NCBI GenBank assembly: GCA_963752285.1
Contig: CAVVXN010000005.1
Location: 1-64,000 of the forward strand
Direction: 5' to 3'
DNA length: 64,000 nt
From: an uncultured Planctomycetota bacterium
Lineage (GTDB): Bacteria > Planctomycetota > PLA2 > JAEUHO01
Shown: positions 1 through 64,000 of the stretch, in pieces
How positions within the stretch are numbered: the stretch's first letter is position 1
How the letters are laid out: the number at the start of each line of letters is the position of its first letter
Notes under the pieces: model-generated
Told to the model about the DNA's origin: nothing
The model's database searches: none
What the model saw: only the letters and a program-made list of their open reading frames with translations
Program-made: the position numbers and the translations under genes

Positions 1-769
1 CGGGGGCGCGGGCGGGGGACGTCGCTCGACGAGGACCCACGCGGGCACCTCGAGCTTCTCCCAGGTGCTCCGCGTCGTGCGCTGCGGGTGCGTGGACCAC
101 GGAACGCGGTAGCTCCACACGGTCTCCGCCTCGCGAGACAGCGGGCGAAAGCGCACCCGCTCCGGGCCGATCCCGCCGCCGCCGGCGTAGTTCCGGGAGA
201 CCAGCACGTAGGCCTCCTTCGACCGGCCCCAGTGTCCCCGCGCGTCCTCCACCTCGAGGCGACCGAGCGTCAGCGTCACGGTGACCTCGATCGCGCCGGC
301 CGTGTACTGGTCGGAGAGGAGGCAGTAGTCCTTGTGGTTGTCGAGCCGGACGCTTCGACCGGTCGGTCCGACCTCCCAGTACTCGAACGTGCGCTTCTCC
401 CCGGGGCCCGGGACGCTCGCGCCGTCGGGCCAGCGCCGAAGGTCCGTGAACCGCTCGACGACCTCGGCCTCGATCCACAGGTCGTCGCGAGGCGCCGTCT
501 CGGGCGCCCAGTAGTAGTTGTTCATGTAGTACCAGAGTCGTCCGCCCGCGCCGGCGTAGAAGCACCGCGCGGACCCGCGGGGCACGAACCCACCCGGGCC
601 GTTCGCGTCGCCCGGCGCGGCGCCGGCGCCGAGCTCCGGATGCGAGGAGGACGCGGGCGTCGTGGACCTCGCGCGGCGCGATCGAGGAGGGATCCGCCTC
701 GCCGAGGAGGGACGCGCGGCACGCGACGAGGAGGAGCGAGAGGGCGAGGAGGGCGACGGCGAAACGCAC
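1..769 (-). CDS. Hypothetical lipoprotein, 3'-partial, with an apparent +1 frameshift near 640-715
   Basis: GTG at 769 gives MRFAVALLALSLLLVA-C (lipobox). The coding-like body (..RLWYYMNNYYWAPETAPRDDLWIEAEVVERF..) lies in the adjacent frame and runs off the window. Confidence 0.55.
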   Translation of the reverse strand, partial: MRFAVALLALSLLLVACRASLLGEADPSSIAPREVHDARVLLASGARRRRRAGRRERPGWVRAPRVRAVLLRRRGRTTLVLHEQLLLGARDGASRRPVDRGRGRRAVHGPSALARRRERPGPRGEAHVRVLGGRTDRSKRPARQPQGLLPPLRPVHGRRDRGHRDADARSPRGGGRAGTLGPVEGGLRAGLPELRRRRRDRPGAGALSPAVSRGGDRVELPRSVVHAPAAHDAEHLGEARGARVGPRRATSPARAP

Positions 770-824
770 GGGGATCCAAACGCCCGCCGACCGCGATCCG
801 CACGACCGGGCGCGGGCCTCGGGC

Positions 825-2251
825 TCAGCGCCGGGCCGAAGCCGGGGTCCGCGAGGCGGACCTCCGTGACCTCCCCGAGGGGCGCGAGCGCCGGACGGAC
901 CGTCGCGGCGGGCCCGACCACCGTCCAGGCGAGGGGCTCCTTCGGGAAGCGCGTCGCGATCACGTGGTTCGCCTCGGCAAGCGTGAGCGCGTCGAGACGG
1001 GCGAAGAAGCCGTCCACGAAGTCGCGCGAGAGGCCCGAGATCGCGAGGTCCAGGAGCCACGCCGCCTGCTGCGGGCGCGTCTCGACCGTCTGCGGGGCGA
1101 ACTGCCCCTCGACGTACGCGCGTGCCGAGGCGAGCTCGTCGGCGGTGATCCCCTTCTCGACGAACGCGTCGTACGTCGAGCGAAGGAGGGGGATCGCCTC
1201 GCCGGCGCGGGCCGCGAGGGTCGAGGTGACGATCGCGAGCACGCCCCCGCGCTCGTCGTCGAAGTAGGAGTCCGCTTCGTAGGCGAGGCCCGAGCGCACG
1301 CGGAGCGCCTGGTTCAGTCGGCTCGTGAAGCGGCCGCCCGAGAATGGTGTTCGCGAGGTAGCGAGCGGCGTACGCGGGGTCGTCGCGCGAGAAGAGACCG
1401 CCGCCCGCCCGGACGTACGCCTGGGCCGCGCGCGGGTCGTCCACGAGGAGGACGCCCCCGGTGCGCAAGGTCGCGGGGGCGATCCTCGGCGGGTCGGCGG
1501 GCGCGCTCTCGCCCGCCCCGCCGAGCGCCGCCCGGACCGCGGCCTCGTCGAAGTCGCCCGTCACGGCGATCCAGCGGTTCCTCGGCGCCGCGAGGTCCCT
1601 CCAACGCTGGACGAGCCGGTCGGGGTCGGTGAGGCGCCCGAGCGAGGCCTCGTCGCCGAGAGAGGGGTTTCCCTGCGGGCTCTTCCCGAAGAGCCACGCG
1701 CGCGCGTAGACGTGCACGGCGTCCCGGGGGCGGTCGCGGATCCCCTGCACCCGGGAGACGAGGAGGTCGCGCGCACGCGTGAGCTCGGCCCGGTCGAACC
1801 GGGGTCGATCGAGGACGTCCCGGACCCGCGCGAGGAGCTCGGCCTGGTCCTCGACGAGGGCCTCGGCGTCGAGCGCGATCCAGCGGGGCGCCGCGCGGAC
1901 GGTGAGCGTTCCACCGTGGGCTTCGACCGCGCGGCGGAACGCCTCCGCGTCGAAATCTCCTGCGCCGCGACGCGCCCACTCCGCGAGGAGCGCGGCGCGA
2001 CCGGCCTCGTCGGGCGGATCGGAGAGGATCCCGCCGGGGAGGCGCACGTGCACGCTGACGAGCGGGATCCGCGCGTCGGGGAGCAGGAAGAGCCGCGCCC
2101 CCGACGGCAGCACGACGGGATCGACGGCGGGGAGCCGCGCGCCGTGTCGCTCAGGCGGCGCCTCCGGATCGGCGCGCGCGAGGTCCACGTTCGACGCGAG
2201 GACGCCGAGGGCCACGAGGGCCAACCGGGCGGGGAGGCGGAGCGCGCTCAT
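825..2251 (-). CDS. M16 (pitrilysin/insulinase) family non-catalytic subunit, with apparent frameshifts at ~1338 and ~830
   Basis: ATG at 2251 overlaps the upstream stop (ATGA). Signal-like N-terminus followed by LPSGARLFLLPDARIPLV. No HxxEH. ANTILG continues as GRFTSRLNQALRVRSGLAY (M16 C-domain R/Y motif) only after removing one base. Confidence 0.8.
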
Positions 2252-3648
2252 CCGCCGGCGGCTCCGCCGCTCGCGTCCGAGTCGGCAACGCGGCGCGTCA
2301 CGACGAGCGTGCCGACCGTCCGGTTCCGTCGGACCAGGTACCTCCGGGCGACGCGCCGGACGTCGATCTTCGTGACCGCTTCGAGGGCGCGAAGCCGCGC
2401 GGGGAGATTCCGCCACCCGCCGTAGAAGAGCTCGGTCTCGGCGAGGAGGAGCGTCAGGCCGTGGATCGTCCGCATCCGCTCGAGGAGCCCGACGCGGAGC
2501 GCACCCTTCGCGGCGCGGAGCTCGTCGTCGGTGGGGCCCTCGTCGCGGAGGCGACCGATCTCCTCTTCGACGACCTTCTCCACCGCGCCGGAGGAGGCGT
2601 CCGCGCGGAGCATCGCGTCCACCGAGAAGATGCCCGGGTCGAACTGGAGGGCGTAGATGCCGCCCTCGACCGAACGGCAGAGCCCTTCCTTCTCGACGAG
2701 GCGCTCCTGGAGGCGGCTCGCCTCGCCGCCGAGGAGGAGGTGGTCGATCACCTCCAGCGCCGGCATGTCGGGGTCGGCCGTGGCGGGGACGTGCCACGCC
2801 GTGACGACCGCGGGGAGCGTGCCCGGCGGCACCTCGAGCTCGACGCGCCGCTCCCCGTGCTGCTCGGGCTCGACCGCGACGACGCGCGGCAGGTCGGGAC
2901 CGCGCGGGATCGGGCCGAGCTTCGCCTCGAGCATCGAGAGCGCGGTGTCGGCCTCGACGTCGCCGACGAGGACCACCGTCGCATTCTGCGGCGCGTAGTA
3001 CGTGGTGAAGAAGCGCTGGAGGTCGGCCAGGGTCCACGCCTTCCGGTCGGACGGCCAGCCGAGGATCTCCCACTGGTAGGGGTGCGCCGTGTACGCCGCG
3101 CACCACACCTGCCGGTAGAGCCGCTCGATCGGCTCCTCCATCGTCATGCGGCACTCGTTCTCGACGACCTCGCGCTCCGTCGCCACCGTCTCCGGCCGGA
3201 GCTGCATGCCGGCGATCCGGTCGGCCTCCATGTCGAGCACGAGCCCGAGCGAGGCGGGGGGGAACCAGTCTACGTACGTCGTCGCGTCGCGCGTGGTCCA
3301 CGCGGTGCACGAGCCGCCGACGGCCTCCAGCGTGTCGTCGAAGGTGCGGCCGTACTCCTTCCCGCCCATGAACATCATGTGCTCGAAGAAGTGCGCGATG
3401 CCCGTGGCGCCCAGGCGCTCGTTCCGCGACCCCACCCGCCACGCGATCGCGAGTACGCAGTTGGGGATGTCGTGGTCCCCCAGGACCAGCACCTTCATCC
3501 CGTTCGCGAGCGTCTTCTCGTGGACGTCGGGGAGGGGAAGGTCCTTCGCGAACGCCTGCGTCGGGGCCGCGAGCGCGAGGAACGCCCAGGCGAGCCAGAA
3601 CCTGCGTGGACCGCGCGGACGCCTGCCGGGGGACTCCGAGCGGATCAC
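2248..3648 (-). CDS. M16 family zinc peptidase, catalytic subunit, secreted
   Basis: TLANGMKVLV, GSRNE..GIAHFFEHMMF (inverted HxxEH), YYAPQNATVVLVGD, signal peptide, GTGA overlap with the upstream gene. Confidence 0.93.
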   Translation of the reverse strand: MIRSESPGRRPRGPRRFWLAWAFLALAAPTQAFAKDLPLPDVHEKTLANGMKVLVLGDHDIPNCVLAIAWRVGSRNERLGATGIAHFFEHMMFMGGKEYGRTFDDTLEAVGGSCTAWTTRDATTYVDWFPPASLGLVLDMEADRIAGMQLRPETVATEREVVENECRMTMEEPIERLYRQVWCAAYTAHPYQWEILGWPSDRKAWTLADLQRFFTTYYAPQNATVVLVGDVEADTALSMLEAKLGPIPRGPDLPRVVAVEPEQHGERRVELEVPPGTLPAVVTAWHVPATADPDMPALEVIDHLLLGGEASRLQERLVEKEGLCRSVEGGIYALQFDPGIFSVDAMLRADASSGAVEKVVEEEIGRLRDEGPTDDELRAAKGALRVGLLERMRTIHGLTLLLAETELFYGGWRNLPARLRALEAVTKIDVRRVARRYLVRRNRTVGTLVVTRRVADSDASGGAAGG

Positions 3649-4883
3649 TTGTCCTCGGCCTCCGTCGGCGCGGGCTCGACGACGAGGTCGTCGAAGTCGC
3701 TCACGGCGTCCGACTTCGTCCAGAGGCCCACGCGGCCGGCGGGGAGGTACGTGTCGTACGCGACCACCTGGACTTCGCCGTCGTCCATCGTGGCCGTCAG
3801 CTTCGGGCCTTCCGCGCGGAACTCCAGCGTGTGCCACGCGTCGTCCTTCGGGACACCCATCGCCTTCCCGCCGGGGAGCGTCCGGCGCACGCCGTTCACC
3901 GTGCGGAAGATGCGGAGGTCCTCCTCGACGGCGTTCGCGCGGGCGACGAGGTAGTTCGCCTCGTCCCGGTAGTGGAGGAGGATCCCCGCGGCGCGGTCCT
4001 GGTCGCCGCCGGCGAAGCGGAACCGGACGCGGACGACGCCGTCTCCGAGCACCGTGTCCTTGACGATCGCCATCGGGTAGCGGATCCCGGTGCGGTCGGC
4101 GGCGGTCTGGCGGAGGAAGGAGAGACCGTCCTCCTTCGTCACGACGAAGCGCGGAGCGTCACCGTGGCCCCACATCGTCGAGACGAAGCGGTCGGGGAGC
4201 GAGCCGTCCGGGCCCTCGAAGTCGAACGACACGGGTCCTGAGGTCTCGACACCGGTCCGCTCGAGCTCGGGGTACTGCTCGTCCTCGTCTTCGTCCTCCT
4301 CGACCCGCTTCGAGAAGACGACCACGACGTCGTGCGTCTCGCCGTTGCGCACGAACTCGACGGGAACGCGATCGCCCACGTGGTGGCGGCGCACGGCGCG
4401 GCCCATCTTGGCGAACGTGTCCACGACGTCGCCGTCCACCTTCGTGACGAGGTCCCCGGCCTCGAGACCTGCCGCCCGAGCGCCGGTGTCGGGATAGACC
4501 TTCGTGAGGAGGATCCCGTCGGGCGCCGGGTCCGCATCGACGCCCATGTAGGCGATGGGCAGGACGCGGTCGAGCATCAGACGCGCTTCGAGGTGGCGGC
4601 GCGCGGCGTCGGCGCGGATCCCGGCGTCCATCTCGCCGAGGAGCCGGAGCCGGAGACGGACCGGGTCGGTCGGGTCGAGCCGGTCCATCGGGATCGGCGC
4701 GCCGGGGCCCGGGCCCGCGGCGGGCGGCGGCGGGGGCGCGGCGGGCGGCGCGCCATCGCCGGCGAAGGCGCCGGGGACGAGCGTGACGCCGAGCCCGACC
4801 CCGGCGAGGACGAGCAGCGCGAGGGCCACGCGAAGCCGGAGGAACGGGGAGCGGGGACGGCGGGCATGCGACGACGGGGACAC
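3645..4883 (-). CDS. Secreted PDZ-domain protein with C-terminal LamG/DUF1080-like beta-sandwich
   Basis: GGAGG RBS and signal peptide. PDZ: YMGV...VYPDTGARAAGLEAGDLVTKVDG. C-terminal AGILLHYRDEANYLV..WHTLEFRAEG..GRVGLWTKSDAVSDFDDL. Confidence 0.8.
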   Translation of the reverse strand: MSPSSHARRPRSPFLRLRVALALLVLAGVGLGVTLVPGAFAGDGAPPAAPPPPPAAGPGPGAPIPMDRLDPTDPVRLRLRLLGEMDAGIRADAARRHLEARLMLDRVLPIAYMGVDADPAPDGILLTKVYPDTGARAAGLEAGDLVTKVDGDVVDTFAKMGRAVRRHHVGDRVPVEFVRNGETHDVVVVFSKRVEEDEDEDEQYPELERTGVETSGPVSFDFEGPDGSLPDRFVSTMWGHGDAPRFVVTKEDGLSFLRQTAADRTGIRYPMAIVKDTVLGDGVVRVRFRFAGGDQDRAAGILLHYRDEANYLVARANAVEEDLRIFRTVNGVRRTLPGGKAMGVPKDDAWHTLEFRAEGPKLTATMDDGEVQVVAYDTYLPAGRVGLWTKSDAVSDFDDLVVEPAPTEAEDK

Positions 4884-5090
4884 CACGGCCTCCTCTCGTG
4901 TAGCCGCGGCGATACGCCCCGGCGGATCCAGGCGACATCTTCGCACCGCCCGTGCCGCCGCCCTCACGCCCGCCCGCGGCGAGGCGCGGGCGGCGGGCCG
5001 CGCTCCGTCCCGGGCGCCGCGCCGTACCCTCGACGCGACACGAGAACGCTTTCGGTAACGCGGACCGACCCGCCGGCGAGAGGGGCGTGG

Positions 5091-7004
5091 ATGGACGCTT
5101 CCTCCTATGGGCTCTGGGCGGCGTGGCGGCGCTCCGGCGAGGACGGGGCGTTCGACGCGCTCGTGCGTCCCCTGCTCCCGGTGCTCCGAGACGCCGCGCG
5201 GCGATACGGCCTTCCCGACGCCGACGCCGACGACGCGGTGCAGGAGGCGCTCGTGGACCTCGCGCGGGAGCCGAGCGACCGACCGGTGGAGGTCGGGATC
5301 GCCGCGTGGCTCCTCCGGACCGTCCGGCTCCGCGCCCTCACGTGGCGGCGGCGCACGGCCCGACGCGCGCGGCACGAGACCCGCGCGGCCGCCGAGCGCA
5401 CGGTGACCGAGGGCTCGGAGCCGTCGGCGCTCGAGGAAAGACAGGTGGAGGCGGCGCTCGCCGCGCTCGAAGAAGGAGCGCGCGAGGCCGTGGTGCTCCG
5501 CTACCTCTGCGACCTCGACTACCGGGAGATGTCCCACGTGCTCGGCGTTTCGGAGGGGGCGTGCCGCGTGCGCGTGCACCGCGCGATCGCGAGGCTCCGC
5601 GCGCGCCTCGGTCCGCGCGCGCTCGTCTGGATCGCCGCGACGATCCGGCGCGGACCGGGCTCGAAGGACGCCGCGGCGTCGTCTGCTTCCGCGGTGCGGC
5701 GGGCCGTCGCGTCGGCCGCGCGAAGGGGAGGGAGTGTGATGGCGTTCTCGACGAAGATCGTGCTCATCGCCGGCGGCGTCGTGGCGCTGGCCGGCGCCGC
5801 GTGGTGGGGGTCCCCGCGGCGAGGTGCCGACGAGGTCGCCTCGCGCTCGTCGCCCGCGCTCGCGCGCACGCGCTTGGAGGCGCCCGTGGCGCCACCGCTC
5901 CTCCGCGGTGCGCCGGTTCCGGGTCCGCAAGGCGCCGAGATCGCACCGACCGAGGCACGTGCCTCGCCCGAGGAGCCGGCCCGCCCCGCGGCATCGACCG
6001 TTCCCGTGACGATCGACTCGCTGGTCGAGGACATCCGCCGCGAGGCGGCGCCCGACTGGTGGGCCCACCCGAGCCCGGCTTCGCAGCTCCGGGCGCACGG
6101 GCGGGTGGTGATCGCCTCGGCGCCGCGGGACGTCGAGGACGCGATCGGGGACTACCTCGACCGGCGCCGAGGGCGTCCGCCGGTCGCCTCGCGAGGCCCG
6201 CCGTCGCCGGATCCCGCGAGTGTGGATGCGGCGCGCGCGAAGCTCCGGACGCTCCTGCTCGGGATGCTGGACCGCGAGATCGTGCTCGAGCGCGCGCTTC
6301 GAGCCTTCGCCGAGGAGCGGCCCACCGAGTCCGCACGCCTCGCGGCGCAGGTGCTCGAGACCGAGCCCGACAACCGCACCGCGGACCTGCTCCTCCAGGC
6401 GAGCCGCGGCGAGGTCGCGAAGGACGCTCTGGAGGAGGAGACGCTGCGACAGAAGGCCTGGCACGGCGCCGCGGACCTCGCGACGTGGGCGACCCAGTGG
6501 CCCAGCAAGGCAACGTGGGACGCGTACACGGCGCTCGCCTCGACCGCGGCGCCGCCGGGCTCCCTCCAGGCCCGTCGGGACGATCCCCTCTCGACAGGGA
6601 GCGTGACCCTCGACGCGCGGGGTGCGAGCCTCTACGAGGTCCTGCGTCGGCTCCAGATCCTCACGTTCGGGGACGTCTGGGTGGCCCCGGACGTCTCGGC
6701 GGACGCGCTCTCCCTCCCGGTGGGGGACGTCCACGCCGTCGAGGCCTCCCTCGCCTCCGTGCTCGACGAGGTGGTCCGCCACCTGCCCGCGGGGTGGCAG
6801 TGGGCCGCGAGCACGCGCGTGGTGCGTCTGGCGCCGGGCGAGCCGAAGCTGGACCCGCCCCTCCTCCTTCGGTACTTCGACGTCGGCGACCTCCTGGCGC
6901 CCGCGACTGCGGGTCCCCCCGAGGCGCCGTCGTCGGACGGCGCCGCTCCGCGGCCACCCCAGTACGGGACGGACGAGGAGGGGCACGTCGTCCGGCAGCG
7001 CTGA
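5091..7004 (+). CDS. ECF sigma-70 factor with TM helix and long extracytoplasmic extension (secretin N3-like and STN-like domains)
   Basis: Region 2 (DADDAVQEALV..AAWLLRTVR), region 4 (REAVVLRY..YREMSHVLGVSEGACRVRVHRAIARLR), TM IVLIAGGVVALAGAAWW, STN-like VTLDARGASLYEVLRRL..SLASVLDEV, and RYFDVGDLL. Confidence 0.85.
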   Translation: MDASSYGLWAAWRRSGEDGAFDALVRPLLPVLRDAARRYGLPDADADDAVQEALVDLAREPSDRPVEVGIAAWLLRTVRLRALTWRRRTARRARHETRAAAERTVTEGSEPSALEERQVEAALAALEEGAREAVVLRYLCDLDYREMSHVLGVSEGACRVRVHRAIARLRARLGPRALVWIAATIRRGPGSKDAAASSASAVRRAVASAARRGGSVMAFSTKIVLIAGGVVALAGAAWWGSPRRGADEVASRSSPALARTRLEAPVAPPLLRGAPVPGPQGAEIAPTEARASPEEPARPAASTVPVTIDSLVEDIRREAAPDWWAHPSPASQLRAHGRVVIASAPRDVEDAIGDYLDRRRGRPPVASRGPPSPDPASVDAARAKLRTLLLGMLDREIVLERALRAFAEERPTESARLAAQVLETEPDNRTADLLLQASRGEVAKDALEEETLRQKAWHGAADLATWATQWPSKATWDAYTALASTAAPPGSLQARRDDPLSTGSVTLDARGASLYEVLRRLQILTFGDVWVAPDVSADALSLPVGDVHAVEASLASVLDEVVRHLPAGWQWAASTRVVRLAPGEPKLDPPLLLRYFDVGDLLAPATAGPPEAPSSDGAAPRPPQYGTDEEGHVVRQR

Positions 7005-7072
7005 CCCGTCTCTACCCGGCGACCCGTCCTTCGCGAACCGCCCCGGGTTCGTACGAATCGGGTGATTCTCGG

Positions 7073-8371
7073 GTGACGTCGGCGCGGTTCCCTGGCGTCG
7101 TGCGCGTGTCCAGAACAGCCTGTCTCGTCGTCCTGACGGCCGTGGCGGCGGCCGGCGGTTCGCGGCTCGCCGGCGGGCACGTCGAGGTGCGCGGCGGCGC
7201 GAGCCTTCGCGCCGATCTCGACGGCCCGGACGGGCACGAGTCGTGGCGGGAGCACGCCTGGCTCCGTGGCCCCTCGGCGCCGTCCCTCGAGGGCGCCACC
7301 TCGCGCTTCGGCGGGGATCCTCGTCCGATCGCGAACCGCGTGCGGACGTACGAGCTGCCCGTGCCGCCCCGCGGATGCACGTGGTCCTTCTCGGGCGTGG
7401 GCGACGCCGCGGGTCCCTTCGGCGCCTCCAGCGCCGAGAGCCTGATCCCCGCGATCCGGTCCGCGGTCGAACCCCCCGTCTGGGGCTCGCGCCCGACCGA
7501 CGCGAGCGTGCAGAGCCTCGGGACCTGGCGGATCCTCGTCGACGCGCCGGAGCGCGTGCAAGGCGAGGTCGCCCGGTTCCTGCGGCGTCTCCGATGGCAC
7601 GCGACCTGGCCCGAGCTCGGGATCGCGGGCGCCGAGCTCGCCGAGATCCGGCGGCGCGGCACCGACCGGGAGCGGGCGTGCGCCGCGGACACGCTGGCGA
7701 GCGCCGAACCGGCGGTCCGGGACGCGCTCGAGGTGGCGGCCGCGGGCGAGGACCTCTCGGACGAGGTCTTCTGGAGCCCCGACCCCGCCCCGCGGCGTGC
7801 CGACCGGATCCCCCTCGAGATCGAGTACGTCGCGTCGAGCCCCACGCTCCTTCGGGATCTCGGTATCGACTCGAGAGACCTTGGCGACACGGGAGATCTC
7901 TGGATTCCCCCCCGAGGGCGTTCGGGGGCCGTGTTCCTCGACGACACGCAGCTCGAGGTCTTGGAGCGGGTGGAGAGGCGCACGCCGTCGCGTACGGGGG
8001 CAGCCGAAGCGCGCGTACTGGACTCCTCCCACGTGTGGCTCTGCGAAGGGGAACGCACGGGCTCGTCCCTGGGCGCGGACGGGTACCTGGAGGTCCGGGG
8101 CCGGATCTCGGGCGACCGACGTTTCGCCTGTCTCGAGGTCCGCGTTCGTAGCCTCGTGGACGGTTCGATCCGGTTCCTGGCCCCCCTCGCTCTCAGCGTG
8201 CCCGACGGGGGATCCCTCCTGCTCGTCCCGCTGGACGCGTTGGATCCGGCGTCGCCGACCCCGCCCACGCGATGGGTGCGTCTCACGGTCGGCCCCCTGC
8301 CGCCGGGCCCCACGGAGGAGTCGGGTCAGTCCGCCGACGCGTCCGGAGACGCGCCCGTCGGCGCGCGGTGA
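7073..8371 (+). CDS. Secretin-like (GspD/PilQ N3 and degenerate C-domain) hypothetical protein; start uncertain
   Basis: SLIPAIRSAVEPPVW..ILVDAPERVQGEVARFLRRLR (N3-like) and LEVRGRISGDRRFACLEV..SVPDGGSLLL (secretin C-terminal-like). Confidence 0.55.
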   Translation: MTSARFPGVVRVSRTACLVVLTAVAAAGGSRLAGGHVEVRGGASLRADLDGPDGHESWREHAWLRGPSAPSLEGATSRFGGDPRPIANRVRTYELPVPPRGCTWSFSGVGDAAGPFGASSAESLIPAIRSAVEPPVWGSRPTDASVQSLGTWRILVDAPERVQGEVARFLRRLRWHATWPELGIAGAELAEIRRRGTDRERACAADTLASAEPAVRDALEVAAAGEDLSDEVFWSPDPAPRRADRIPLEIEYVASSPTLLRDLGIDSRDLGDTGDLWIPPRGRSGAVFLDDTQLEVLERVERRTPSRTGAAEARVLDSSHVWLCEGERTGSSLGADGYLEVRGRISGDRRFACLEVRVRSLVDGSIRFLAPLALSVPDGGSLLLVPLDALDPASPTPPTRWVRLTVGPLPPGPTEESGQSADASGDAPVGAR

Positions 8372-8850
8372 GGCACGAGGTGGCGCGCGCGCCGGTCGAG
8401 CAGCGAGGCCGAGACGACCAGCGCGAGGCCGAGGGCGAAGGCGATCGTCGCGCCGAGTCGCACGCGCACGACCCACGTGGCGTACGGCTCGGGCACCGTC
8501 GCCCCGTCGAGCGCGTGCGCCCAGGCGACCGGCAGCTCGACGAGCAGGCGCGCGGCGAGGGCCGACGACGCGACGACGAACCCGGCGCCGGTGTCGAGGC
8601 GGAGCCACGACCGCGAGGCGGCGAGGACCCAGACGGCGTACGCGACGCCGAGCCCGAAGAGGAGCGCCGTGTCGAGCTGGAGCTCGGCGGACGCGTCGGG
8701 CGGCATCGGCATCCGGAGGAGGAGGAAGTACGCCGACGCCGTCAGGAGGTAGAGGGTCAGGAGGACGGCGAAGAACGCCAGCGGCACGACCGACGGCGGC
8801 GCGGGGAGGACGCGCGCGAAGACGGACGGCGACGAGGCCGGGCCTGCCAT
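8326..8850 (-). CDS. Hypothetical membrane protein (~4 TM)
   Basis: Four hydrophobic segments; GGAGG upstream of ATG. Confidence 0.6.
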   Translation of the reverse strand: MAGPASSPSVFARVLPAPPSVVPLAFFAVLLTLYLLTASAYFLLLRMPMPPDASAELQLDTALLFGLGVAYAVWVLAASRSWLRLDTGAGFVVASSALAARLLVELPVAWAHALDGATVPEPYATWVVRVRLGATIAFALGLALVVSASLLDRRARHLVPHRAPTGASPDASAD

Positions 8851-8923
8851 CGAGCTGACGATACCTCCGCCGGGGACGCCTCCGCCCCCCGGGACGAATC
8901 CGGTTCCCGTGGAGCGGGACGGA

Positions 8924-9634
8924 TCACCGTCCGGTCGGCTTTGGAGGCGGAGTCGTCGTCGGCGCGTCGAGGCCGGTCCCGGCTCGAAACTGCCGTGGTG
9001 CGAGCGCGGCCCGCTCGCACGAGGCGACCAGGATGCCCAGGACGCAGAGCCCTGCGGCCCGTCGGACGAGGCGAGGGAGCTTCGCGGGCGTCTCCCGTCT
9101 CGCCCGCTCGAGCGACACGGCCAACCCGCCGAGGCCGAGGGCCACCGCGGCGGGGACCGTGCTCCCGTGCAGGAGGCCCAAGCCTCCCGATCCCCAGAGG
9201 CTCGCGCCCAGGACGACGCCGGGAATCGCCACGAGGCAGAGCGCGAGGAGGAGCGACCGGGCCCGCGGGAAGAGAACGAGGACGCCTCGCGTCACGAGGC
9301 TGCCGATCCCCCACACCGACAAGCCTGTGCCGGCGACTTCCGAGGCGTTGCACCCCCTCGCGCGGATCGCGGATCCCGCGGACTCCTGGGTGCTCAGGAC
9401 GACCGCTGTGAACCCCACGAGGAGCAGGACGGCGAAGGTCATGTCGAGGGCCAGGAGGGGATGCGGCGGGAGCCGGCGGCCCGCGCACGCGGCCGACGCG
9501 GCGAAGAGGCACAGCGTGAGCGCCGGGATCACGAACCAATGCCCAGAGGCAAGCGGCGCGAGGAGTCCGGCGCCGGCAAGGCCGAGGGCGACGAAGAGCG
9601 CCACGACGATCCAGAACGAGTCCCGCGCCCCCAC
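8924..9634 (-). CDS. Hypothetical polytopic membrane protein
   Basis: GGAGG 7 nt before GTG 9634; 6-7 hydrophobic segments. Confidence 0.55.
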   Translation of the reverse strand: MGARDSFWIVVALFVALGLAGAGLLAPLASGHWFVIPALTLCLFAASAACAGRRLPPHPLLALDMTFAVLLLVGFTAVVLSTQESAGSAIRARGCNASEVAGTGLSVWGIGSLVTRGVLVLFPRARSLLLALCLVAIPGVVLGASLWGSGGLGLLHGSTVPAAVALGLGGLAVSLERARRETPAKLPRLVRRAAGLCVLGILVASCERAALAPRQFRAGTGLDAPTTTPPPKPTGR

Positions 9635-9754
9635 GCCGACACCTCCGACCCGCAGGCCTCCACGCACCCCCGACCCCCGCGCTCGACCTCGATGGGACGA
9701 CCCCCGCCCTCTCGGACCTGCGCCTCGCGTGCGGGCGCACGTCGGCGGCCTGAC

Positions 9755-9874
9755 GATCGGGCTCACCTCCACGTCGGGTTGGAAGGCGAGGTCGAAGCTC
9801 GGAAGCGTCGGCCCCGTCGGCAGCCCCTGGCGCCGAAGCGACGTCTCGATCCGCCGCTCCTCCCGCCGCGCCAC
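9755..9874 (-). mobile_element. istB: IS21-family istB (helper ATPase) N-terminal remnant
   Basis: Translates as VARREERRIETSLRRQGLPTGPTLPSFDLAFQPDVEVSPI, matching the IstB R..RR....L...GLP...TL..FDF.FQP signature. No Walker A or istA nearby. Confidence 0.65.
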
Positions 9875-9894
9875 GGACCCCCGAGTCCGGGCGG

Positions 9895-10365
9895 CTACCC
9901 GCGCAGGAGGGCCAGCCGTTCCTCGGGCCCGAAGACCCAGTCGTCGGACGCCACGTACGCGCGTAGCCAGCATCCGTCGGCGTCGTCGCGCAGGTAGAAG
10001 CCACGGGGCACGGTCTCATCGGGGTGAGTCCGTGCGGAGGCGACCGTGATCCTCGGCGCCACGGGCTGTTCGCGCCAGGCCAAGCGCAACAGCAGGGCCA
10101 CCTCGAGCGGGCAAGGGGCGAGGCCCCGGTCGGCCACGTCTCGGAGCAACGGGTCCAGCCGCGCCCCCGCGGCCCAGCCCAACGAGCCGACGGAGTGCAC
10201 CTCCACGCGGACGGTGGTGGACTCGGGCGCCACGTCCACCCGCCCTCCTTCCAGCAGCTCCTCGGCGTAGGCGTTCCATTGCACACGGGCCTGCCGGAGC
10301 GCGGTGACCAACGCCAACAGGGGCTGGCGGCCCAGGGTGAGCACGACGGGCGGGGGGAGCGTCAT
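9895..10365 (-). CDS. Conserved hypothetical protein (GLxxCPLE..LRL / PRGFYLR..WLRxY motifs)
   Basis: Coding-like composition; motif pattern recalled from a widespread family of unknown function. Confidence 0.7.
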   Translation of the reverse strand: MTLPPPVVLTLGRQPLLALVTALRQARVQWNAYAEELLEGGRVDVAPESTTVRVEVHSVGSLGWAAGARLDPLLRDVADRGLAPCPLEVALLLRLAWREQPVAPRITVASARTHPDETVPRGFYLRDDADGCWLRAYVASDDWVFGPEERLALLRG

Positions 10366-10613
10366 GATGGTTCGGTGTCGATGTGAGTTGACCCTACCGG
10401 GACCGGGACCCGGGGGGGCGGCGATGCCAGGAGCACCCGTGGTCCGGACGTACAACCTCAGGGCGATACGATTGTGCGGAGGCCCGAACGGCCCCGGGAT
10501 CCTCGCCGACGACCGGTCGACCGCGAGTCGATCACGGTCGATCACGGTCGAGGGCGTTCGGACCGAGAGAGCGCATGCGGTCGAACCCACGGACCACCTG
10601 GGAGGGGGCTTGG

Positions 10614-11246
10614 ATGAGACGCGAGCGTAGCGTCATCTCGTCCGGGCGCTTTGCGCGCTTGGCCCGCGCCGGCCGTCTCCGGCTCGCCCTCACGGTCGCC
10701 CTGATGCTGCTGCCGGGATGCGGCCCGCCCAAGAACGCGGGACGGTCTCCACGCCAAGCCTCGGACGACCTGGTGGAGTGCTACGTCTGGCGAGGACAAG
10801 ACGACGGGGGACGGCCTCGGCCGCCGGGGTGGGAGGATGTCTACGAATTGGTCCTCTACCCGGATCGAACCTATCGGGCCCTGCTGCACTTCCGGGGTGG
10901 GCCCTCCACGATGGACAGCTTCGACGCAGGCCGGTGGGCTGCGAAAGACGGCTGGATCACGTTCGTCCCGGAGATCTGGACGGACGCATCCATGTGGCGG
11001 CGCTACTTCTGGACGCCGTTCGTCCCCGGCGAGAGCTTGGAGTGGGCCACGGAGCCCCAGATGATCGAGGACCCGCCCGGCTCGGGCCGATTCGCGAGCG
11101 ACCAGAGCAAGCCCCCCAAGACGGTCCGTATGAAGCGTGTGCCGTGTGGCGACCTGCCCCAGCGCGCCCAACGTGCGGCTGAGGATGCATGGGCCTCGTA
11201 CCTCGAGCTCTCCGACCGGTCGCCATTCCGAAGGAAGTCGGGATGA
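10614..11246 (+). CDS. Hypothetical lipoprotein
   Basis: GGAGG RBS; basic N-region, hydrophobic stretch and LLPG-C lipobox. Confidence 0.65.
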   Translation: MRRERSVISSGRFARLARAGRLRLALTVALMLLPGCGPPKNAGRSPRQASDDLVECYVWRGQDDGGRPRPPGWEDVYELVLYPDRTYRALLHFRGGPSTMDSFDAGRWAAKDGWITFVPEIWTDASMWRRYFWTPFVPGESLEWATEPQMIEDPPGSGRFASDQSKPPKTVRMKRVPCGDLPQRAQRAAEDAWASYLELSDRSPFRRKSG

Positions 11247-11343
11247 TCGCTCGCGCGAGGCGGCGGCCTGCGCGGCCCGAGACACGATTCCACGCGTCCC
11301 GGCGGAGCGAAATCGGGCAGCGGCGAGGGACACGGGGGCTTCG

Positions 11344-13104
11344 TCAGCGACCCGTCACCTCCGGCAGCGTGAGGACCACGTCCCCCGCGTCTTGCGCCGC
11401 GGCGGGGACGGTCGCGAGCCTGGTCTCGCCTGCCCAGAGGGTGAGGACCCACCGGCCCGGAGGGACGCCGCGGATCGTGAAGCGCCCGTCTTCGCCGACG
11501 TAGCCTCCGGCGCCCACGAGGAGTCGCCCGCGCGTGCAGGAGACGCTCCACTCCGTTTCGCCGCGCTTCTCGCGACCCTCGACCCGGCCGGTGTACGTGT
11601 GGCCGGGCTGGAGGCGGATCTCGACGGGGCCGTCCGAAGGGCGGACGTCCTCCCGGAGCGCGCATCGACCGGTCGCGGACTGGCAGGCGTAGATCGTGCC
11701 GGCGCGGTCCGGTACGCCCTTCACGACGAAGGACCCGTCGGGGCCGAGGTCGGCGTCGTAGCGCAGGTCTCCGGAGGTGAAGGAGAGGACGAGGCCCTCT
11801 CGGTCGTCGTCGAGGACCCGCCCGCGGAGGGTCGTTGCGCGCGCGAGGACGATCCGCACGCCTTCGACGGGGGCCCGGATCTCGATCGGGTCGGGATCGG
11901 CGTTCCGCGCGGTCCTCCGCCCCGCCCGGAGGACGAGCGGTCCCGCGGGCACGCACGCGAGGACGAAGTGGTTCGTGCGCCCGTCCGGGTCCCAGTGGCC
12001 GCCGGGACCGAGCGACTCGCCCTCGACGGTCCGCGCCGAGACGTACGCGTCGAGGACCGGACCGCCCTCCTCGTCCACGAGGTCTCCCTCGACGCGGGAC
12101 GGCGCCTCGAGCCGGAGCGTCATCTCGCCGACGCGGGGATCTACGTCGTGGACGACGCGGATCGGGTAGGGGAGCTCGACGTAGGACGTCATCGCCCAGA
12201 TGCGGAGGGGCCGGTCTGGCGGGACCCCTTCCGCGACGAGAACCCCGTGGGCGTCGGTCTTTCCCTCCGCGCGCCAGGTACCGTTCCCGAGCTCGAGGGG
12301 GAGGTCGGGTACGGGTCTGCCCTCCGGGTCCAACACGCGTACGTCGAGCCGATCGCCTCGCGCGAGGCGGATCTCGACCGACGTCTCCTCTCGCGGCACG
12401 GCGAGGGGAGCGACGGGGCGCCAGGGCGGCTCGGCGTCGATCCGCACGATCACCTCCTCCAGCGGCAGGCCGGCGAGGACGAAGCGACCCGCGGCGTCGG
12501 TCGTCGCGTGGCGCCCCGCGGCTTCGACGCGGATCCCAGAGAGCGGCGCGCCACCGTCGTCGAGGAGGGCGCCCTCGATCCGGCGCCCGGGCGCGAGGCG
12601 GATCGTGATCGGGCCGGCCTCGAGATCGACGTCGTCCAGGTTCGCCGACCGGAGGTTCAGCGGCTCGCCCTCCGTGGACCGCGCGTCGCCGGTCTCGATC
12701 GAGACCTTCGTGAATCGCGCGAGCCACGCCCTCGGGAATCGGTGCGCCCCGGCCTCGACCTCGATGGCGGGCCACGTCGTCTGGCCGTCCTCGCCTTCCG
12801 TCGTGACGAGGAGCGTCGCCCTGGGAACGGGCCGACCCGTGGCATCGACGACCTCGACGACGACGTCGTTCTCGTGTCCCTCGGCGGGCGCGATCTGCGA
12901 GTTCTCGCCGGAGGGGGCCGGCGCCAGATCGGGACGCGTGCCGACGAGCGACGGCGGGGTCGGCCTGTCCTCGCGTCCCTGGGGAGGCGCGGGCCTCGAC
13001 CCGCGGTCGCCCGACCCGCGAGACACCAAGCCGCGGCCGAGGGCGAAGCCCAGGAGCGCGAGGGCCACGAGGACGGCGGACCCCACCAGTGTCGTTCGTT
13101 TCAC
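11344..13104 (-). CDS. Carboxypeptidase-regulatory-like (CnaB/transthyretin-like) repeat protein, membrane-anchored
   Basis: N-terminal TM; repeated G.VVD..G.P+.GA.V and TD..GRF.+.G+P units. Confidence 0.8.
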   Translation of the reverse strand: MKRTTLVGSAVLVALALLGFALGRGLVSRGSGDRGSRPAPPQGREDRPTPPSLVGTRPDLAPAPSGENSQIAPAEGHENDVVVEVVDATGRPVPRATLLVTTEGEDGQTTWPAIEVEAGAHRFPRAWLARFTKVSIETGDARSTEGEPLNLRSANLDDVDLEAGPITIRLAPGRRIEGALLDDGGAPLSGIRVEAAGRHATTDAAGRFVLAGLPLEEVIVRIDAEPPWRPVAPLAVPREETSVEIRLARGDRLDVRVLDPEGRPVPDLPLELGNGTWRAEGKTDAHGVLVAEGVPPDRPLRIWAMTSYVELPYPIRVVHDVDPRVGEMTLRLEAPSRVEGDLVDEEGGPVLDAYVSARTVEGESLGPGGHWDPDGRTNHFVLACVPAGPLVLRAGRRTARNADPDPIEIRAPVEGVRIVLARATTLRGRVLDDDREGLVLSFTSGDLRYDADLGPDGSFVVKGVPDRAGTIYACQSATGRCALREDVRPSDGPVEIRLQPGHTYTGRVEGREKRGETEWSVSCTRGRLLVGAGGYVGEDGRFTIRGVPPGRWVLTLWAGETRLATVPAAAQDAGDVVLTLPEVTGR

Positions 13105-13538
13105 GCCCGGTTCCGAGATCGACGACGAGAGCCTATCGCCTGGCCCCGTGCCGGTCCACCGTGCGGCGCGTCCTCACGCGATGCCGTGGGCTGGGGGCGA
13201 GGCCGTGAGCGCCTCGGCCCTGCAGGTCGGTTTCCGGTCCCTCGACGACGTTCCCTCACGCGTGCCCGACATCGGGCCGCTCGGGAAGCGCGTCGGCACG
13301 GACCCGATCGCTCGTGGTGGGTCGAGCGCGCAGACGCGTGTCGATTCGCTCCCGCCGCGCACCGATTCCTCGCCCGGAAGACATGGGCCCCCGACGCATC
13401 GCCGCTCCGGCCCCGCCGCGACGAGCATGCCCAGGCAACGGCCGATCTTCATCGGAGGCGGTGGGACGTGAGGCCGAGCGCCTGCTCGGCCGATCCGAGC
13501 ACCGAGGGCGGCCTGGCGCCGCGCCCGCGGCGCCGAGG

Positions 13539-15008
13539 CTATCCGGCGTAGCTGCAGCCCTGTTGCGGCAGCTCGGCTTCACGGGCGCGCGCCTGGCGCG
13601 CCTTCTTTCGCCTCCGGTGCGCCAGGGCCTCGCCCACGAGGAACCCCGGCAGCCGCGCGAGCACCCGCAGCGGAGGTCCCCCGGTCCGGGCGCCCTTCCT
13701 CACGATGCGCAGGAACTGGCCCGGGCGATAGAAGTCGCGGTGGATTCGGCGGCGGATGCGTCGGAGGTGATCGGTCGAGTACCGATCCGAGTAGACGAGT
13801 CCGCTCGGGGCGATGTGATAGCCGGGACTCGAGGCCACCAACTGCTCCAGGCCGGAGTTTCGCTCGTTTCGAAGCATGGTCAGCTGGATGATGTCGAGCC
13901 CCAACTCGCGGGCGAAGGGGGCGATCTGGAGCATCTCCGCCTCCGTCTCGCCGATGTTCCCGACGATGAAGTAGCCGAAGAGGAGCATCTGGCTCTTCCC
14001 CAACACGTCGAAGAGCTCCCGCAGCCGGCTCGTGTTGAAGCCCTTCTTCATGGAGCGCAGCGTCTTGTCCTGCGCCGACTCGATACCCAGAAGCAGCATC
14101 GAGAAGCCCGCGCGCGCCATCTTCCGGAGGACGTCGGGCCTGCGCGCGATCTCGACCCGGGCGTTCACCCCGTACCGCTTGCGTATGCCGCGCGCCACCA
14201 GGAGATCGCAGATGGCCCCCACGCGATCCATGTCGTGCGTGAAGTTGTCGTCCACGAAACCGACGACGTCGGCGTCGATCTTCTCGATCTCATCGACGAC
14301 CGACTCCGGCGAGCGCGCGGACCACGCACGCTTCCCGCCCCAGGGGTTCCGGCTGAACGAGCAGAAGGTGCAGTTGAACGGGCAGCCGCGTGAGGACGCC
14401 ACGGTGTCGAACGTTCCCCCCTTGAGCCCGCCTTGGTCCATCGTGTACGTGTAGCGGCGCAGGCTCCGGTCCGGGTAGAGGTCGTCCCGCGTCGGGCCAC
14501 ACTGACGCACGGGATTGTGCACGATCCGTCCCGGGACCGGCGCCCGACCGCTGGGCGGCAGGCGCGTCGGGCCGGTGTCGGCGACGCGGTAGCTGATCCC
14601 GGCGATCTCCTCGAGCGGTCGGCCCCGCAGGATCTCGTCGATGATCTCCTCGCCGTCTCCCCGAACGACGATGTCGATGTTCGGGCAGCGCGAGAGCCAG
14701 GCCTCCGGGTTCTCCGTCACGTGCCTTCCACCCACGATGGTGCAAATCCCCGGCGGGACCGAGCGGATCTGCTCCTGTACGGGACCGCTCTCACGGTCCC
14801 AGTTCACGGAGAAGCACACGAGGTCGGTGTCCGGGCGCAGGAAGTCGACCGTGTTCCCGGTCTCGTGGCGCAGATCGATCACGTCGATCGCGTGGGCGTG
14901 CGGCCGAAGCGCACGGGCGACGAACTCGAGCCCCAGGGGCGGATAGTACCCGTTGCGGCGTCCAAGCTCGGACCGGTAGGGGTAGACGCACAGTACGTGC
15001 CGGTACAC
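13539..15008 (-). CDS. B12-binding-domain radical SAM protein
   Basis: PPLGLEFVA, IVGGRHVT, VVRGDGE, SRGCPFNCTFC (CxxxCxxC), FVDDNFT, GIESAQDKTLRSMKK. Confidence 0.92.
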   Translation of the reverse strand: MYRHVLCVYPYRSELGRRNGYYPPLGLEFVARALRPHAHAIDVIDLRHETGNTVDFLRPDTDLVCFSVNWDRESGPVQEQIRSVPPGICTIVGGRHVTENPEAWLSRCPNIDIVVRGDGEEIIDEILRGRPLEEIAGISYRVADTGPTRLPPSGRAPVPGRIVHNPVRQCGPTRDDLYPDRSLRRYTYTMDQGGLKGGTFDTVASSRGCPFNCTFCSFSRNPWGGKRAWSARSPESVVDEIEKIDADVVGFVDDNFTHDMDRVGAICDLLVARGIRKRYGVNARVEIARRPDVLRKMARAGFSMLLLGIESAQDKTLRSMKKGFNTSRLRELFDVLGKSQMLLFGYFIVGNIGETEAEMLQIAPFARELGLDIIQLTMLRNERNSGLEQLVASSPGYHIAPSGLVYSDRYSTDHLRRIRRRIHRDFYRPGQFLRIVRKGARTGGPPLRVLARLPGFLVGEALAHRRRKKARQARAREAELPQQGCSYAG

Positions 15009-15633
15009 CAGAGCACCTGCCTTCCTGCCGCGACATCGATCCGACGGACGGGCCCGATCGGGCCCACGTCGCCGGGCAACCTGCGCTTCGGGCTCTCTTC
15101 GGCCGCGAGTCCCGTCCGACTCTACCACTGCGAGGCTTTGGGCCGGTGCAAAGCGCCGCGAGCCCGAGCCACCGGGAGGAGGTGCGAGCGAGCGTCGGCG
15201 CCCCCTCCCACCCGCGCCGGGGCGCACGCTCTCCTCTCCAGATCGAGGGAGATCGACCGCGTCCGCGAGGGCCACTCGGCCCAGCGGGTGCGACCGCACG
15301 TACCGGATCGCACGACGTCGCGGGCGATACGCGGGTCGGGCACGTGGGCAAGGAGGGCGTGGCAACCGTGGGGGCCTCGCGGCCCGGGGATCTCGAGTCG
15401 CAGCATCAGGACGGGGTCCACCGACGCGCACCGTCCAAGCGGAACGCGTCGAGGGGACGCGACCACGGCGCCCAGCCGCCAGGAGGCAGGAGCGGTCGGG
15501 AACCGCGCGGCCCCGCGCACGGCCGTTCCGACAGACCGCGGCCTCGACGGGGAGGCGGGAACGAGCCGTGAGCTGGCCTCTTGGCGCGGCGTAGGGTTGC
15601 GAGGCGCCGTGGCCTGCGTCGTTCTCCGGGCGC

Positions 15634-16683
15634 CTATCCGTCCAACAGGTCGTCGAGGGCCGAAACGATCTCCGCGCCCGGATCGACCGTCTGCCGGGCC
15701 TGCCCCCAGGTGGCGGTGGCGAGGTCGTCCAGTCGGGCGAGGACCGCCGGATCGGTGTCGCTGTAGACGCAGAGCAGGTGGACGCCGGCCGCGAGGAGAG
15801 CGTCCGCCGCGTCCATGTCCCCGTGCGTCCCGCCGAACGCGTAGTCGACCGGGTCGTGCAGGGGGGAGTCGGTCAGGAGGACCACGGTACGCACCGCCGT
15901 CGGACGCCATCCCGGGTCGCCGGGCAGGATCTCGTAGCCGGCGAAGGGGCTCAGCCCCGGGCCGGTCGCCGACTGGTACACGGCCTCGAGCTGCGACCCC
16001 GGCGTGTCCCCGCCGCCGAGCGTCGAGAGGCCGGCAAACGTGAAGACGACCGCCGCCGTGCTCGACGTGAGTCCCTGACGGAGCTCGTACGCGACGTCCG
16101 TCGACGCTCCGTACGGTGCCTGCGGGAAGTCGGAGTGCACCGCGACTCCGAAGTTCGTGTCGGGGTGCGTCGCGCGAATCGACGCGAGGATCCCTTCGAT
16201 GGAGCCCTGAAGCGCGCTCAGCTCGGGCGAGTAGCTGCCCGAGAGGTCCACCAGGAGCAGGACGTCCACGGCGGCGGTGGTGGTGAACGACCAGACGTGC
16301 GGAGCGGCGAGTCTCGCACCCGTCGCCGCGGCGACGTCCGTCCCGACCGTGGCGGTGTACGTCACGCCGGCGGCGAGCGGTGCGTCGGGAACGAGCTGGG
16401 CCGTGCGTGTCGGCGCGTCGTACGCGACGGTCGCCGCGACGACGCCCGCGCCGGGGCGCGACAGCGTGAAGCTCTTCCCGTCGATCGAGGCGGCCGACAT
16501 CGGCTCGGAGAACACGGCTTCCACGCTCACGACGAGGAGCTGGTCCGCCGCGCCGGCGTCCGGAGTGGTCGCGACGACCGTCGGTCCCGGAGGGGGGCTG
16601 GATCCGTCGCCGGATCCGCCACCGCAGGCGCTCGCCCACGCGCAGGCGAAAAGCAGACCACCGAGCCGGAACGAGCTGCGCAC
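15634..16683 (-). CDS. Lipoprotein with Ig-like (Big_5/SbsA) and vWA domains
   Basis: ASA-C lipobox; PTVVATTP..FSEPMSAASI..WSFTT; MIDAS DLSGS, GGDTP, LLTD. Confidence 0.8.
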   Translation of the reverse strand: MRSSFRLGGLLFACAWASACGGGSGDGSSPPPGPTVVATTPDAGAADQLLVVSVEAVFSEPMSAASIDGKSFTLSRPGAGVVAATVAYDAPTRTAQLVPDAPLAAGVTYTATVGTDVAAATGARLAAPHVWSFTTTAAVDVLLLVDLSGSYSPELSALQGSIEGILASIRATHPDTNFGVAVHSDFPQAPYGASTDVAYELRQGLTSSTAAVVFTFAGLSTLGGGDTPGSQLEAVYQSATGPGLSPFAGYEILPGDPGWRPTAVRTVVLLTDSPLHDPVDYAFGGTHGDMDAADALLAAGVHLLCVYSDTDPAVLARLDDLATATWGQARQTVDPGAEIVSALDDLLDG

Positions 16684-16955
16684 GGCACCCCCCTCTCGTG
16701 TCGCCGCGGGGGGGCGTCCTCGGGCACGGCTCCAACCGCACAGCGCCCGGCGATCCTACCGAAGGTGGGCCGGACGCGCACCCCCCTGGATCGTCGCGGC
16801 GCCCGGAATCACCCGGCGGCACGTGGCGCCAGCAGGGCGTCGTCGCGCCAGATCTCGCGGCGGCCGCCCGCCGTGTCGCTTCGCACGGACGGCGACGAGC
16901 CGCGGCGTCGCCGCCGCGATCGCGCTCGCCGCCGCGAGATGCCGCGGGAGGCGCG

Positions 16956-17825
16956 CTACGGCGGAGTGACCCGGTAGAAGACCGCGTCGTCGAACGTGTC
17001 GCCCGCGTTCATGTCGCCCGTCTCGAACCCGTGCCGGAACCAGGCCACTCTCTGCGCGGACGTGCCGTGGGTGAACGAGTCGCGGACCACGGTGCCGCGC
17101 GCTTCCTTCTGCAGGCGGTCGTCGCCGACCGCGCTCGCCGCGTTGATGGCCTCCTCGACGTCGCCGGGCTCGAGGATGCTCCACCGCTCCTGCGCGTGGT
17201 GGGCCCAGACCCCCGCGAAGAAGTCCGCCTGGAGCTCGAGGCGGACCGAGAGCTGGTTCGCCTCGACCTCGCTCGACTTCTCCTGCCGGCGGTGGATCCT
17301 CTCCGAGATGCCCAGGAGGTTCTGCACGTGGTGGCCCACTTCGTGCGCCACCACGTAGGCCTGCGCGAAGTCGCCCGACGCGTGGAAGCGCGTCGCGAGC
17401 TCGTCGAAGAAGGCGGTGTCCAGGTAGACCTTGTCGTCGCCCGGACAGTAGAAGGGGCCGACCGCGGCGTCGGCGAGCCCGCAGGCCGACTGGACGCGAC
17501 CCGAGTAGCGGACGAGGATCGGATTCTGGTAGGTCCGTCCGGCCTGCCGGAAGAGCTCGGCCCAGACGTCTTCCGTGTCCGCGAGGACCGTGGCGATGAA
17601 CTCTCCCTCCTCGTCCGGGGTCCGGGGCGATCCCGATCGGGCCTGCGTCGTCGAGTCCGCGCCGCCGCCGAGCTGGCTCAGGATCTGGCTCGGGTCGCCG
17701 CCGAGGAGCATCACCACCACGATGATCGCGAGCGTCCCCAGCCCTCCCCCCACGAGCGCGCCGCCGGGCATCCGGCCGCGACGGTCCTCGACGTTCTCGC
17801 TCTGCCGCCGACCCTTCCAGCGCAT
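16956..17825 (-). CDS. ypfJ: Neutral zinc metallopeptidase (YpfJ family)
   Basis: MRWKGRRQSENVEDRRG, GPFYCPGDDKVYLD, AHEVGHHVQ, ELQADFFAG, FTHGTSAQR. Confidence 0.93.
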   Translation of the reverse strand: MRWKGRRQSENVEDRRGRMPGGALVGGGLGTLAIIVVVMLLGGDPSQILSQLGGGADSTTQARSGSPRTPDEEGEFIATVLADTEDVWAELFRQAGRTYQNPILVRYSGRVQSACGLADAAVGPFYCPGDDKVYLDTAFFDELATRFHASGDFAQAYVVAHEVGHHVQNLLGISERIHRRQEKSSEVEANQLSVRLELQADFFAGVWAHHAQERWSILEPGDVEEAINAASAVGDDRLQKEARGTVVRDSFTHGTSAQRVAWFRHGFETGDMNAGDTFDDAVFYRVTPP

Positions 17826-18124
17826 GTCTTCCACGCCTCCCGAACGAGTCCACCCTGAAGGGTACCTCCCCGGCGGTCGCCGCGGGCCGGAAGCGGGTCG
17901 TCGTCGCGGGCCCCTTGTCCAGACGAGCGCGTCCGGCACCTGGATGGGGGCGGACGGGCGGCCGTCTTCGCAGGCGGGCGAACAGGGCCCGTGGGGCGTC
18001 ATCGAAGACGTGACGGATCGCCGAGAGGGACGGAGGAGGAGGACGCGCGGGCCGCGCGCGGGCCGCTTGGCGCGCGCATTTCGAAGCGCGGGCCCGCGCA
18101 GGCCCTCCCCCTACAATTCGCGGG

Positions 18125-20548
18125 GTGTCCACGCGCCACCCCACGTTCGCACCCGGCTGGCCCGGAATCGAGCCGCGCTGGACGTCGAGTGCGAAGAGCG
18201 CCGTCGGCACCGCGCTGGGGTCCAGCGGGCGCGTTTGGTTCACGGTGAGTCACGGGATCCTGAACGAGGTCTACTACCCGCGCATCGACCAGGCCTGCAC
18301 GCGCGACCTGGGGCTCGTCGTCACCGACGCCCGAGGCTTCTTCTCCGAGGAGAAGCGTCACGCGGTCCACGAGTGCGCAGCGCCCGCGGACGGCGTACCC
18401 AGCTTCCGGCTGACCAACACCTGCAGCCAGGGGCGGTATCGAATCGTGAAGGAGGTCGTCGCCGACCCCGAGCGCGAGGTCGTGCTCCAACGGATCGACT
18501 TCCAAGTGCTCGACGCGCGCCTCGAGGACCCGCTGCTGTTCGTCCTCCTGGCCCCGCACCTCGCCAACGGCGGGGCGGGGAACACGGCGTGGGTGGGGGA
18601 GTTCAAGGGAACGCCGATGCTCTTCGCGGAGCGGGAGGAAACCGCGCTGGCGCTGGCCTCTTCCATCGGGTGGCGGCGTCGCTCGGCAGGATTCGTCGGC
18701 GTCTCCGACGGCTGGCAGGATCTCGCGGCCCACCACCGCCTGGCCTGGTCGTACGACCGCGCCGAGAACGGGAACGTCGCGCTCGTCGGGGAGATCGACG
18801 TCTCCGCGTCGGCTGGCGGCTTCGTCCTCGCTCTCGCCTTCGGCCGCACCTCCGGCGAGGCCGCGCACCGCGCCGCCGCCAGCCTGCGGGACGGCTTCGA
18901 CCGCGCCCGCACCGAGTGCCGCGCCGCCTGGGAGGCCTGGCAACGCACCCTGCTTCCCCTCGATCCCGGGCCCGGCGAACCGAGGAACGTCTACCGCACG
19001 TCCACCGCCGCCCTGCGGACGCACGAGTCCTCGCGCTTCCCCGGCGGGATCATCGCCAGTCTGTCCGTTCCGTGGGGCTTCTCGAAGGGCGACGGCGACC
19101 TCGGCGGCTACCACCTGGTCTGGCCGCGCGACCTCGTGGAGAGCGCGGGCGGGCTGCTGGCCGCGGGCGCGAGGGCCGACGCGAAGCGCGTGCTCGAGTA
19201 CCTCGCCGTGACGCAGGACGCCGATGGCGGCTGGCCCCAGAACATGTGGCTCGACGGCACGCCGTACTGGAGCGGCGTGCAGATGGACGAGACGGGCTTC
19301 CCCATCCTGCTGGTGGACCTGGCGCGGCGACACGGCGCGCTCGACCCGGACGCGGTCGCCTCTCTGTGGCCGATGGTTCGGCGGGCGGCTGGCTACCTCG
19401 TGGGAAACGGTCCCGTCACCCCCGAGGACCGGTGGGAGGAGGACCCGGGCTACTCGCCCTTCACCCTGGCGGTCGAGGTGGCGGCGCTCCTCTCCGCCGC
19501 GGACCTCGCCGACGCGTTCGAGCCGGCCATCGCGCCGTACCTCCGCGAGACGGCGGACGTCTGGAACGCGAACGTCGAGCGCTGGACCTACGTCCGCGAC
19601 ACCGACCTGGCGCGCGAGGTCGGCGTGCGAGGCTACTACGTGCGCATCGCGCCTCCCGACGGCGGGGGCGCGGCCTCGCCGATGACCGGGTTCGTTCCGA
19701 TCAAGAACCGCCCTCCCGAGGAGAGCCGGACCCCGGCCAGCCACCTCGTCAGCCCCGACGCGCTCGCCCTGGTCCGGTTCGGGCTCCGTGCGGCCGACGA
19801 TCCGCGCATCCTCGACACGATCGCGGTGATCGACCGGTTGCTCCGGGTCGATACGCCCGCGGGTCCGGCCTGGCGCAGGTACAACGGGGACGGGTACGGA
19901 GAGCACGCCGACGGGGCCCCCTTCGACGGCCGCGGCGTCGGCAGACCCTGGCCGCTGCTCACCGGGGAGCGGGCGCACTACGAGCTGGCCGCCGGGCGGC
20001 CGAGAAGCGCGGAGTCGCTGCGCGTCACCCTGTCGCGCCTCGCCAACGACGGCGGGCTCTTGCCCGAGCAGGTCTGGGACGCCGCCGACGTCCCGGAACG
20101 CGAGCTCGTCTTCGGAAGACCGTCGGGCTCGGCCATGCCGCTGGTCTGGGCGCACGCCGAGTACGTCAAGCTGTGCCGGTCCCTGGCCGACGGCCGCGTC
20201 TTCGACCTGCCGCCGCAGCCCGTCGAACGCTACCAGGTGCGGAAGGTGTTCTCTCCCTACGCTCCTTGGCGCTTCAACCACCGGTGTCGGGACCTGCCGG
20301 CGGGGCGGCGGCTTCGCATCGAGGTGCGCCAACCCGCCGTCGTCCACTGGAGCGACGACGGCTGGGACACCGTACACGATGCGCCGACGAGGGACTCCGG
20401 GCTGGGGCTTCACGTGACCGACCTGCCCACCGATCGACTCCCGGTGGGCCGTCGCGTGAGCTGGACGTTCCGTTGGACGCGGGACGAACGGTGGGAGGGC
20501 GTCGACTTCGCCGTCACCGTCCGCCCCGCGACCGACGTCGGGAGCTGA
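18125..20548 (+). CDS. Glucoamylase / glucan 1,4-alpha-glucosidase (GH15, glucodextranase-N type)
   Basis: PGIEPRWTSSAK, GGYHLVWPRD, QMDE, DRWEE, RYNGDGYGE, LPEQVWD, GSAMPLVWAHAEY. Confidence 0.93.
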   Translation: MSTRHPTFAPGWPGIEPRWTSSAKSAVGTALGSSGRVWFTVSHGILNEVYYPRIDQACTRDLGLVVTDARGFFSEEKRHAVHECAAPADGVPSFRLTNTCSQGRYRIVKEVVADPEREVVLQRIDFQVLDARLEDPLLFVLLAPHLANGGAGNTAWVGEFKGTPMLFAEREETALALASSIGWRRRSAGFVGVSDGWQDLAAHHRLAWSYDRAENGNVALVGEIDVSASAGGFVLALAFGRTSGEAAHRAAASLRDGFDRARTECRAAWEAWQRTLLPLDPGPGEPRNVYRTSTAALRTHESSRFPGGIIASLSVPWGFSKGDGDLGGYHLVWPRDLVESAGGLLAAGARADAKRVLEYLAVTQDADGGWPQNMWLDGTPYWSGVQMDETGFPILLVDLARRHGALDPDAVASLWPMVRRAAGYLVGNGPVTPEDRWEEDPGYSPFTLAVEVAALLSAADLADAFEPAIAPYLRETADVWNANVERWTYVRDTDLAREVGVRGYYVRIAPPDGGGAASPMTGFVPIKNRPPEESRTPASHLVSPDALALVRFGLRAADDPRILDTIAVIDRLLRVDTPAGPAWRRYNGDGYGEHADGAPFDGRGVGRPWPLLTGERAHYELAAGRPRSAESLRVTLSRLANDGGLLPEQVWDAADVPERELVFGRPSGSAMPLVWAHAEYVKLCRSLADGRVFDLPPQPVERYQVRKVFSPYAPWRFNHRCRDLPAGRRLRIEVRQPAVVHWSDDGWDTVHDAPTRDSGLGLHVTDLPTDRLPVGRRVSWTFRWTRDERWEGVDFAVTVRPATDVGS

Positions 20549-20846
20549 GGAGGCGCTGGCCGCGTGCGGCCGCGAGGCGCGGTTCCCCCGAACGCGTGGC
20601 GCACCCAGGGCGGCGTCCGGTCGATGGCCGACGACCCCCGCGGCCCCGACGAACGCCAGCCAAGGACCGTGGCGTGGGCGAGGGAGGGGGAACCGGACCA
20701 ACGGCTGCGACACGAGCCCCTACCGACACTCGGGATCCTCTACGTCGCTCTGGTCGAGGGCTTCGCTCCGGGCATCGGATACCATCGGGTCGCGCGCCCC
20801 TTCCTGGAATCGCAGATCTCGAACACGACCGGAGTCCACCCGCTCC

Positions 20847-22310
20847 ATGCCGACCGGCTCAGGTAGCCTCAAGAGTCTGCGGTTCGCGGTCCGCATTCCG
20901 GTCCTCGCGCACTACATGGGTCTGTTGCTGGGCCCGCTGGGAGTCCTCACCTGCGTGCCCGCTGCGGTTGCGTGGGCAACCGGTCGGTCGGATGTGGCCC
21001 TGTACAACGTCGCGGTGGCCGTGGGCCTGCTCGGGCTCGGGGTGCTCGGCAAGAAGTTCGGCTGCCGCGCGGACATCCAGCGCAACGAAGCCCTCGTCCT
21101 CGCCGTGCTCGTGTTCGGGGTCGCCTCGCTTGCCGGGGCGATCCCCTTCACCGCCCTGGGAATGACCCCGCTGGATGCCTGGGTCGAATCCGTCTCCGGA
21201 GCGACCACGACAGGTCTGAGCACGCTGGCCTCCGTGAAGGACGCTCCGGCGGCCTTCCTGTTCGCCCGTGCCTGGCTCCAGTGGGTCGGCGGGCTCGGCG
21301 TCCTGGTGCTGGCGCTTGCGCTCGTCGTAACGCCCGGCGCCTCGGCGCGACGCATGGGATTCGACGCTCGAGAGGTAGATGACGTTGCCGGAGGAACACG
21401 CGCAAACGCTCGTCGGGTGGTGGTGATCTACCTGACACTGACGCTGCTCGGGATCGGCGCCCTCCTCGCACTAGGCGCCGGAGCCTTCGATGCCATTCTG
21501 CACGCCTTCGCCTCGATCTCGACCGGAGGCTTCGCGAGTCATGACGGGAGCTTGGCCAGCTTCGCAGGCCGGATCCGCGTAGGTAGCCTCGTGCTCTGCT
21601 TTGCCGGAGCCGTGCCGTTCTCCTGCTATTCCGGCGCGCTCTACCGTCGCCCTTGGCGGTTCCTCTCGGATCCGCAGTTTCGCAGCCTGCTGCTCTTCTG
21701 CGCGATGAGCTTCGGCGCCCTCGCCCTGATCCAGCTGCTCTCGGCCCAGAAGCACGTCGCGGTTCCGGACCTCGCGCTCGCCGCGGTTTCGGCCCAGACG
21801 ACGGCGGGCTTCTCCAGCATTCCGATATCGGCGCTCGCGCCCGGATCCAAGCTCGTCCTGATCGCCTCCATGTTCGTCGGTGGCGGGCTGGGCTCGACGG
21901 CCGGTGGCATCAAGATCTTCCGCTTCCTCGTCCTCGTGCAGATCCTGAGGCTCCTGCTCAACCGCGTTTCCATCCTCCGCTCTGGACGCGCGACTCTCCG
22001 GCTGGGCCGCGATTCCGTGGGGCCGGATGAGGTCCTGTGGGTGGTGGGCGTCGTGTCCGCGTTCGTCCTCCTCATCGCGTTCTCGTGGCTCGCCTTCCTC
22101 GTATGCGGCTACGATGCGATGGACAGCCTCTTCGAGGTGGTGTCAGCGGTGGGGACGGTGGGACTCTCGACGGGAATCACCAGTGCGGGGCTTCCGGCAT
22201 TCTTGAAGGTCGTGCTGTCGCTCGACATGCTCATGGGACGCGTGGAGGTGGTGGCGTTCATCGTCCTCCTGCGTCCCGCCACGTGGTTTGGGCGCAGGAG
22301 GAGACTCTGA
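20847..22310 (+). CDS. trkH: TrkH-family potassium uptake permease
   Basis: Four pore loops: ATTTGLS, ISTGGF, QTTAGFS, VGTVGLSTG; also GSTAGGIKIFR. Confidence 0.92.
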   Translation: MPTGSGSLKSLRFAVRIPVLAHYMGLLLGPLGVLTCVPAAVAWATGRSDVALYNVAVAVGLLGLGVLGKKFGCRADIQRNEALVLAVLVFGVASLAGAIPFTALGMTPLDAWVESVSGATTTGLSTLASVKDAPAAFLFARAWLQWVGGLGVLVLALALVVTPGASARRMGFDAREVDDVAGGTRANARRVVVIYLTLTLLGIGALLALGAGAFDAILHAFASISTGGFASHDGSLASFAGRIRVGSLVLCFAGAVPFSCYSGALYRRPWRFLSDPQFRSLLLFCAMSFGALALIQLLSAQKHVAVPDLALAAVSAQTTAGFSSIPISALAPGSKLVLIASMFVGGGLGSTAGGIKIFRFLVLVQILRLLLNRVSILRSGRATLRLGRDSVGPDEVLWVVGVVSAFVLLIAFSWLAFLVCGYDAMDSLFEVVSAVGTVGLSTGITSAGLPAFLKVVLSLDMLMGRVEVVAFIVLLRPATWFGRRRRL

Positions 22311-22960
22311 TGCGTGTCGTCTTCATCGGGGCCAGCGCTCAGGCGGTCGAGGCGGCGCGCTCCGTGCTCGCGAGCGGTCACGACGTCGTGATCGTGGACA
22401 GCGACGAGGACCGGCTGCAGAGGCTCGAGGAGACCGACCTCGACTGCGCCTTCGTCCACGGGGACGGCAGCCGGCCCGCCGTGCTGTCTGAGATCGGGCC
22501 CGCCGCAACGGACTTCCTGTTCTGCATGACCGGGAGTGACCAGAACAACATCCTGGCCGCCCTGGCGGGCAAGCGCCTCGGGTTCGAGCGGGTGATCGCC
22601 ATGATCGAGGACTCCGACTTCGGCGGACTCTGCGCCGAGTTGGGCCTGGAGGACGTCCTGATCCCCAACCAGGAGACGGCCAACGCGGTGAACGATCGCG
22701 TCGCGGGCATCGAGAGCGTGGACCTGGCGCCGCTCATGAAGACGGGCATCCGCTTCTTCTCGTTCGCCGCTCGAGAGGGCGAGGAGGGCACGGTCGCCGA
22801 GCTCCAGCTCCCGGGCGGCGCGAGGGCCCTGGCGGTCGTGCGTCTTCAGGAGGTCGAGCTGGCCACCAACGAGACCCGGATCCAGGAGCACGACACCGTC
22901 TACGTGGTGTGCACGCAAGACCTGGTCAAGGAGCTACGGAAGCGCTTCATCGACCCCTGA
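22310..22960 (+). CDS. trkA: TrkA-family potassium uptake regulatory subunit (RCK_N + RCK_C)
   Basis: TGATG coupling; MRVVFIGAS..GHDVVIVD..VHGDGS..TGSDQNNILA. Confidence 0.9.
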   Translation: MRVVFIGASAQAVEAARSVLASGHDVVIVDSDEDRLQRLEETDLDCAFVHGDGSRPAVLSEIGPAATDFLFCMTGSDQNNILAALAGKRLGFERVIAMIEDSDFGGLCAELGLEDVLIPNQETANAVNDRVAGIESVDLAPLMKTGIRFFSFAAREGEEGTVAELQLPGGARALAVVRLQEVELATNETRIQEHDTVYVVCTQDLVKELRKRFIDP

Positions 22961-23339
22961 CCCGAACCCCCTCCCGTATCTCGCGCCGTGTCGGCCTTGG
23001 GCGTGGGGGCGGCGGACGCCGTGTCGCGTGCGAGGGTGGCCGCGGGACGCGCGCACGCGACCCGGCCGCGCGAGGTCCACGGCGCCCGCGCCCACTACCG
23101 TCCGGGACGCCTCCGGCCGAGGGGGTCGGGGACCAGGTCGAGCTCGCGCGGCTCGGAAGCGGTTCGCGGGCGTACGAACAGCGAAGCGCCGACGAGACGG
23201 CTGAGGCATCCGACGAAGGAGCCGGGAACGCCACGCGGGGCGCGGCCCCCGCCGAGGTTCGACCTCCGGCCGGTTCCAGCTCCGCGTCGTGGTCCACGAG
23301 CCCCGGTGCGATGGGGGGGACGGGCCGCTCTGCCAAGAC

Positions 23340-24581
23340 CTACTTCCCGCCGTGGCCGTCGTCGCTCTTGCCGTGCCCGTCGTCGCTCCCGCCGTGCCCG
23401 TCGGCGCTCCCACCGCGCCCGTGGCCCTTCTTGCCGTGGCCGCCCTCGTCGTCCGTGCCGGGAGACGGAGGCTGCTGCTGCGGCGCGTGCTGGGCCTGTT
23501 CCTTCTCGCGGCGCTTCCGCTGCCGCTCGATGAGGGTCTCGAGCCGCTTCCTCTCGGCCTCGAACGCCTGGAGGGCCGCCTCGCGTCGCTTCGCGGCGGC
23601 GTCGGATGCCGCCGGGCCCGGGTTCTGCCGGTCCGGTGCGACGGGGATGGCGTCCTGCTGATCGAGGGCCTTCCGCTGCGCATCGAGGTAGGCCCTCAGC
23701 TTCGCCTGGCGTTGCGCGGTCCACCCTTCCAGATCGACGGGCGCGGCTACGTCGTGGCCGGTCCCCCGGGTCCGCGGAGGCGGCGACTGCGCGGCGGCCC
23801 TGGGCGCGATGCGCGGGCGGTAGATGACCACCGCATCGCCCTCGACGCGCGCGCCGGCGCCGTGCCCGGGATCCGGGGCCTCCCGCAGGTGCCGCCGCGG
23901 GAGCTCTGCGCCTTGCGCTCTTTCGACCGCCGTCAGGTCGACGCTCCGGTTCGTGTAGCCGCCCGCGACCGTCGAATATCGAGTGGACCATTGGGTGTGC
24001 TGCAGGAGGTAGGGGTTGTAGGCGTTCACGAGGACGCGGGATCGCATGTCCGGGGCGGCGAAGTGCTGCAGCGACACGAAGGTCCAGGCGAACGATCCGA
24101 GGCTGACGGTCGCGTTGAGGCTCGTGAGGTCCGGAGCGGCGTCGAAGCGCCAGCCGGGCCCGGGCGGCAGCGGCGCCCATCCGACCCACGGATCGCCGTA
24201 GCGGAACGCGACCCACGCCGGCCCCCACGTGGTGCCGGGCACCCAGACCCAGCCGTAGTCGTCGACGTACATCCAGCGCCCGTAGTGGTAGGTCGCCCAG
24301 CCCCATGGCTCCTCGGAAACCCACATCCACCCGTAGGGTTCGACCCAGCTCCACTGCCCGACGGTGTAGGGACGCCAGCCGTAGTCCACGTTCTCAGGGA
24401 CCCAGACCCACCCGCGGGGCTCGAGCTGGACCCACTCCCCGTACGGTGCGAGCGAGGTGTAGAAGACCGAGACGTCGATCTCGTCGTCCGCCGCGGCTTG
24501 GCGGAGGGAAGCCCCCGACCCAAGAAATCCCGCGAGCAGCATCGCGGCCGACGCGAGAGCGATCTTCATCCGGGTGGTCAT
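23340..24581 (-). CDS. Secreted DUF6600-like protein with acidic Gly/His-rich tail
   Basis: Signal peptide; FYTSLAPYGEW..WRPYTVGQW..EPWGWATYHYGRW..WGPAWV..VGWAPLPP. Confidence 0.85.
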   Translation of the reverse strand: MTTRMKIALASAAMLLAGFLGSGASLRQAAADDEIDVSVFYTSLAPYGEWVQLEPRGWVWVPENVDYGWRPYTVGQWSWVEPYGWMWVSEEPWGWATYHYGRWMYVDDYGWVWVPGTTWGPAWVAFRYGDPWVGWAPLPPGPGWRFDAAPDLTSLNATVSLGSFAWTFVSLQHFAAPDMRSRVLVNAYNPYLLQHTQWSTRYSTVAGGYTNRSVDLTAVERAQGAELPRRHLREAPDPGHGAGARVEGDAVVIYRPRIAPRAAAQSPPPRTRGTGHDVAAPVDLEGWTAQRQAKLRAYLDAQRKALDQQDAIPVAPDRQNPGPAASDAAAKRREAALQAFEAERKRLETLIERQRKRREKEQAQHAPQQQPPSPGTDDEGGHGKKGHGRGGSADGHGGSDDGHGKSDDGHGGK

Positions 24582-24897
24582 CGTGGCCTCCAAGACGGCA
24601 TGCCGCCGTGGGTTGGATGCCGGACGCGGGACGAAGGAGCACCGGACCCCGGTCGAACCGGCGTCGGGGTCACGAGCCCGACGATGCCGCCCTCGTTCGC
24701 GCCCCTTGCCGCTGGCGTACGAGCCGCGCCCCCCCGCCACACCCTCGCTCCGCACGGCTTTTCGAGGCGCTCGGAACCCCGGCCGCCCCTCGGGCGGGAC
24801 GAGCGCCCCGCGGGGGCACGATTTCCGGACAGATCCGTACCCCCCGGCGCGCTGCGGCATCCAAGTCGATTGAGATGTCACCATGCCCGAACAGCCC
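24574..24897. repeat. Copy 1 of a ~325-bp diverged direct repeat (divergent promoter region)
   Basis: Collinear with 30921-31246; the first 57 bp are 54/57 identical by manual alignment. Confidence 0.9.
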
Positions 24898-25560
24898 ACC
24901 ACCGCCACCACCACCACCGCCGCCCCCACGAAGACCCAGAGCGTGATCCTCCGGGCCTACCCCAAGGTCATCTTCTTCTGGCCGACGTGGATCTTCAGCC
25001 TCCTCGCCGGGCTGATCGAGGTGTCGACCAGCGCGAGCCCCCTGCATCTGGGCACGGTCTGGATGTGCATCTTCGCCTTCAACCTGCTGGTCATCTCGTT
25101 CGACTTCACGGAGGTCGTCTCCGTGATGGCACTGGCCCTCGTCGCGGTCCTGATCTTCGCGGGCCTGTACTTCGGATTTCTCGGGTTCATCGGAGGCTTC
25201 TTCACGAAGCTCCAGCTGCACATGGATTCCAACTTCTACTTCACGATCTTCGGGCTGTTCACGATCATCTACGTGTGCGTCCTCATCAAGACACGCTTTG
25301 ACTACTGGGAATTCCGCAACAACGAGGTGATCCACCGACAGGGCGTGTTCCCCGACATCAAGCGCTACAGCTCCGAGGACCTGCGCTGGTTCAAGGAGAT
25401 TCCGGACGTACTCGAGCGGCTGATGGCCGGCGCGGGCCGCATGATCCTCACCACCCCGCGAGAGCCGCAGCCGATCGTCATCGAGCACGTGCTGATGATC
25501 GGGTCGATCGACGAGAGAATCGCCGACATCCTCGGGACGCAACGCGTTACCATTGCCTGA
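24883..25560 (+). CDS. Hypothetical membrane protein (4 TM + bPH-like C-terminus)
   Basis: Hydrophobic helices followed by DYWEFRNNEVIHRQGVF..DVLERLMAGAGRMIL. Confidence 0.8.
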   Translation: MPEQPTTATTTTAAPTKTQSVILRAYPKVIFFWPTWIFSLLAGLIEVSTSASPLHLGTVWMCIFAFNLLVISFDFTEVVSVMALALVAVLIFAGLYFGFLGFIGGFFTKLQLHMDSNFYFTIFGLFTIIYVCVLIKTRFDYWEFRNNEVIHRQGVFPDIKRYSSEDLRWFKEIPDVLERLMAGAGRMILTTPREPQPIVIEHVLMIGSIDERIADILGTQRVTIA

Positions 25561-25848
25561 GGACACGGCCCGGCCGATGTCCTCAGCGGTCCGGCCATCA
25601 TCGTCGGGCTCTGGTTGCGAACGGCCGCGAGAGGCGCCTGCCACCGCCGCCGCGGATCGCCCCCCTCCCCTCCCGCCGGCGGATCCGGCCCCCGACGGAG
25701 CATCGGGCGGGGACATCCCGAGCGGACGGCCCGCGGGGCGACACCACCGGGCCCGTGCGCGATTTCGGGCGGTGCCAGCGCGCGCTCCACGGCATCAAAA
25801 GGCGCAGACGTTGCGATCGAACGCCCAGTCGCTTCCGGAGGAGCTCCC

Positions 25849-26271
25849 ATGACGAATAGTCCCGTTCGACCCGGCGGCAAGCCCGACTCACACTCCGACC
25901 ACGCGTCCACCTGGCCGGACACGACGACCGCGCGCGACGAGGGTGCACGCGCCGTTCGTTCCCGCGTCACGGCCATCACGCCGACGCATGCCCTGTTGGG
26001 CCGACCGGAGGAGACGCTGCGCCTGCTGGCGATGACCGAGGAAAACCAAGGCCCGTCGCGCACGACCCTGGGGACGCCCATCGGCGACGGCGATCCTGCG
26101 CACAGGGCTCGGCCAGACCACGCGCGAGGAGGCGGCGAAGGATTTCTCGCTTTCGGGCGTTCGGTCCAGGCCGCGCTCCCCGCAGGCTGCGTGCCGGATC
26201 CTGGCGGGGTGCCCTCGCCGGCCCGGGCTTCGGCCGCGTCGGGGCCCGGGCCCGCCCGACGGACCCGGTAG
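25849..26271 (+). CDS. Possible hypothetical protein
   Basis: GGAGGAG upstream of ATG 25849; no recognisable motif. Confidence 0.25.
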   Translation: MTNSPVRPGGKPDSHSDHASTWPDTTTARDEGARAVRSRVTAITPTHALLGRPEETLRLLAMTEENQGPSRTTLGTPIGDGDPAHRARPDHARGGGEGFLAFGRSVQAALPAGCVPDPGGVPSPARASAASGPGPARRTR

Positions 26272-26820
26272 CGGAGGGGCTGGGAGGCCGTAGGAAGAGG
26301 ATCCGGGCGCTCGAGAGGGAGCTCGGCTCCGCCCGGCGGCTGGGATCGAGGTGCTCCGCACGTTGCCGGCGCGCCGGGCGTCGATGCGCGTGAACAAGAA
26401 AACGTCCTCGGTCTCGACGCGGCGACGGGCGACGCCTGCGAGCCTGCGGCGGGCCCGATCGTAGGGAGGCAGCACCACGGCGCGCAGCCGGAGGCGCATG
26501 CCCGGTTCGGCGCTCATGACGGTCCGGGCGAGAGGGCGCCGCCCGAGGAGGGCTGCCCCCGGAGGGCGGTGTCCTCCGCGGACTCGGCCGCCAACCCCGT
26601 CCCGGACGGCCCGGCGGTGCCTCTCCTCCTGCCTTCGGGTTCCCAGCACGTACCTGCCCGCACCCGACGGCGGGTCCCCACGATGTTCCGGCCCGCGCGT
26701 GGGACGCCGCAGGACTCTCCTTCCACGCCGGCGGCGGCGAGAGACGACGAGTGCGGGTCGGCGTCGGCGTGTACATCGACGAGACGGACATCGGCCTGGA
26801 GCGGCCGTCGCAAGGGTCGC

Positions 26821-27651
26821 CTACCCCTTCTTGGCCGCATGGTACTCGGCGCGGATGTGCTCGATATCCACCGCGGGGTCGGGGTACTTCATGTCGAGCG
26901 CTGCGAAGTACTCGACCACGATTCGCGCGATCGCAAGATTCCGAAACCACTTGTGGTTCGACGGGATCACGAACCAGGGCGCGTGCGGCGTGCTGCAGCG
27001 CGACAGGACGTCCTCGTACGCGGCCATGTAGTCGTCCCAAAGCTCCCGTTCACTGTAGTCGGATTCGCTGATCTTCCACTGCTTGGTCGGATCGTCGAGA
27101 CGCTCCTCGAAGCGGGTGAGCTGCTCGTGCTTGGAGATGTGCAGGTAGAACTTGAGAATGTGGGTGTCGTTGTCGGCGAGCTCCCTCTCGAACGCGTTGA
27201 TCTCATCGTAGCGGCGCGACCAGGCCGCCTCCGAGACCAGGTCGTGGACGCGAACCACGAGCACGTCTTCGTAGTGAGAGCGATTGAAGATCGTGACGTC
27301 TCCTCGGGCAGGAGTGACTTTGTGGACCCGCCACAAGAAGTCGTGTCCGAGCTCCTCGGCTGAGGGCTGGCGAAACGGCACCACGCGACAGCCTTGCGGA
27401 TCCATCGCTCCCAGGATGTGGTGGATGGTCCCGTCCTTGCCGCCGGTGTCCATGCCTTGGAGGCAGATCAGGAGCGAACGCCGTCCGTCCGCGCGGAACA
27501 GATCCTGAAGCCGTCGCAGCTTCCTCCGGTGATGCTCGATCTCGTCGAGCGCGTCCTTGTGACTCACATGTCGATCCTTGAACCCCGGATCGATGTCTGC
27601 GAGCTTCACGCTGCTGCCAGGCTGTACCCGGAAACGATCGACGTACTTCAT
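26821..27651 (-). CDS. ppk2: Polyphosphate kinase 2 family protein (class III-like)
   Basis: LQGMDTGGKDGTI, HDFLWR, IFNRSHYEDVLVVRVH, WKISESD, APWFVIPSNHKWFRN. Confidence 0.95.
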   Translation of the reverse strand: MKYVDRFRVQPGSSVKLADIDPGFKDRHVSHKDALDEIEHHRRKLRRLQDLFRADGRRSLLICLQGMDTGGKDGTIHHILGAMDPQGCRVVPFRQPSAEELGHDFLWRVHKVTPARGDVTIFNRSHYEDVLVVRVHDLVSEAAWSRRYDEINAFERELADNDTHILKFYLHISKHEQLTRFEERLDDPTKQWKISESDYSERELWDDYMAAYEDVLSRCSTPHAPWFVIPSNHKWFRNLAIARIVVEYFAALDMKYPDPAVDIEHIRAEYHAAKKG

Positions 27652-27686
27652 GGGATCTCCTGGGTAATTGGTGGGCTCGCGTCGAT

Positions 27687-30284
27687 TCACTTGGGAGGCT
27701 GCTCGCGCCTGACCGTGCGCTCGGCCTCGAGCCAGTCCTCGACCGCGTGGCCGTCGCGATGGCCCTCCTGTTCGTACAGCGCGTATGCTTGCTCGGCGAT
27801 CTGCGCCGCGAGCTCCGCCGGGGGCGCTCGCTGGCCAGGGTCGAAGATCCGGTAGGCGAGCAGCTTCACGCGGTCGTTCACCAGGAACCACGCCAGCGCG
27901 TATCCCCACACGAACGCCGCCCAGCCCCATCCGAGCGGCGTCATGAACAGTCCATACACCGCGATCAAGGTCGCCACGAGCTGGGTCCCGAGCACGGCGG
28001 CCCACAGCACCCGAGCCGGCCGGATCGACCACAGCGGCCCGCGCGTGCGCGTCAAGAAGATCGTCAGATGTCCCGCGACCGAGAGCTTCAGGTACATCAG
28101 CGTCTGGACGTGCGCGCGGTCGAGATGGAACACGCGCTCGCCGAGGAAGAAGAGGCCGAACGCGGCGACGACCCCGATCACACCCAGCACCGTGGAGATG
28201 CCGAGCACGAGGGGCATGTTCCACGCCTCGGGCTGGCTCCTGTAGTGAACCTTGTCGTAGGCGATGGAGAGGATGGCGCCGTCGTTGAGCAACGCCAGCA
28301 TCACGATCATGACCGCGGTGACGGGGTAGAAGTCGAAGACCAGGATCGCCAGCGTCATGAAGAGCAGGACGCGAAGGGTCTCGGCGATGCGGTACATCGC
28401 GTAGCTGTTCATCCGCTGGAAGATCTTTCGGCTCTCCTTGATGGCGTCGATGATCACGGAGAGCCCGGGCTTCAAGAGCACGATCGACGCGGCCGCGCGC
28501 GCCGCGTCGGTCGCGCCCGACACCGCGATGCCGCAGTCGGCCTTCTTGAGCGCGGGCGCGTCGTTCACGCCATCGCCGGTCATGCCGACGATGTGGCCCC
28601 GCGCCTGGAGCGCCTCGACGATGTGGAACTTGTGCTCCGGGAACACCTGGGCGAACCCGTCCGCGCTCTCGATCGACTCGCCGGCCTCCGCGCTCGCGGG
28701 GTGCCCGTCGTCGCCGAGCACGCCCGCGTCGAGGATGCTGGCGCCGAGGCCGAGCGTCCGGGCCATCTCGCGGGCGATCGCCAGCTGGTCCCCGGTGACC
28801 ATCTTCACGCTCACGCCCATCCGCCGGGCGCTCGCAATGGTCGCCTTGGCCTGTTCGCGCGGCGGATCGAAGAGCGGCAGCACTCCGACGAGCTGCCACT
28901 GATCCTGCTGATCCGCGCGGGCCACACCCAGCGATCGAAAGCCGCGCGACGCGAAACCGTTGACCGCCTGGGCTACGGCGTCCTGGACCGCTTCGGCGTT
29001 CTTGGACATCTCCAGGATCACCTGCGGCGCGCCCTTGGCCACCTGGAACCGATTGCCGGCCTGGTCCTCGACCGTAGCCTCGGTGCGCTTGTGCACGGGA
29101 TCGAACGGCTGGAAGTGAACAACTCGATAGTCCTTCAGGGACCGGTCGCTCTCGAGACCGCCGAGCACCGCGAGATCGATCGTGTCATTGTCCTCCGCCC
29201 GCGATGCGAGCGCGCCGTAGAGGACGACCTGCTGGGCGGGAATCCCGTCGACGCAAAACGGATCGCCCAGCGTGAGCTTGTTCTGGGTCAGCGTGCCAGT
29301 CTTGTCCGAGCAGAGTATGTCGACGCCGGCGAGCTCCTCGATGGCCGCAAGACGGGTGACGATCGCTTGTTTCTTGGCGAGCAGGCGCGCGCCCACGGCC
29401 ATGGTGACCGACAGAACCGTCGGCATCGCCACCGGGATCGCGGCGACCAGCAGCACCAGCGCGAATTGCAGCGTCGTGAACACCGGATCACGGCGGAGGA
29501 GCGCGACAGTCACGATCACGCCGACCAGCGCGCCGGCCAGGAGGATCAGGTAGTTGCCGATCTTCAGCACGGCACGTTGAAAGTGGCTGACGGTGCGGGC
29601 CTGCTGCACCAGCTCCGCGGTCTTGCCGAAGTACGTGTTCGCGCCCGTCGCGTAGACGATCGCGTCGGTCTCGCCCTGGCGGACGATCGACCCGGAGAGC
29701 ACGGCCTCGCCCGCGTTGCGGGTCGCGGGCAGCGACTCCCCGGTGAGCGCCGACTGATCGACCTCGATCGGGTCGCCGGCGAGCAGGCGCGCATCCGCCG
29801 CCACGACGTCACCCAGCCGCACGCGGATGACGTCGCCCGGCACCAGCTCGCGCGCCCCGACGCTAACCCACTTCCCGTCGCGCTTCACCTTGGCCTTGCT
29901 CGCCAGCTTGGCCTTGAGCGCGGCGATGGCGTTACCGGCCTGGCGCTCCTCCCAGAACCCGACGACCGCGTTCGAGGCGAGCAGGCACAGGATGATGAAG
30001 AAGTCGAGCCAGTGCCGAACGACACCGGACAGGATCACCGCACCTTCGATCATCCACGGGATCGGCCCCCAGAAGTAGGCCAGGAACTTCAGTAGCGGAC
30101 TGGACTTCTTCTCCTCGATCGCGTTCGGCCCGTACTGGGTCAGCCGCTTCTGGACCTCCGCTCCCGCGAGACCGTCCGGCGAGGACGCCAGCCTCTTCTC
30201 CAGCTCCGGGAGAGGCACGGACTTCAGATCGCCCTGGGAGTCCGGCTTCGACTCCGGCTCGGTGATCTTCTCCGGAGCCGTCAC
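27687..30284 (-). CDS. Plasma-membrane-type H+-efflux P-type ATPase (P3A) with C-terminal DUF2934-like tail
   Basis: FWGPIPWMIE, DQSALTGES, AIPVAMPTVLSVTMAVGA, CSDKTGTLT, PFDPVHKRT, MTGDGVNDAPALKKAD, LLNDGAILSIAYD; tail IAEQAYALYEQEGHRDGHAVEDWLEAE. Confidence 0.95.
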   Translation of the reverse strand: MTAPEKITEPESKPDSQGDLKSVPLPELEKRLASSPDGLAGAEVQKRLTQYGPNAIEEKKSSPLLKFLAYFWGPIPWMIEGAVILSGVVRHWLDFFIILCLLASNAVVGFWEERQAGNAIAALKAKLASKAKVKRDGKWVSVGARELVPGDVIRVRLGDVVAADARLLAGDPIEVDQSALTGESLPATRNAGEAVLSGSIVRQGETDAIVYATGANTYFGKTAELVQQARTVSHFQRAVLKIGNYLILLAGALVGVIVTVALLRRDPVFTTLQFALVLLVAAIPVAMPTVLSVTMAVGARLLAKKQAIVTRLAAIEELAGVDILCSDKTGTLTQNKLTLGDPFCVDGIPAQQVVLYGALASRAEDNDTIDLAVLGGLESDRSLKDYRVVHFQPFDPVHKRTEATVEDQAGNRFQVAKGAPQVILEMSKNAEAVQDAVAQAVNGFASRGFRSLGVARADQQDQWQLVGVLPLFDPPREQAKATIASARRMGVSVKMVTGDQLAIAREMARTLGLGASILDAGVLGDDGHPASAEAGESIESADGFAQVFPEHKFHIVEALQARGHIVGMTGDGVNDAPALKKADCGIAVSGATDAARAAASIVLLKPGLSVIIDAIKESRKIFQRMNSYAMYRIAETLRVLLFMTLAILVFDFYPVTAVMIVMLALLNDGAILSIAYDKVHYRSQPEAWNMPLVLGISTVLGVIGVVAAFGLFFLGERVFHLDRAHVQTLMYLKLSVAGHLTIFLTRTRGPLWSIRPARVLWAAVLGTQLVATLIAVYGLFMTPLGWGWAAFVWGYALAWFLVNDRVKLLAYRIFDPGQRAPPAELAAQIAEQAYALYEQEGHRDGHAVEDWLEAERTVRREQPPK

Positions 30285-30405
30285 GCGTCGTTCGATCTCC
30301 GCGGCGTTCGCGTGTCGTCCACGCCGCGACGGTAGATGCGGCGCGGGCCGCGGCGTTCCGAGGAACCTGCGCACGCGGGGGGGTGCTGGCGCGGAGGTCG
30401 GCGGG

Positions 30406-30570
30406 TCACAGGTGGAGCGGGATGTAGCCGATGAGCAGAAGCACGACCACGACCAGCAGGACCAGTCCCAGCACTCCGCTGGGTCCGCGCCCCCAACTTC
30501 GGCTGTAGCCCCAACGGGGCAGGGCCCCGACGATCAGGAGGATCAGGACGATGAGCAGGATGAGTCCCAC
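30406..30570 (-). CDS. DUF3309-family small membrane protein (54 aa; not in ORF track)
   Basis: MGLILLIVLILLIVGALPRWGYSRSWGRGPSGVLGLVLLVVVVLLLIGYIPLHL*. Confidence 0.88.
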   Translation of the reverse strand: MGLILLIVLILLIVGALPRWGYSRSWGRGPSGVLGLVLLVVVVLLLIGYIPLHL

Positions 30571-30669
30571 GGGAGTCTTTCTCCGGAGCTTGCAGGAAGC
30601 CCTGGGGCCACGGGTGCCGGAGCCCGAGTCTGAACGCGCGGCCGGCGTCCAACGCGGGTGAGAGCGAAC

Positions 30670-30822
30670 CTACGACAAGACGCGGCGGCCCTGCAGCAGG
30701 CGATAGACCAACACGATCAGCGCCACGACCAGCAGGAGGTGGATCAACCCGCCAAGGGTGGTGGACGTCAGAAGTCCGACCAGCCACAACGCGAGAAGCA
30801 GAATGACGAGCGTCCAGAGCAT
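30670..30822 (-). CDS. lmo0937-family (DUF5670-like) small membrane protein (50 aa; not in ORF track)
   Basis: MLWTLVILLLALWLVGLLTSTTLGGLIHLLLVVALIVLVYRLLQGRRVLS*. Confidence 0.88.
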   Translation of the reverse strand: MLWTLVILLLALWLVGLLTSTTLGGLIHLLLVVALIVLVYRLLQGRRVLS

Positions 30823-30920
30823 CGTTGACTTCCCTTCGGCGCATCGGCCTCTTGGCAGACGCGACCACCGTGACGGTCACGGCGTACGAAAGCGGCGTCG
30901 CGTCGCTCCGCGACCTTCAC

Positions 30921-31246
30921 GTGGTCATCGTGGCCTCCAAGACGGCATGCCACCGATGGTTGGATGCCGGACGCGGGGCGAGGGGGTGCGGGTTCCCGGA
31001 CCGGACCGGCGGAGGGGGCCACGAGCCGGACGGTGCGCCGTGCCTGGGCGCCCGTGGCCATGGGAGCCGAGCCGCGTCCGCGGCGCCACGTCCTGGTCCG
31101 CCCGGCTCGTCGAGGCCCTCGGACCTCCGACCGGACCCTGGGGCGGGACGAGCGCGGCGCGGGGCCACGATTTCCGGACAGAGCCGGACCCCCGGGCGCG
31201 CTTCGGCATCCGAGTCGATGGAGATCTCAGCGGGCGCGAACAGCCC
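30921..31246. repeat. Copy 2 of the ~325-bp diverged direct repeat
   Basis: Matches 24574-24897. The minus-strand start reads ATG ACC ACG TGA, and the plus-strand ATG is lost. Confidence 0.9.
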
Positions 31247-31308
31247 GACCCGCACGAGGGGTCGTCGGGCCTGCTCGCAGCGAGATCCAGAACCTCGTGC
31301 CTCGGTCG

Positions 31309-31624
31309 TCAATCCGGCCGCGGGTTGCGCTTCCCTGCGTTCCGGGCCTGGCTCGCGATTCGCTCCAGGCGGGCCACGTGCGCGAGGAAGGCGTGCCGCC
31401 CCGCGGCGGTGAGGCGGTACGTCGTCCGGGGCTTCCGCTGGACGAACCGCTTGTCCACCGCGACGTAGCCGGCCGCCTCGAGTCGCGCCAGGTGCGTGCC
31501 GAGGTTCCCTTGCGTCACGCCGAGCAGGGCCTTCAGGTCGGTGAACGCCGCCTCGCGGCGCGTCATCAGCACGGCGACGACGCCGAGGCGCGCCTGAGAG
31601 AGCAGAACCGGGTCGAAGGGCTCG

Positions 31625-31638
<14 letters not shown>
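31309..31638 (-). CDS. Winged-helix transcriptional regulator (HTH_34 / MarR-like)
   Basis: DPVLLSQARLGVVAVL..AFTDLKALLGVTQGNLGTHLARLEAAGYV..KPRTTYRLTAAGRHAF. Confidence 0.9.
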
Positions 31639-34684
<3,046 letters not shown>

Positions 34685-34737
34685 CGGACCACCTCGCCAC
34701 GGGATTGCGAGGTCGTACGGATGGATCCCCAGAGGGG

Positions 34738-35430
34738 TCAGGTCCGGAACAAGATGTCGTAGCCGATGGCGAAGACCGCGGCGTCCGCGAAGACGTGGCT
34801 CACGTAGGGGGCCCAGACGTTGCGGCTCGCCGTGTAGAGCCATGACCACGCGCACGCCGCCACGAACACGCCTCCGCACGCGGTCCACGTGAGCCCCGGC
34901 CCCACGAAGGCCGAGAGCGCGACGTAGTGGTGCACCGTGAAGAGGAGCGCCGCGAAGAGGACGCCGCGCGGGCCCCCGAGGAGGGTCACGGCGTGACGCG
35001 TAACGAACCAGCGCCAGACGTACTCCTCGTAGAGGGAGTTGAGCAGCGTCCAGTAGACGGCGAGCGCGAGGTACCGCGCCGGCGAGTCGAGGCCCGCGCT
35101 TCGGACGACGGGTCCGACGGACCGGAGGAGATCCGCGCGATCCGGGAGGAGCGTGTAGTAGCCGAGGATGGCCACCGCCATCGCCGCACCGCTCGCGAGG
35201 GCGAGGGCCATGCCGTCGCTGACGGGGCGGGGCCAGCCGAGACGCCTCCGCTCGACCCGGGACGAGAAGAGGGCGGGCACGGCGAGCACCCAGACCTTGG
35301 CGAGCAGGAACACCACGCGCCCGACGGGGCCGGGCGCGCCGACCAAGCCGAACCAGGTCGCGAGGCCCGGGATCGGGACGACGAGCAGAAGGGCGAGCGC
35401 CGCGCGTCTGCGGAGCCGGGGGGGCGACAC
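34738..35430 (-). CDS. CPBP (Abi/CAAX) intramembrane metalloprotease; start uncertain
   Basis: EEYVWR, FTVHH, SHVFAD; multiple TMs. Confidence 0.85.
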   Translation of the reverse strand: MSPPRLRRRAALALLLVVPIPGLATWFGLVGAPGPVGRVVFLLAKVWVLAVPALFSSRVERRRLGWPRPVSDGMALALASGAAMAVAILGYYTLLPDRADLLRSVGPVVRSAGLDSPARYLALAVYWTLLNSLYEEYVWRWFVTRHAVTLLGGPRGVLFAALLFTVHHYVALSAFVGPGLTWTACGGVFVAACAWSWLYTASRNVWAPYVSHVFADAAVFAIGYDILFRT

Positions 35431-35674
35431 AAGCGCGTGTGGCGGGATCTCGTCCTTCCTCGCGTCGAGCGCCTCCGGGCCGCGGCGCGCGTGCCGGCCG
35501 ACGTTTGCCTCCTCGGGACTCCCCGCCCCGGCCCGGGCCGCCCGTCTTCGATGTGCGCTCACACGGCGGATGATAGTCTCGCACGACGTGGAGGGCATCA
35601 CGTGGCTCGGAGTGCGCCCGTCCCGGGCCACGCTCTCGCCGTCCGTCGTCGCGTCCGTGCCCGCGTCGTCCGTC

Positions 35675-36352
35675 TCAACGCGAAGCCGTCAGCGTCTTCT
35701 CGATCTCCTGGAACGCCGCGTTCGCGTTGCTCCGCTCCGTGTCCGGTGTCTCGAAGAGGAGGGACACGACGTGATTCCCGAGAGGGAACGTGTAGATCTC
35801 GGACGTGAAGGAGCGGCGGATCGTCTTGCCGTGGATCTGGTAGCGCATCACCGTCCCCTTCCGGGCGGCGCCGGCAATCTCATGCTCCGCCGGCGCCACG
35901 GCCACGTCGGCGGGTGTAACCCCCGTCGACTCGAGCCTCGCGCGGATGTCGGCGACGACCTTCGATTGGAGGGCCGCGGGGTCGTCCTCGCCAGAGAGGA
36001 CCTGGATCAGCGCCACGAACTGGAGAGGTGACTTCAGCTTGAGGAGGACCCCGGACGCGCGCACCGTCCGCTCGACGCTCAGGTCGTTGGGGTACGAGAA
36101 CGCCACGCCGTCCCCGTGGTAGTGGCCCTCCTGGCGGCGGAGGACGGCGGGGAGCTTCGTTCCGTCGGGCGTGGTGATCTCGAATGCCTCGTCGAGGTCG
36201 ATGGCGTAGACGGCGTCCCCGACCCGGAGCTCGAACGCCCTGCTCTGTGCGGGCGCCGCGGCGCCCGCGGGTTCCCCGCCCGCGGCGACGTCGAGGAGGA
36301 ACATCCCCGTGGCGGCGACGACGAGCGGAACGAGGAAAACGATGGCCTTCAT
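35675..36352 (-). CDS. Hypothetical secreted protein
   Basis: GAGGAGG RBS; signal peptide MKAIVFLVPLVVAA..; GVAFSYP motif (PsbP/DcrB-like fold possible). Confidence 0.75.
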   Translation of the reverse strand: MKAIVFLVPLVVAATGMFLLDVAAGGEPAGAAAPAQSRAFELRVGDAVYAIDLDEAFEITTPDGTKLPAVLRRQEGHYHGDGVAFSYPNDLSVERTVRASGVLLKLKSPLQFVALIQVLSGEDDPAALQSKVVADIRARLESTGVTPADVAVAPAEHEIAGAARKGTVMRYQIHGKTIRRSFTSEIYTFPLGNHVVSLLFETPDTERSNANAAFQEIEKTLTASR

Positions 36353-36799
36353 GGGAAACCTCCTCTCGGCACGAGCGCGTACCGCACGCAGGGTAGGGGC
36401 CGGACGTGGGCAAGGCCCGTAGCCCGCTCCCGACCGACGCTCGAACGGGCGGCGCGCGGTCCACCGGTGTGCCCCCAGGGATGCGCGACGGAGGGTGGGA
36501 AGGCCTCCGTCATGTACGCGTTCCCGCAGCCCGACGTGGCAGAGGTCGTGCCGTTCAGCGCCGTGCGGAGGCGTCGGTCGCCGCGCGACGTCGAGGAGGT
36601 CGGCGTCGTGACGGGCCCGGCAAGCGCGTGGCCTCGTCCGCGCCGGCCCGCCGCGCACCCCTCGGCCCGCGCGCGCGTGGGGTAGCATGTGGGCTCGTCC
36701 GGCGGACGCTCGCCGTTGGGGTGTTGGCCGTCCGGCGTGTCGCCCATTCGGCGGTGGCCTCGAGAGGGCGACGCCGATGCCGGGGGAAGAGGAGATCGC

Positions 36800-37216
36800 A
36801 TGCGGAAGATCGACATCGACGCGATCGTGATCGCGTCCCCGTGCGCGGTCCCCTGGGACTCCATGACGGGTGACGAGGTCCGGCGGTACTGCGGCCAGTG
36901 TCGGCTGAACGTCTACGACCTCTCCCAGATGACGCGCGCCCAGATCCAGACGCTGTACGTGGAGACGGGCGGGAGCTTCTGCAAGCGAGTCTGGCGGCGG
37001 CCGGATGGACGGGTCATCACCAAGGACTGCCGCCGCGTCGTGAGCGCGATGCGCCGCCGGCTCCGGGCGATCGGCGCGGCGGCCGCGGGTCTGCTCGCGT
37101 TCGCCGGCCTCGTCGGCTGTGGGGCCGAGCCCGCCCCGAAGGGGTCGAACGGAAGCGAGGCGAACCATGCCGCGCCCACCACCACGCCGGACGCCACGGT
37201 GGCGACCGGCCGTTAA
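36800..37216 (+). CDS. Cys-rich domain protein (PCxxxWxxM..RxCxxC) with C-terminal membrane anchor
   Basis: GAGGAG RBS; IASPCAVPWDSMTGDEVRRYCGQCRLNVYDLSQMT..FCKRVWRRPDGRVITKDC. Confidence 0.85.
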   Translation: MRKIDIDAIVIASPCAVPWDSMTGDEVRRYCGQCRLNVYDLSQMTRAQIQTLYVETGGSFCKRVWRRPDGRVITKDCRRVVSAMRRRLRAIGAAAAGLLAFAGLVGCGAEPAPKGSNGSEANHAAPTTTPDATVATGR

Positions 37217-37219
37217 CGC

Positions 37220-37612
37220 ATCCACTCCCGACCCGAATTTTCGGGATTCGCGATCGTCCCGCCGGGCGCGGGTTCCCCGGCGCCCAACCCCATCGAGGAT
37301 TCGCGCCTCCCGGGATCGTTCCTTCCGCAGGGGCACGAGACCGGCCTCGCTACGACGTCCCCGGGCCACGCTCCAGCGGGGAACGCGCTTGATCGAAGGC
37401 GCCTTGGCCGTCGGCCCTGCACCTTCGACCGATGCCGAGCTCGCGGAGGCGCTGGGTCTGGCGAGATTCCGCGGGGGACAGCCTCGGGTCGGGGGCCTGC
37501 GTGGGCCCTCGGCGCGAAGGCGAGCGAGTGGGAGTCGTCGTCCCGAGCGACCGGCCGCTCGAATCCCGAAAACGCGGGTCGGGAGTGGATCCTTCGGGTC
37601 GGGAGTGGATCC
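37220..37612. mobile_element. REP/MITE-like element with 31-bp terminal inverted repeats; possible RAYT remnant
   Basis: 37220-37250 and 37560-37590 are inverted (29/31). There is an extra 18-bp end copy at 37593-37610. Confidence 0.65.
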
Positions 37613-37648
37613 TTGCCCTGCTCCGCCGGCCGGGGTTCACTCGCGATC

Positions 37649-40600
37649 TTGGAAGGGACGCGGGTCGGCCCGTACCGGATTCTCGGCACCCTCGGGGAAG
37701 GGGCGACGGCGACGGTCTGGCTCGCGGAGGCGCTGCGCGCGGTCCACGACCTCCAGCCCGGCGACCAGGTCGCGCTCAAGATCCTCCGGGAGCACCTCGC
37801 GGTCGGCTCGGGCGTGCAGAGCCGGTTCCTCCGCGAGGCGGCGAGCGGGCGTCGCGTGCTCCATCCCAACGTGGTCCGCGTGTTCGACGCGGGCGTGGAC
37901 CGCACGCAGGCGGTGCCCCGCTACTACCTCGCCATGCCGGTGGTCAAGGGACAGACGTTGCGTCGGCTCCTCGACGAGAGCGGCCCGCAGCCGGAGCCCC
38001 TCTGCCGCCACGTCGGTCGCGAGATCGCGCTCGCCCTTGCGGCCGTCCACGCCGCGGGCCTCGTGCACCGGGACGTGAAGCCGGCCAACGTGGCGCTCAC
38101 GCCCGAGGGAAAGATCCGGGTCATGGACCTCGGCGTCGCGAGTCTGCGCGACGGTTCGACACGCATGACGCAGGCCGGCGACTTCCTCGGCTCCGTCCTC
38201 TACGCGGCCCCGGAGCAGTTCGAGGACGGGGGCCAGGAGATCGACGGCCGCGCGGACCTCTACGCCCTGGGGTGGATCCTCTACGAGCTCCTCCTGGGCT
38301 CGCATCCCTTCTCGTCCGCGACGCTCCCGGAGGCGCTCGCCCTGCAGATCCGAACGAGCCCGAAGCGGCTCTCCGAGGTCGTCGATCGCGTCTCGCCGTT
38401 CTACGACGAGCTCGTCGCGACGCTCCTCGCGAAGGACCCCGACACGCGAGTCCCGACCGCCCGCGAGGTGGCGAGCCTGCTGGAGGAAGGGGAGGGCTCC
38501 GCGTGGTGGTCGCGCCTCCGGAGCGACGTCGGAAACCGAGGGCGGCGGCGCGCCGGGACGGGCGGCGGCGCGCGGACGGGGCTCTACGGCCGCGACGACG
38601 CGATGGAGGGTCTGACCCGCGCCTGGGATCGGGCGCGAGATGGCGAGGGAGGCGCCGTCCTCGTCGTGGGGGAGGCGGGGGTGGGGAAGACCCGCCTCGT
38701 CGAGGCGTTCCTCGACGCCGCGGAGCCGAGCGGGCCGGAGGCTCACGTGCTCACCGGCACGTACCTGCCCGGCGGTTCGTTCGACGGCCCCGGAGGCGCG
38801 TCCGGGGCGCTGGCTTCCGCGCTGGGTCCGGGCTCGCTCGAGGAGGCGCTGCGCCGGCACCTGGGGGACGCGCCGGGGCTCGTCCGCGCGTTCGCGGCGC
38901 TGCTTTGCGGCGAGCCCGCACCGGAGGGGATCCCGGCCCTCGACGACGTGTCGATCCGCGTCGCGTACCTCCGGGTCCTCCGGGGCATGTCCAGGGAGCG
39001 TCCGACGGTCCTCGTGCTCGAAGACGTGCACCTCGCGCCGCCCGAGAGCCGGGATCTCCTCGCGTTCCTGGCGGCGCACGCGCGGGGCCTTCCCTTCCTC
39101 CTCGTCGCCACGTGCCGCGACGAGGACGTGGAGGCGTGGGTCTCTACGATCGCGTCGCTCCCGGGCGCAGGGACCCTGAAGCTCGGCCGGTTGGGCGCCC
39201 GCGAGGTCCACGACCTCCTGGTGGAACGGCTGAGGAGCACGCGGACGGCGCGGGCCGTGGGGCCGCGGCTCGCCGAGGTCTCGGACGGGAATCCCTACTT
39301 CCTGCTCGAGCTCGTGCGCGGCCTCGAGAGCGAGGGGTTCCTCCGGCGCGAACCCGACGGCCAGGTCGTGCTCGTCAAGGACCTCGAGGGCATCCGGGTC
39401 CCCGACGCGGTGCGGGCGCAGGTCGAGAACCGCGTCCACGACCTGTCCGAGGACGACCGTGCCCTGCTCGACGCCGCGTCCGTCATGGGCCACGAGTTCC
39501 TGCCGCACGTCGTCGCGGAGATGGTGGACCGGACGCCGCTCGACGTCCTTCGGCGGCTCGCGCGTCTCGAGGACGACGGCTGGGTGCGCGCGTCGGGCGC
39601 GCGCGTGCGATTCGACCACCAGCTCGTGCGCGAGACCCTCTACGACCTGCTGCCCGAGCTCCTGCGCGCGGAGTACCACGCGCTGCTCGGCCGGCGGGCG
39701 CAACGCGAGGCGGGGGCGTCGGTGCAGGAGTCGGACCGGCACCGGTGGGCGGCCGAGGCCTGCCGCCACTTCCTGCGGGGCGGGCGGGGACGCGCGGCCC
39801 TGCGACATCTCGACGCGGCCCTCGCCCACCTGGAGGCCCAGGCGCTGCACGCGGGGACGGCGCACCTGCTCGATCAGGTGCTCACCGTGAAGGACCTCGT
39901 CCAGGGCGAGGACCGCGTGGACCTCCTCCTCCGTCGCGCACGGGTCCTCGACACGCTCGGCCGCGGCGCCGACCGTGCGCGGGACGTAGCCGAGGCGCGG
40001 CGCCTCTCCGAGGAGATCGGAGACCCGCGCCGGAGCGCGCGCGTCGCGCTCGAAGAGGGTCGGGACGTGTTGCAGCGGGGCGAGGCGGACGCGGCGCTCC
40101 CGATCCTCGACCGCGCGCTCGCCTTCGCCAAGACGTCGTTCGCCGCCGACCTCGAAGCCGAGGCTCGGCTCCTCCGCGGCCGGGCGCACGAGATCCGCGG
40201 TCGGCTCGACGCGTGGCGGCTCGAGGCCGAGGCGGCCCTCGCGATCGCGCACGAGCGACAGGACCCGGCCCTCGAGGCGCGGGCCCGCGGCGCGCTCGCC
40301 CAGCAGCTCTGGTTCTCGGGCGACACCGACCGCGCGCTCGCGGAGTTCGAGCAAAGCCTCGAGCTGATGCGGCACCACGGGGGTCCGCTCGAGGAGGCCA
40401 CGGCGCGCGGCAACCTGGCCCTCGCCCTGGAGAGCCTCGGTCGGAACGAGGAGGCCCGCGAACACCTCGTGCGCGTCCTGGCCTCGTGCCGCGAGCTCGG
40501 CTACCGGCGCGGCGAGGCCCACGCGCTCGGAAACCTCGGGATCGTGGAGAGCCAGCTCGGTCACGCGCGCGAGGCCGTGCGTCGTCTCGAGGAGGACCTC

Positions 40601-41281
40601 GAGATCGAGCGGGAGTGCGGCGAAGAGGGCGACCAGGTGATCGCCCTGCTCGGCCTCGGGCGCGAATGGTGTCAGGTCGGCCGTCACGACACCGCGCGCG
40701 TGTACGTTGAGGCGGCGCTCGCCTCGGCCTCGGAGATGGGCTACCGCCTGGGGATGGGGATCGCGCAGTTCCTGCTCGGCGAGATCGCCGGGGAGGAGGG
40801 GCGCCCCGAGGAGAAGCTCCGTCGGCTGGGCGACGCCCGGGAGCACTTCGAAGCGGTCGGGGCGAGACGGTTCGTGGCCTCCGTCCGCCAGGAGCGCGCT
40901 CGATTCTCGGACGACCTGGTGGACCCGGCGGAGAAGATCGAGACGTGGACCGCGCACTGGTCTGCCGACGCCCCGGACACGGACCCGGGGAACCGCGTCG
41001 AGGCGGGTGCCGAGCTCGCCCGGCGGGGCCTGGCCGACGCGACCACGGTGCGCGCGGCGTACCGCGAGGCCGAGGCGCGGCTGAGCGTGGTCGAGCGCAT
41101 CCGGGCTCTCCTGGGCCTCTGGGAGATGGACCGGGACGCCGCCTCCCTCGAGGCGGCCGGCGCGTTGCTCGCCTCGCTCCGCGCCCACGCGCCCCCCGAG
41201 GCGGTCGAGGTCTTCACGACGGGCGTGCGGCTCCATCGCCGCGTGCTCGAGGCCTTGGAGGACCTGGCACGCAGCGCGTGA
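37649..41281 (+). CDS. Ser/Thr protein kinase - AAA ATPase (AAA_16/STAND-like) - TPR protein
   Basis: GEGATATV, VALK, HRDVKPAN, DLG, YAAPEQ; Walker A GEAGVGKT, Walker B VLVLEDVH, DGNPYFLLEL; ALGNLG-type TPRs. Confidence 0.92.
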   Translation: MEGTRVGPYRILGTLGEGATATVWLAEALRAVHDLQPGDQVALKILREHLAVGSGVQSRFLREAASGRRVLHPNVVRVFDAGVDRTQAVPRYYLAMPVVKGQTLRRLLDESGPQPEPLCRHVGREIALALAAVHAAGLVHRDVKPANVALTPEGKIRVMDLGVASLRDGSTRMTQAGDFLGSVLYAAPEQFEDGGQEIDGRADLYALGWILYELLLGSHPFSSATLPEALALQIRTSPKRLSEVVDRVSPFYDELVATLLAKDPDTRVPTAREVASLLEEGEGSAWWSRLRSDVGNRGRRRAGTGGGARTGLYGRDDAMEGLTRAWDRARDGEGGAVLVVGEAGVGKTRLVEAFLDAAEPSGPEAHVLTGTYLPGGSFDGPGGASGALASALGPGSLEEALRRHLGDAPGLVRAFAALLCGEPAPEGIPALDDVSIRVAYLRVLRGMSRERPTVLVLEDVHLAPPESRDLLAFLAAHARGLPFLLVATCRDEDVEAWVSTIASLPGAGTLKLGRLGAREVHDLLVERLRSTRTARAVGPRLAEVSDGNPYFLLELVRGLESEGFLRREPDGQVVLVKDLEGIRVPDAVRAQVENRVHDLSEDDRALLDAASVMGHEFLPHVVAEMVDRTPLDVLRRLARLEDDGWVRASGARVRFDHQLVRETLYDLLPELLRAEYHALLGRRAQREAGASVQESDRHRWAAEACRHFLRGGRGRAALRHLDAALAHLEAQALHAGTAHLLDQVLTVKDLVQGEDRVDLLLRRARVLDTLGRGADRARDVAEARRLSEEIGDPRRSARVALEEGRDVLQRGEADAALPILDRALAFAKTSFAADLEAEARLLRGRAHEIRGRLDAWRLEAEAALAIAHERQDPALEARARGALAQQLWFSGDTDRALAEFEQSLELMRHHGGPLEEATARGNLALALESLGRNEEAREHLVRVLASCRELGYRRGEAHALGNLGIVESQLGHAREAVRRLEEDLEIERECGEEGDQVIALLGLGREWCQVGRHDTARVYVEAALASASEMGYRLGMGIAQFLLGEIAGEEGRPEEKLRRLGDAREHFEAVGARRFVASVRQERARFSDDLVDPAEKIETWTAHWSADAPDTDPGNRVEAGAELARRGLADATTVRAAYREAEARLSVVERIRALLGLWEMDRDAASLEAAGALLASLRAHAPPEAVEVFTTGVRLHRRVLEALEDLARSA

Positions 41282-41348
41282 ACACGACTCGTGGCTCCCC
41301 GGTGCGCGATCCGTTCCGTCCGTTCGGGAGCCTGTGTGGAGGAGTGGG

Positions 41349-41780
41349 ATGACAGCGAAACGAAAGCGAGTCAAGTCGAGAAGGCGCGACGCCTCCGCTC
41401 CCGTGCGGAAGAAGGGGGGAGGGGGTTCGAAGACGTTCACCCTGATCCCGGTCAGCCTCCCCCCCGTCGGGCACTTCGGTCGATTCACGATCATGAACAC
41501 GACCAGCTTCGGCGTCATCTCGGGGGAGGTGAGGGTGAACGCCACCCCGTACCCCGTGAACGGAGTCCCGGCGTTGACCACCGTCCTGGTCCCCCAGGAG
41601 GACGTCCCGGGGACCCCGAACGCGCTGCAGGTCTCGTACACCCTGAACATCCCGGGATTCCCAGCGTTGGCCGACAGCATCGATGCGCCGGATGGAACGC
41701 ACATCGACGAGGTCGAGCTGACGATCGTCATGGACAAGGGAGTCCCCGTGGTGCACAGCCGGCTCGGCTGCCACACGTAG
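41349..41780 (+). CDS. Hypothetical protein (basic N-terminus, beta-rich domain)
   Basis: GGAGGAG RBS; coding-like codon use; 67 bp downstream of the kinase gene. Confidence 0.7.
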   Translation: MTAKRKRVKSRRRDASAPVRKKGGGGSKTFTLIPVSLPPVGHFGRFTIMNTTSFGVISGEVRVNATPYPVNGVPALTTVLVPQEDVPGTPNALQVSYTLNIPGFPALADSIDAPDGTHIDEVELTIVMDKGVPVVHSRLGCHT

Positions 41781-41924
41781 TCGGCGCGCCCGACGTGCGG
41801 TGCTCGCCCCCGGTCGCCTGGACTCGGGGGCGGGCCCCTCCGCGCGCGAGCGCGGCGCCGCCACGAGGACCCCCGGAGTCGGGCTTCGGCTGACCCCTCC
41901 GCGTCCGACGGCGGCGTTCCGCCG

Positions 41925-41957
41925 CGAATACCGAAAACGCGGGTCGGGAGTGAATCC
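41925..41957. repeat. Further copy of the REP-like repeat
   Basis: CGAATACCGAAAACGCGGGTCGGGAGTGAATCC, 31/33 identical to 37560-37592. Confidence 0.85.
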
Positions 41958-41966
41958 GCCGCGCCC

Positions 41967-43571
41967 TCACCAGCGGGCGGTGAAGACGCGATGGTCGCCC
42001 GTGAAGCGGAAGAGCGGGTTCCCGGTGCGCTCGTAGAAGCGCGCGAGCTCCCGCGATTCCGCCATCGGGGTCACCGTGAGCCCGTTCACGTTCCAGTTGT
42101 CCCCTCCCATACCGCCCCGGAAGGTCGTCGTCAGCATGAGACCGACGATCTCGGAGCGCGGGACCGGGCGCGGGAACCTGAGCTCGACCGTGTGATCCGT
42201 GTTGTCCGCCCATCGCTGACGAGTGTTCACCGCGGGGAAGGTCTGCCGGCTGCCGTCTCGAAACAGCACGGCGACGTCCACGTTGTCGTTGTTCCCGCGG
42301 AGGTCGTCCCCTCCGGTCCGGATCGCGACCTTCAGGTGCGTGGCCAGATCCGCGCCCCCGGGCGCCGGTGTCGGCGACGCCGCCCGCGGCGGGGTCAGCA
42401 CGAGCCGGCGGTGGTCCCCGGTGAACCGGAAGAACGTGCGGTGGTCCACGAGCATGCGACGAACCCCGCCGTCGTAGTAGCTGACGGCGATCCGCTTCGT
42501 GTCCCAGTTGTCTCCCCCGACCCCGCCGCCGAAGGTCGTCTCCAGCGTCAGCGAGGCGATCGTGTCCTTGTGCACCCGGCGAGGGAGGACCACGCGCGCG
42601 AACTCGGTGTAGCCCCCGAGCCAGCGCGCGCCGACGTTGATGTTCGGCAGCGCCATTCGGTTCCCGTCGGTCAGCGTGACCGCGAGACCGACGTTGTCGT
42701 TCCCGCCGCGCAGGTCGTCGTCGCCGGTATCGACCTGCACGACGAGCTCGTCGATCCACCCCCCGCCGAGCGAGGGCAGCGGGCGAATGGTGGGAGGCTC
42801 CGCGGGGACGTACTTGCGGTCCACGAAGTACGTGCGCCACCGCTTCACCCACTGTCCGTCGTGCCGGAGCGCTGGATCCGGGCCGCGGTAGTAGAACGAG
42901 CTCGTCGCCGGATCCGGCACGAGCGTCATCGTGGCGTTCGGCTGGTTCGGGTCGTACACGAAGATCCGCAGGTCCTCCACGTGGGCGCCCAGGTCGCCGC
43001 CATACCGGCCCATGTCGTAGCCGATCGCCAGGACCTGGTGGTTTCCCGGGAGCTTCACGTCGCCGACGCTGCCGCCGAACTCCTGCAGGCCGAGCGGTAC
43101 GGGCCGACCGCTGTCGATCGCGGCCCGGAGCTCCTGCAGGCGGCCGCCGCGCGTGCCCTGAACGCCCCAGCGGAAGAACTCTGCGTTCCGTGCGCCGCCC
43201 GGGTTCAGCCCGACCTCGCCCCACTTGTCGAGGTTCTGCGTGATGGACGTGGCCTGCCGCCGGTAGATGTAACTCTCCAGCACGGTCCCGTTGGCGGGTC
43301 GGTAGTCCTGGCGCGGGATCGGCCGGCCGCGGTTGAAGCAGTCGAGCGCTGCATAGACCATGCCGCCGCAGAGCCCACCGGTGCGGATGTCGAGGTTCGG
43401 CACGAGCTCGTTCTTGAACTCGTTCCGGAACGCGAAGCCGTGCGCCGCGGGGTCGAAACGCGTGCGCACGGGATCGGCGTGCACCTCCGCGACCGTCGGT
43501 CCGAGCAGCAGCCCCGCCAGGAGGCCGAGGCGAAGCGCGCGCGCCCAGGGTGTCCGCCGAATGGTTCTCAC
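41967..43571 (-). CDS. Secreted papain-like cysteine-peptidase-fold protein with two C-terminal 'TGxDDLRG' modules
   Basis: GGAGGAG RBS and signal peptide (..EVHA|D). GLCGGM (Cys ~43369), NHQVLAIGY (His ~43039), VYDPN (Asp ~42952). Two internally repeated ~120-aa modules. Confidence 0.75.
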   Translation of the reverse strand: MRTIRRTPWARALRLGLLAGLLLGPTVAEVHADPVRTRFDPAAHGFAFRNEFKNELVPNLDIRTGGLCGGMVYAALDCFNRGRPIPRQDYRPANGTVLESYIYRRQATSITQNLDKWGEVGLNPGGARNAEFFRWGVQGTRGGRLQELRAAIDSGRPVPLGLQEFGGSVGDVKLPGNHQVLAIGYDMGRYGGDLGAHVEDLRIFVYDPNQPNATMTLVPDPATSSFYYRGPDPALRHDGQWVKRWRTYFVDRKYVPAEPPTIRPLPSLGGGWIDELVVQVDTGDDDLRGGNDNVGLAVTLTDGNRMALPNINVGARWLGGYTEFARVVLPRRVHKDTIASLTLETTFGGGVGGDNWDTKRIAVSYYDGGVRRMLVDHRTFFRFTGDHRRLVLTPPRAASPTPAPGGADLATHLKVAIRTGGDDLRGNNDNVDVAVLFRDGSRQTFPAVNTRQRWADNTDHTVELRFPRPVPRSEIVGLMLTTTFRGGMGGDNWNVNGLTVTPMAESRELARFYERTGNPLFRFTGDHRVFTARW

Positions 43572-43611
43572 GTCGATCTCCTCCGCGCGCGACCCCCGGC
43601 CGCGGCACGGT

Positions 43612-43642
43612 CGATGAACTGCACGCGCGACCGCGGCGCGAC
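43612..43642 (-). promoter_or_regulatory. Putative ECF promoter motif, copy 1
   Basis: GTCGCGCCGCGGTCGCGCGTG-CAGTTCATCG, 40 nt upstream of GTG 43571. Confidence 0.5.
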
Positions 43643-43741
43643 TGGTGCGGACCACGCCGGGGGCGAAGGTCCCGCGTCGCGTCCGCTCCGCCCTCGTCTC
43701 GCCCGCGCGGCCCACGACCCACGGAGGGCCGGGCCCGCGCC

Positions 43742-45064
43742 TCAGGAGCCGGTCTCGAGGCGCAACGGCGACGTGGTCGGCCGCGACCTGGTGAGCCTCT
43801 CGAGCGGGACGCCGGCGCGGTCCATCACCGACACAGCACGTCCTCCGGTGACGGCGTTCACCTGCACGCGCCGGATGTTCCAGTTGTCCGCGTCGATGCC
43901 GGGTCCCTGCACGAGGCTGATCGTGACGTGGCCGAGGCGGCTCATCTCCGCTCCGTGACCCAGCGTCACGATGGCGGTTCGCGTGGAGCCCTCCTTCAGC
44001 TCGGCGCGCTCGTTGAGGGAGACCTGTCCGAGCAGGCTGCCGTCCCGCGCGAACGCGCGGATCACCGCGTCTCCACCGCCGCGCAGGTCGTCCTTGCCGG
44101 TCTCCACGCGTACGACGAGCCGTTCGACGAGCGCCCCGCCGCTCACCGCGACCGTCCGCCTCTCGATTCGACCGGTGAAGCGGTAGGAGGCTCCGTCCCC
44201 GTCTCCGACGATCTCGACGCCCCGGTTCGTGGGCGCCGCCACCAGCGTGCGGAGCGTGACCGGCGGGCGGCCCGGCATCAGGGCCAGCTGCTGGTCCGCC
44301 GGGGTCTCGAGCTCGCCGAGGCCGGCGATCGCGGGGATCACGACCGCCTGCACGCCCACCACCACGTCGGGGTCGAACGTCGAGCCGACGGTGAACCCGA
44401 GGAAGAGGTCCGCCTTCTCGCCGTCGCTGAACAGGTCCTTCGAGAACGCGTTCGTGTCGAAGGCGAACGCCGGGTGGGCGCGCCCCGCCAGGAGCTGGTT
44501 CACGAAGCTGCGCATCACGGCGCCGCTCTCGATCTGGCGGCGCAGCATGGCCGCGAGGCGTCGTGCGACGCGTTCGAGCACGCCGCGCACGACGTGTGGC
44601 GGCGTGTTGCCATTGTCCATCGTGATGAGGATCACGCCCAGCACCTCGGACCGCGCCACGGCCGCCCACGTCCGGTTGTCACGGGGGTCGAGGTGCGGTG
44701 TCGAGACCCCGCTCCAGACGTGGGTGCCCATCCAGGCCGGTAGGGCGCGTGTGTCCCCCGCGTGCAGGTGGCCGTCCCGGGCCCCCTCGGGGTTCCACCG
44801 CGGCTTGTCCACCCAGTCGTGGGGCTCGCGTTCCTGGATCCAGACGCTCGTCGATCCGCGCGTGTTGTGGCGGGAACGAAACATCACGCCCATGACATAC
44901 GGGCGGTCGCCGTCCGCCGCGCGGGTCCGATCGATGCGGATCTGCTCGAGCGTCATCTGGAGGTCGTCCGCCCGGGCCGGCCGGGGGACGGCGAGCAGAG
45001 CGCCGGCGAGGGCGCACGCCAGCGCGACGGCTCGGGACCGAGGGGAGGGCAGGCGATTCGACAT
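43742..45064 (-). CDS. Secreted hypothetical protein with one C-terminal 'TGxDDLRG' module
   Basis: Signal peptide (..PARA|DD); C-terminal RLVVRVETGKDDLRGG..DADNWNIRRVQV. Confidence 0.8.
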   Translation of the reverse strand: MSNRLPSPRSRAVALACALAGALLAVPRPARADDLQMTLEQIRIDRTRAADGDRPYVMGVMFRSRHNTRGSTSVWIQEREPHDWVDKPRWNPEGARDGHLHAGDTRALPAWMGTHVWSGVSTPHLDPRDNRTWAAVARSEVLGVILITMDNGNTPPHVVRGVLERVARRLAAMLRRQIESGAVMRSFVNQLLAGRAHPAFAFDTNAFSKDLFSDGEKADLFLGFTVGSTFDPDVVVGVQAVVIPAIAGLGELETPADQQLALMPGRPPVTLRTLVAAPTNRGVEIVGDGDGASYRFTGRIERRTVAVSGGALVERLVVRVETGKDDLRGGGDAVIRAFARDGSLLGQVSLNERAELKEGSTRTAIVTLGHGAEMSRLGHVTISLVQGPGIDADNWNIRRVQVNAVTGGRAVSVMDRAGVPLERLTRSRPTTSPLRLETGS

Positions 45065-45112
45065 GGATTCACTCCGCGGGGCCGAGGCCGGTGCTCGGCG
45101 CGTTGCCGTGGC

Positions 45113-45143
45113 CGATGAACTGGTGACGGGGCCGCGTCGAGAC
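45113..45143 (-). promoter_or_regulatory. Putative ECF promoter motif, copy 2
   Basis: GTCTCGACGCGGCCCCGTCAC-CAGTTCATCG, 48 nt upstream of ATG 45064; 23/31 identical to copy 1 without gaps. Confidence 0.5.
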
Positions 45144-45261
45144 GTCCGATCCCCGAGACGGCGCGCGCTCGGGGGCGACGGTGGGCTCCGAGGCCGGGGG
45201 CGCCCCGCCGGATGCGAGACCGAGGGGCACCGCGTCACCCGCGATCCGCTATCCTGGCCGG

Positions 45262-45894
45262 ATGACCTCGCCGGCGCCGGACCCCGAGGCTGCTCTCCTC
45301 GCCGCCGCGGAGGATCGCGGCGAGGCCCTCGGACGGCTGCTCGAACGCCACCGCCGCCGGTTGCTCAAGATGATCCACCTGCGGATGGACCCGCGCCTCC
45401 AGGCGCGGGTCGGTGCGTCCGACGTGCTCCAGGACGCCTTCTTCGACGCCGGGCGACGCGTCGGGGCGTACCTCGCGGACCCGCGGATGCCCTTCTTCCT
45501 GTGGCTGCGCTTCCTGACCGCGCAGTCGTTGGCCGCGCGTCATCGCGAGCACCTCGGCGCCCGCAGGCGGGACGTGCGCCGCCAGGTGGACGGGGGACGC
45601 CCCGACGCCTCCGGCCCGGCCGTCGTGGACCTCCTGGTCGCGAACGGCACGACACCGACGGAGGGCGTGGCGCGAGAGGAGACCCGGGTTCGGGTGCTCG
45701 CGGCCCTGGAGCGACTCGGCGAGACGGACCGGGAGATCCTCGTGCTCCGCCACTTCGAGGAGCTCGGGAACGAGGAGGCCGCCTTCGAGCTGGGCATCGA
45801 GCCGCCCGCGGCGAGCAAACGCTACGTCCGCGCGTTGCGTCGCCTGAGGGAGGCCCTGTGCGCCGAGGGCCTGGGCGAGGCCGGACTCGCATGA
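45262..45894 (+). CDS. Planctomycete-type ECF sigma-70 factor (kinase-associated)
   Basis: HLRMDPRLQARVGASDVLQDAF, FFLWLRFL, DREILVLRHFEELGNEEAAFELGI..AASKRYVRALRRL. Confidence 0.92.
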   Translation: MTSPAPDPEAALLAAAEDRGEALGRLLERHRRRLLKMIHLRMDPRLQARVGASDVLQDAFFDAGRRVGAYLADPRMPFFLWLRFLTAQSLAARHREHLGARRRDVRRQVDGGRPDASGPAVVDLLVANGTTPTEGVAREETRVRVLAALERLGETDREILVLRHFEELGNEEAAFELGIEPPAASKRYVRALRRLREALCAEGLGEAGLA

Positions 45895-48800
45895 ACGCCG
45901 ACGCCTCCGAGGAGCTCGACCGCCTCGCACAGGAGTTCGTCGCGCGACACCGCGAGGGCGACCGACCCTCGGTCTTTGATTTCGCGGCGCGTCACCCCGA
46001 GCGCGCCGCGGACATCCGCGAGCTCTTCCCCGTGCTTCTCCGGATGGAGACGCTCCGGAGCGACGTGGTCGGCCAGCCGTCCGGGACGCGCCTCGGCGAC
46101 TACGTTCTCCTTCGCGAGATCGGCCGAGGTGGGATGGGCGTCGTCTACGAGGCGGTGCAGACCACCCTCCACCGGCGCGTGGCGCTCAAGGTGTTGCCGC
46201 ACGGCGCCACGTTCGACCCGCGCACCTCGGAGCGATTCCGCGCCGAGGCGCGTGCCGCGGGCAGGCTGCACCACGCCAACGTCGTGCCGGTCATCGAGTA
46301 CGGCGAGGAGGACGGCGTCCACTACTACGCGATGCAGTACGTCGAGGGCCGTGGGCTCGATGCCGTGCTCGCGAGCCTGCGGCGGCGCCTTGCGTGCGAG
46401 GGCGACGCGGGGGGCGGCGACCCCCTCGCCGACGCGCTCGCCGATCGTCTGCTCCAGGGGGCCTGCGCGGGGGGCGGCGCCGCGGCAGGGCGGTCTCGGT
46501 CGTCGGGCGCGGGTCGCGGGGTCCGCCCGCGCCGGCCCGGGCGGCGCTACCACGACGCCGTCGTGCGCCTGCTTCTCCAGGCCACGGAAGGGGTCGCGGC
46601 CGCGCACGCGCAAGGCGTGCTGCACCGGGACATCAAGCCGTCGAACCTGATCCTCGATGCGGACGGGAAGCTCTGGGTCGCCGACTTCGGGCTCTGCAAG
46701 GAAGCCGACGGGCGAGAGGACACGCTGCCCGGCGCCGTCGCGGGAACCCTGCGCTACCTCCCCCCGGAGCGTCTGCGTGGTGCGTCGGACGTTCGGGGCG
46801 ACCTCTACGGTCTCGGGATCACGCTCTACGAGATGCTGACACTCGCTCCCGCGTACGCCTCGGAGGATCGCGTGGCGCTCCTGGCCGACATCGCCAGGGC
46901 GCCGCCACGCCGTCCCCGCGCGCTCGATCCGAGAATCCCCGTGGACCTCGAGGCCGTCGTGCGGAAGGCCACGGCGCACGACCCGGGACAGAGGTACGTG
47001 ACGGTCGAGGGCCTCGCGGCGGACCTCGGCGCGTACCTGGAGGGGCGGGCGATCACCGCGCGCGCACCGAGGGCCACGTACCTGCTTCGCGCCTGGGTTC
47101 GACGGCACCGGGCCCTCACGGCGACCGTGCTGCTGGCCGTGGCGGCGCTGGGCACGGGCGCGGCCTTCTACGTGAGGAACCTCGCGCAGGAGCAGGTGGA
47201 GGCGAGGTTCCAGCAGTACGTGGCGAGCATCGCGGCGGCGGAGGGAGCGCTGCGGCTCCAGGACCCCGATACCGCGCGACGCCTCCTCGACGACGCGCCG
47301 CCGGAGCTTCGCAACTGGGAGTGGCAACACCTCGAGAGCCGGCTCGACCGGAGCCTTTGGACGATCGACCTCGGCGGCGCAGAACCCCACGGCGTGGCGT
47401 ACGACCCCGACGGTTCCAAGTTCGCAATCGGCGCCGACGACTGGACCTCCGTGTGCGACGACACGTCCGGCCGGGAGGTCGCGCGGCTCGACCACGAGGG
47501 GAGCGTCACGGGCGTCGCGTGGAGTCCGCGGGGCGACCGCATCGCCGTGGGCACCTGGGAAGGACTGGAGATCTGGAGCTGGCCCGATCCGCACCGGCTC
47601 CACCGCCTGGCCGGAGCGGGTCAGGTGGCGGACCTGTCCTTCAGCCTCGACGGTCGGCGCGTGGCGACGGGTGGCGACGAGGGGCGGTTGCGGGTGTGGG
47701 ACGTGGAGAGCGGCCGCCTCGAGGCGGACCTCGGCGTGCACGCGTGGATCCACGCGCTCGACTTCCGATCCGGGGACGACCGCGTCGCCGTGGGAGGCGG
47801 TGACGGCATCGCCTCCGTCTGGGACGTGGCGACCGGCGCGTGCCTCTGGTCCCGGCGGGCGAGCGACGTCGGGCTCCACGGGATCACGTTCGTCGGTCGG
47901 GATCGCGTGGCCACGCCCTCCGAGGCGCACCACGTGTGCCTGTGGTCCGCGGCCTCGGGCGATCTGCTTCGGATCGTGACGCGGCTGCGCCAGGTGGGGG
48001 CCGCCCAGGTGCGCGCCACGACGGACGGGACGCTGCTCGCGGTCGGCTCCGGGCAGGGACTGGAGATCTGGGACGCGCGCGACTGGACCTGCCGTGCCAC
48101 CTGGCCGGGCCGGTACGCGGTGCTCGACGTCGCGTTCCATCCCTCGCACACGTGCGTCGTGACCGCCTCCATGGGCGCGGTCAAGGCGTGGGCGGCCGAG
48201 CGCGACCCCGACGTGCTGCGGGGCCACATGGACGACGTGACCAGCGTCGCCTACGCGCCGGACGGCGCCTGGTTCGTCTCCGCCGGCGTCGGCGGGGTCG
48301 TCCGGAGGTGGGACGCGAACACCGGCGAGCAGGCCCGTGCGTGGATCGGGCACCGCTGGTCCGTGACCGCGCTCGCCGTCTCGCCCGACGCCCGCCTCGT
48401 CGCCGCCGGCGACGCGACGGGAGAGGTGCTGCTCTGGGACGTGGAGCGCGACGAGGTCGCGTTGCGGATCGACGCGCACGAAGGCGCCCCCGTGCACGAC
48501 CTCGCATTCCGCCACGACGGCACCCGACTCGCCACGGCCGGCGCGGACGGCCGGCTCGCCGTGTGGGACGTCGCGACCGGCAAGCCGCTCGCGACCGTTC
48601 GGGCGACCGACGGGAGCCTGGGCTGCGTCGAGGTGACGCCCGACGACCGGTACGTCCTGACCGGCGACGCGTCCGGCGCGGTCCGGGTGTGGGACGCCGC
48701 GACCTTGGCGCCGGTCCGGGACCTCTCGCCCCACGGCGACCTCGTGACCGGTATCGACTGTTGCGCGACCCGGGGTCTCGTCGCGACCGTGTCGCAGGAC

Positions 48801-49736
48801 GACACGCTCCGACTCTGGAACCTCGACGACGGGAGCCTTCGGCGCGTCACGCCGCTGCCGTCACCCCTCGACGTCGCCTTCAGCCCCGACGGGAGCCGCC
48901 TGGCCGCGGGCTGCATGGACGGGACCGTCCGCCTCTTCGACACGGCGAGCGGCCGGCTGGTCGCGACCCTCCAGCACGTGGACTGGGTCTACGCCGTAGC
49001 GTGGAGCCCGGACGGCGAACGGCTGCTGTCGGCGAGCAGCGCCGCCGAGGTCCGCGTCTGGGGCACGCGACCGCTCGGTGTGCGCCGTCCCCGCGAGGCC
49101 GACCCTTCGCGCCGACGCCGCGCCGTGGCCCTCGTCGCCGCGCTGGCGGAGGCGGACCCCGATCCCGACGTCCTCGTGCGTCGGGTTCGCACCCGGACGG
49201 ACCTCGGTCCGGACCTTCGCGAAGCCGCGCTGCGCGAGGCGTATCGTCTTCTCGGGAGCGAGGAGGGGCTGATCGCGCGGCTCTGGCGGGCTGCGACGTC
49301 GCGCGACGCGGACCCGCTCCGGCTTCGCATCGCACGGGGGCTGGCGGCGGACATGACCCGCGCGGCGGGCCACCGGAACCGGCCCGACACGCGCCGGAAC
49401 ACCCTCTGGGCGGCGCTGACCTTCCGTAGCGGCGACTACGACCTCGCGCTCGAGCGCCTCCGGACCTCGATGATGCTGAACGAGGACCGGTTCCCCGAGC
49501 TCTTCGCCGTGGACCTCGCGCTCCTCGCGCTGAGCCACGCGGCGCTGGGCCACGACCGCGACGGGAAGGAGGCGCTCGCACGTCTCGAGGCGCACCTGGA
49601 CGACCATCCGAAGGCACGGACCCCGCGGGTCGAGGCGTTCCTCGCCGAGGCGCGGGAGGCCGTGAGGAAGGCCACGACCTCCCCGGCGGGGGCGTCCGGC
49701 CGCGAGACGGCGGGCGCCGCGACCGGAGGCGGCTGA
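45891..49736 (+). CDS. Ser/Thr protein kinase with TM, WD40 beta-propellers and C-terminal helical/TPR-like region
   Basis: ATGA overlap with the ECF gene; GRGGMGVVY, VALK, HRDIKPSN, DFG, GTLRYLPPE; many WD repeats (e.g. LRGHMDDVTSVAYAPDG..VRRWD). Confidence 0.93.
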   Translation: MNADASEELDRLAQEFVARHREGDRPSVFDFAARHPERAADIRELFPVLLRMETLRSDVVGQPSGTRLGDYVLLREIGRGGMGVVYEAVQTTLHRRVALKVLPHGATFDPRTSERFRAEARAAGRLHHANVVPVIEYGEEDGVHYYAMQYVEGRGLDAVLASLRRRLACEGDAGGGDPLADALADRLLQGACAGGGAAAGRSRSSGAGRGVRPRRPGRRYHDAVVRLLLQATEGVAAAHAQGVLHRDIKPSNLILDADGKLWVADFGLCKEADGREDTLPGAVAGTLRYLPPERLRGASDVRGDLYGLGITLYEMLTLAPAYASEDRVALLADIARAPPRRPRALDPRIPVDLEAVVRKATAHDPGQRYVTVEGLAADLGAYLEGRAITARAPRATYLLRAWVRRHRALTATVLLAVAALGTGAAFYVRNLAQEQVEARFQQYVASIAAAEGALRLQDPDTARRLLDDAPPELRNWEWQHLESRLDRSLWTIDLGGAEPHGVAYDPDGSKFAIGADDWTSVCDDTSGREVARLDHEGSVTGVAWSPRGDRIAVGTWEGLEIWSWPDPHRLHRLAGAGQVADLSFSLDGRRVATGGDEGRLRVWDVESGRLEADLGVHAWIHALDFRSGDDRVAVGGGDGIASVWDVATGACLWSRRASDVGLHGITFVGRDRVATPSEAHHVCLWSAASGDLLRIVTRLRQVGAAQVRATTDGTLLAVGSGQGLEIWDARDWTCRATWPGRYAVLDVAFHPSHTCVVTASMGAVKAWAAERDPDVLRGHMDDVTSVAYAPDGAWFVSAGVGGVVRRWDANTGEQARAWIGHRWSVTALAVSPDARLVAAGDATGEVLLWDVERDEVALRIDAHEGAPVHDLAFRHDGTRLATAGADGRLAVWDVATGKPLATVRATDGSLGCVEVTPDDRYVLTGDASGAVRVWDAATLAPVRDLSPHGDLVTGIDCCATRGLVATVSQDDTLRLWNLDDGSLRRVTPLPSPLDVAFSPDGSRLAAGCMDGTVRLFDTASGRLVATLQHVDWVYAVAWSPDGERLLSASSAAEVRVWGTRPLGVRRPREADPSRRRRAVALVAALAEADPDPDVLVRRVRTRTDLGPDLREAALREAYRLLGSEEGLIARLWRAATSRDADPLRLRIARGLAADMTRAAGHRNRPDTRRNTLWAALTFRSGDYDLALERLRTSMMLNEDRFPELFAVDLALLALSHAALGHDRDGKEALARLEAHLDDHPKARTPRVEAFLAEAREAVRKATTSPAGASGRETAGAATGGG

Positions 49737-49775
49737 GCCCGGTCCACCGTCCGCGGCTCCCGGCGGGGCGCGCGG

Positions 49776-50834
49776 TCAGCGGTCGAGGCGTCGGGGCCCT
49801 TGGAGGTGTCTGAGGACCCGGCGCCGCCGTCGGCGGACCCATTCGCGGGAGCGGCGGAGACGCTCGCGAAGGCCGCCCCGGGGCATCGACGCGAACGGGG
49901 TCGCGTACCGCTTCCGGGCCCAGTCGCACTCCAACCAGTCCCCGAGAAACGTCCGTTCGAGGAGCGCGCGGGCCCGCGAAGACGAGAGCTCCACCCGAGG
50001 GATGTACGCAGCGGGGAAGTACGGAAACGGTGCGAAGAGCTTGCTGGCGGCCACGCGGTAGATCTCGAGGTCCGGGTTCAGGACCTTGGCGAACGCGGAC
50101 AGCGCCGAGGAGCACTTGAGGACGGAGCGGCACCTGGAGAGCAGCACGCAGTCGAGCACCGCGCGGTCCCGGCTCTCGCGCGGAGAGCGGGGCGGGTCCT
50201 TGTGGTGCTCGACGGGTCCCAGGTGGACGACCGTATGGCGGGAGAACCGGTCCCGGATCTTCGCGACCACGTCGTGCTCGTCGGTCGCGACGAACACGGC
50301 GTCCACCGGCGGGCGCTCGCACAGGAAGGCGTGTGCGAGCTCCACGAACTCCTCCTGGCTCACGGGATTCGTGTCCCAGGCCGAGGTGAGCTTGTCCCGG
50401 CCCCGATAGTGGAGGCCCAGGGTTCGCTCCGGGAGATCCACCGCGTCCGCCCGCTGGAGGATCCCCGGGGGCACGCGGAAGTAGGCGTGCCAGAGCCCGT
50501 GGGCGTGCGCCCAGTCCGCCCCGAGCGCGTGGAGCCGCCTCCGGCGCAGCTCGAGCAGGCTCACGGTGCGATCGATCGTCGCCGGCGCCTCGTACGCGAG
50601 CTCGAACGCGCCCGGAAGGACCGTGTGCTCGGGCGCGCTCCCGTAGAGCTTCGACCGGATCCGCCACGTCGGGTAGATGCCCCGTTCGCGCAGGTACGGC
50701 AGCACCTGCATGACCCACAGGACCACCTGCCCGAAGAGGCCCTCGGTGAGCTCGTCCGGCTGGGTCTCCACCCGCCATCCCCGGCTCCGTCCCGCCCGGG
50801 ACGCCGAGGTCCAGAGGTACGAGCCGATCGACAT
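49776..50834 (-). CDS. NodZ/O-fucosyltransferase-like GT-B glycosyltransferase
   Basis: GLFGQV, LGLHYRGRDK, VFVATDE, AVLDCVLLSRC..SSALS (fucosyltransferase motifs I-III). Confidence 0.7.
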   Translation of the reverse strand: MSIGSYLWTSASRAGRSRGWRVETQPDELTEGLFGQVVLWVMQVLPYLRERGIYPTWRIRSKLYGSAPEHTVLPGAFELAYEAPATIDRTVSLLELRRRRLHALGADWAHAHGLWHAYFRVPPGILQRADAVDLPERTLGLHYRGRDKLTSAWDTNPVSQEEFVELAHAFLCERPPVDAVFVATDEHDVVAKIRDRFSRHTVVHLGPVEHHKDPPRSPRESRDRAVLDCVLLSRCRSVLKCSSALSAFAKVLNPDLEIYRVAASKLFAPFPYFPAAYIPRVELSSSRARALLERTFLGDWLECDWARKRYATPFASMPRGGLRERLRRSREWVRRRRRRVLRHLQGPRRLDR

Positions 50835-51284
50835 CGGGGGTCTCCACCTCGCGGCCGTTGTTCCGGGTCCTCTGCGCGCCGCGCGCCCGGCCCGGGACGG
50901 GGGCCGCGCCGCGGTCCGCCACGGTGCCCCGCGGTGCGCCCGGGGGCCGCACGCGCGCTCCCGGCCCGCGCGCCGTAGAGGCCCTTCGCGGCGTGAGTCT
51001 ACGCGCGGGGTGGCGAGGCGAAACGTCCCCCCCTCGACGGGATCCCACCCGGTTCGGATCCCCCCGGCCCGTCGGAGGGGCCGGCGAAGGGGATCTCCCG
51101 CTACCTCGACGGGAGCGGCTCGGGTCGGTCGTTCGTCGGGGTCCCGAGCGCGGCCCCACGCGTCTTCGACCCGGGCGACGGGCTCGTCCGGGCGGTCGTG
51201 GACCACGCGAGACGCCGGTAGGCGTCTCGAGAACGCGCAGACGTCGGACGGGCCCCGCGCGGTCCACCGCCGCGGTCGTCCCGC

Positions 51285-54200
51285 TCACTTCGACGGCGAG
51301 ACGGGCTCCACGACGAGGGTGCCGAGCGACCAGGCGCCGAGCGTCGTTCGGACCGTGTGTCCCTCGGGCGCCTGCTCCTCGGCGAGGTCCTCCATCAGGT
51401 TGGTTCGCCACGCGCGCGCGACCGGGAAGGGGAAGGTGACCGTCACCTCGGCCGCGCGGCCCTCCTTCTCGACGAGGCGCACCACGAACCGCGGCGGGTC
51501 CGAGGGGAGGCGGGTCCGCTTCATCGCCGCGATCTCGACGTGATCGCAGTCGCTCGTGACGAGGGCCCGCCCGGCCGGGAGCGTTCCCCGCTCCGAGGCC
51601 GACGTGAGGATCGCCCGGAGCGGGAGGTTCAGCTCCGCGCCCCTCCGGTAGCTCTTGGCCTCCTGCCATCCCGCCACGTGGGGGTAGAGCGCATAGGTGA
51701 ACCGCGCCTCGCCCATGTCGGCCCCGGGATCGGGGTACTTGGGCGCGCGGAGGAGGGACAGGGCCAGCCGGTGGTCGAGGACGTCGTAGCCGTACTTCGC
51801 GTCGTCGAGGAGCGAGAGGCCGAAGGCGCCCGAGCGGTCCGTCTCGTCGGCCCACCGCTGCCCCCAGACCTCCCACTTCGCCTTCTCCGCGGCGGTCTTC
51901 GGATGCGTCGTCCGGTCGATCGTCCCGTAGGGGATCTCGAACGTCGCGGCGTCGGCGTCCGCGGCGACGTCGAACACGGCCTTGAGCATCTCGTGGGACG
52001 CGTGCCAGTCGGCCTTCGTGCGGATCTCGAGCCAGGGGACGCCCCGCGTCACGACGATCTCCTGCTCGAAGCTCGAGTCGCCGTGCGGGACGTGGACGTG
52101 GACGGAGGCCGAGAGGGGCGGGGTCGCGGACGCGGTGACCGAGTCGGCCACGAGCTCCGTCCGGGCGCCGTCCCGCCCGATGTTCCACGCGTCCCACTGG
52201 CTCGGCAGGTCCTGCCGGATCTCGAGGACGTTCCCGCCCCCGGGACCCAGCACCTCGCGCCGCTCGGGCAGGAGCACCAGCGAGACGACGCGGCCGGTCT
52301 TCTTGTCGATGCGGGCCTCGAGCGAGGCGTTCGCGAGGACGAACGCGTCCGGCGCCTCGCGCACGGTAGGACCCTCCTCGGCGGGGTCCGCCGGAGGGGT
52401 CCCGCCGCCCCCCGGGACCGGCGAGGTCCAGTACGTCCGGTACCCGACGCCCGGCACGTCTTCGGCGAGGAACCGAAGACGGCCGTCTTCCCAGCGGGAC
52501 GGCACGGGGAGACCGTGCTCGTCCACCGCGCCGAGCGCGATCTTCGAGGTCGTGTGCACCTCGACGACGCCGGTCACCGGCCAGGAGTGCGCGTTCCAGA
52601 CGATCACGGGGTGGCCCGCGTGACCCGTCGTGTCGACGTGGCGCGCCAGCGCGCGGGCCGCCTCCTTGACGACGCCCCCCGCGAGCTGGGCCGCCTCGTC
52701 GTAGTCCTGGTGCGCGTCCTCGTAGATCTCGTGGATCCCCGAGCCCGGCAGGAGGTCGTGGAACTGGTTGAAGAGCGTCCGCTTCCAGGCGCCGTCGAGC
52801 GCGTCGATCGGGGTACGCGTAGCCCGCGTCGAGGGCCGCCGCGATCGACGCCAGCTTCTCGGCGAGCTCGAGCGAGGCCTCCATGCGGCGGTTTCGCATC
52901 TTCATGTCGCCGTGCGTCGTGTACGTGCCGCGGTGGTACTCGAGGTAGAGCTCGGTGTCCCACACGGGCACGTCGGGGTACTTCGCGCGGACGCGGTCGA
53001 GGAACGCCTCCGGGCTCGCGTGCTCGACGGTCGGGAACACGCGCATCTTCGACATCTCGACCGTCCGCTCGATCATCTCGCGCGTGGGGCCGCCGCCGTG
53101 GTCGCCCACGCCGTAGAGGTCGAGCAGGTCCACCAGGCCGGGCTGCTGCTCGAGCTGCGTCCGCATGTGGGTCGCGAGGACCTCGGGCCGCGCGTCGTCC
53201 ACGTAGTCGAACGGGAAGTACGTCAGGACCTCCGAGCCGTCCGGGGACCTCCACCGGAAGAGCCGGTGCGGGAACTTCGTCGTGTCGTTCCAGCCGATCT
53301 TCTGCGTGATGAAGGCGTCGATGCCGGCGCCCCGGAAGATCATGGGCAGCGTCCAGGCGTAGCCGAAGGAGTCGGGGTTCCAGCCCACGTGGACGTCCAC
53401 GCCGAAGTGGTCGCGCGCGTAGCCCTTGCCGTAGAGGAGCTGGCGTACGAACGACTCGCCCGACGGCAGGTCGCAGTCGGGCTCGACCCACATGCCCCCG
53501 ACGACGTCCCACCGGCCGTCCTTCACCGCGGCCGCGAGGTCCCGGCTCATCTCCGGGAACAGCTCGTCCACCCACGCGTTCGTCTGCATCGAGCTCTGGG
53601 CGAAGCGGAAGAAGGGGAACTCGTGCGTGAAGAGGAGCGCCTGGCGGTAGGTCAGGTCTACGACGTGCTGGGTCTCCTTCCGCTGCCACATCCAGGCCAT
53701 GTCGATGTGACTGTTGCCGATGAACGTGATCCGCTGCCGCTTGACCTCCTTCGCGCCGGCTTCGACCGCCGCGTCGATCGCGCGCCACGCCGCGTCGAAG
53801 GCCGCGCCGTCGCCCGCGGCGTAGGCCGTGAGAAGTCCGGCGAAGCGGGCCTCGCCGTCCCCGAACAGGTCGGGACGAAAGCGCGCGCCCCAGGTCCAGT
53901 CGTTCGAGAGCGAGGCGAAGTCGTAGCGGGGCGCCGCGAGGTCCGCGCGGAGGGGCGGGTCGCCCATCACGATCGAGAGGAGCGCCTGCGGGTCGAGCGG
54001 AAGGGGCTCCGGGGGGCCCGCGTCGCCGGGTCGGCCCGTCCAGGCGAGGGCGGCTGCGGGCCGGACGCCGGCGGCGACCTTCTCGATCGCCGCGCGCGCG
54101 TCGAGGAGCAGCCGGACGGGGACGAGCGCGCCGGCACCCGCCTCGAACGGCTTCGTGACGCCGAGCGCGGCGACCTCGAGGCGCGCGTCCCGCGCCGGCT

Positions 54201-54894
54201 CCGTCCCGAGATTCCGGACGCGGACGTCGAGGGCGATCTCGCCCGGCGGCGCGAGTGTCGGCTCCGCGCGGATCCCCGCGACGACGAGGAACGGCCGGGT
54301 CGAGGCCGGCGCGTAGTCGGCGGGGCGCTGCGCAACGGCCTCGAGACCCTCGACCCCGACGAGGCGTGCCGACCCCCCGAAGCCGCCCTCGTTGTTCGCG
54401 ACCTGGAGGAGGAGCCGGTTCCACCCCTCCCCGAGCCGGACGGGCACGCGGTCCTGGTCGGGGCCCCAGCTCCGGAGCGCCCAGTGACGCAGGACCTCGG
54501 CGCCGTTCAGGTACGCGCGGATGCCGTCGTCGCTGCCGACGGAGAGGACGGCCGTCGTCTCGGCGGGCGCGTGGACGTACGCGAGGAGGTACGCGCTCAC
54601 CACGTCGGTCTTCGAGAAGCCCGCGCCGAGGAGGTTGGCCTGGCCCTCCGCGTCGGCGGCGAGGGGCACCCACGTCCGCTCGGCCGTCGCATCGCCGCGC
54701 TGCGGCGCGAGGTCCACGACGCCCGCGGGCGGCGGCGTGTCGAAGGGGTTCTGTCCCGCGGCGAAGGGGAACGGGCCGAGCACGAGCCACCTCGTCACGG
54801 GGAGCGAGGGGACGGTCGCGTCGTCGTCGGCGTGGACCGCGCGCGCGGCGAACGCCGTCGCCACGAGGAGCCCGGTGATCAGGAGAGTCCGCAT
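51285..54894 (-). CDS. Secreted GH38 alpha-mannosidase with N-terminal PA14/galactose-binding-like domain; apparent +1 frameshift at 52810-52813
   Basis: SHIDMAWMW, GGMWVEPD, WNPDSFGY, YGVGDHGGGP, ELYLEYHRGTYTT. After removing one base: WKRTLFNQFHDLLPGSGI..LDDAKYGY..LSLLRAP. Confidence 0.9.
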
Positions 54895-55853
54895 CACTTG
54901 CCCTTCCGGTCGAGCGCGACCGCCGCGAGGATCACGGCGCCCTTTACGACCTTCTGCCAGTAGGTGGAGACGTCGAGCAGGACGAGGCCGTTGTCGAGCA
55001 CGCCGATCACCAAGGCGCCGAGGACCGTGCCCCACAGGGTGCCCCGTCCGCCCATGAGGCTGCATCCGCCGACGACGACCGCCGCGATCGCGTTCAGCTC
55101 GAAGAGGTCGCCGGCCTTCGGGTCGCCCGTGCCGAGGCGAGCGGCGAGGACCAGACCGCCGAGCGCCGCGAGGAACCCCATGCCCCCGTAGACGAGGAGC
55201 TTCACGCGGCCGACGCGTACGCCGCTCAGGCGTGCCGCCTCCTCGTTCCCGCCGACGGCGTACACGTGGCGGCCGAACGTGGTGCGCGCGAGGAGGAACG
55301 CGGTGGCGAGCACGACCAGCGCCGTCAGGAGGACCGGCAAGGGAACCGGCCCCACGCGCGCCGTGCCCCAGAACGTGAAGGAGTCCGAGAGGCCGCCCAC
55401 GCTCTGCCCGCCGGTGTAGAGGAAGGCGAGGCCGCGGATCGCGGTCATCGAGGCGAGCGTCGCGATGAAGGGGGCCACGCGGAGGAACACGACCGCCGCG
55501 CCGTTCGCGAGGCCGACGAGGGCGCCGGCGCCGAGCGCCACCGCCGCGGCGACCGGGACGGGTGTGCCGCGCGCCGCGAGATCGGCGCCCACGACGCCGC
55601 CGAACGCGACCACCGACCCGACCGAGAGGTCGATGCCGGCCGTCAGGATCACGAGGGTCATCCCCGTCGCGAGGACGGTGTTCACCGAGATCTGGAGAAG
55701 GACGTTCAGGAGGTTCTGGCCCGTGAGGAACGCGTGGTTCGGAGTCGCGACGGCGAGGAACGCGCAGAAGAGCACGAACGCGCCGGCGAGGCCGACGCCT
55801 CGGACCCGCGCGGCGAGCCCGGGACGCGTCGCCGGCGGGGGCGCGGACGTCAT
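54894..55853 (-). CDS. Monosaccharide ABC transporter permease (RbsC-like)
   Basis: GIDLSVGS, PFIATL, FGRHVYAVGGNEEAARLSGV, ELNAIAAVVVGG. Confidence 0.95.
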   Translation of the reverse strand: MTSAPPPATRPGLAARVRGVGLAGAFVLFCAFLAVATPNHAFLTGQNLLNVLLQISVNTVLATGMTLVILTAGIDLSVGSVVAFGGVVGADLAARGTPVPVAAAVALGAGALVGLANGAAVVFLRVAPFIATLASMTAIRGLAFLYTGGQSVGGLSDSFTFWGTARVGPVPLPVLLTALVVLATAFLLARTTFGRHVYAVGGNEEAARLSGVRVGRVKLLVYGGMGFLAALGGLVLAARLGTGDPKAGDLFELNAIAAVVVGGCSLMGGRGTLWGTVLGALVIGVLDNGLVLLDVSTYWQKVVKGAVILAAVALDRKGK

Positions 55854-57349
55854 CACGCGAGCCCCATCGCGAGGCGGAGGAGGTCCTCCGGCGCGGGGCC
55901 CGGGAGGTCCACGGCACCCGAGACGCGCCCCTCGCAGAGGACGACGGCGCGGTCGGCGACGCCGAGGACCTCGGACAGGTCGGAGGAGATCATCAGGATC
56001 CCCACCCCGCGCTCGGCCAGGGCCCCGAGGAACTCGTAGATCTCGTAGCGCCCGCCGACGTCCACGCCGCGGGTCGGCTCGTCGCAGACGAGGAGACGGC
56101 AGGTCCCGAGGAGCCAGCGGGCGAGGGCCACCTTCTGCTGATTCCCGCCCGAGAGGCGGCGCACTTCCGTGTCGAGGGTCGGCGTCCGGATCGCGAGGCG
56201 CTCGACGATCGCCTGGACGTCCGTTCGCTCGCGCGCGCGGTCGATCGTGCGAATCCACCGCGCCGCGTAGGCCGAGAGGTGGGGGAGCGTGACGTTCGCG
56301 GCGACGCCCAGGGTCGCCACCAGACCCTCGTCCTTGCGATCCTCGCTCACCCAGCCGACGCCGGCCTCGATCGCCTCGCGGGGATGGCGGAGCTCGACGA
56401 CGCGGTCTCCGAGACGGATCGCGCCGGCGTCCGGCGTCTCCGCTCCGAAGAGGAGGCGGCCGACCTCCGTCCGACCTGCGCCGACGAGCCCGGCCAGCGC
56501 GACGATCTCGCCCTCACGCACCGTGAACGAGACGTCCCGCACGCGCGGCGCCCGGCAGAGTCCCTTGGCCTCGAGCAGCACGCGCCCCGGCCGACGCGTG
56601 CGCGCGGGGAACTGCCCGCCCAGCGGCCGGCCGACCATCGCCTGGACGAGCGCGGCCTCGTCGGTCTCTCCCGCGGGGGTGTCGGCGACGACCGCGCCGT
56701 CGCGCATGACGACCACCCGGTCGGCCAGACGGAAGACCTCGTCCAGCCGATGCGTGATCAGGACGACGGCCACGCCCTCCGCCGCGAGGCGCCGCACGAT
56801 CGTGAAGAGTCGCTCGGTCTCGTGCGCCGAGAGCGAGGAGGTCGGCTCGTCCATCGCGAGAGAACGGACCGAGCCGGAGAGCGCCTTCGCGATCTCGACG
56901 ATCTGTTGCGAAGCAACCGAGAGCGTCTCCACCCGCGCCGCGGGGTCGATCGAGCGGTCGAGCTCGGCGAGCAGCGCGCGGGCGCGTTCCCGCGTCGCCA
57001 CGGCGTCGTAGAGCCCGCGCCGCCGCGGCAGTCGGCCCAGCAGCACGTTCTCGGCGACGCTCAGGGGACCGACGAGCTCCAGCTCCTGGTAGATCAGCGT
57101 GACGCCGCGCGCGCGGGTCGCACCGGGATCGCCGAGCGGGAGCGGCTCGCCCTCGAGCAGCACGCGACCCGCGTCGGGACGGATCGCGCCCGCCACGGCC
57201 TTCATCAGCGTGGACTTGCCGGCCCCGTTCTCGCCCAGGAGCGCGCACACCTCGCCGGCCCGGAGCCCCAGGGACACGCCTCGCACGGCCTGCACGCCGC
57301 CGAACGAGTGAGAGAGGTTCTCGATCTCGAGCCGATGCGCCGGGCGCAT
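55853..57349 (-). CDS. Monosaccharide ABC transporter ATP-binding protein (RbsA-like)
   Basis: GENGAGKST, MDEPT, GLVGAGRTE, LSGGNQQK, DEPTRGVDVG. Confidence 0.95.
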   Translation of the reverse strand: MRPAHRLEIENLSHSFGGVQAVRGVSLGLRAGEVCALLGENGAGKSTLMKAVAGAIRPDAGRVLLEGEPLPLGDPGATRARGVTLIYQELELVGPLSVAENVLLGRLPRRRGLYDAVATRERARALLAELDRSIDPAARVETLSVASQQIVEIAKALSGSVRSLAMDEPTSSLSAHETERLFTIVRRLAAEGVAVVLITHRLDEVFRLADRVVVMRDGAVVADTPAGETDEAALVQAMVGRPLGGQFPARTRRPGRVLLEAKGLCRAPRVRDVSFTVREGEIVALAGLVGAGRTEVGRLLFGAETPDAGAIRLGDRVVELRHPREAIEAGVGWVSEDRKDEGLVATLGVAANVTLPHLSAYAARWIRTIDRARERTDVQAIVERLAIRTPTLDTEVRRLSGGNQQKVALARWLLGTCRLLVCDEPTRGVDVGGRYEIYEFLGALAERGVGILMISSDLSEVLGVADRAVVLCEGRVSGAVDLPGPAPEDLLRLAMGLA

Positions 57350-58281
57350 CAGTGCGCGCCGGAGGCCGCGTCTTCCTTCTCGAGGCTCTCGCGCGTGAGG
57401 AGGCTCACGTCCACCGGCTCCACCGAGGGGACCTTCTCGCCCTTCAGCCAGGCGGCGACGGCCTCGACGACCTGGCGTCCGATCTCGCGCGGATGCTGCA
57501 CCACGTCCGCCTGCAGCGCGCCGCCCTTGCGGATCGCGTCGCGCGCCTCGGGTGTCGCGTCGTAGCCCACGACGACCACGTCCTCCTTCCCGAGCCCGTC
57601 GAGCGCGCGCAGCACGCCCATCGCGGTCTCGTCGTTGATCGCGAAGATGCCCTTGATCTGGGGATGCGCCTGGAGGGTGTTCGTCGCCACGTCCAACGCC
57701 ATCTCTCGCTTGCCCTCCGCGGACGGACGCGCCACGATCTCGATGCCCGGGTGCTTCGCGATCTCCTCCGTGAAGCCGCGCACGCGATCTTGAACGCTCG
57801 CGACCTGCGGGTGGTCCACGATGGCGACGGCCCCGGCGTCGGCGAGCTGCTTCGCGAGGAACGCGCCGGCGAGCCGACCGCCCTGCACGTTGTCCGACGC
57901 GACGTGGCAGGTCACGTCCAGGCCCTCCGCGGCGATGTCCGCCGTGAAGACGCCGACGCCCGCGTCCTGTGCGCGCCGGAGCGCCTGCGCGATCCCCCGA
58001 CTGTCTACGGGGCAGGCGATGATCGCCTTCGCGCCACGCACGACGAAGTTCTCGACCTGGGCGGTCTGCTGGGCCAGGTCCTTCTCGGCCGACTGGACGA
58101 GGAGATGGAGATGCGCCTTCGCGGCCGCGTCGCGCATGCCCGCTTCGAGCTCGCGGTAGAAGAAGTCCTGCTGGTCGAGGAGCGTGACGCCGACGACGGG
58201 CTCCCCGGAGTCCTTCGTGCCGCAGGCGGGCACGAGGAGGGCGAGCGACGCGAGGAGGAAGGGGCGGAAGAGCGGGTGCAT
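57349..58281 (-). CDS. Monosaccharide ABC transporter substrate-binding lipoprotein (RbsB-like)
   Basis: VPA-C lipobox; VASDNVQGG, RVRGF, IFAINDETAMG, VVGYDA. Confidence 0.93.
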   Translation of the reverse strand: MHPLFRPFLLASLALLVPACGTKDSGEPVVGVTLLDQQDFFYRELEAGMRDAAAKAHLHLLVQSAEKDLAQQTAQVENFVVRGAKAIIACPVDSRGIAQALRRAQDAGVGVFTADIAAEGLDVTCHVASDNVQGGRLAGAFLAKQLADAGAVAIVDHPQVASVQDRVRGFTEEIAKHPGIEIVARPSAEGKREMALDVATNTLQAHPQIKGIFAINDETAMGVLRALDGLGKEDVVVVGYDATPEARDAIRKGGALQADVVQHPREIGRQVVEAVAAWLKGEKVPSVEPVDVSLLTRESLEKEDAASGAH

Positions 58282-58513
58282 GGGGGGCTCCGGGCCGGCC
58301 GGCGCTCTCGCCTCCGGCCGCGCCGAAGGCGCGAACCTAGCCCCCGGGTCCCCGGGCGACAAGCGCGGGTCGGTCGCATCCGGCGGGAGGACGGGGCGCG
58401 CGAGCGGGCGCCGCCGGGCCTCGAGTCGGTGCGGGCGCGCCGGACGGGAGAAAAGCGGCGGAAAGCGCCCCGCCTCCGTGCCGCGCGCGCACCGTGCGAC
58501 GTTCTCAATCCGT

Positions 58514-59359
58514 ATGCGGAACCCCTCCGATCCGAGGCAGCGCCGGCCGATCCTGGGCCTGGGCCTCCTGCTGGCGGCGCTCGCCGCGGGCCCCGCCCGT
58601 GCGGGCGACCCCGCACCCCGGAAGCCGGCGTGTTCCCTCCCCGACGATCCCGCGGTGGCGGTGATCACCCTCGACCACGTCGGCGGTCTGGCGCCGCCCC
58701 GGAAGACGAAGGCGCCCTACCTCTCGTTTTTCGCCGACGGCCGGGTCCGGGCGGTCGATCTCTCCGGTCGAGGGCGCGACGCCGAGGGACACCTGTCCCT
58801 GGCGTCCCTTCGCGAGCTCCTGGCGTACGTGATCGAGACGGAGCGCTTCTTCTCCGCCGAGGACGAGACCCTGGACGAGCTCGTGAGGCGCCGGGCCCGC
58901 GAGGCCGGCGCGCCCCCGGCGGTGCTCGACGCCTCGACGACGCGGATCGATGTCCAGACGCGCGAGCAGCACGTGCGCCGCGAGCTCTACGCCCTGAGAA
59001 GCGTCGCGGAGCGGTTCCCCGACCTGGAGCGCGTGCAGCGTCTCGACCGCGTCGCGAGGCGGCTGGAGAACGAGGCGGCCGTCGTCCTGGCCGGCGGCCT
59101 CGATCGCGTGCGCTCGCTCGTCGACGAGGCGAACCGTCGGCTCCAGGCGGAGCACCCCGGCGCGCTGCCGCTCGCGGCGGAGAGCCTTCGCTACCAGGGG
59201 ACGGACCCCGACGACGTCCGGCGGTTCACGCTGCGCGCGACCGAGGCCGGTGGGGCCGACGCGAAGGCGGGCTGGTCGAGCGCGGCGATCCGGATCCCGC
59301 CCGCGCCGGCCGAGGGGTCGCCGGCTGCGCCGACGATCGACGTCGCCGCCGGGCCCTGA
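58514..59359 (+). CDS. Hypothetical secreted protein
   Basis: Signal peptide (..GPARA|GD); coding-like frame. Confidence 0.7.
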   Translation: MRNPSDPRQRRPILGLGLLLAALAAGPARAGDPAPRKPACSLPDDPAVAVITLDHVGGLAPPRKTKAPYLSFFADGRVRAVDLSGRGRDAEGHLSLASLRELLAYVIETERFFSAEDETLDELVRRRAREAGAPPAVLDASTTRIDVQTREQHVRRELYALRSVAERFPDLERVQRLDRVARRLENEAAVVLAGGLDRVRSLVDEANRRLQAEHPGALPLAAESLRYQGTDPDDVRRFTLRATEAGGADAKAGWSSAAIRIPPAPAEGSPAAPTIDVAAGP

Positions 59360-59422
59360 GCCGGCGCGGGCGCGCCGGACGGGGGAAGAGCGGCGGAATT
59401 TGCCCCGCCTCGGTACCCGCGG

Positions 59423-61969
59423 TCAGTCGGCGGGGGGACGGACGAACGCGGCTCGACGGGGAGGCGGCATCGGTGCGTCCGGCCCCTTGACGGCGTGCCA
59501 CACCAGCTCGGAGAACGCGAGGTCGTCCACCTCGTCCGCCTTCTCGAGGTCGATCCCCTCCGATTCCGCGGCGCCCCACGCGCTCGCCACGTTCTTCTCG
59601 TCCGTCGGCCAGGTGGCCTCGCGTGCGGCGTAGGGCGTGAGGTCCGGGACGTCGGTGAAGCAGGCGTACATCGGACGGGCGGCGGCGTCGTACTGGCTCA
59701 TCGGCGGCAGCCCCAGGATCAGCTCCATCGTCCGGAGGAGGCTGCACGTCGAGTACATGTCGTGCACGACCGCGCCCCGCCGGACGTACGGGCCCGCGAC
59801 GAGCGCGACGGACCGGTGTGCGTCCACGTGGTCGGGCCCGTTCTGCGCGTCGTCCTCGACGACGAACACGGCGGTCGTGGGCCAGAACCGGCTGTGCGAG
59901 AGCCCCTCGAGAAGGCGGCCCAGGGCCAGGTCGTTGTCGGCGACCGCCGCCCGCGGGGTCGGCCGGCCCACGCGCGTGCCCGAGGTGTGGTCGTTCGGCA
60001 AGCGGATCACCACGAGTCGCGGCAGCTCGCCCGACGTCTCGATCTCCGCGAGCTCCGCGAGGAAGCGATCGGCGCGTTTCGTGTCGGGGTAGCCCAGGTC
60101 GAAGCTCCGGTAGAGCGGGTCGAAGTGACCTTCGAGCGCCGGCACGTTCGTCGTCCCCGGGTCGTCGGGCGTGTCGCCGTTCTCGACGAACTCCCCGTAG
60201 CTCCGGTACGAGATGCCGGCCCGCTTCGCGAGGTCCCACAGGTAGCCGTTCGAGGGGAAGGCGACCGGGAAGCTCCCCTCGGACGGGTAGCCGAGGTCGC
60301 GGACCTTCCCGTCGGGGCCCCTCGCTCGGCCCTTCCCGCCGTACGTAACGGGCCACGTCCGCTCGACGAAGTCCGTCGCGTACGCGCCCATCGACCACTC
60401 GTGCCCGTCCGCCGAGACCTCGGCGTCCACGTAGAAGTTGTCGAGGAGCACGAAGTCTCGCGCGATGGCGTGGTGGTTCGGGCTGACCTCCTCCGGGAAG
60501 AGACAGAGGTCGGGATCCCCGTCGCCGCGCGGGTCGTCGCCGAGGACCTGGTCGTAGGTCCGGTTCTCCTTGATCACGTACACGCAGTGGCGGATCGGCG
60601 ACGGGTCGCCGGGGCGCGCGGGAATCGGCGATCCCGGGGGCCGCGGGGCGTCGCTCCGGACCGCGGCCGCGCGGGCCAGCGGGGCGAGCCCGTACGCCCT
60701 GGCCGTCAGCGACCGGAGCGCGGTCGGGTTCGGGACCGGGAAGACCGAGAGGGATCCCTTGAACATCGACCCCGTGTAGTCGTCCTGGCTCTCCTCGTGG
60801 TGGCCCGGGGCCGGGCCGCCCGGGTTGGCGTGCGACCCGCCCGAGCCCTTCCCGTTGGCGACGAAGACCGTCGTTCCGTCGGGCGAGAACCGAACGGACG
60901 TCGGGTACATCCCGACGGGCACGAACCCGAGCCCTCGGCTCCGCCCGCGCGCGGAGACGTCGATCACCGCCACGTCGTCGTTGTCCGCGTTCGCCACGAG
61001 GAGCGTCCTTCCGTCGGGAGAGACGGCGACCGAGTCGGGCGTGGAACCCGGGGGCACGTGGGGATACAGCGCCGAGCCGATCGTCTCCTCGACGCGTCGC
61101 CGCGCCACGTCGATCACGCTGACGGTGTTCGCGTTGCCGTGGCTCACGAAGAGCCGGCTGCCGTCGGGGGAGAAGGTCATCTCCGACGGGTGCGGCCCCG
61201 TCTCGAGCCGCGCGACCTCCTCGAGCGTGTCCGCGTCGAGGAGCGCGACGGTCCCCGCACCCCACAGCGAGACGGCGACGACGTCGCCCCTCCGGCGGCA
61301 CTCGAACGGGAACGAGTCCTTCGGGAGCGCGGCGCCGAGGGACATCGTCCCGTCCGCGTCGAGGCGGACGATCCGGTCGGCGCGTTGCAGCGCGACGAGG
61401 ATCCCGCCCCGGCCGTCCGTGCAGAGGCCCGCGGGGAGCGACGCCCCCTCGCCCACGGCGGCGGGCCAGGTGTCGATGCGTCTCGCCTGCCCGGTCTCCG
61501 GGTCGAACCGAAAGACGTCCACCACGTCGCGGACGCCGCCGCTCACGAAGAGTCGCTCGCCGTCCTCGCTGAACGCCATCCCGCTCCACGACGACGGGAG
61601 GCGGATCTCGGCCACGACCTCCTCGGCCCGCGCGTCGAAGACCGTCACGCCGTGCCCTCGGTTGCCCGCGTGCTGGACCGCGAGCCATCGCCCCGCGGGA
61701 TGCCACACCATGCGGACGGGCAGGTCCCACGCGAGCGGCACCTGCTTTCCGTACGGGTCGAGACCCCAGCCGTTCGGAAGCAGGATCGACCCGTCCTCCC
61801 GCGGGCCGGGCCGCTCCGTGGCGCCGGGGGCGAACGCCAAGAGCTCGGGCGGCGCCGGCGAACGGATCGCGGCGCCGGGTCGCGGCGTCGCGCGGCAAGG
61901 GGGGGGCGGCGCTCTGCGGCACGTGCACGAGGCGAGGAGGAGGAGGAAGAGGAGGACCGAGGTACGCAT
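59423..61969 (-). CDS. YVTN/YncE beta-propeller + alkaline-phosphatase-like phosphoesterase lipoprotein
   Basis: LAS-C lipobox; NTVSVID and SPDG..LxVAN repeats; YVIKENRTYDQ, SADGHEW, LPNDHT, EDDAQNGPDHVDAHRS. Confidence 0.92.
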   Translation of the reverse strand: MRTSVLLFLLLLASCTCRRAPPPPCRATPRPGAAIRSPAPPELLAFAPGATERPGPREDGSILLPNGWGLDPYGKQVPLAWDLPVRMVWHPAGRWLAVQHAGNRGHGVTVFDARAEEVVAEIRLPSSWSGMAFSEDGERLFVSGGVRDVVDVFRFDPETGQARRIDTWPAAVGEGASLPAGLCTDGRGGILVALQRADRIVRLDADGTMSLGAALPKDSFPFECRRRGDVVAVSLWGAGTVALLDADTLEEVARLETGPHPSEMTFSPDGSRLFVSHGNANTVSVIDVARRRVEETIGSALYPHVPPGSTPDSVAVSPDGRTLLVANADNDDVAVIDVSARGRSRGLGFVPVGMYPTSVRFSPDGTTVFVANGKGSGGSHANPGGPAPGHHEESQDDYTGSMFKGSLSVFPVPNPTALRSLTARAYGLAPLARAAAVRSDAPRPPGSPIPARPGDPSPIRHCVYVIKENRTYDQVLGDDPRGDGDPDLCLFPEEVSPNHHAIARDFVLLDNFYVDAEVSADGHEWSMGAYATDFVERTWPVTYGGKGRARGPDGKVRDLGYPSEGSFPVAFPSNGYLWDLAKRAGISYRSYGEFVENGDTPDDPGTTNVPALEGHFDPLYRSFDLGYPDTKRADRFLAELAEIETSGELPRLVVIRLPNDHTSGTRVGRPTPRAAVADNDLALGRLLEGLSHSRFWPTTAVFVVEDDAQNGPDHVDAHRSVALVAGPYVRRGAVVHDMYSTCSLLRTMELILGLPPMSQYDAAARPMYACFTDVPDLTPYAAREATWPTDEKNVASAWGAAESEGIDLEKADEVDDLAFSELVWHAVKGPDAPMPPPRRAAFVRPPAD

Positions 61970-62064
61970 GGGGCCGGGATCATAGTGGATCCCCCCCGTG
62001 GCGGGACGCCCCGCCGACGCCGATCCCCTGCCGGCCCCACGCCCGTCCGCGGACGGGGTGGGGA

Positions 62065-62412
62065 TCAGGTCTTCGACCAGATCATTACGCTGCGGCAGCC
62101 GCCCGGGTCACGGAACGACGCCCAGTAGCCGTAGTCCTTGCCGATCTTCGTCTTGCCCTTGACGACCGTGCCGCCGAGCGCCTCCACGCGGGCGAGCGTC
62201 GCCGGGATGTCGTCCACCCCGACGTAGATGGCGACCCCGTGGCCCGGCGGAGGGTCCACCTGCTCGATCCCCCCGAGGCCGCCGCCGGGCGTCTCGACCA
62301 TCACGTACCGGTCGCTGGAGGGGGTCGTCTTCCAGCCGAAGAGCGCCGCGTAGAACGCGCTGGTCTTCTCGACGTCCGTGGTGGGGATCTCCCAGTACAC
62401 GATCTCGCTCAT
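62065..62412 (-). CDS. VOC/glyoxalase family protein
   Basis: IVYWEIPTTD..FYAALFGW..YVGVDDI..GG..FRDPGG. Confidence 0.92.
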   Translation of the reverse strand: MSEIVYWEIPTTDVEKTSAFYAALFGWKTTPSSDRYVMVETPGGGLGGIEQVDPPPGHGVAIYVGVDDIPATLARVEALGGTVVKGKTKIGKDYGYWASFRDPGGCRSVMIWSKT

Positions 62413-62640
62413 GCCGTCTCCCGGTCGCCAGCGCCTTGCGCGCCGACCTTCTACCGCTCCGGCGCGCCCCGGGCAACGCGGCCCGTCCGCCGGTCCTGGG
62501 TCGCGCGCGCCGCGAGACGCCTCTTTCGGCCCCCCGGGCCTCGCCGGGGTCCCACCGGATCGGCGGCGGGCGCGAGGCAGGGAACCGGAAGCGTGGCCGA
62601 CGTGTCCGACTCCCGGGGGCTGCTTCCGATGGAGGAGCGC

Positions 62641-63219
62641 ATGAGGTACCGACGGGCCGTTCTGTGCGTGACCGGGCTCGTCCTCGCCCTGGCCGGCCCC
62701 GGTGTGACGGCGGAGCCGGGGGGCCAGGGGCCGGACCTTCGGCGGGTGACGCTCGACGACCTGATCGACGCCGCGAAGCGGGTCCGGCCGGACATCCAGA
62801 TGAAGGTCACCTGGTGCGGGCCCCAGACGAAGAGCGTCCCGACGATCGTGCTCGGGACGCTGGGCCACCGCCTGAACGCCGACAAGTACGTCCCGCTCCG
62901 ACGGGAAGGCTGGAGCTACGCCAACGACGATCCCCCGTCGATCCGCTACTACCAGCTCACGCCCGACGAGTGGACGCGGGCGCTCACGGCGATGAAGGCG
63001 GCCGGCTGGGCGGGGAAGGTGAACCCCTCGGAGCCCGAGTTCGAGCGACGCATCCACGTCGTCCTGGTCAGCACGGGCTGGCAGGACCGGAGCTACGACT
63101 GGGCCGAGCTCTTCCTCGACGCCGACACGCCCTCCCTCCGCGCGCTCTTCCTCGGCGCGCTCGCGGAGCACGACCCCGCCGGCCTGCTCGTCGAGAATCG
63201 TCTCTTCCGCGGCTCCTGA
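62641..63219 (+). CDS. Hypothetical secreted protein
   Basis: GGAGGAG RBS; signal peptide. Confidence 0.75.
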   Translation: MRYRRAVLCVTGLVLALAGPGVTAEPGGQGPDLRRVTLDDLIDAAKRVRPDIQMKVTWCGPQTKSVPTIVLGTLGHRLNADKYVPLRREGWSYANDDPPSIRYYQLTPDEWTRALTAMKAAGWAGKVNPSEPEFERRIHVVLVSTGWQDRSYDWAELFLDADTPSLRALFLGALAEHDPAGLLVENRLFRGS

Positions 63220-63495
63220 CGAACGCCGGGGCCGTACCGGCAACGGGACCGTGGCCCTCGCGTCGCGCATTCGGAATGCGAGGAGCCGTCCTCACAGGCG
63301 ATCGCGTCGCGCATCGCCACGCGGATGCTCCCGCTCTCGACGCGGTCGTGCCCGCGGAGGCCGCGGCCGGCGCGCGCGCGCGAGGGGGCTCCACGTGCGT
63401 CCGAGGATCGGCGCCCGGGACCTGCCGGGCCGGAGGGTCCGGTCCGCGGATCGGTGGGGCCCACCGGTCGGGCCTCGCGGGCTCATCGCCCGGGC

Positions 63496-64000
63496 TCATC
63501 GCCCGGGGTCGGCGCCCACCAGCTCGACCTCCACCCCGGCGGGCGCCGCGTGTGCGAGGGCGTCCACGACCCAAGCGAGCCGTGCACGCGTGGGGGGATC
63601 GGGGGGGGCGAATCGCAGCGTGGCGCACGGTCGTCCCTGGTGGCGCGTGAGCACGCGGGGCCGCAGGGACAGGCGTGCGCTCGCGACCTCGCCGAGCGGG
63701 ACGCTCCGCCCGTCGCGGACCCCGACCGGGAGCGAGGTCCGCTCCAACGGGCTCCGAGCGCCCTGTCCGTACCGGACACGGACCCGACGCGCGCGGCCGT
63801 CCACACGACACGTCGCAAGGAGCACGAGCCCGTCCCCCGCGGCCTCGAGGAGGCGGCGGACGTCCCGTTCCTCGAGCCCCAGGGCACGAAGTCGATCCGC
63901 GTCGAACCGCCACGACGGGCTCGGCGCCACGTCGAGTCCCGCGCGCGTAAACCGCGCCGTGGGGACCGCTTCGCGAACCTGCGCCTCGGCGCGCGCCATC
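63496..64000 (-). CDS. AcrB/RND-like docking-domain protein, 5'-partial
   Basis: FDADRLRALGL..DV..L, DGRSVPLGEVA, LTRHQGRP, APAGVEVELVG. Confidence 0.65.
   Translation of the reverse strand, partial: MARAEAQVREAVPTARFTRAGLDVAPSPSWRFDADRLRALGLEERDVRRLLEAAGDGLVLLATCRVDGRARRVRVRYGQGARSPLERTSLPVGVRDGRSVPLGEVASARLSLRPRVLTRHQGRPCATLRFAPPDPPTRARLAWVVDALAHAAPAGVEVELVGADPGR

Follow-up and report, generated by a model that had tools for sequence, protein, structure and literature searches.

In the reading that we favour with moderate confidence, a four-gene locus within a 64,000-nucleotide stretch of DNA from an uncultured Planctomycetota bacterium (the window) forms a local sense-and-secrete switch. 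A membrane kinase would sense a cue and phosphorylate an ECF sigma factor, the sigma factor would transcribe two adjacent genes, here called A and B, and their exported products would dock on lipid surfaces through PLAT domains. The four genes are real, with in-frame GC3 values of 0.91–0.92: gene A (41967–43571, minus strand, 534 aa, with a GTG start preceded by GGAGGAG), gene B (43742–45064, minus strand, 440 aa), the ECF sigma factor gene (45262–45894, plus strand, 210 aa), and the gene for a Hanks-type Ser/Thr kinase (45891–49736, plus strand, 1281 aa). The ECF stop codon overlaps the kinase start codon as ATGA, A and B diverge from this pair, and the gap between B and the ECF gene is exactly 197 bp. 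These coordinates agree with the first-pass annotation, which had described a translationally coupled ECF and kinase-TM-WD40 pair 197 bp from two genes on the opposite strand. No terminator was seen after B and ahead of A, which leaves room for transcription to run on from one gene into the next; a scan for the sigma70 consensus found no promoter.

The sigma factor consists of sigma2 and sigma4 only, matches PF08281 and passes TIGR02937 (56.9 bits, cut-off 42.9); its best match by far is TIGR02984 (Sig-70_plancto1), at 167.3 bits, under the cut-off of 183.75. The kinase matches Pkinase and WD40 models and combines a Pkinase domain, with intact motifs at residues 78, 97, 245, 265 and 285, with a single transmembrane helix (residues 408–426, 47112–47168; mean hydropathy 1.9, a prediction by hydropathy only), WD40 propellers made of nine WD40 stretches (about 47360–49085) and a helical tail. 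The ECF62 group is defined, in its entry in the supplement of PMC7826278, by a one-TM kinase with WD40 repeats at position +1; the present pair has the kinase at +1, one TM helix by hydropathy and the WD40 fusion typical of subgroups s1 and s2. The locus looks, as proposed earlier, like that of a planctomycete ECF that is linked to a kinase and has no anti-sigma factor. Ser53 of the ECF (45418–45420, plus strand) belongs to the acidic motif of sigma2.2, falls at the acidic position when aligned with SigW and CnrH, and is a serine in 40 of 44 relatives. It takes the place of an acidic residue that core binding requires, and it is the predicted phosphoacceptor: by analogy with EcfP/PknT and EcfK/PknS, the kinase, whose predicted outward-facing WD40 region would sense a cue, likely phosphorylates the ECF at this residue. 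A housekeeping-type −10-like box, TATCCT (45250..45255, plus strand), lies 6 nt upstream of the ECF start codon, and TAnnnT occurs 5–7 nt before the in-frame start in 17 of 29 ECF relatives versus 1 of 29 out of frame. To judge from these positions, the ECF transcript is likely leaderless and made by the housekeeping sigma factor, so that control would be post-translational.

The products of A and B share a C-terminal module that had been considered novel. The sharing holds (two copies in A and one in B, 29–42% identity, E 1e-11 to 1e-26), but the novelty does not, as a PLAT fold at Z 9–14, together with a sequence match at E 8e-5, rules out a new domain. The best PLAT beta-sandwich match reaches Z 14.2 (rmsd 2.1, 120 residues aligned). 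The copies lie on the minus strand, in A at about residues 272–395 (42387..42758; fold and sequence matches) and 409–534 (41970..42347; Z 11.6 against the 5-lipoxygenase PLAT domain), and in B at about residues 311–437 (43754..44134; Z 12.9, rmsd 2.3, 115 residues aligned to 1olp). The fold and a conserved acidic loop are common to the module and the PLAT/LH2 family PF01477 of the clostridial alpha-toxin C-domain, lipoxygenases and lipases; among 103 aligned A homologues D285 is kept in 103, and D286 and D354 in 101 each. It differs from known PLAT/LH2 domains in forming a divergent branch, bacterial and marked by a TGxDDLR...DNW signature, most of which escapes Pfam: neither A nor B reaches the gathering score of PF01477, which 4 of 66 module carriers pass. 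It is a mobile family, found in most of 1,238 clusters and carried by many secreted hydrolases and lectins, and A and B lack a phospholipase domain. A literature search on bacterial PLAT peptidases found no paper on families of the A or B type. From the fold comparisons, the tails of A and B likely dock on lipid surfaces. It is doubtful that they bind polymer or cell-surface glycan instead, in a system that scavenges particulate food. The module does travel alongside ricin B, DM9 and tectonin lectin domains and varied hydrolases, 13 of the 66 carriers have an M19-like domain, and the weaker fold matches include a calcium-dependent carbohydrate-binding module (Z 6.3); however, the PLAT matches are far higher and have the support of sequence.

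Ahead of its PLAT tails, the product of gene A carries a predicted signal peptide (residues 1–32, from hydropathy and sequence only) and a papain-fold domain (about residues 35–262, 42786..43469, minus strand), the latter recognised from triad conservation, fold matches and Atlas neighbours. The Cys-His-Asp arrangement reported for one of the secreted proteins was borne out: the predicted catalytic residues C68 (43368–43370), H178 (43038–43040) and D207 (42951–42953, all minus strand) are unchanged in 103 of 103 aligned homologues and fall in a predicted papain fold. The domain scores Z 8.7 against interpain A and 7.5–8.2 against other clan CA folds; the matches are tied at Z 6–8.7 with 5–19% identity, so no substrate can be deduced from them, and they include a T6SS effector domain (9jdd). 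The Atlas neighbours are labelled "putative peptidase C39-like" (0.96–0.97). The corresponding model PF13529 (gathering score 24) does not match A and gives 20.5 and 20.8 bits, below that score, in two of four pre-flagged homologues; searches of A and B against Pfam and NCBIfam gave nothing over cut-off. A Cys-His lipoprotein found under a CAGTTCA-type motif in another genome (G011) was considered as a relative and has no detectable relation to A. The Cys-His-Asp order and the predicted fold are common to A and the clan CA hydrolases (interpain/streptopain C10, staphopain C47, IdeS C66, C39-like, PeiR), from which A differs in its low structural identity, its lack of a passed Pfam family and of a propeptide, and its tandem PLAT tails. 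A is likely a cysteine hydrolase of papain fold, to judge from the model, and would act at the surface of a membrane to cleave peptide or amide bonds.

The product of gene B likewise begins with a signal peptide predicted from hydropathy and sequence only (residues 1–32), followed by an N-domain (residues 33–305, 44150..44968, minus strand) predicted as a C2-like beta-sandwich (model pLDDT 90) and by the single PLAT domain. Residues from about 30 to 305 score Z 5.5–7, a middling value, against many C2 domains. About 110–135 residues of the model overlay on C2 domains of the cPLA2, Munc13 and synaptotagmin-like kind, with aspartates D53, D150 and D233 kept. Unlike these, B is bacterial and predicted to be secreted, does not exceed Z 7, and carries a helical insert of roughly 70 residues (residues 156–227, 44384–44599, minus strand) between the conserved D150 and D233. 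Conservation and hydrophobic moments mark this insert as amphipathic. No sequence similarity to C2 domains was detected: Pfam C2 matched none of 40 B-family members, and a PDB sequence search with the N-domain found nothing. A comparison of the structures of both proteins, as called for at first pass, gave papain and PLAT folds and a middling C2-like match by Z score; Foldseek, in which neither domain was folded singly, listed no matches for the A catalytic domain and no clear one for the B N-domain. B represents a rare, small family predicted to combine a C2-like sandwich with a helical insert of amphipathic character; it may be a lipid-surface protein, non-enzymatic or of unknown activity, whose core presents the insert.

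That A and B are an antagonistic weapon against the membranes of competitors, prey or predators, with B inserting a helical hairpin, seems unlikely. Their tails match the domains by which lipoxygenases, lipases and clostridial phospholipase C are targeted to membranes, a T6SS effector domain is among the papain-fold matches of A, the B insert is amphipathic, and EcfK/PknS governs anti-predator secretion (PMC13147305, PMC8999054). However, none of the 80 A loci has a conserved small immunity-like neighbour, the insert is variable in sequence and not strongly hydrophobic (mean −0.06 to 0.32), and the candidate promoters of A and B precede varied secreted genes elsewhere, including ordinary lipoproteins and alpha/beta hydrolases. 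Bolder still is the thought that B founds a secreted bacterial C2-fold family whose calcium-binding loops and PLAT tail dock on foreign membranes while an amphipathic hairpin inserts, the switch releasing B along with a protease directed to membranes, as an inducible kit for membrane attack; we consider it a speculation with little chance of being right.

In the favoured reading the ECF would transcribe A and B. The first-pass annotation had found the same motif, CAGTTCATCG, upstream of A (at 43612) and B (at 45113); it is present at both sites, but its conserved −35-like half had been missed. The shared word alone is weak evidence, as 30% of shuffles at 73% GC hold some shared exact 10-mer, although one with at least five A/T appears in 0.02% of 5,000 shuffles, by a criterion chosen post hoc. 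In sequence the shared motif is bipartite, (T)GTCnCG-N15/16-CAGTTCA. It supplies a candidate ECF promoter for A, GTCGCG-N15-CAGTTCA (43612..43643, minus strand), 43 nt ahead of the start codon, and one for B, GTCTCG-N15-CAGTTCA (45113..45144, minus strand), 51 nt ahead of the start codon and found also upstream of the B orthologue in genome G001. From these sites, comparative sequence suggests, the ECF likely transcribes the divergent A and B. Four motif sites end 6–8 nt ahead of a start codon, placed as a −10 box would be. The leading T is missing at both window sites, and the strict pattern thus matches none in this genome; across 40 genomes it gave seven new matches, six of them inside coding sequence. 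The motif was found 17 times genome-wide against 11 expected, which is no excess, and a genome-wide regulon was rejected: there was no credible further site, the matrix matches below the two training sites being unconvincingly placed by eye. In the present genome the regulon would comprise A and B alone.

A matrix built from five sites was scored at 44 ECF loci, of which eight reached the cut-off score of 16 and 36 fell under it. Among non-training loci 5 of 41 matched, against 0.87% of 1,720 random window sets (binomial 3e-5, with kin not independent); three of these five held-out sites had already been spotted by eye when the matrix was made, and the blind set gave 2 of 38 (p about 0.04). 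The supported clade that holds this ECF (98/90) has the motif in 4 of 4 members. The motif lies ahead of signal-peptide genes in 7 of 10 clade-1 loci versus 0 of 7 clade-2 loci, a partly circular comparison, as the clade-1 group takes in three contigs of genome G026 picked for motif or kinase. Conversely, a second motif, TGTCnAC-N15-GGnnCC, lies ahead of such genes in 3 of 7 clade-2 loci versus 0 of 10 clade-1 loci. The B homologue of genome G013 adjoins a clade-2 ECF and bears this second motif. The ECF clades also differ at sigma2 residue 84 (F versus R), a position matched in RpoE-type sigma factors by the Arg of WLYRIA. The motif follows the ECF clade and switches with it, and both secreted genes are probably local ECF targets, as had been claimed.

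It is distinctly less probable that the motif is real but read by another regulator, either the paralogous ECF on contig C1 of this genome or a transcription factor, while the ECF/kinase pair next door regulates something other than A and B. The paralogue is 55% identical and has the same WLRF segment, three secreted genes in G026 carry the motif in an assembly without a clade-1 ECF (where the end of a contig truncates a matching kinase), and among 29 loci from other ECF clades 5 have motif-like sites. However, none of 500 label shuffles clustered the motif on the ECF tree as strongly as observed, although near-copies favour clustering too; it precedes the ECF gene itself in two genomes (G028 and G004); for B it changes with the ECF clade; and the score at the locus of the paralogue itself is only 5.6.

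A and B each occur in 3 of the 401 phylum genomes searched and together only in the present one, which rules out a conserved four-gene system. The synteny search proposed at first pass showed that B adjoins an ECF/kinase pair in 3 of 3 family genomes, G001 and G013 included, but not that the block is kept: A is absent from both of these genomes, synteny of the flanking genes is lacking there, and the idea of a protease/binding-protein pair as a conserved new unit is not supported. The outcome that had been named as counting against the earlier reading, secreted genes never found with ECF/kinase pairs, did not arise, given that B adjoins such pairs in both G001 and G013 and that, of 80 A loci elsewhere, two (L017, L063) have the A homologue directly behind an unrelated pair. 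Relatives of A lie behind other kinds of local sensor as well: in Bacteroidota a histidine-kinase gene cluster lies within 3.5 kb of A relatives at 24 of 36 loci (the one scanned is a TPR histidine kinase). One Bacteroidota locus, L059, has the order B then A with one gene between, its A not being close to the present one; L059 and L093 resemble loose clusters of secreted proteins. That A and B are dedicated to each other in function and travel as a unit, with B as substrate, activator, adaptor or inhibitor of A, is improbable: they share orientation, promoter motif and tail, and their order recurs in L059, but A is lacking where B occurs in G001, in G013 and at 4 of 4 metagenome loci, A is found without B in 79 of 80 loci (together in only one), no fusion was found among 294 proteins, and L059 and L093 look like mere loose clusters. 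A and B would instead be exchangeable cargo under one promoter type and not a fixed complex, and the locus is likely an ECF62-like, phosphorylation-activated local switch with swappable secreted cargo.

Kinase-linked planctomycete ECFs are abundant, and the ECF62 group entry describes predicted promoters as not conserved and gives no targets (PMC7826278 supplement). The two sister clades, with differing motifs, a co-varying sigma residue and a predicted phosphoserine, make both activation and specificity testable. A large bacterial PLAT branch is brought to light, and B adds a small unmodelled family for which a C2-like fold is predicted; one review (PMC7436259) terms that fold eukaryote-only. 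Literature searches on ECF62 promoters and planctomycete ECF regulons, in a scope that did not include Jogler 2012 and Wiegand 2020 (possible sources of motifs), found no paper on these families; the supplements of Todor 2020 had no match for ECF62 or planctomycete names, although numeric identifiers may be used there.

The regulatory scheme itself is already known. With ECF62 of Planctomycetes, as described in the group entry of Casas-Pastor et al. 2021 (PMC7826278), the locus has in common the one-TM kinase-WD40 protein at +1 and the absence of an anti-sigma factor; it differs in the clade-specific promoter and targets proposed here. That entry gives subgroups s1–s3 an N-terminal zinc finger (for s1 visible in the alignment only); the first 160 residues of the present kinase contain no Cys and a zinc finger is not evident by eye. 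EcfP/PknT of Vibrio parahaemolyticus and EcfK/PknS of Xanthomonas citri (ECF43) likewise place an anti-sigma-free ECF beside a membrane Hanks kinase, with Ser/Thr at the sigma2.2 acidic position and an extracytoplasmic output. In contrast to these, the present ECF has Ser, not Thr, and retains the next Asp, its kinase bears a WD40 ectodomain, and its output would be two predicted Sec-type secreted proteins rather than a T6SS or polymyxin regulon.

Translation of the window bears out the four-gene arrangement of the first-pass annotation. Gene A, a predicted secreted papain-fold hydrolase with two PLAT domains (41967-43571, minus strand, 534 aa), and gene B, a predicted secreted C2-like and PLAT protein (43742-45064, minus strand, 440 aa), lie beside an ECF sigma factor gene (45262-45894), 197 bp from B, whose stop codon is overlapped by the start of the kinase gene (45891-49736). 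GC3 is 0.91-0.92 in the frames of all four genes, and the genome holds 41 ECF and 41 kinase matches, with eight adjacent pairs. The gene for another Ser/Thr kinase, which carries AAA and TPR domains (37613-41281), and a 148-aa gene without Pfam matches (41334-41780) converge on gene A; neither shows synteny in genomes G001 or G013. Further along (51285-54963 and 54894-58716) is what we take, from sequence appearance, to be an alpha-mannosidase-like gene beside a sugar ABC transporter; the former is seemingly broken into two frames around 52600-52900.

The best model for the window ECF was TIGR02984, at 167 bits, under the cut-off of 184; together with the ECF and kinase numbers of the genome, this points to a probable planctomycete host. 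In the kinase the catalytic motifs are intact and a single hydrophobic helix spans residues 408-426, followed by WD40 repeats; the WD40 arrays of Planctomycetota kinases of such build are described as predicted periplasmic (PMC11032199). EcfP and EcfK, ECFs paired with a neighbouring kinase, are reported to carry Thr where the sigma2.2 motif would otherwise have an acidic residue, and to be phosphorylated on this Thr by that kinase (PMC8999054, PMC13147305, PMC8103513). Ser53 of the window ECF aligns with the acidic sigma2.2 position of SigW and CnrH, is retained in 40 of 44 ECF relatives and, we infer by analogy, may be phosphorylated by the adjacent kinase. Asp or Glu, a natural phosphomimic, occupies this position in relatives at L168, with one kinase upstream, and L170, with no kinase within 16 kb. 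The kinase of G013 (L090:11695-14776) is broken over three frames through assembly errors or decay. The ECF gene is likely a leaderless, housekeeping-driven transcript, because a TAnnnT box (window 45250-45264) stands 5-7 nt ahead of the in-frame start in 17/29 relatives versus 1/29 out of frame.

The word shared by the upstream regions of A and B extends to (T)GTCnCG-N15/16-CAGTTCA, found upstream of A and B, of B in G001, of A in G026 and of the ECF in G028. A matrix built from these five sites and run on promoter-proximal windows at 44 ECF loci scored at least 16 at eight, three of them training loci; the held-out positives (5/41, against 0.87% of 1,720 random sets) include three spotted by eye beforehand, so that the blind result is 2/38 (p about 0.04). 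Four sites end 6-8 nt ahead of a start codon. The supported clade that holds the window ECF has four members, every one of them motif-positive. The earlier regulatory inference is better supported than sequence reading could show. The downstream genes encode varied lipoproteins, alpha/beta hydrolases and one Cys-His lipoprotein. This last one, at L156:4494-5732 (G011), has papain-like Cys/His motifs, no Pfam match and no detectable relation to A, and its gene follows the kinase, preceded by the same motif. No genome-wide motif excess was found (17 versus 11 expected); the strict pattern gave 11 matches in 40 genomes versus one in the reversed control, none in the window genome, and six of the seven new matches lie in coding sequence. 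G026 has three sites of this motif, no ECF of the window ECF's group (clade 1) in its assembly, and a kinase, cut off by a contig end, whose tail is 60% identical.

A sister ECF clade (clade 2, support 100/99) has TGTCnAC-N15-GGnnCC ahead of signal-peptide genes in 3/7 loci, including B in G013. Sites lie at L090:11170 (-), L142:6222 (-), 6899 (+) and 11383 (+), and L161:3679 (-) and 3680 (+); at L090 and L161 a pair of copies forms a back-to-back inverted repeat. The motifs do not cross over (clade-1 motif at 0/7 clade-2 loci, clade-2 motif at 0/10 clade-1 loci; 5/29 and 1/29 other loci match, respectively), in a comparison with patterns chosen post hoc and partly circular grouping. A looser clade-2 pattern matched numerously in both test and control. 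The two clades differ at five aligned ECF positions, among them F84/R.

The C-terminal module common to A and B, previously called novel, is a PLAT/LH2 domain: it matches the clostridial alpha-toxin C-domain at Z 14.2 (rmsd 2.1, 120 aligned) and 12.9, lipoxygenases at Z 10-12 and the PLAT profile at E 8e-5. The Pfam PLAT model was passed by 4 of the 66 module carriers scanned out of 150 listed. These carriers also contain M19-like (13/66), trypsin, C1 peptidase, glyoxal-oxidase-like and lectin domains. One recurring large secreted protein combines an M19-like amidohydrolase domain with 3-4 PLAT domains (P0143, P0145, P0164, P0165, P0167, P0169, P0170, P0183; L093:1174-4554), and one such gene is divergent from a B homologue. 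PLAT domains are described as membrane-binding, often with calcium (PMC7436259), and the tails of A and B would by analogy bind membranes.

Protein B is potentially the larger finding. A search with its profile gave 1,238 clusters (50% identity), and of the 150 listed the majority match through the PLAT module; the N-domain profile gave 59. B is rare, present in 3/401 phylum genomes searched, and the named members of its family come from Bacteroidota, Hyphomonadaceae and one cyanobacterium. The model (pLDDT 90) is a beta-sandwich with four helices inserted at 156-227 that superposes on many C2 domains at a middling Z of 5.5-7; sequence-level support for C2 was not found in the N-domain. D53 (38/38), D150 (40/40) and D233 (40/40) are invariant, the latter two flanking the amphipathic, variable insert, and from C2 architecture we presume all three to be calcium ligands. 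In P0156, P0161 and P0175, proteins of 778-1424 aa without Pfam matches, B-type domains are fused C-terminally.

Gene A has 837 homologues among 7,996 scored candidates, spread over many phyla, yet in only 3/401 phylum genomes searched. All 103 aligned homologues keep C68, H178 and D207, and the model (pLDDT 92) resembles papain-fold enzymes over residues 32-258 with tied Z of 6-8.7; its Atlas neighbours are annotated 'putative peptidase C39-like', and these model-based matches predict no particular substrate. The G026 copy clusters with Myxococcota, away from window A (FastTree only), which suggests separate acquisitions, both with the same upstream motif. In Paraliomyxa the A homologue is followed by a further, distantly A-like peptidase gene (L001:10178-11710).

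The proposal of a new conserved pair was not supported: in G001, B adjoins an ECF/kinase pair in the window layout without A, and B occurs in one of 80 A loci (L059). In G013 the ECF lies upstream of B and the kinase is divergent; B is not beside an ECF/kinase pair in L059 or in four of four metagenome loci. Among the 80 A loci, 18 of which have <5 kb upstream, a coupled ECF/kinase lies directly upstream in two (at L017 a TIGR02999 ECF is paired with a TPR kinase, at L063 a different ECF accompanies a WD40 kinase) and 3 kb off in one (L001); no conserved immunity-like neighbour was seen. Of the 36 Bacteroidota loci, which as kin are not independent, 24 have a histidine-kinase cluster no more than 3.5 kb from A, in a phylum where such kinases are common; one cluster member was confirmed as a TPR histidine kinase. 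Bacteroidota A-family genes often adjoin TPR-type histidine kinases, in some cases together with a response regulator, which parallels the ECF/kinase arrangement (L022, L028, L032, L037, L049, L051, L055, L056, L062, L073 and Flavobacteriaceae loci).

On balance, we lean towards an ECF62-like, likely phospho-activated switch: the window ECF, once phosphorylated by its kinase, would act locally and drive swappable, membrane-targeted secreted cargo. Small local regulons are described as a recognised ECF class (PMC7776599).
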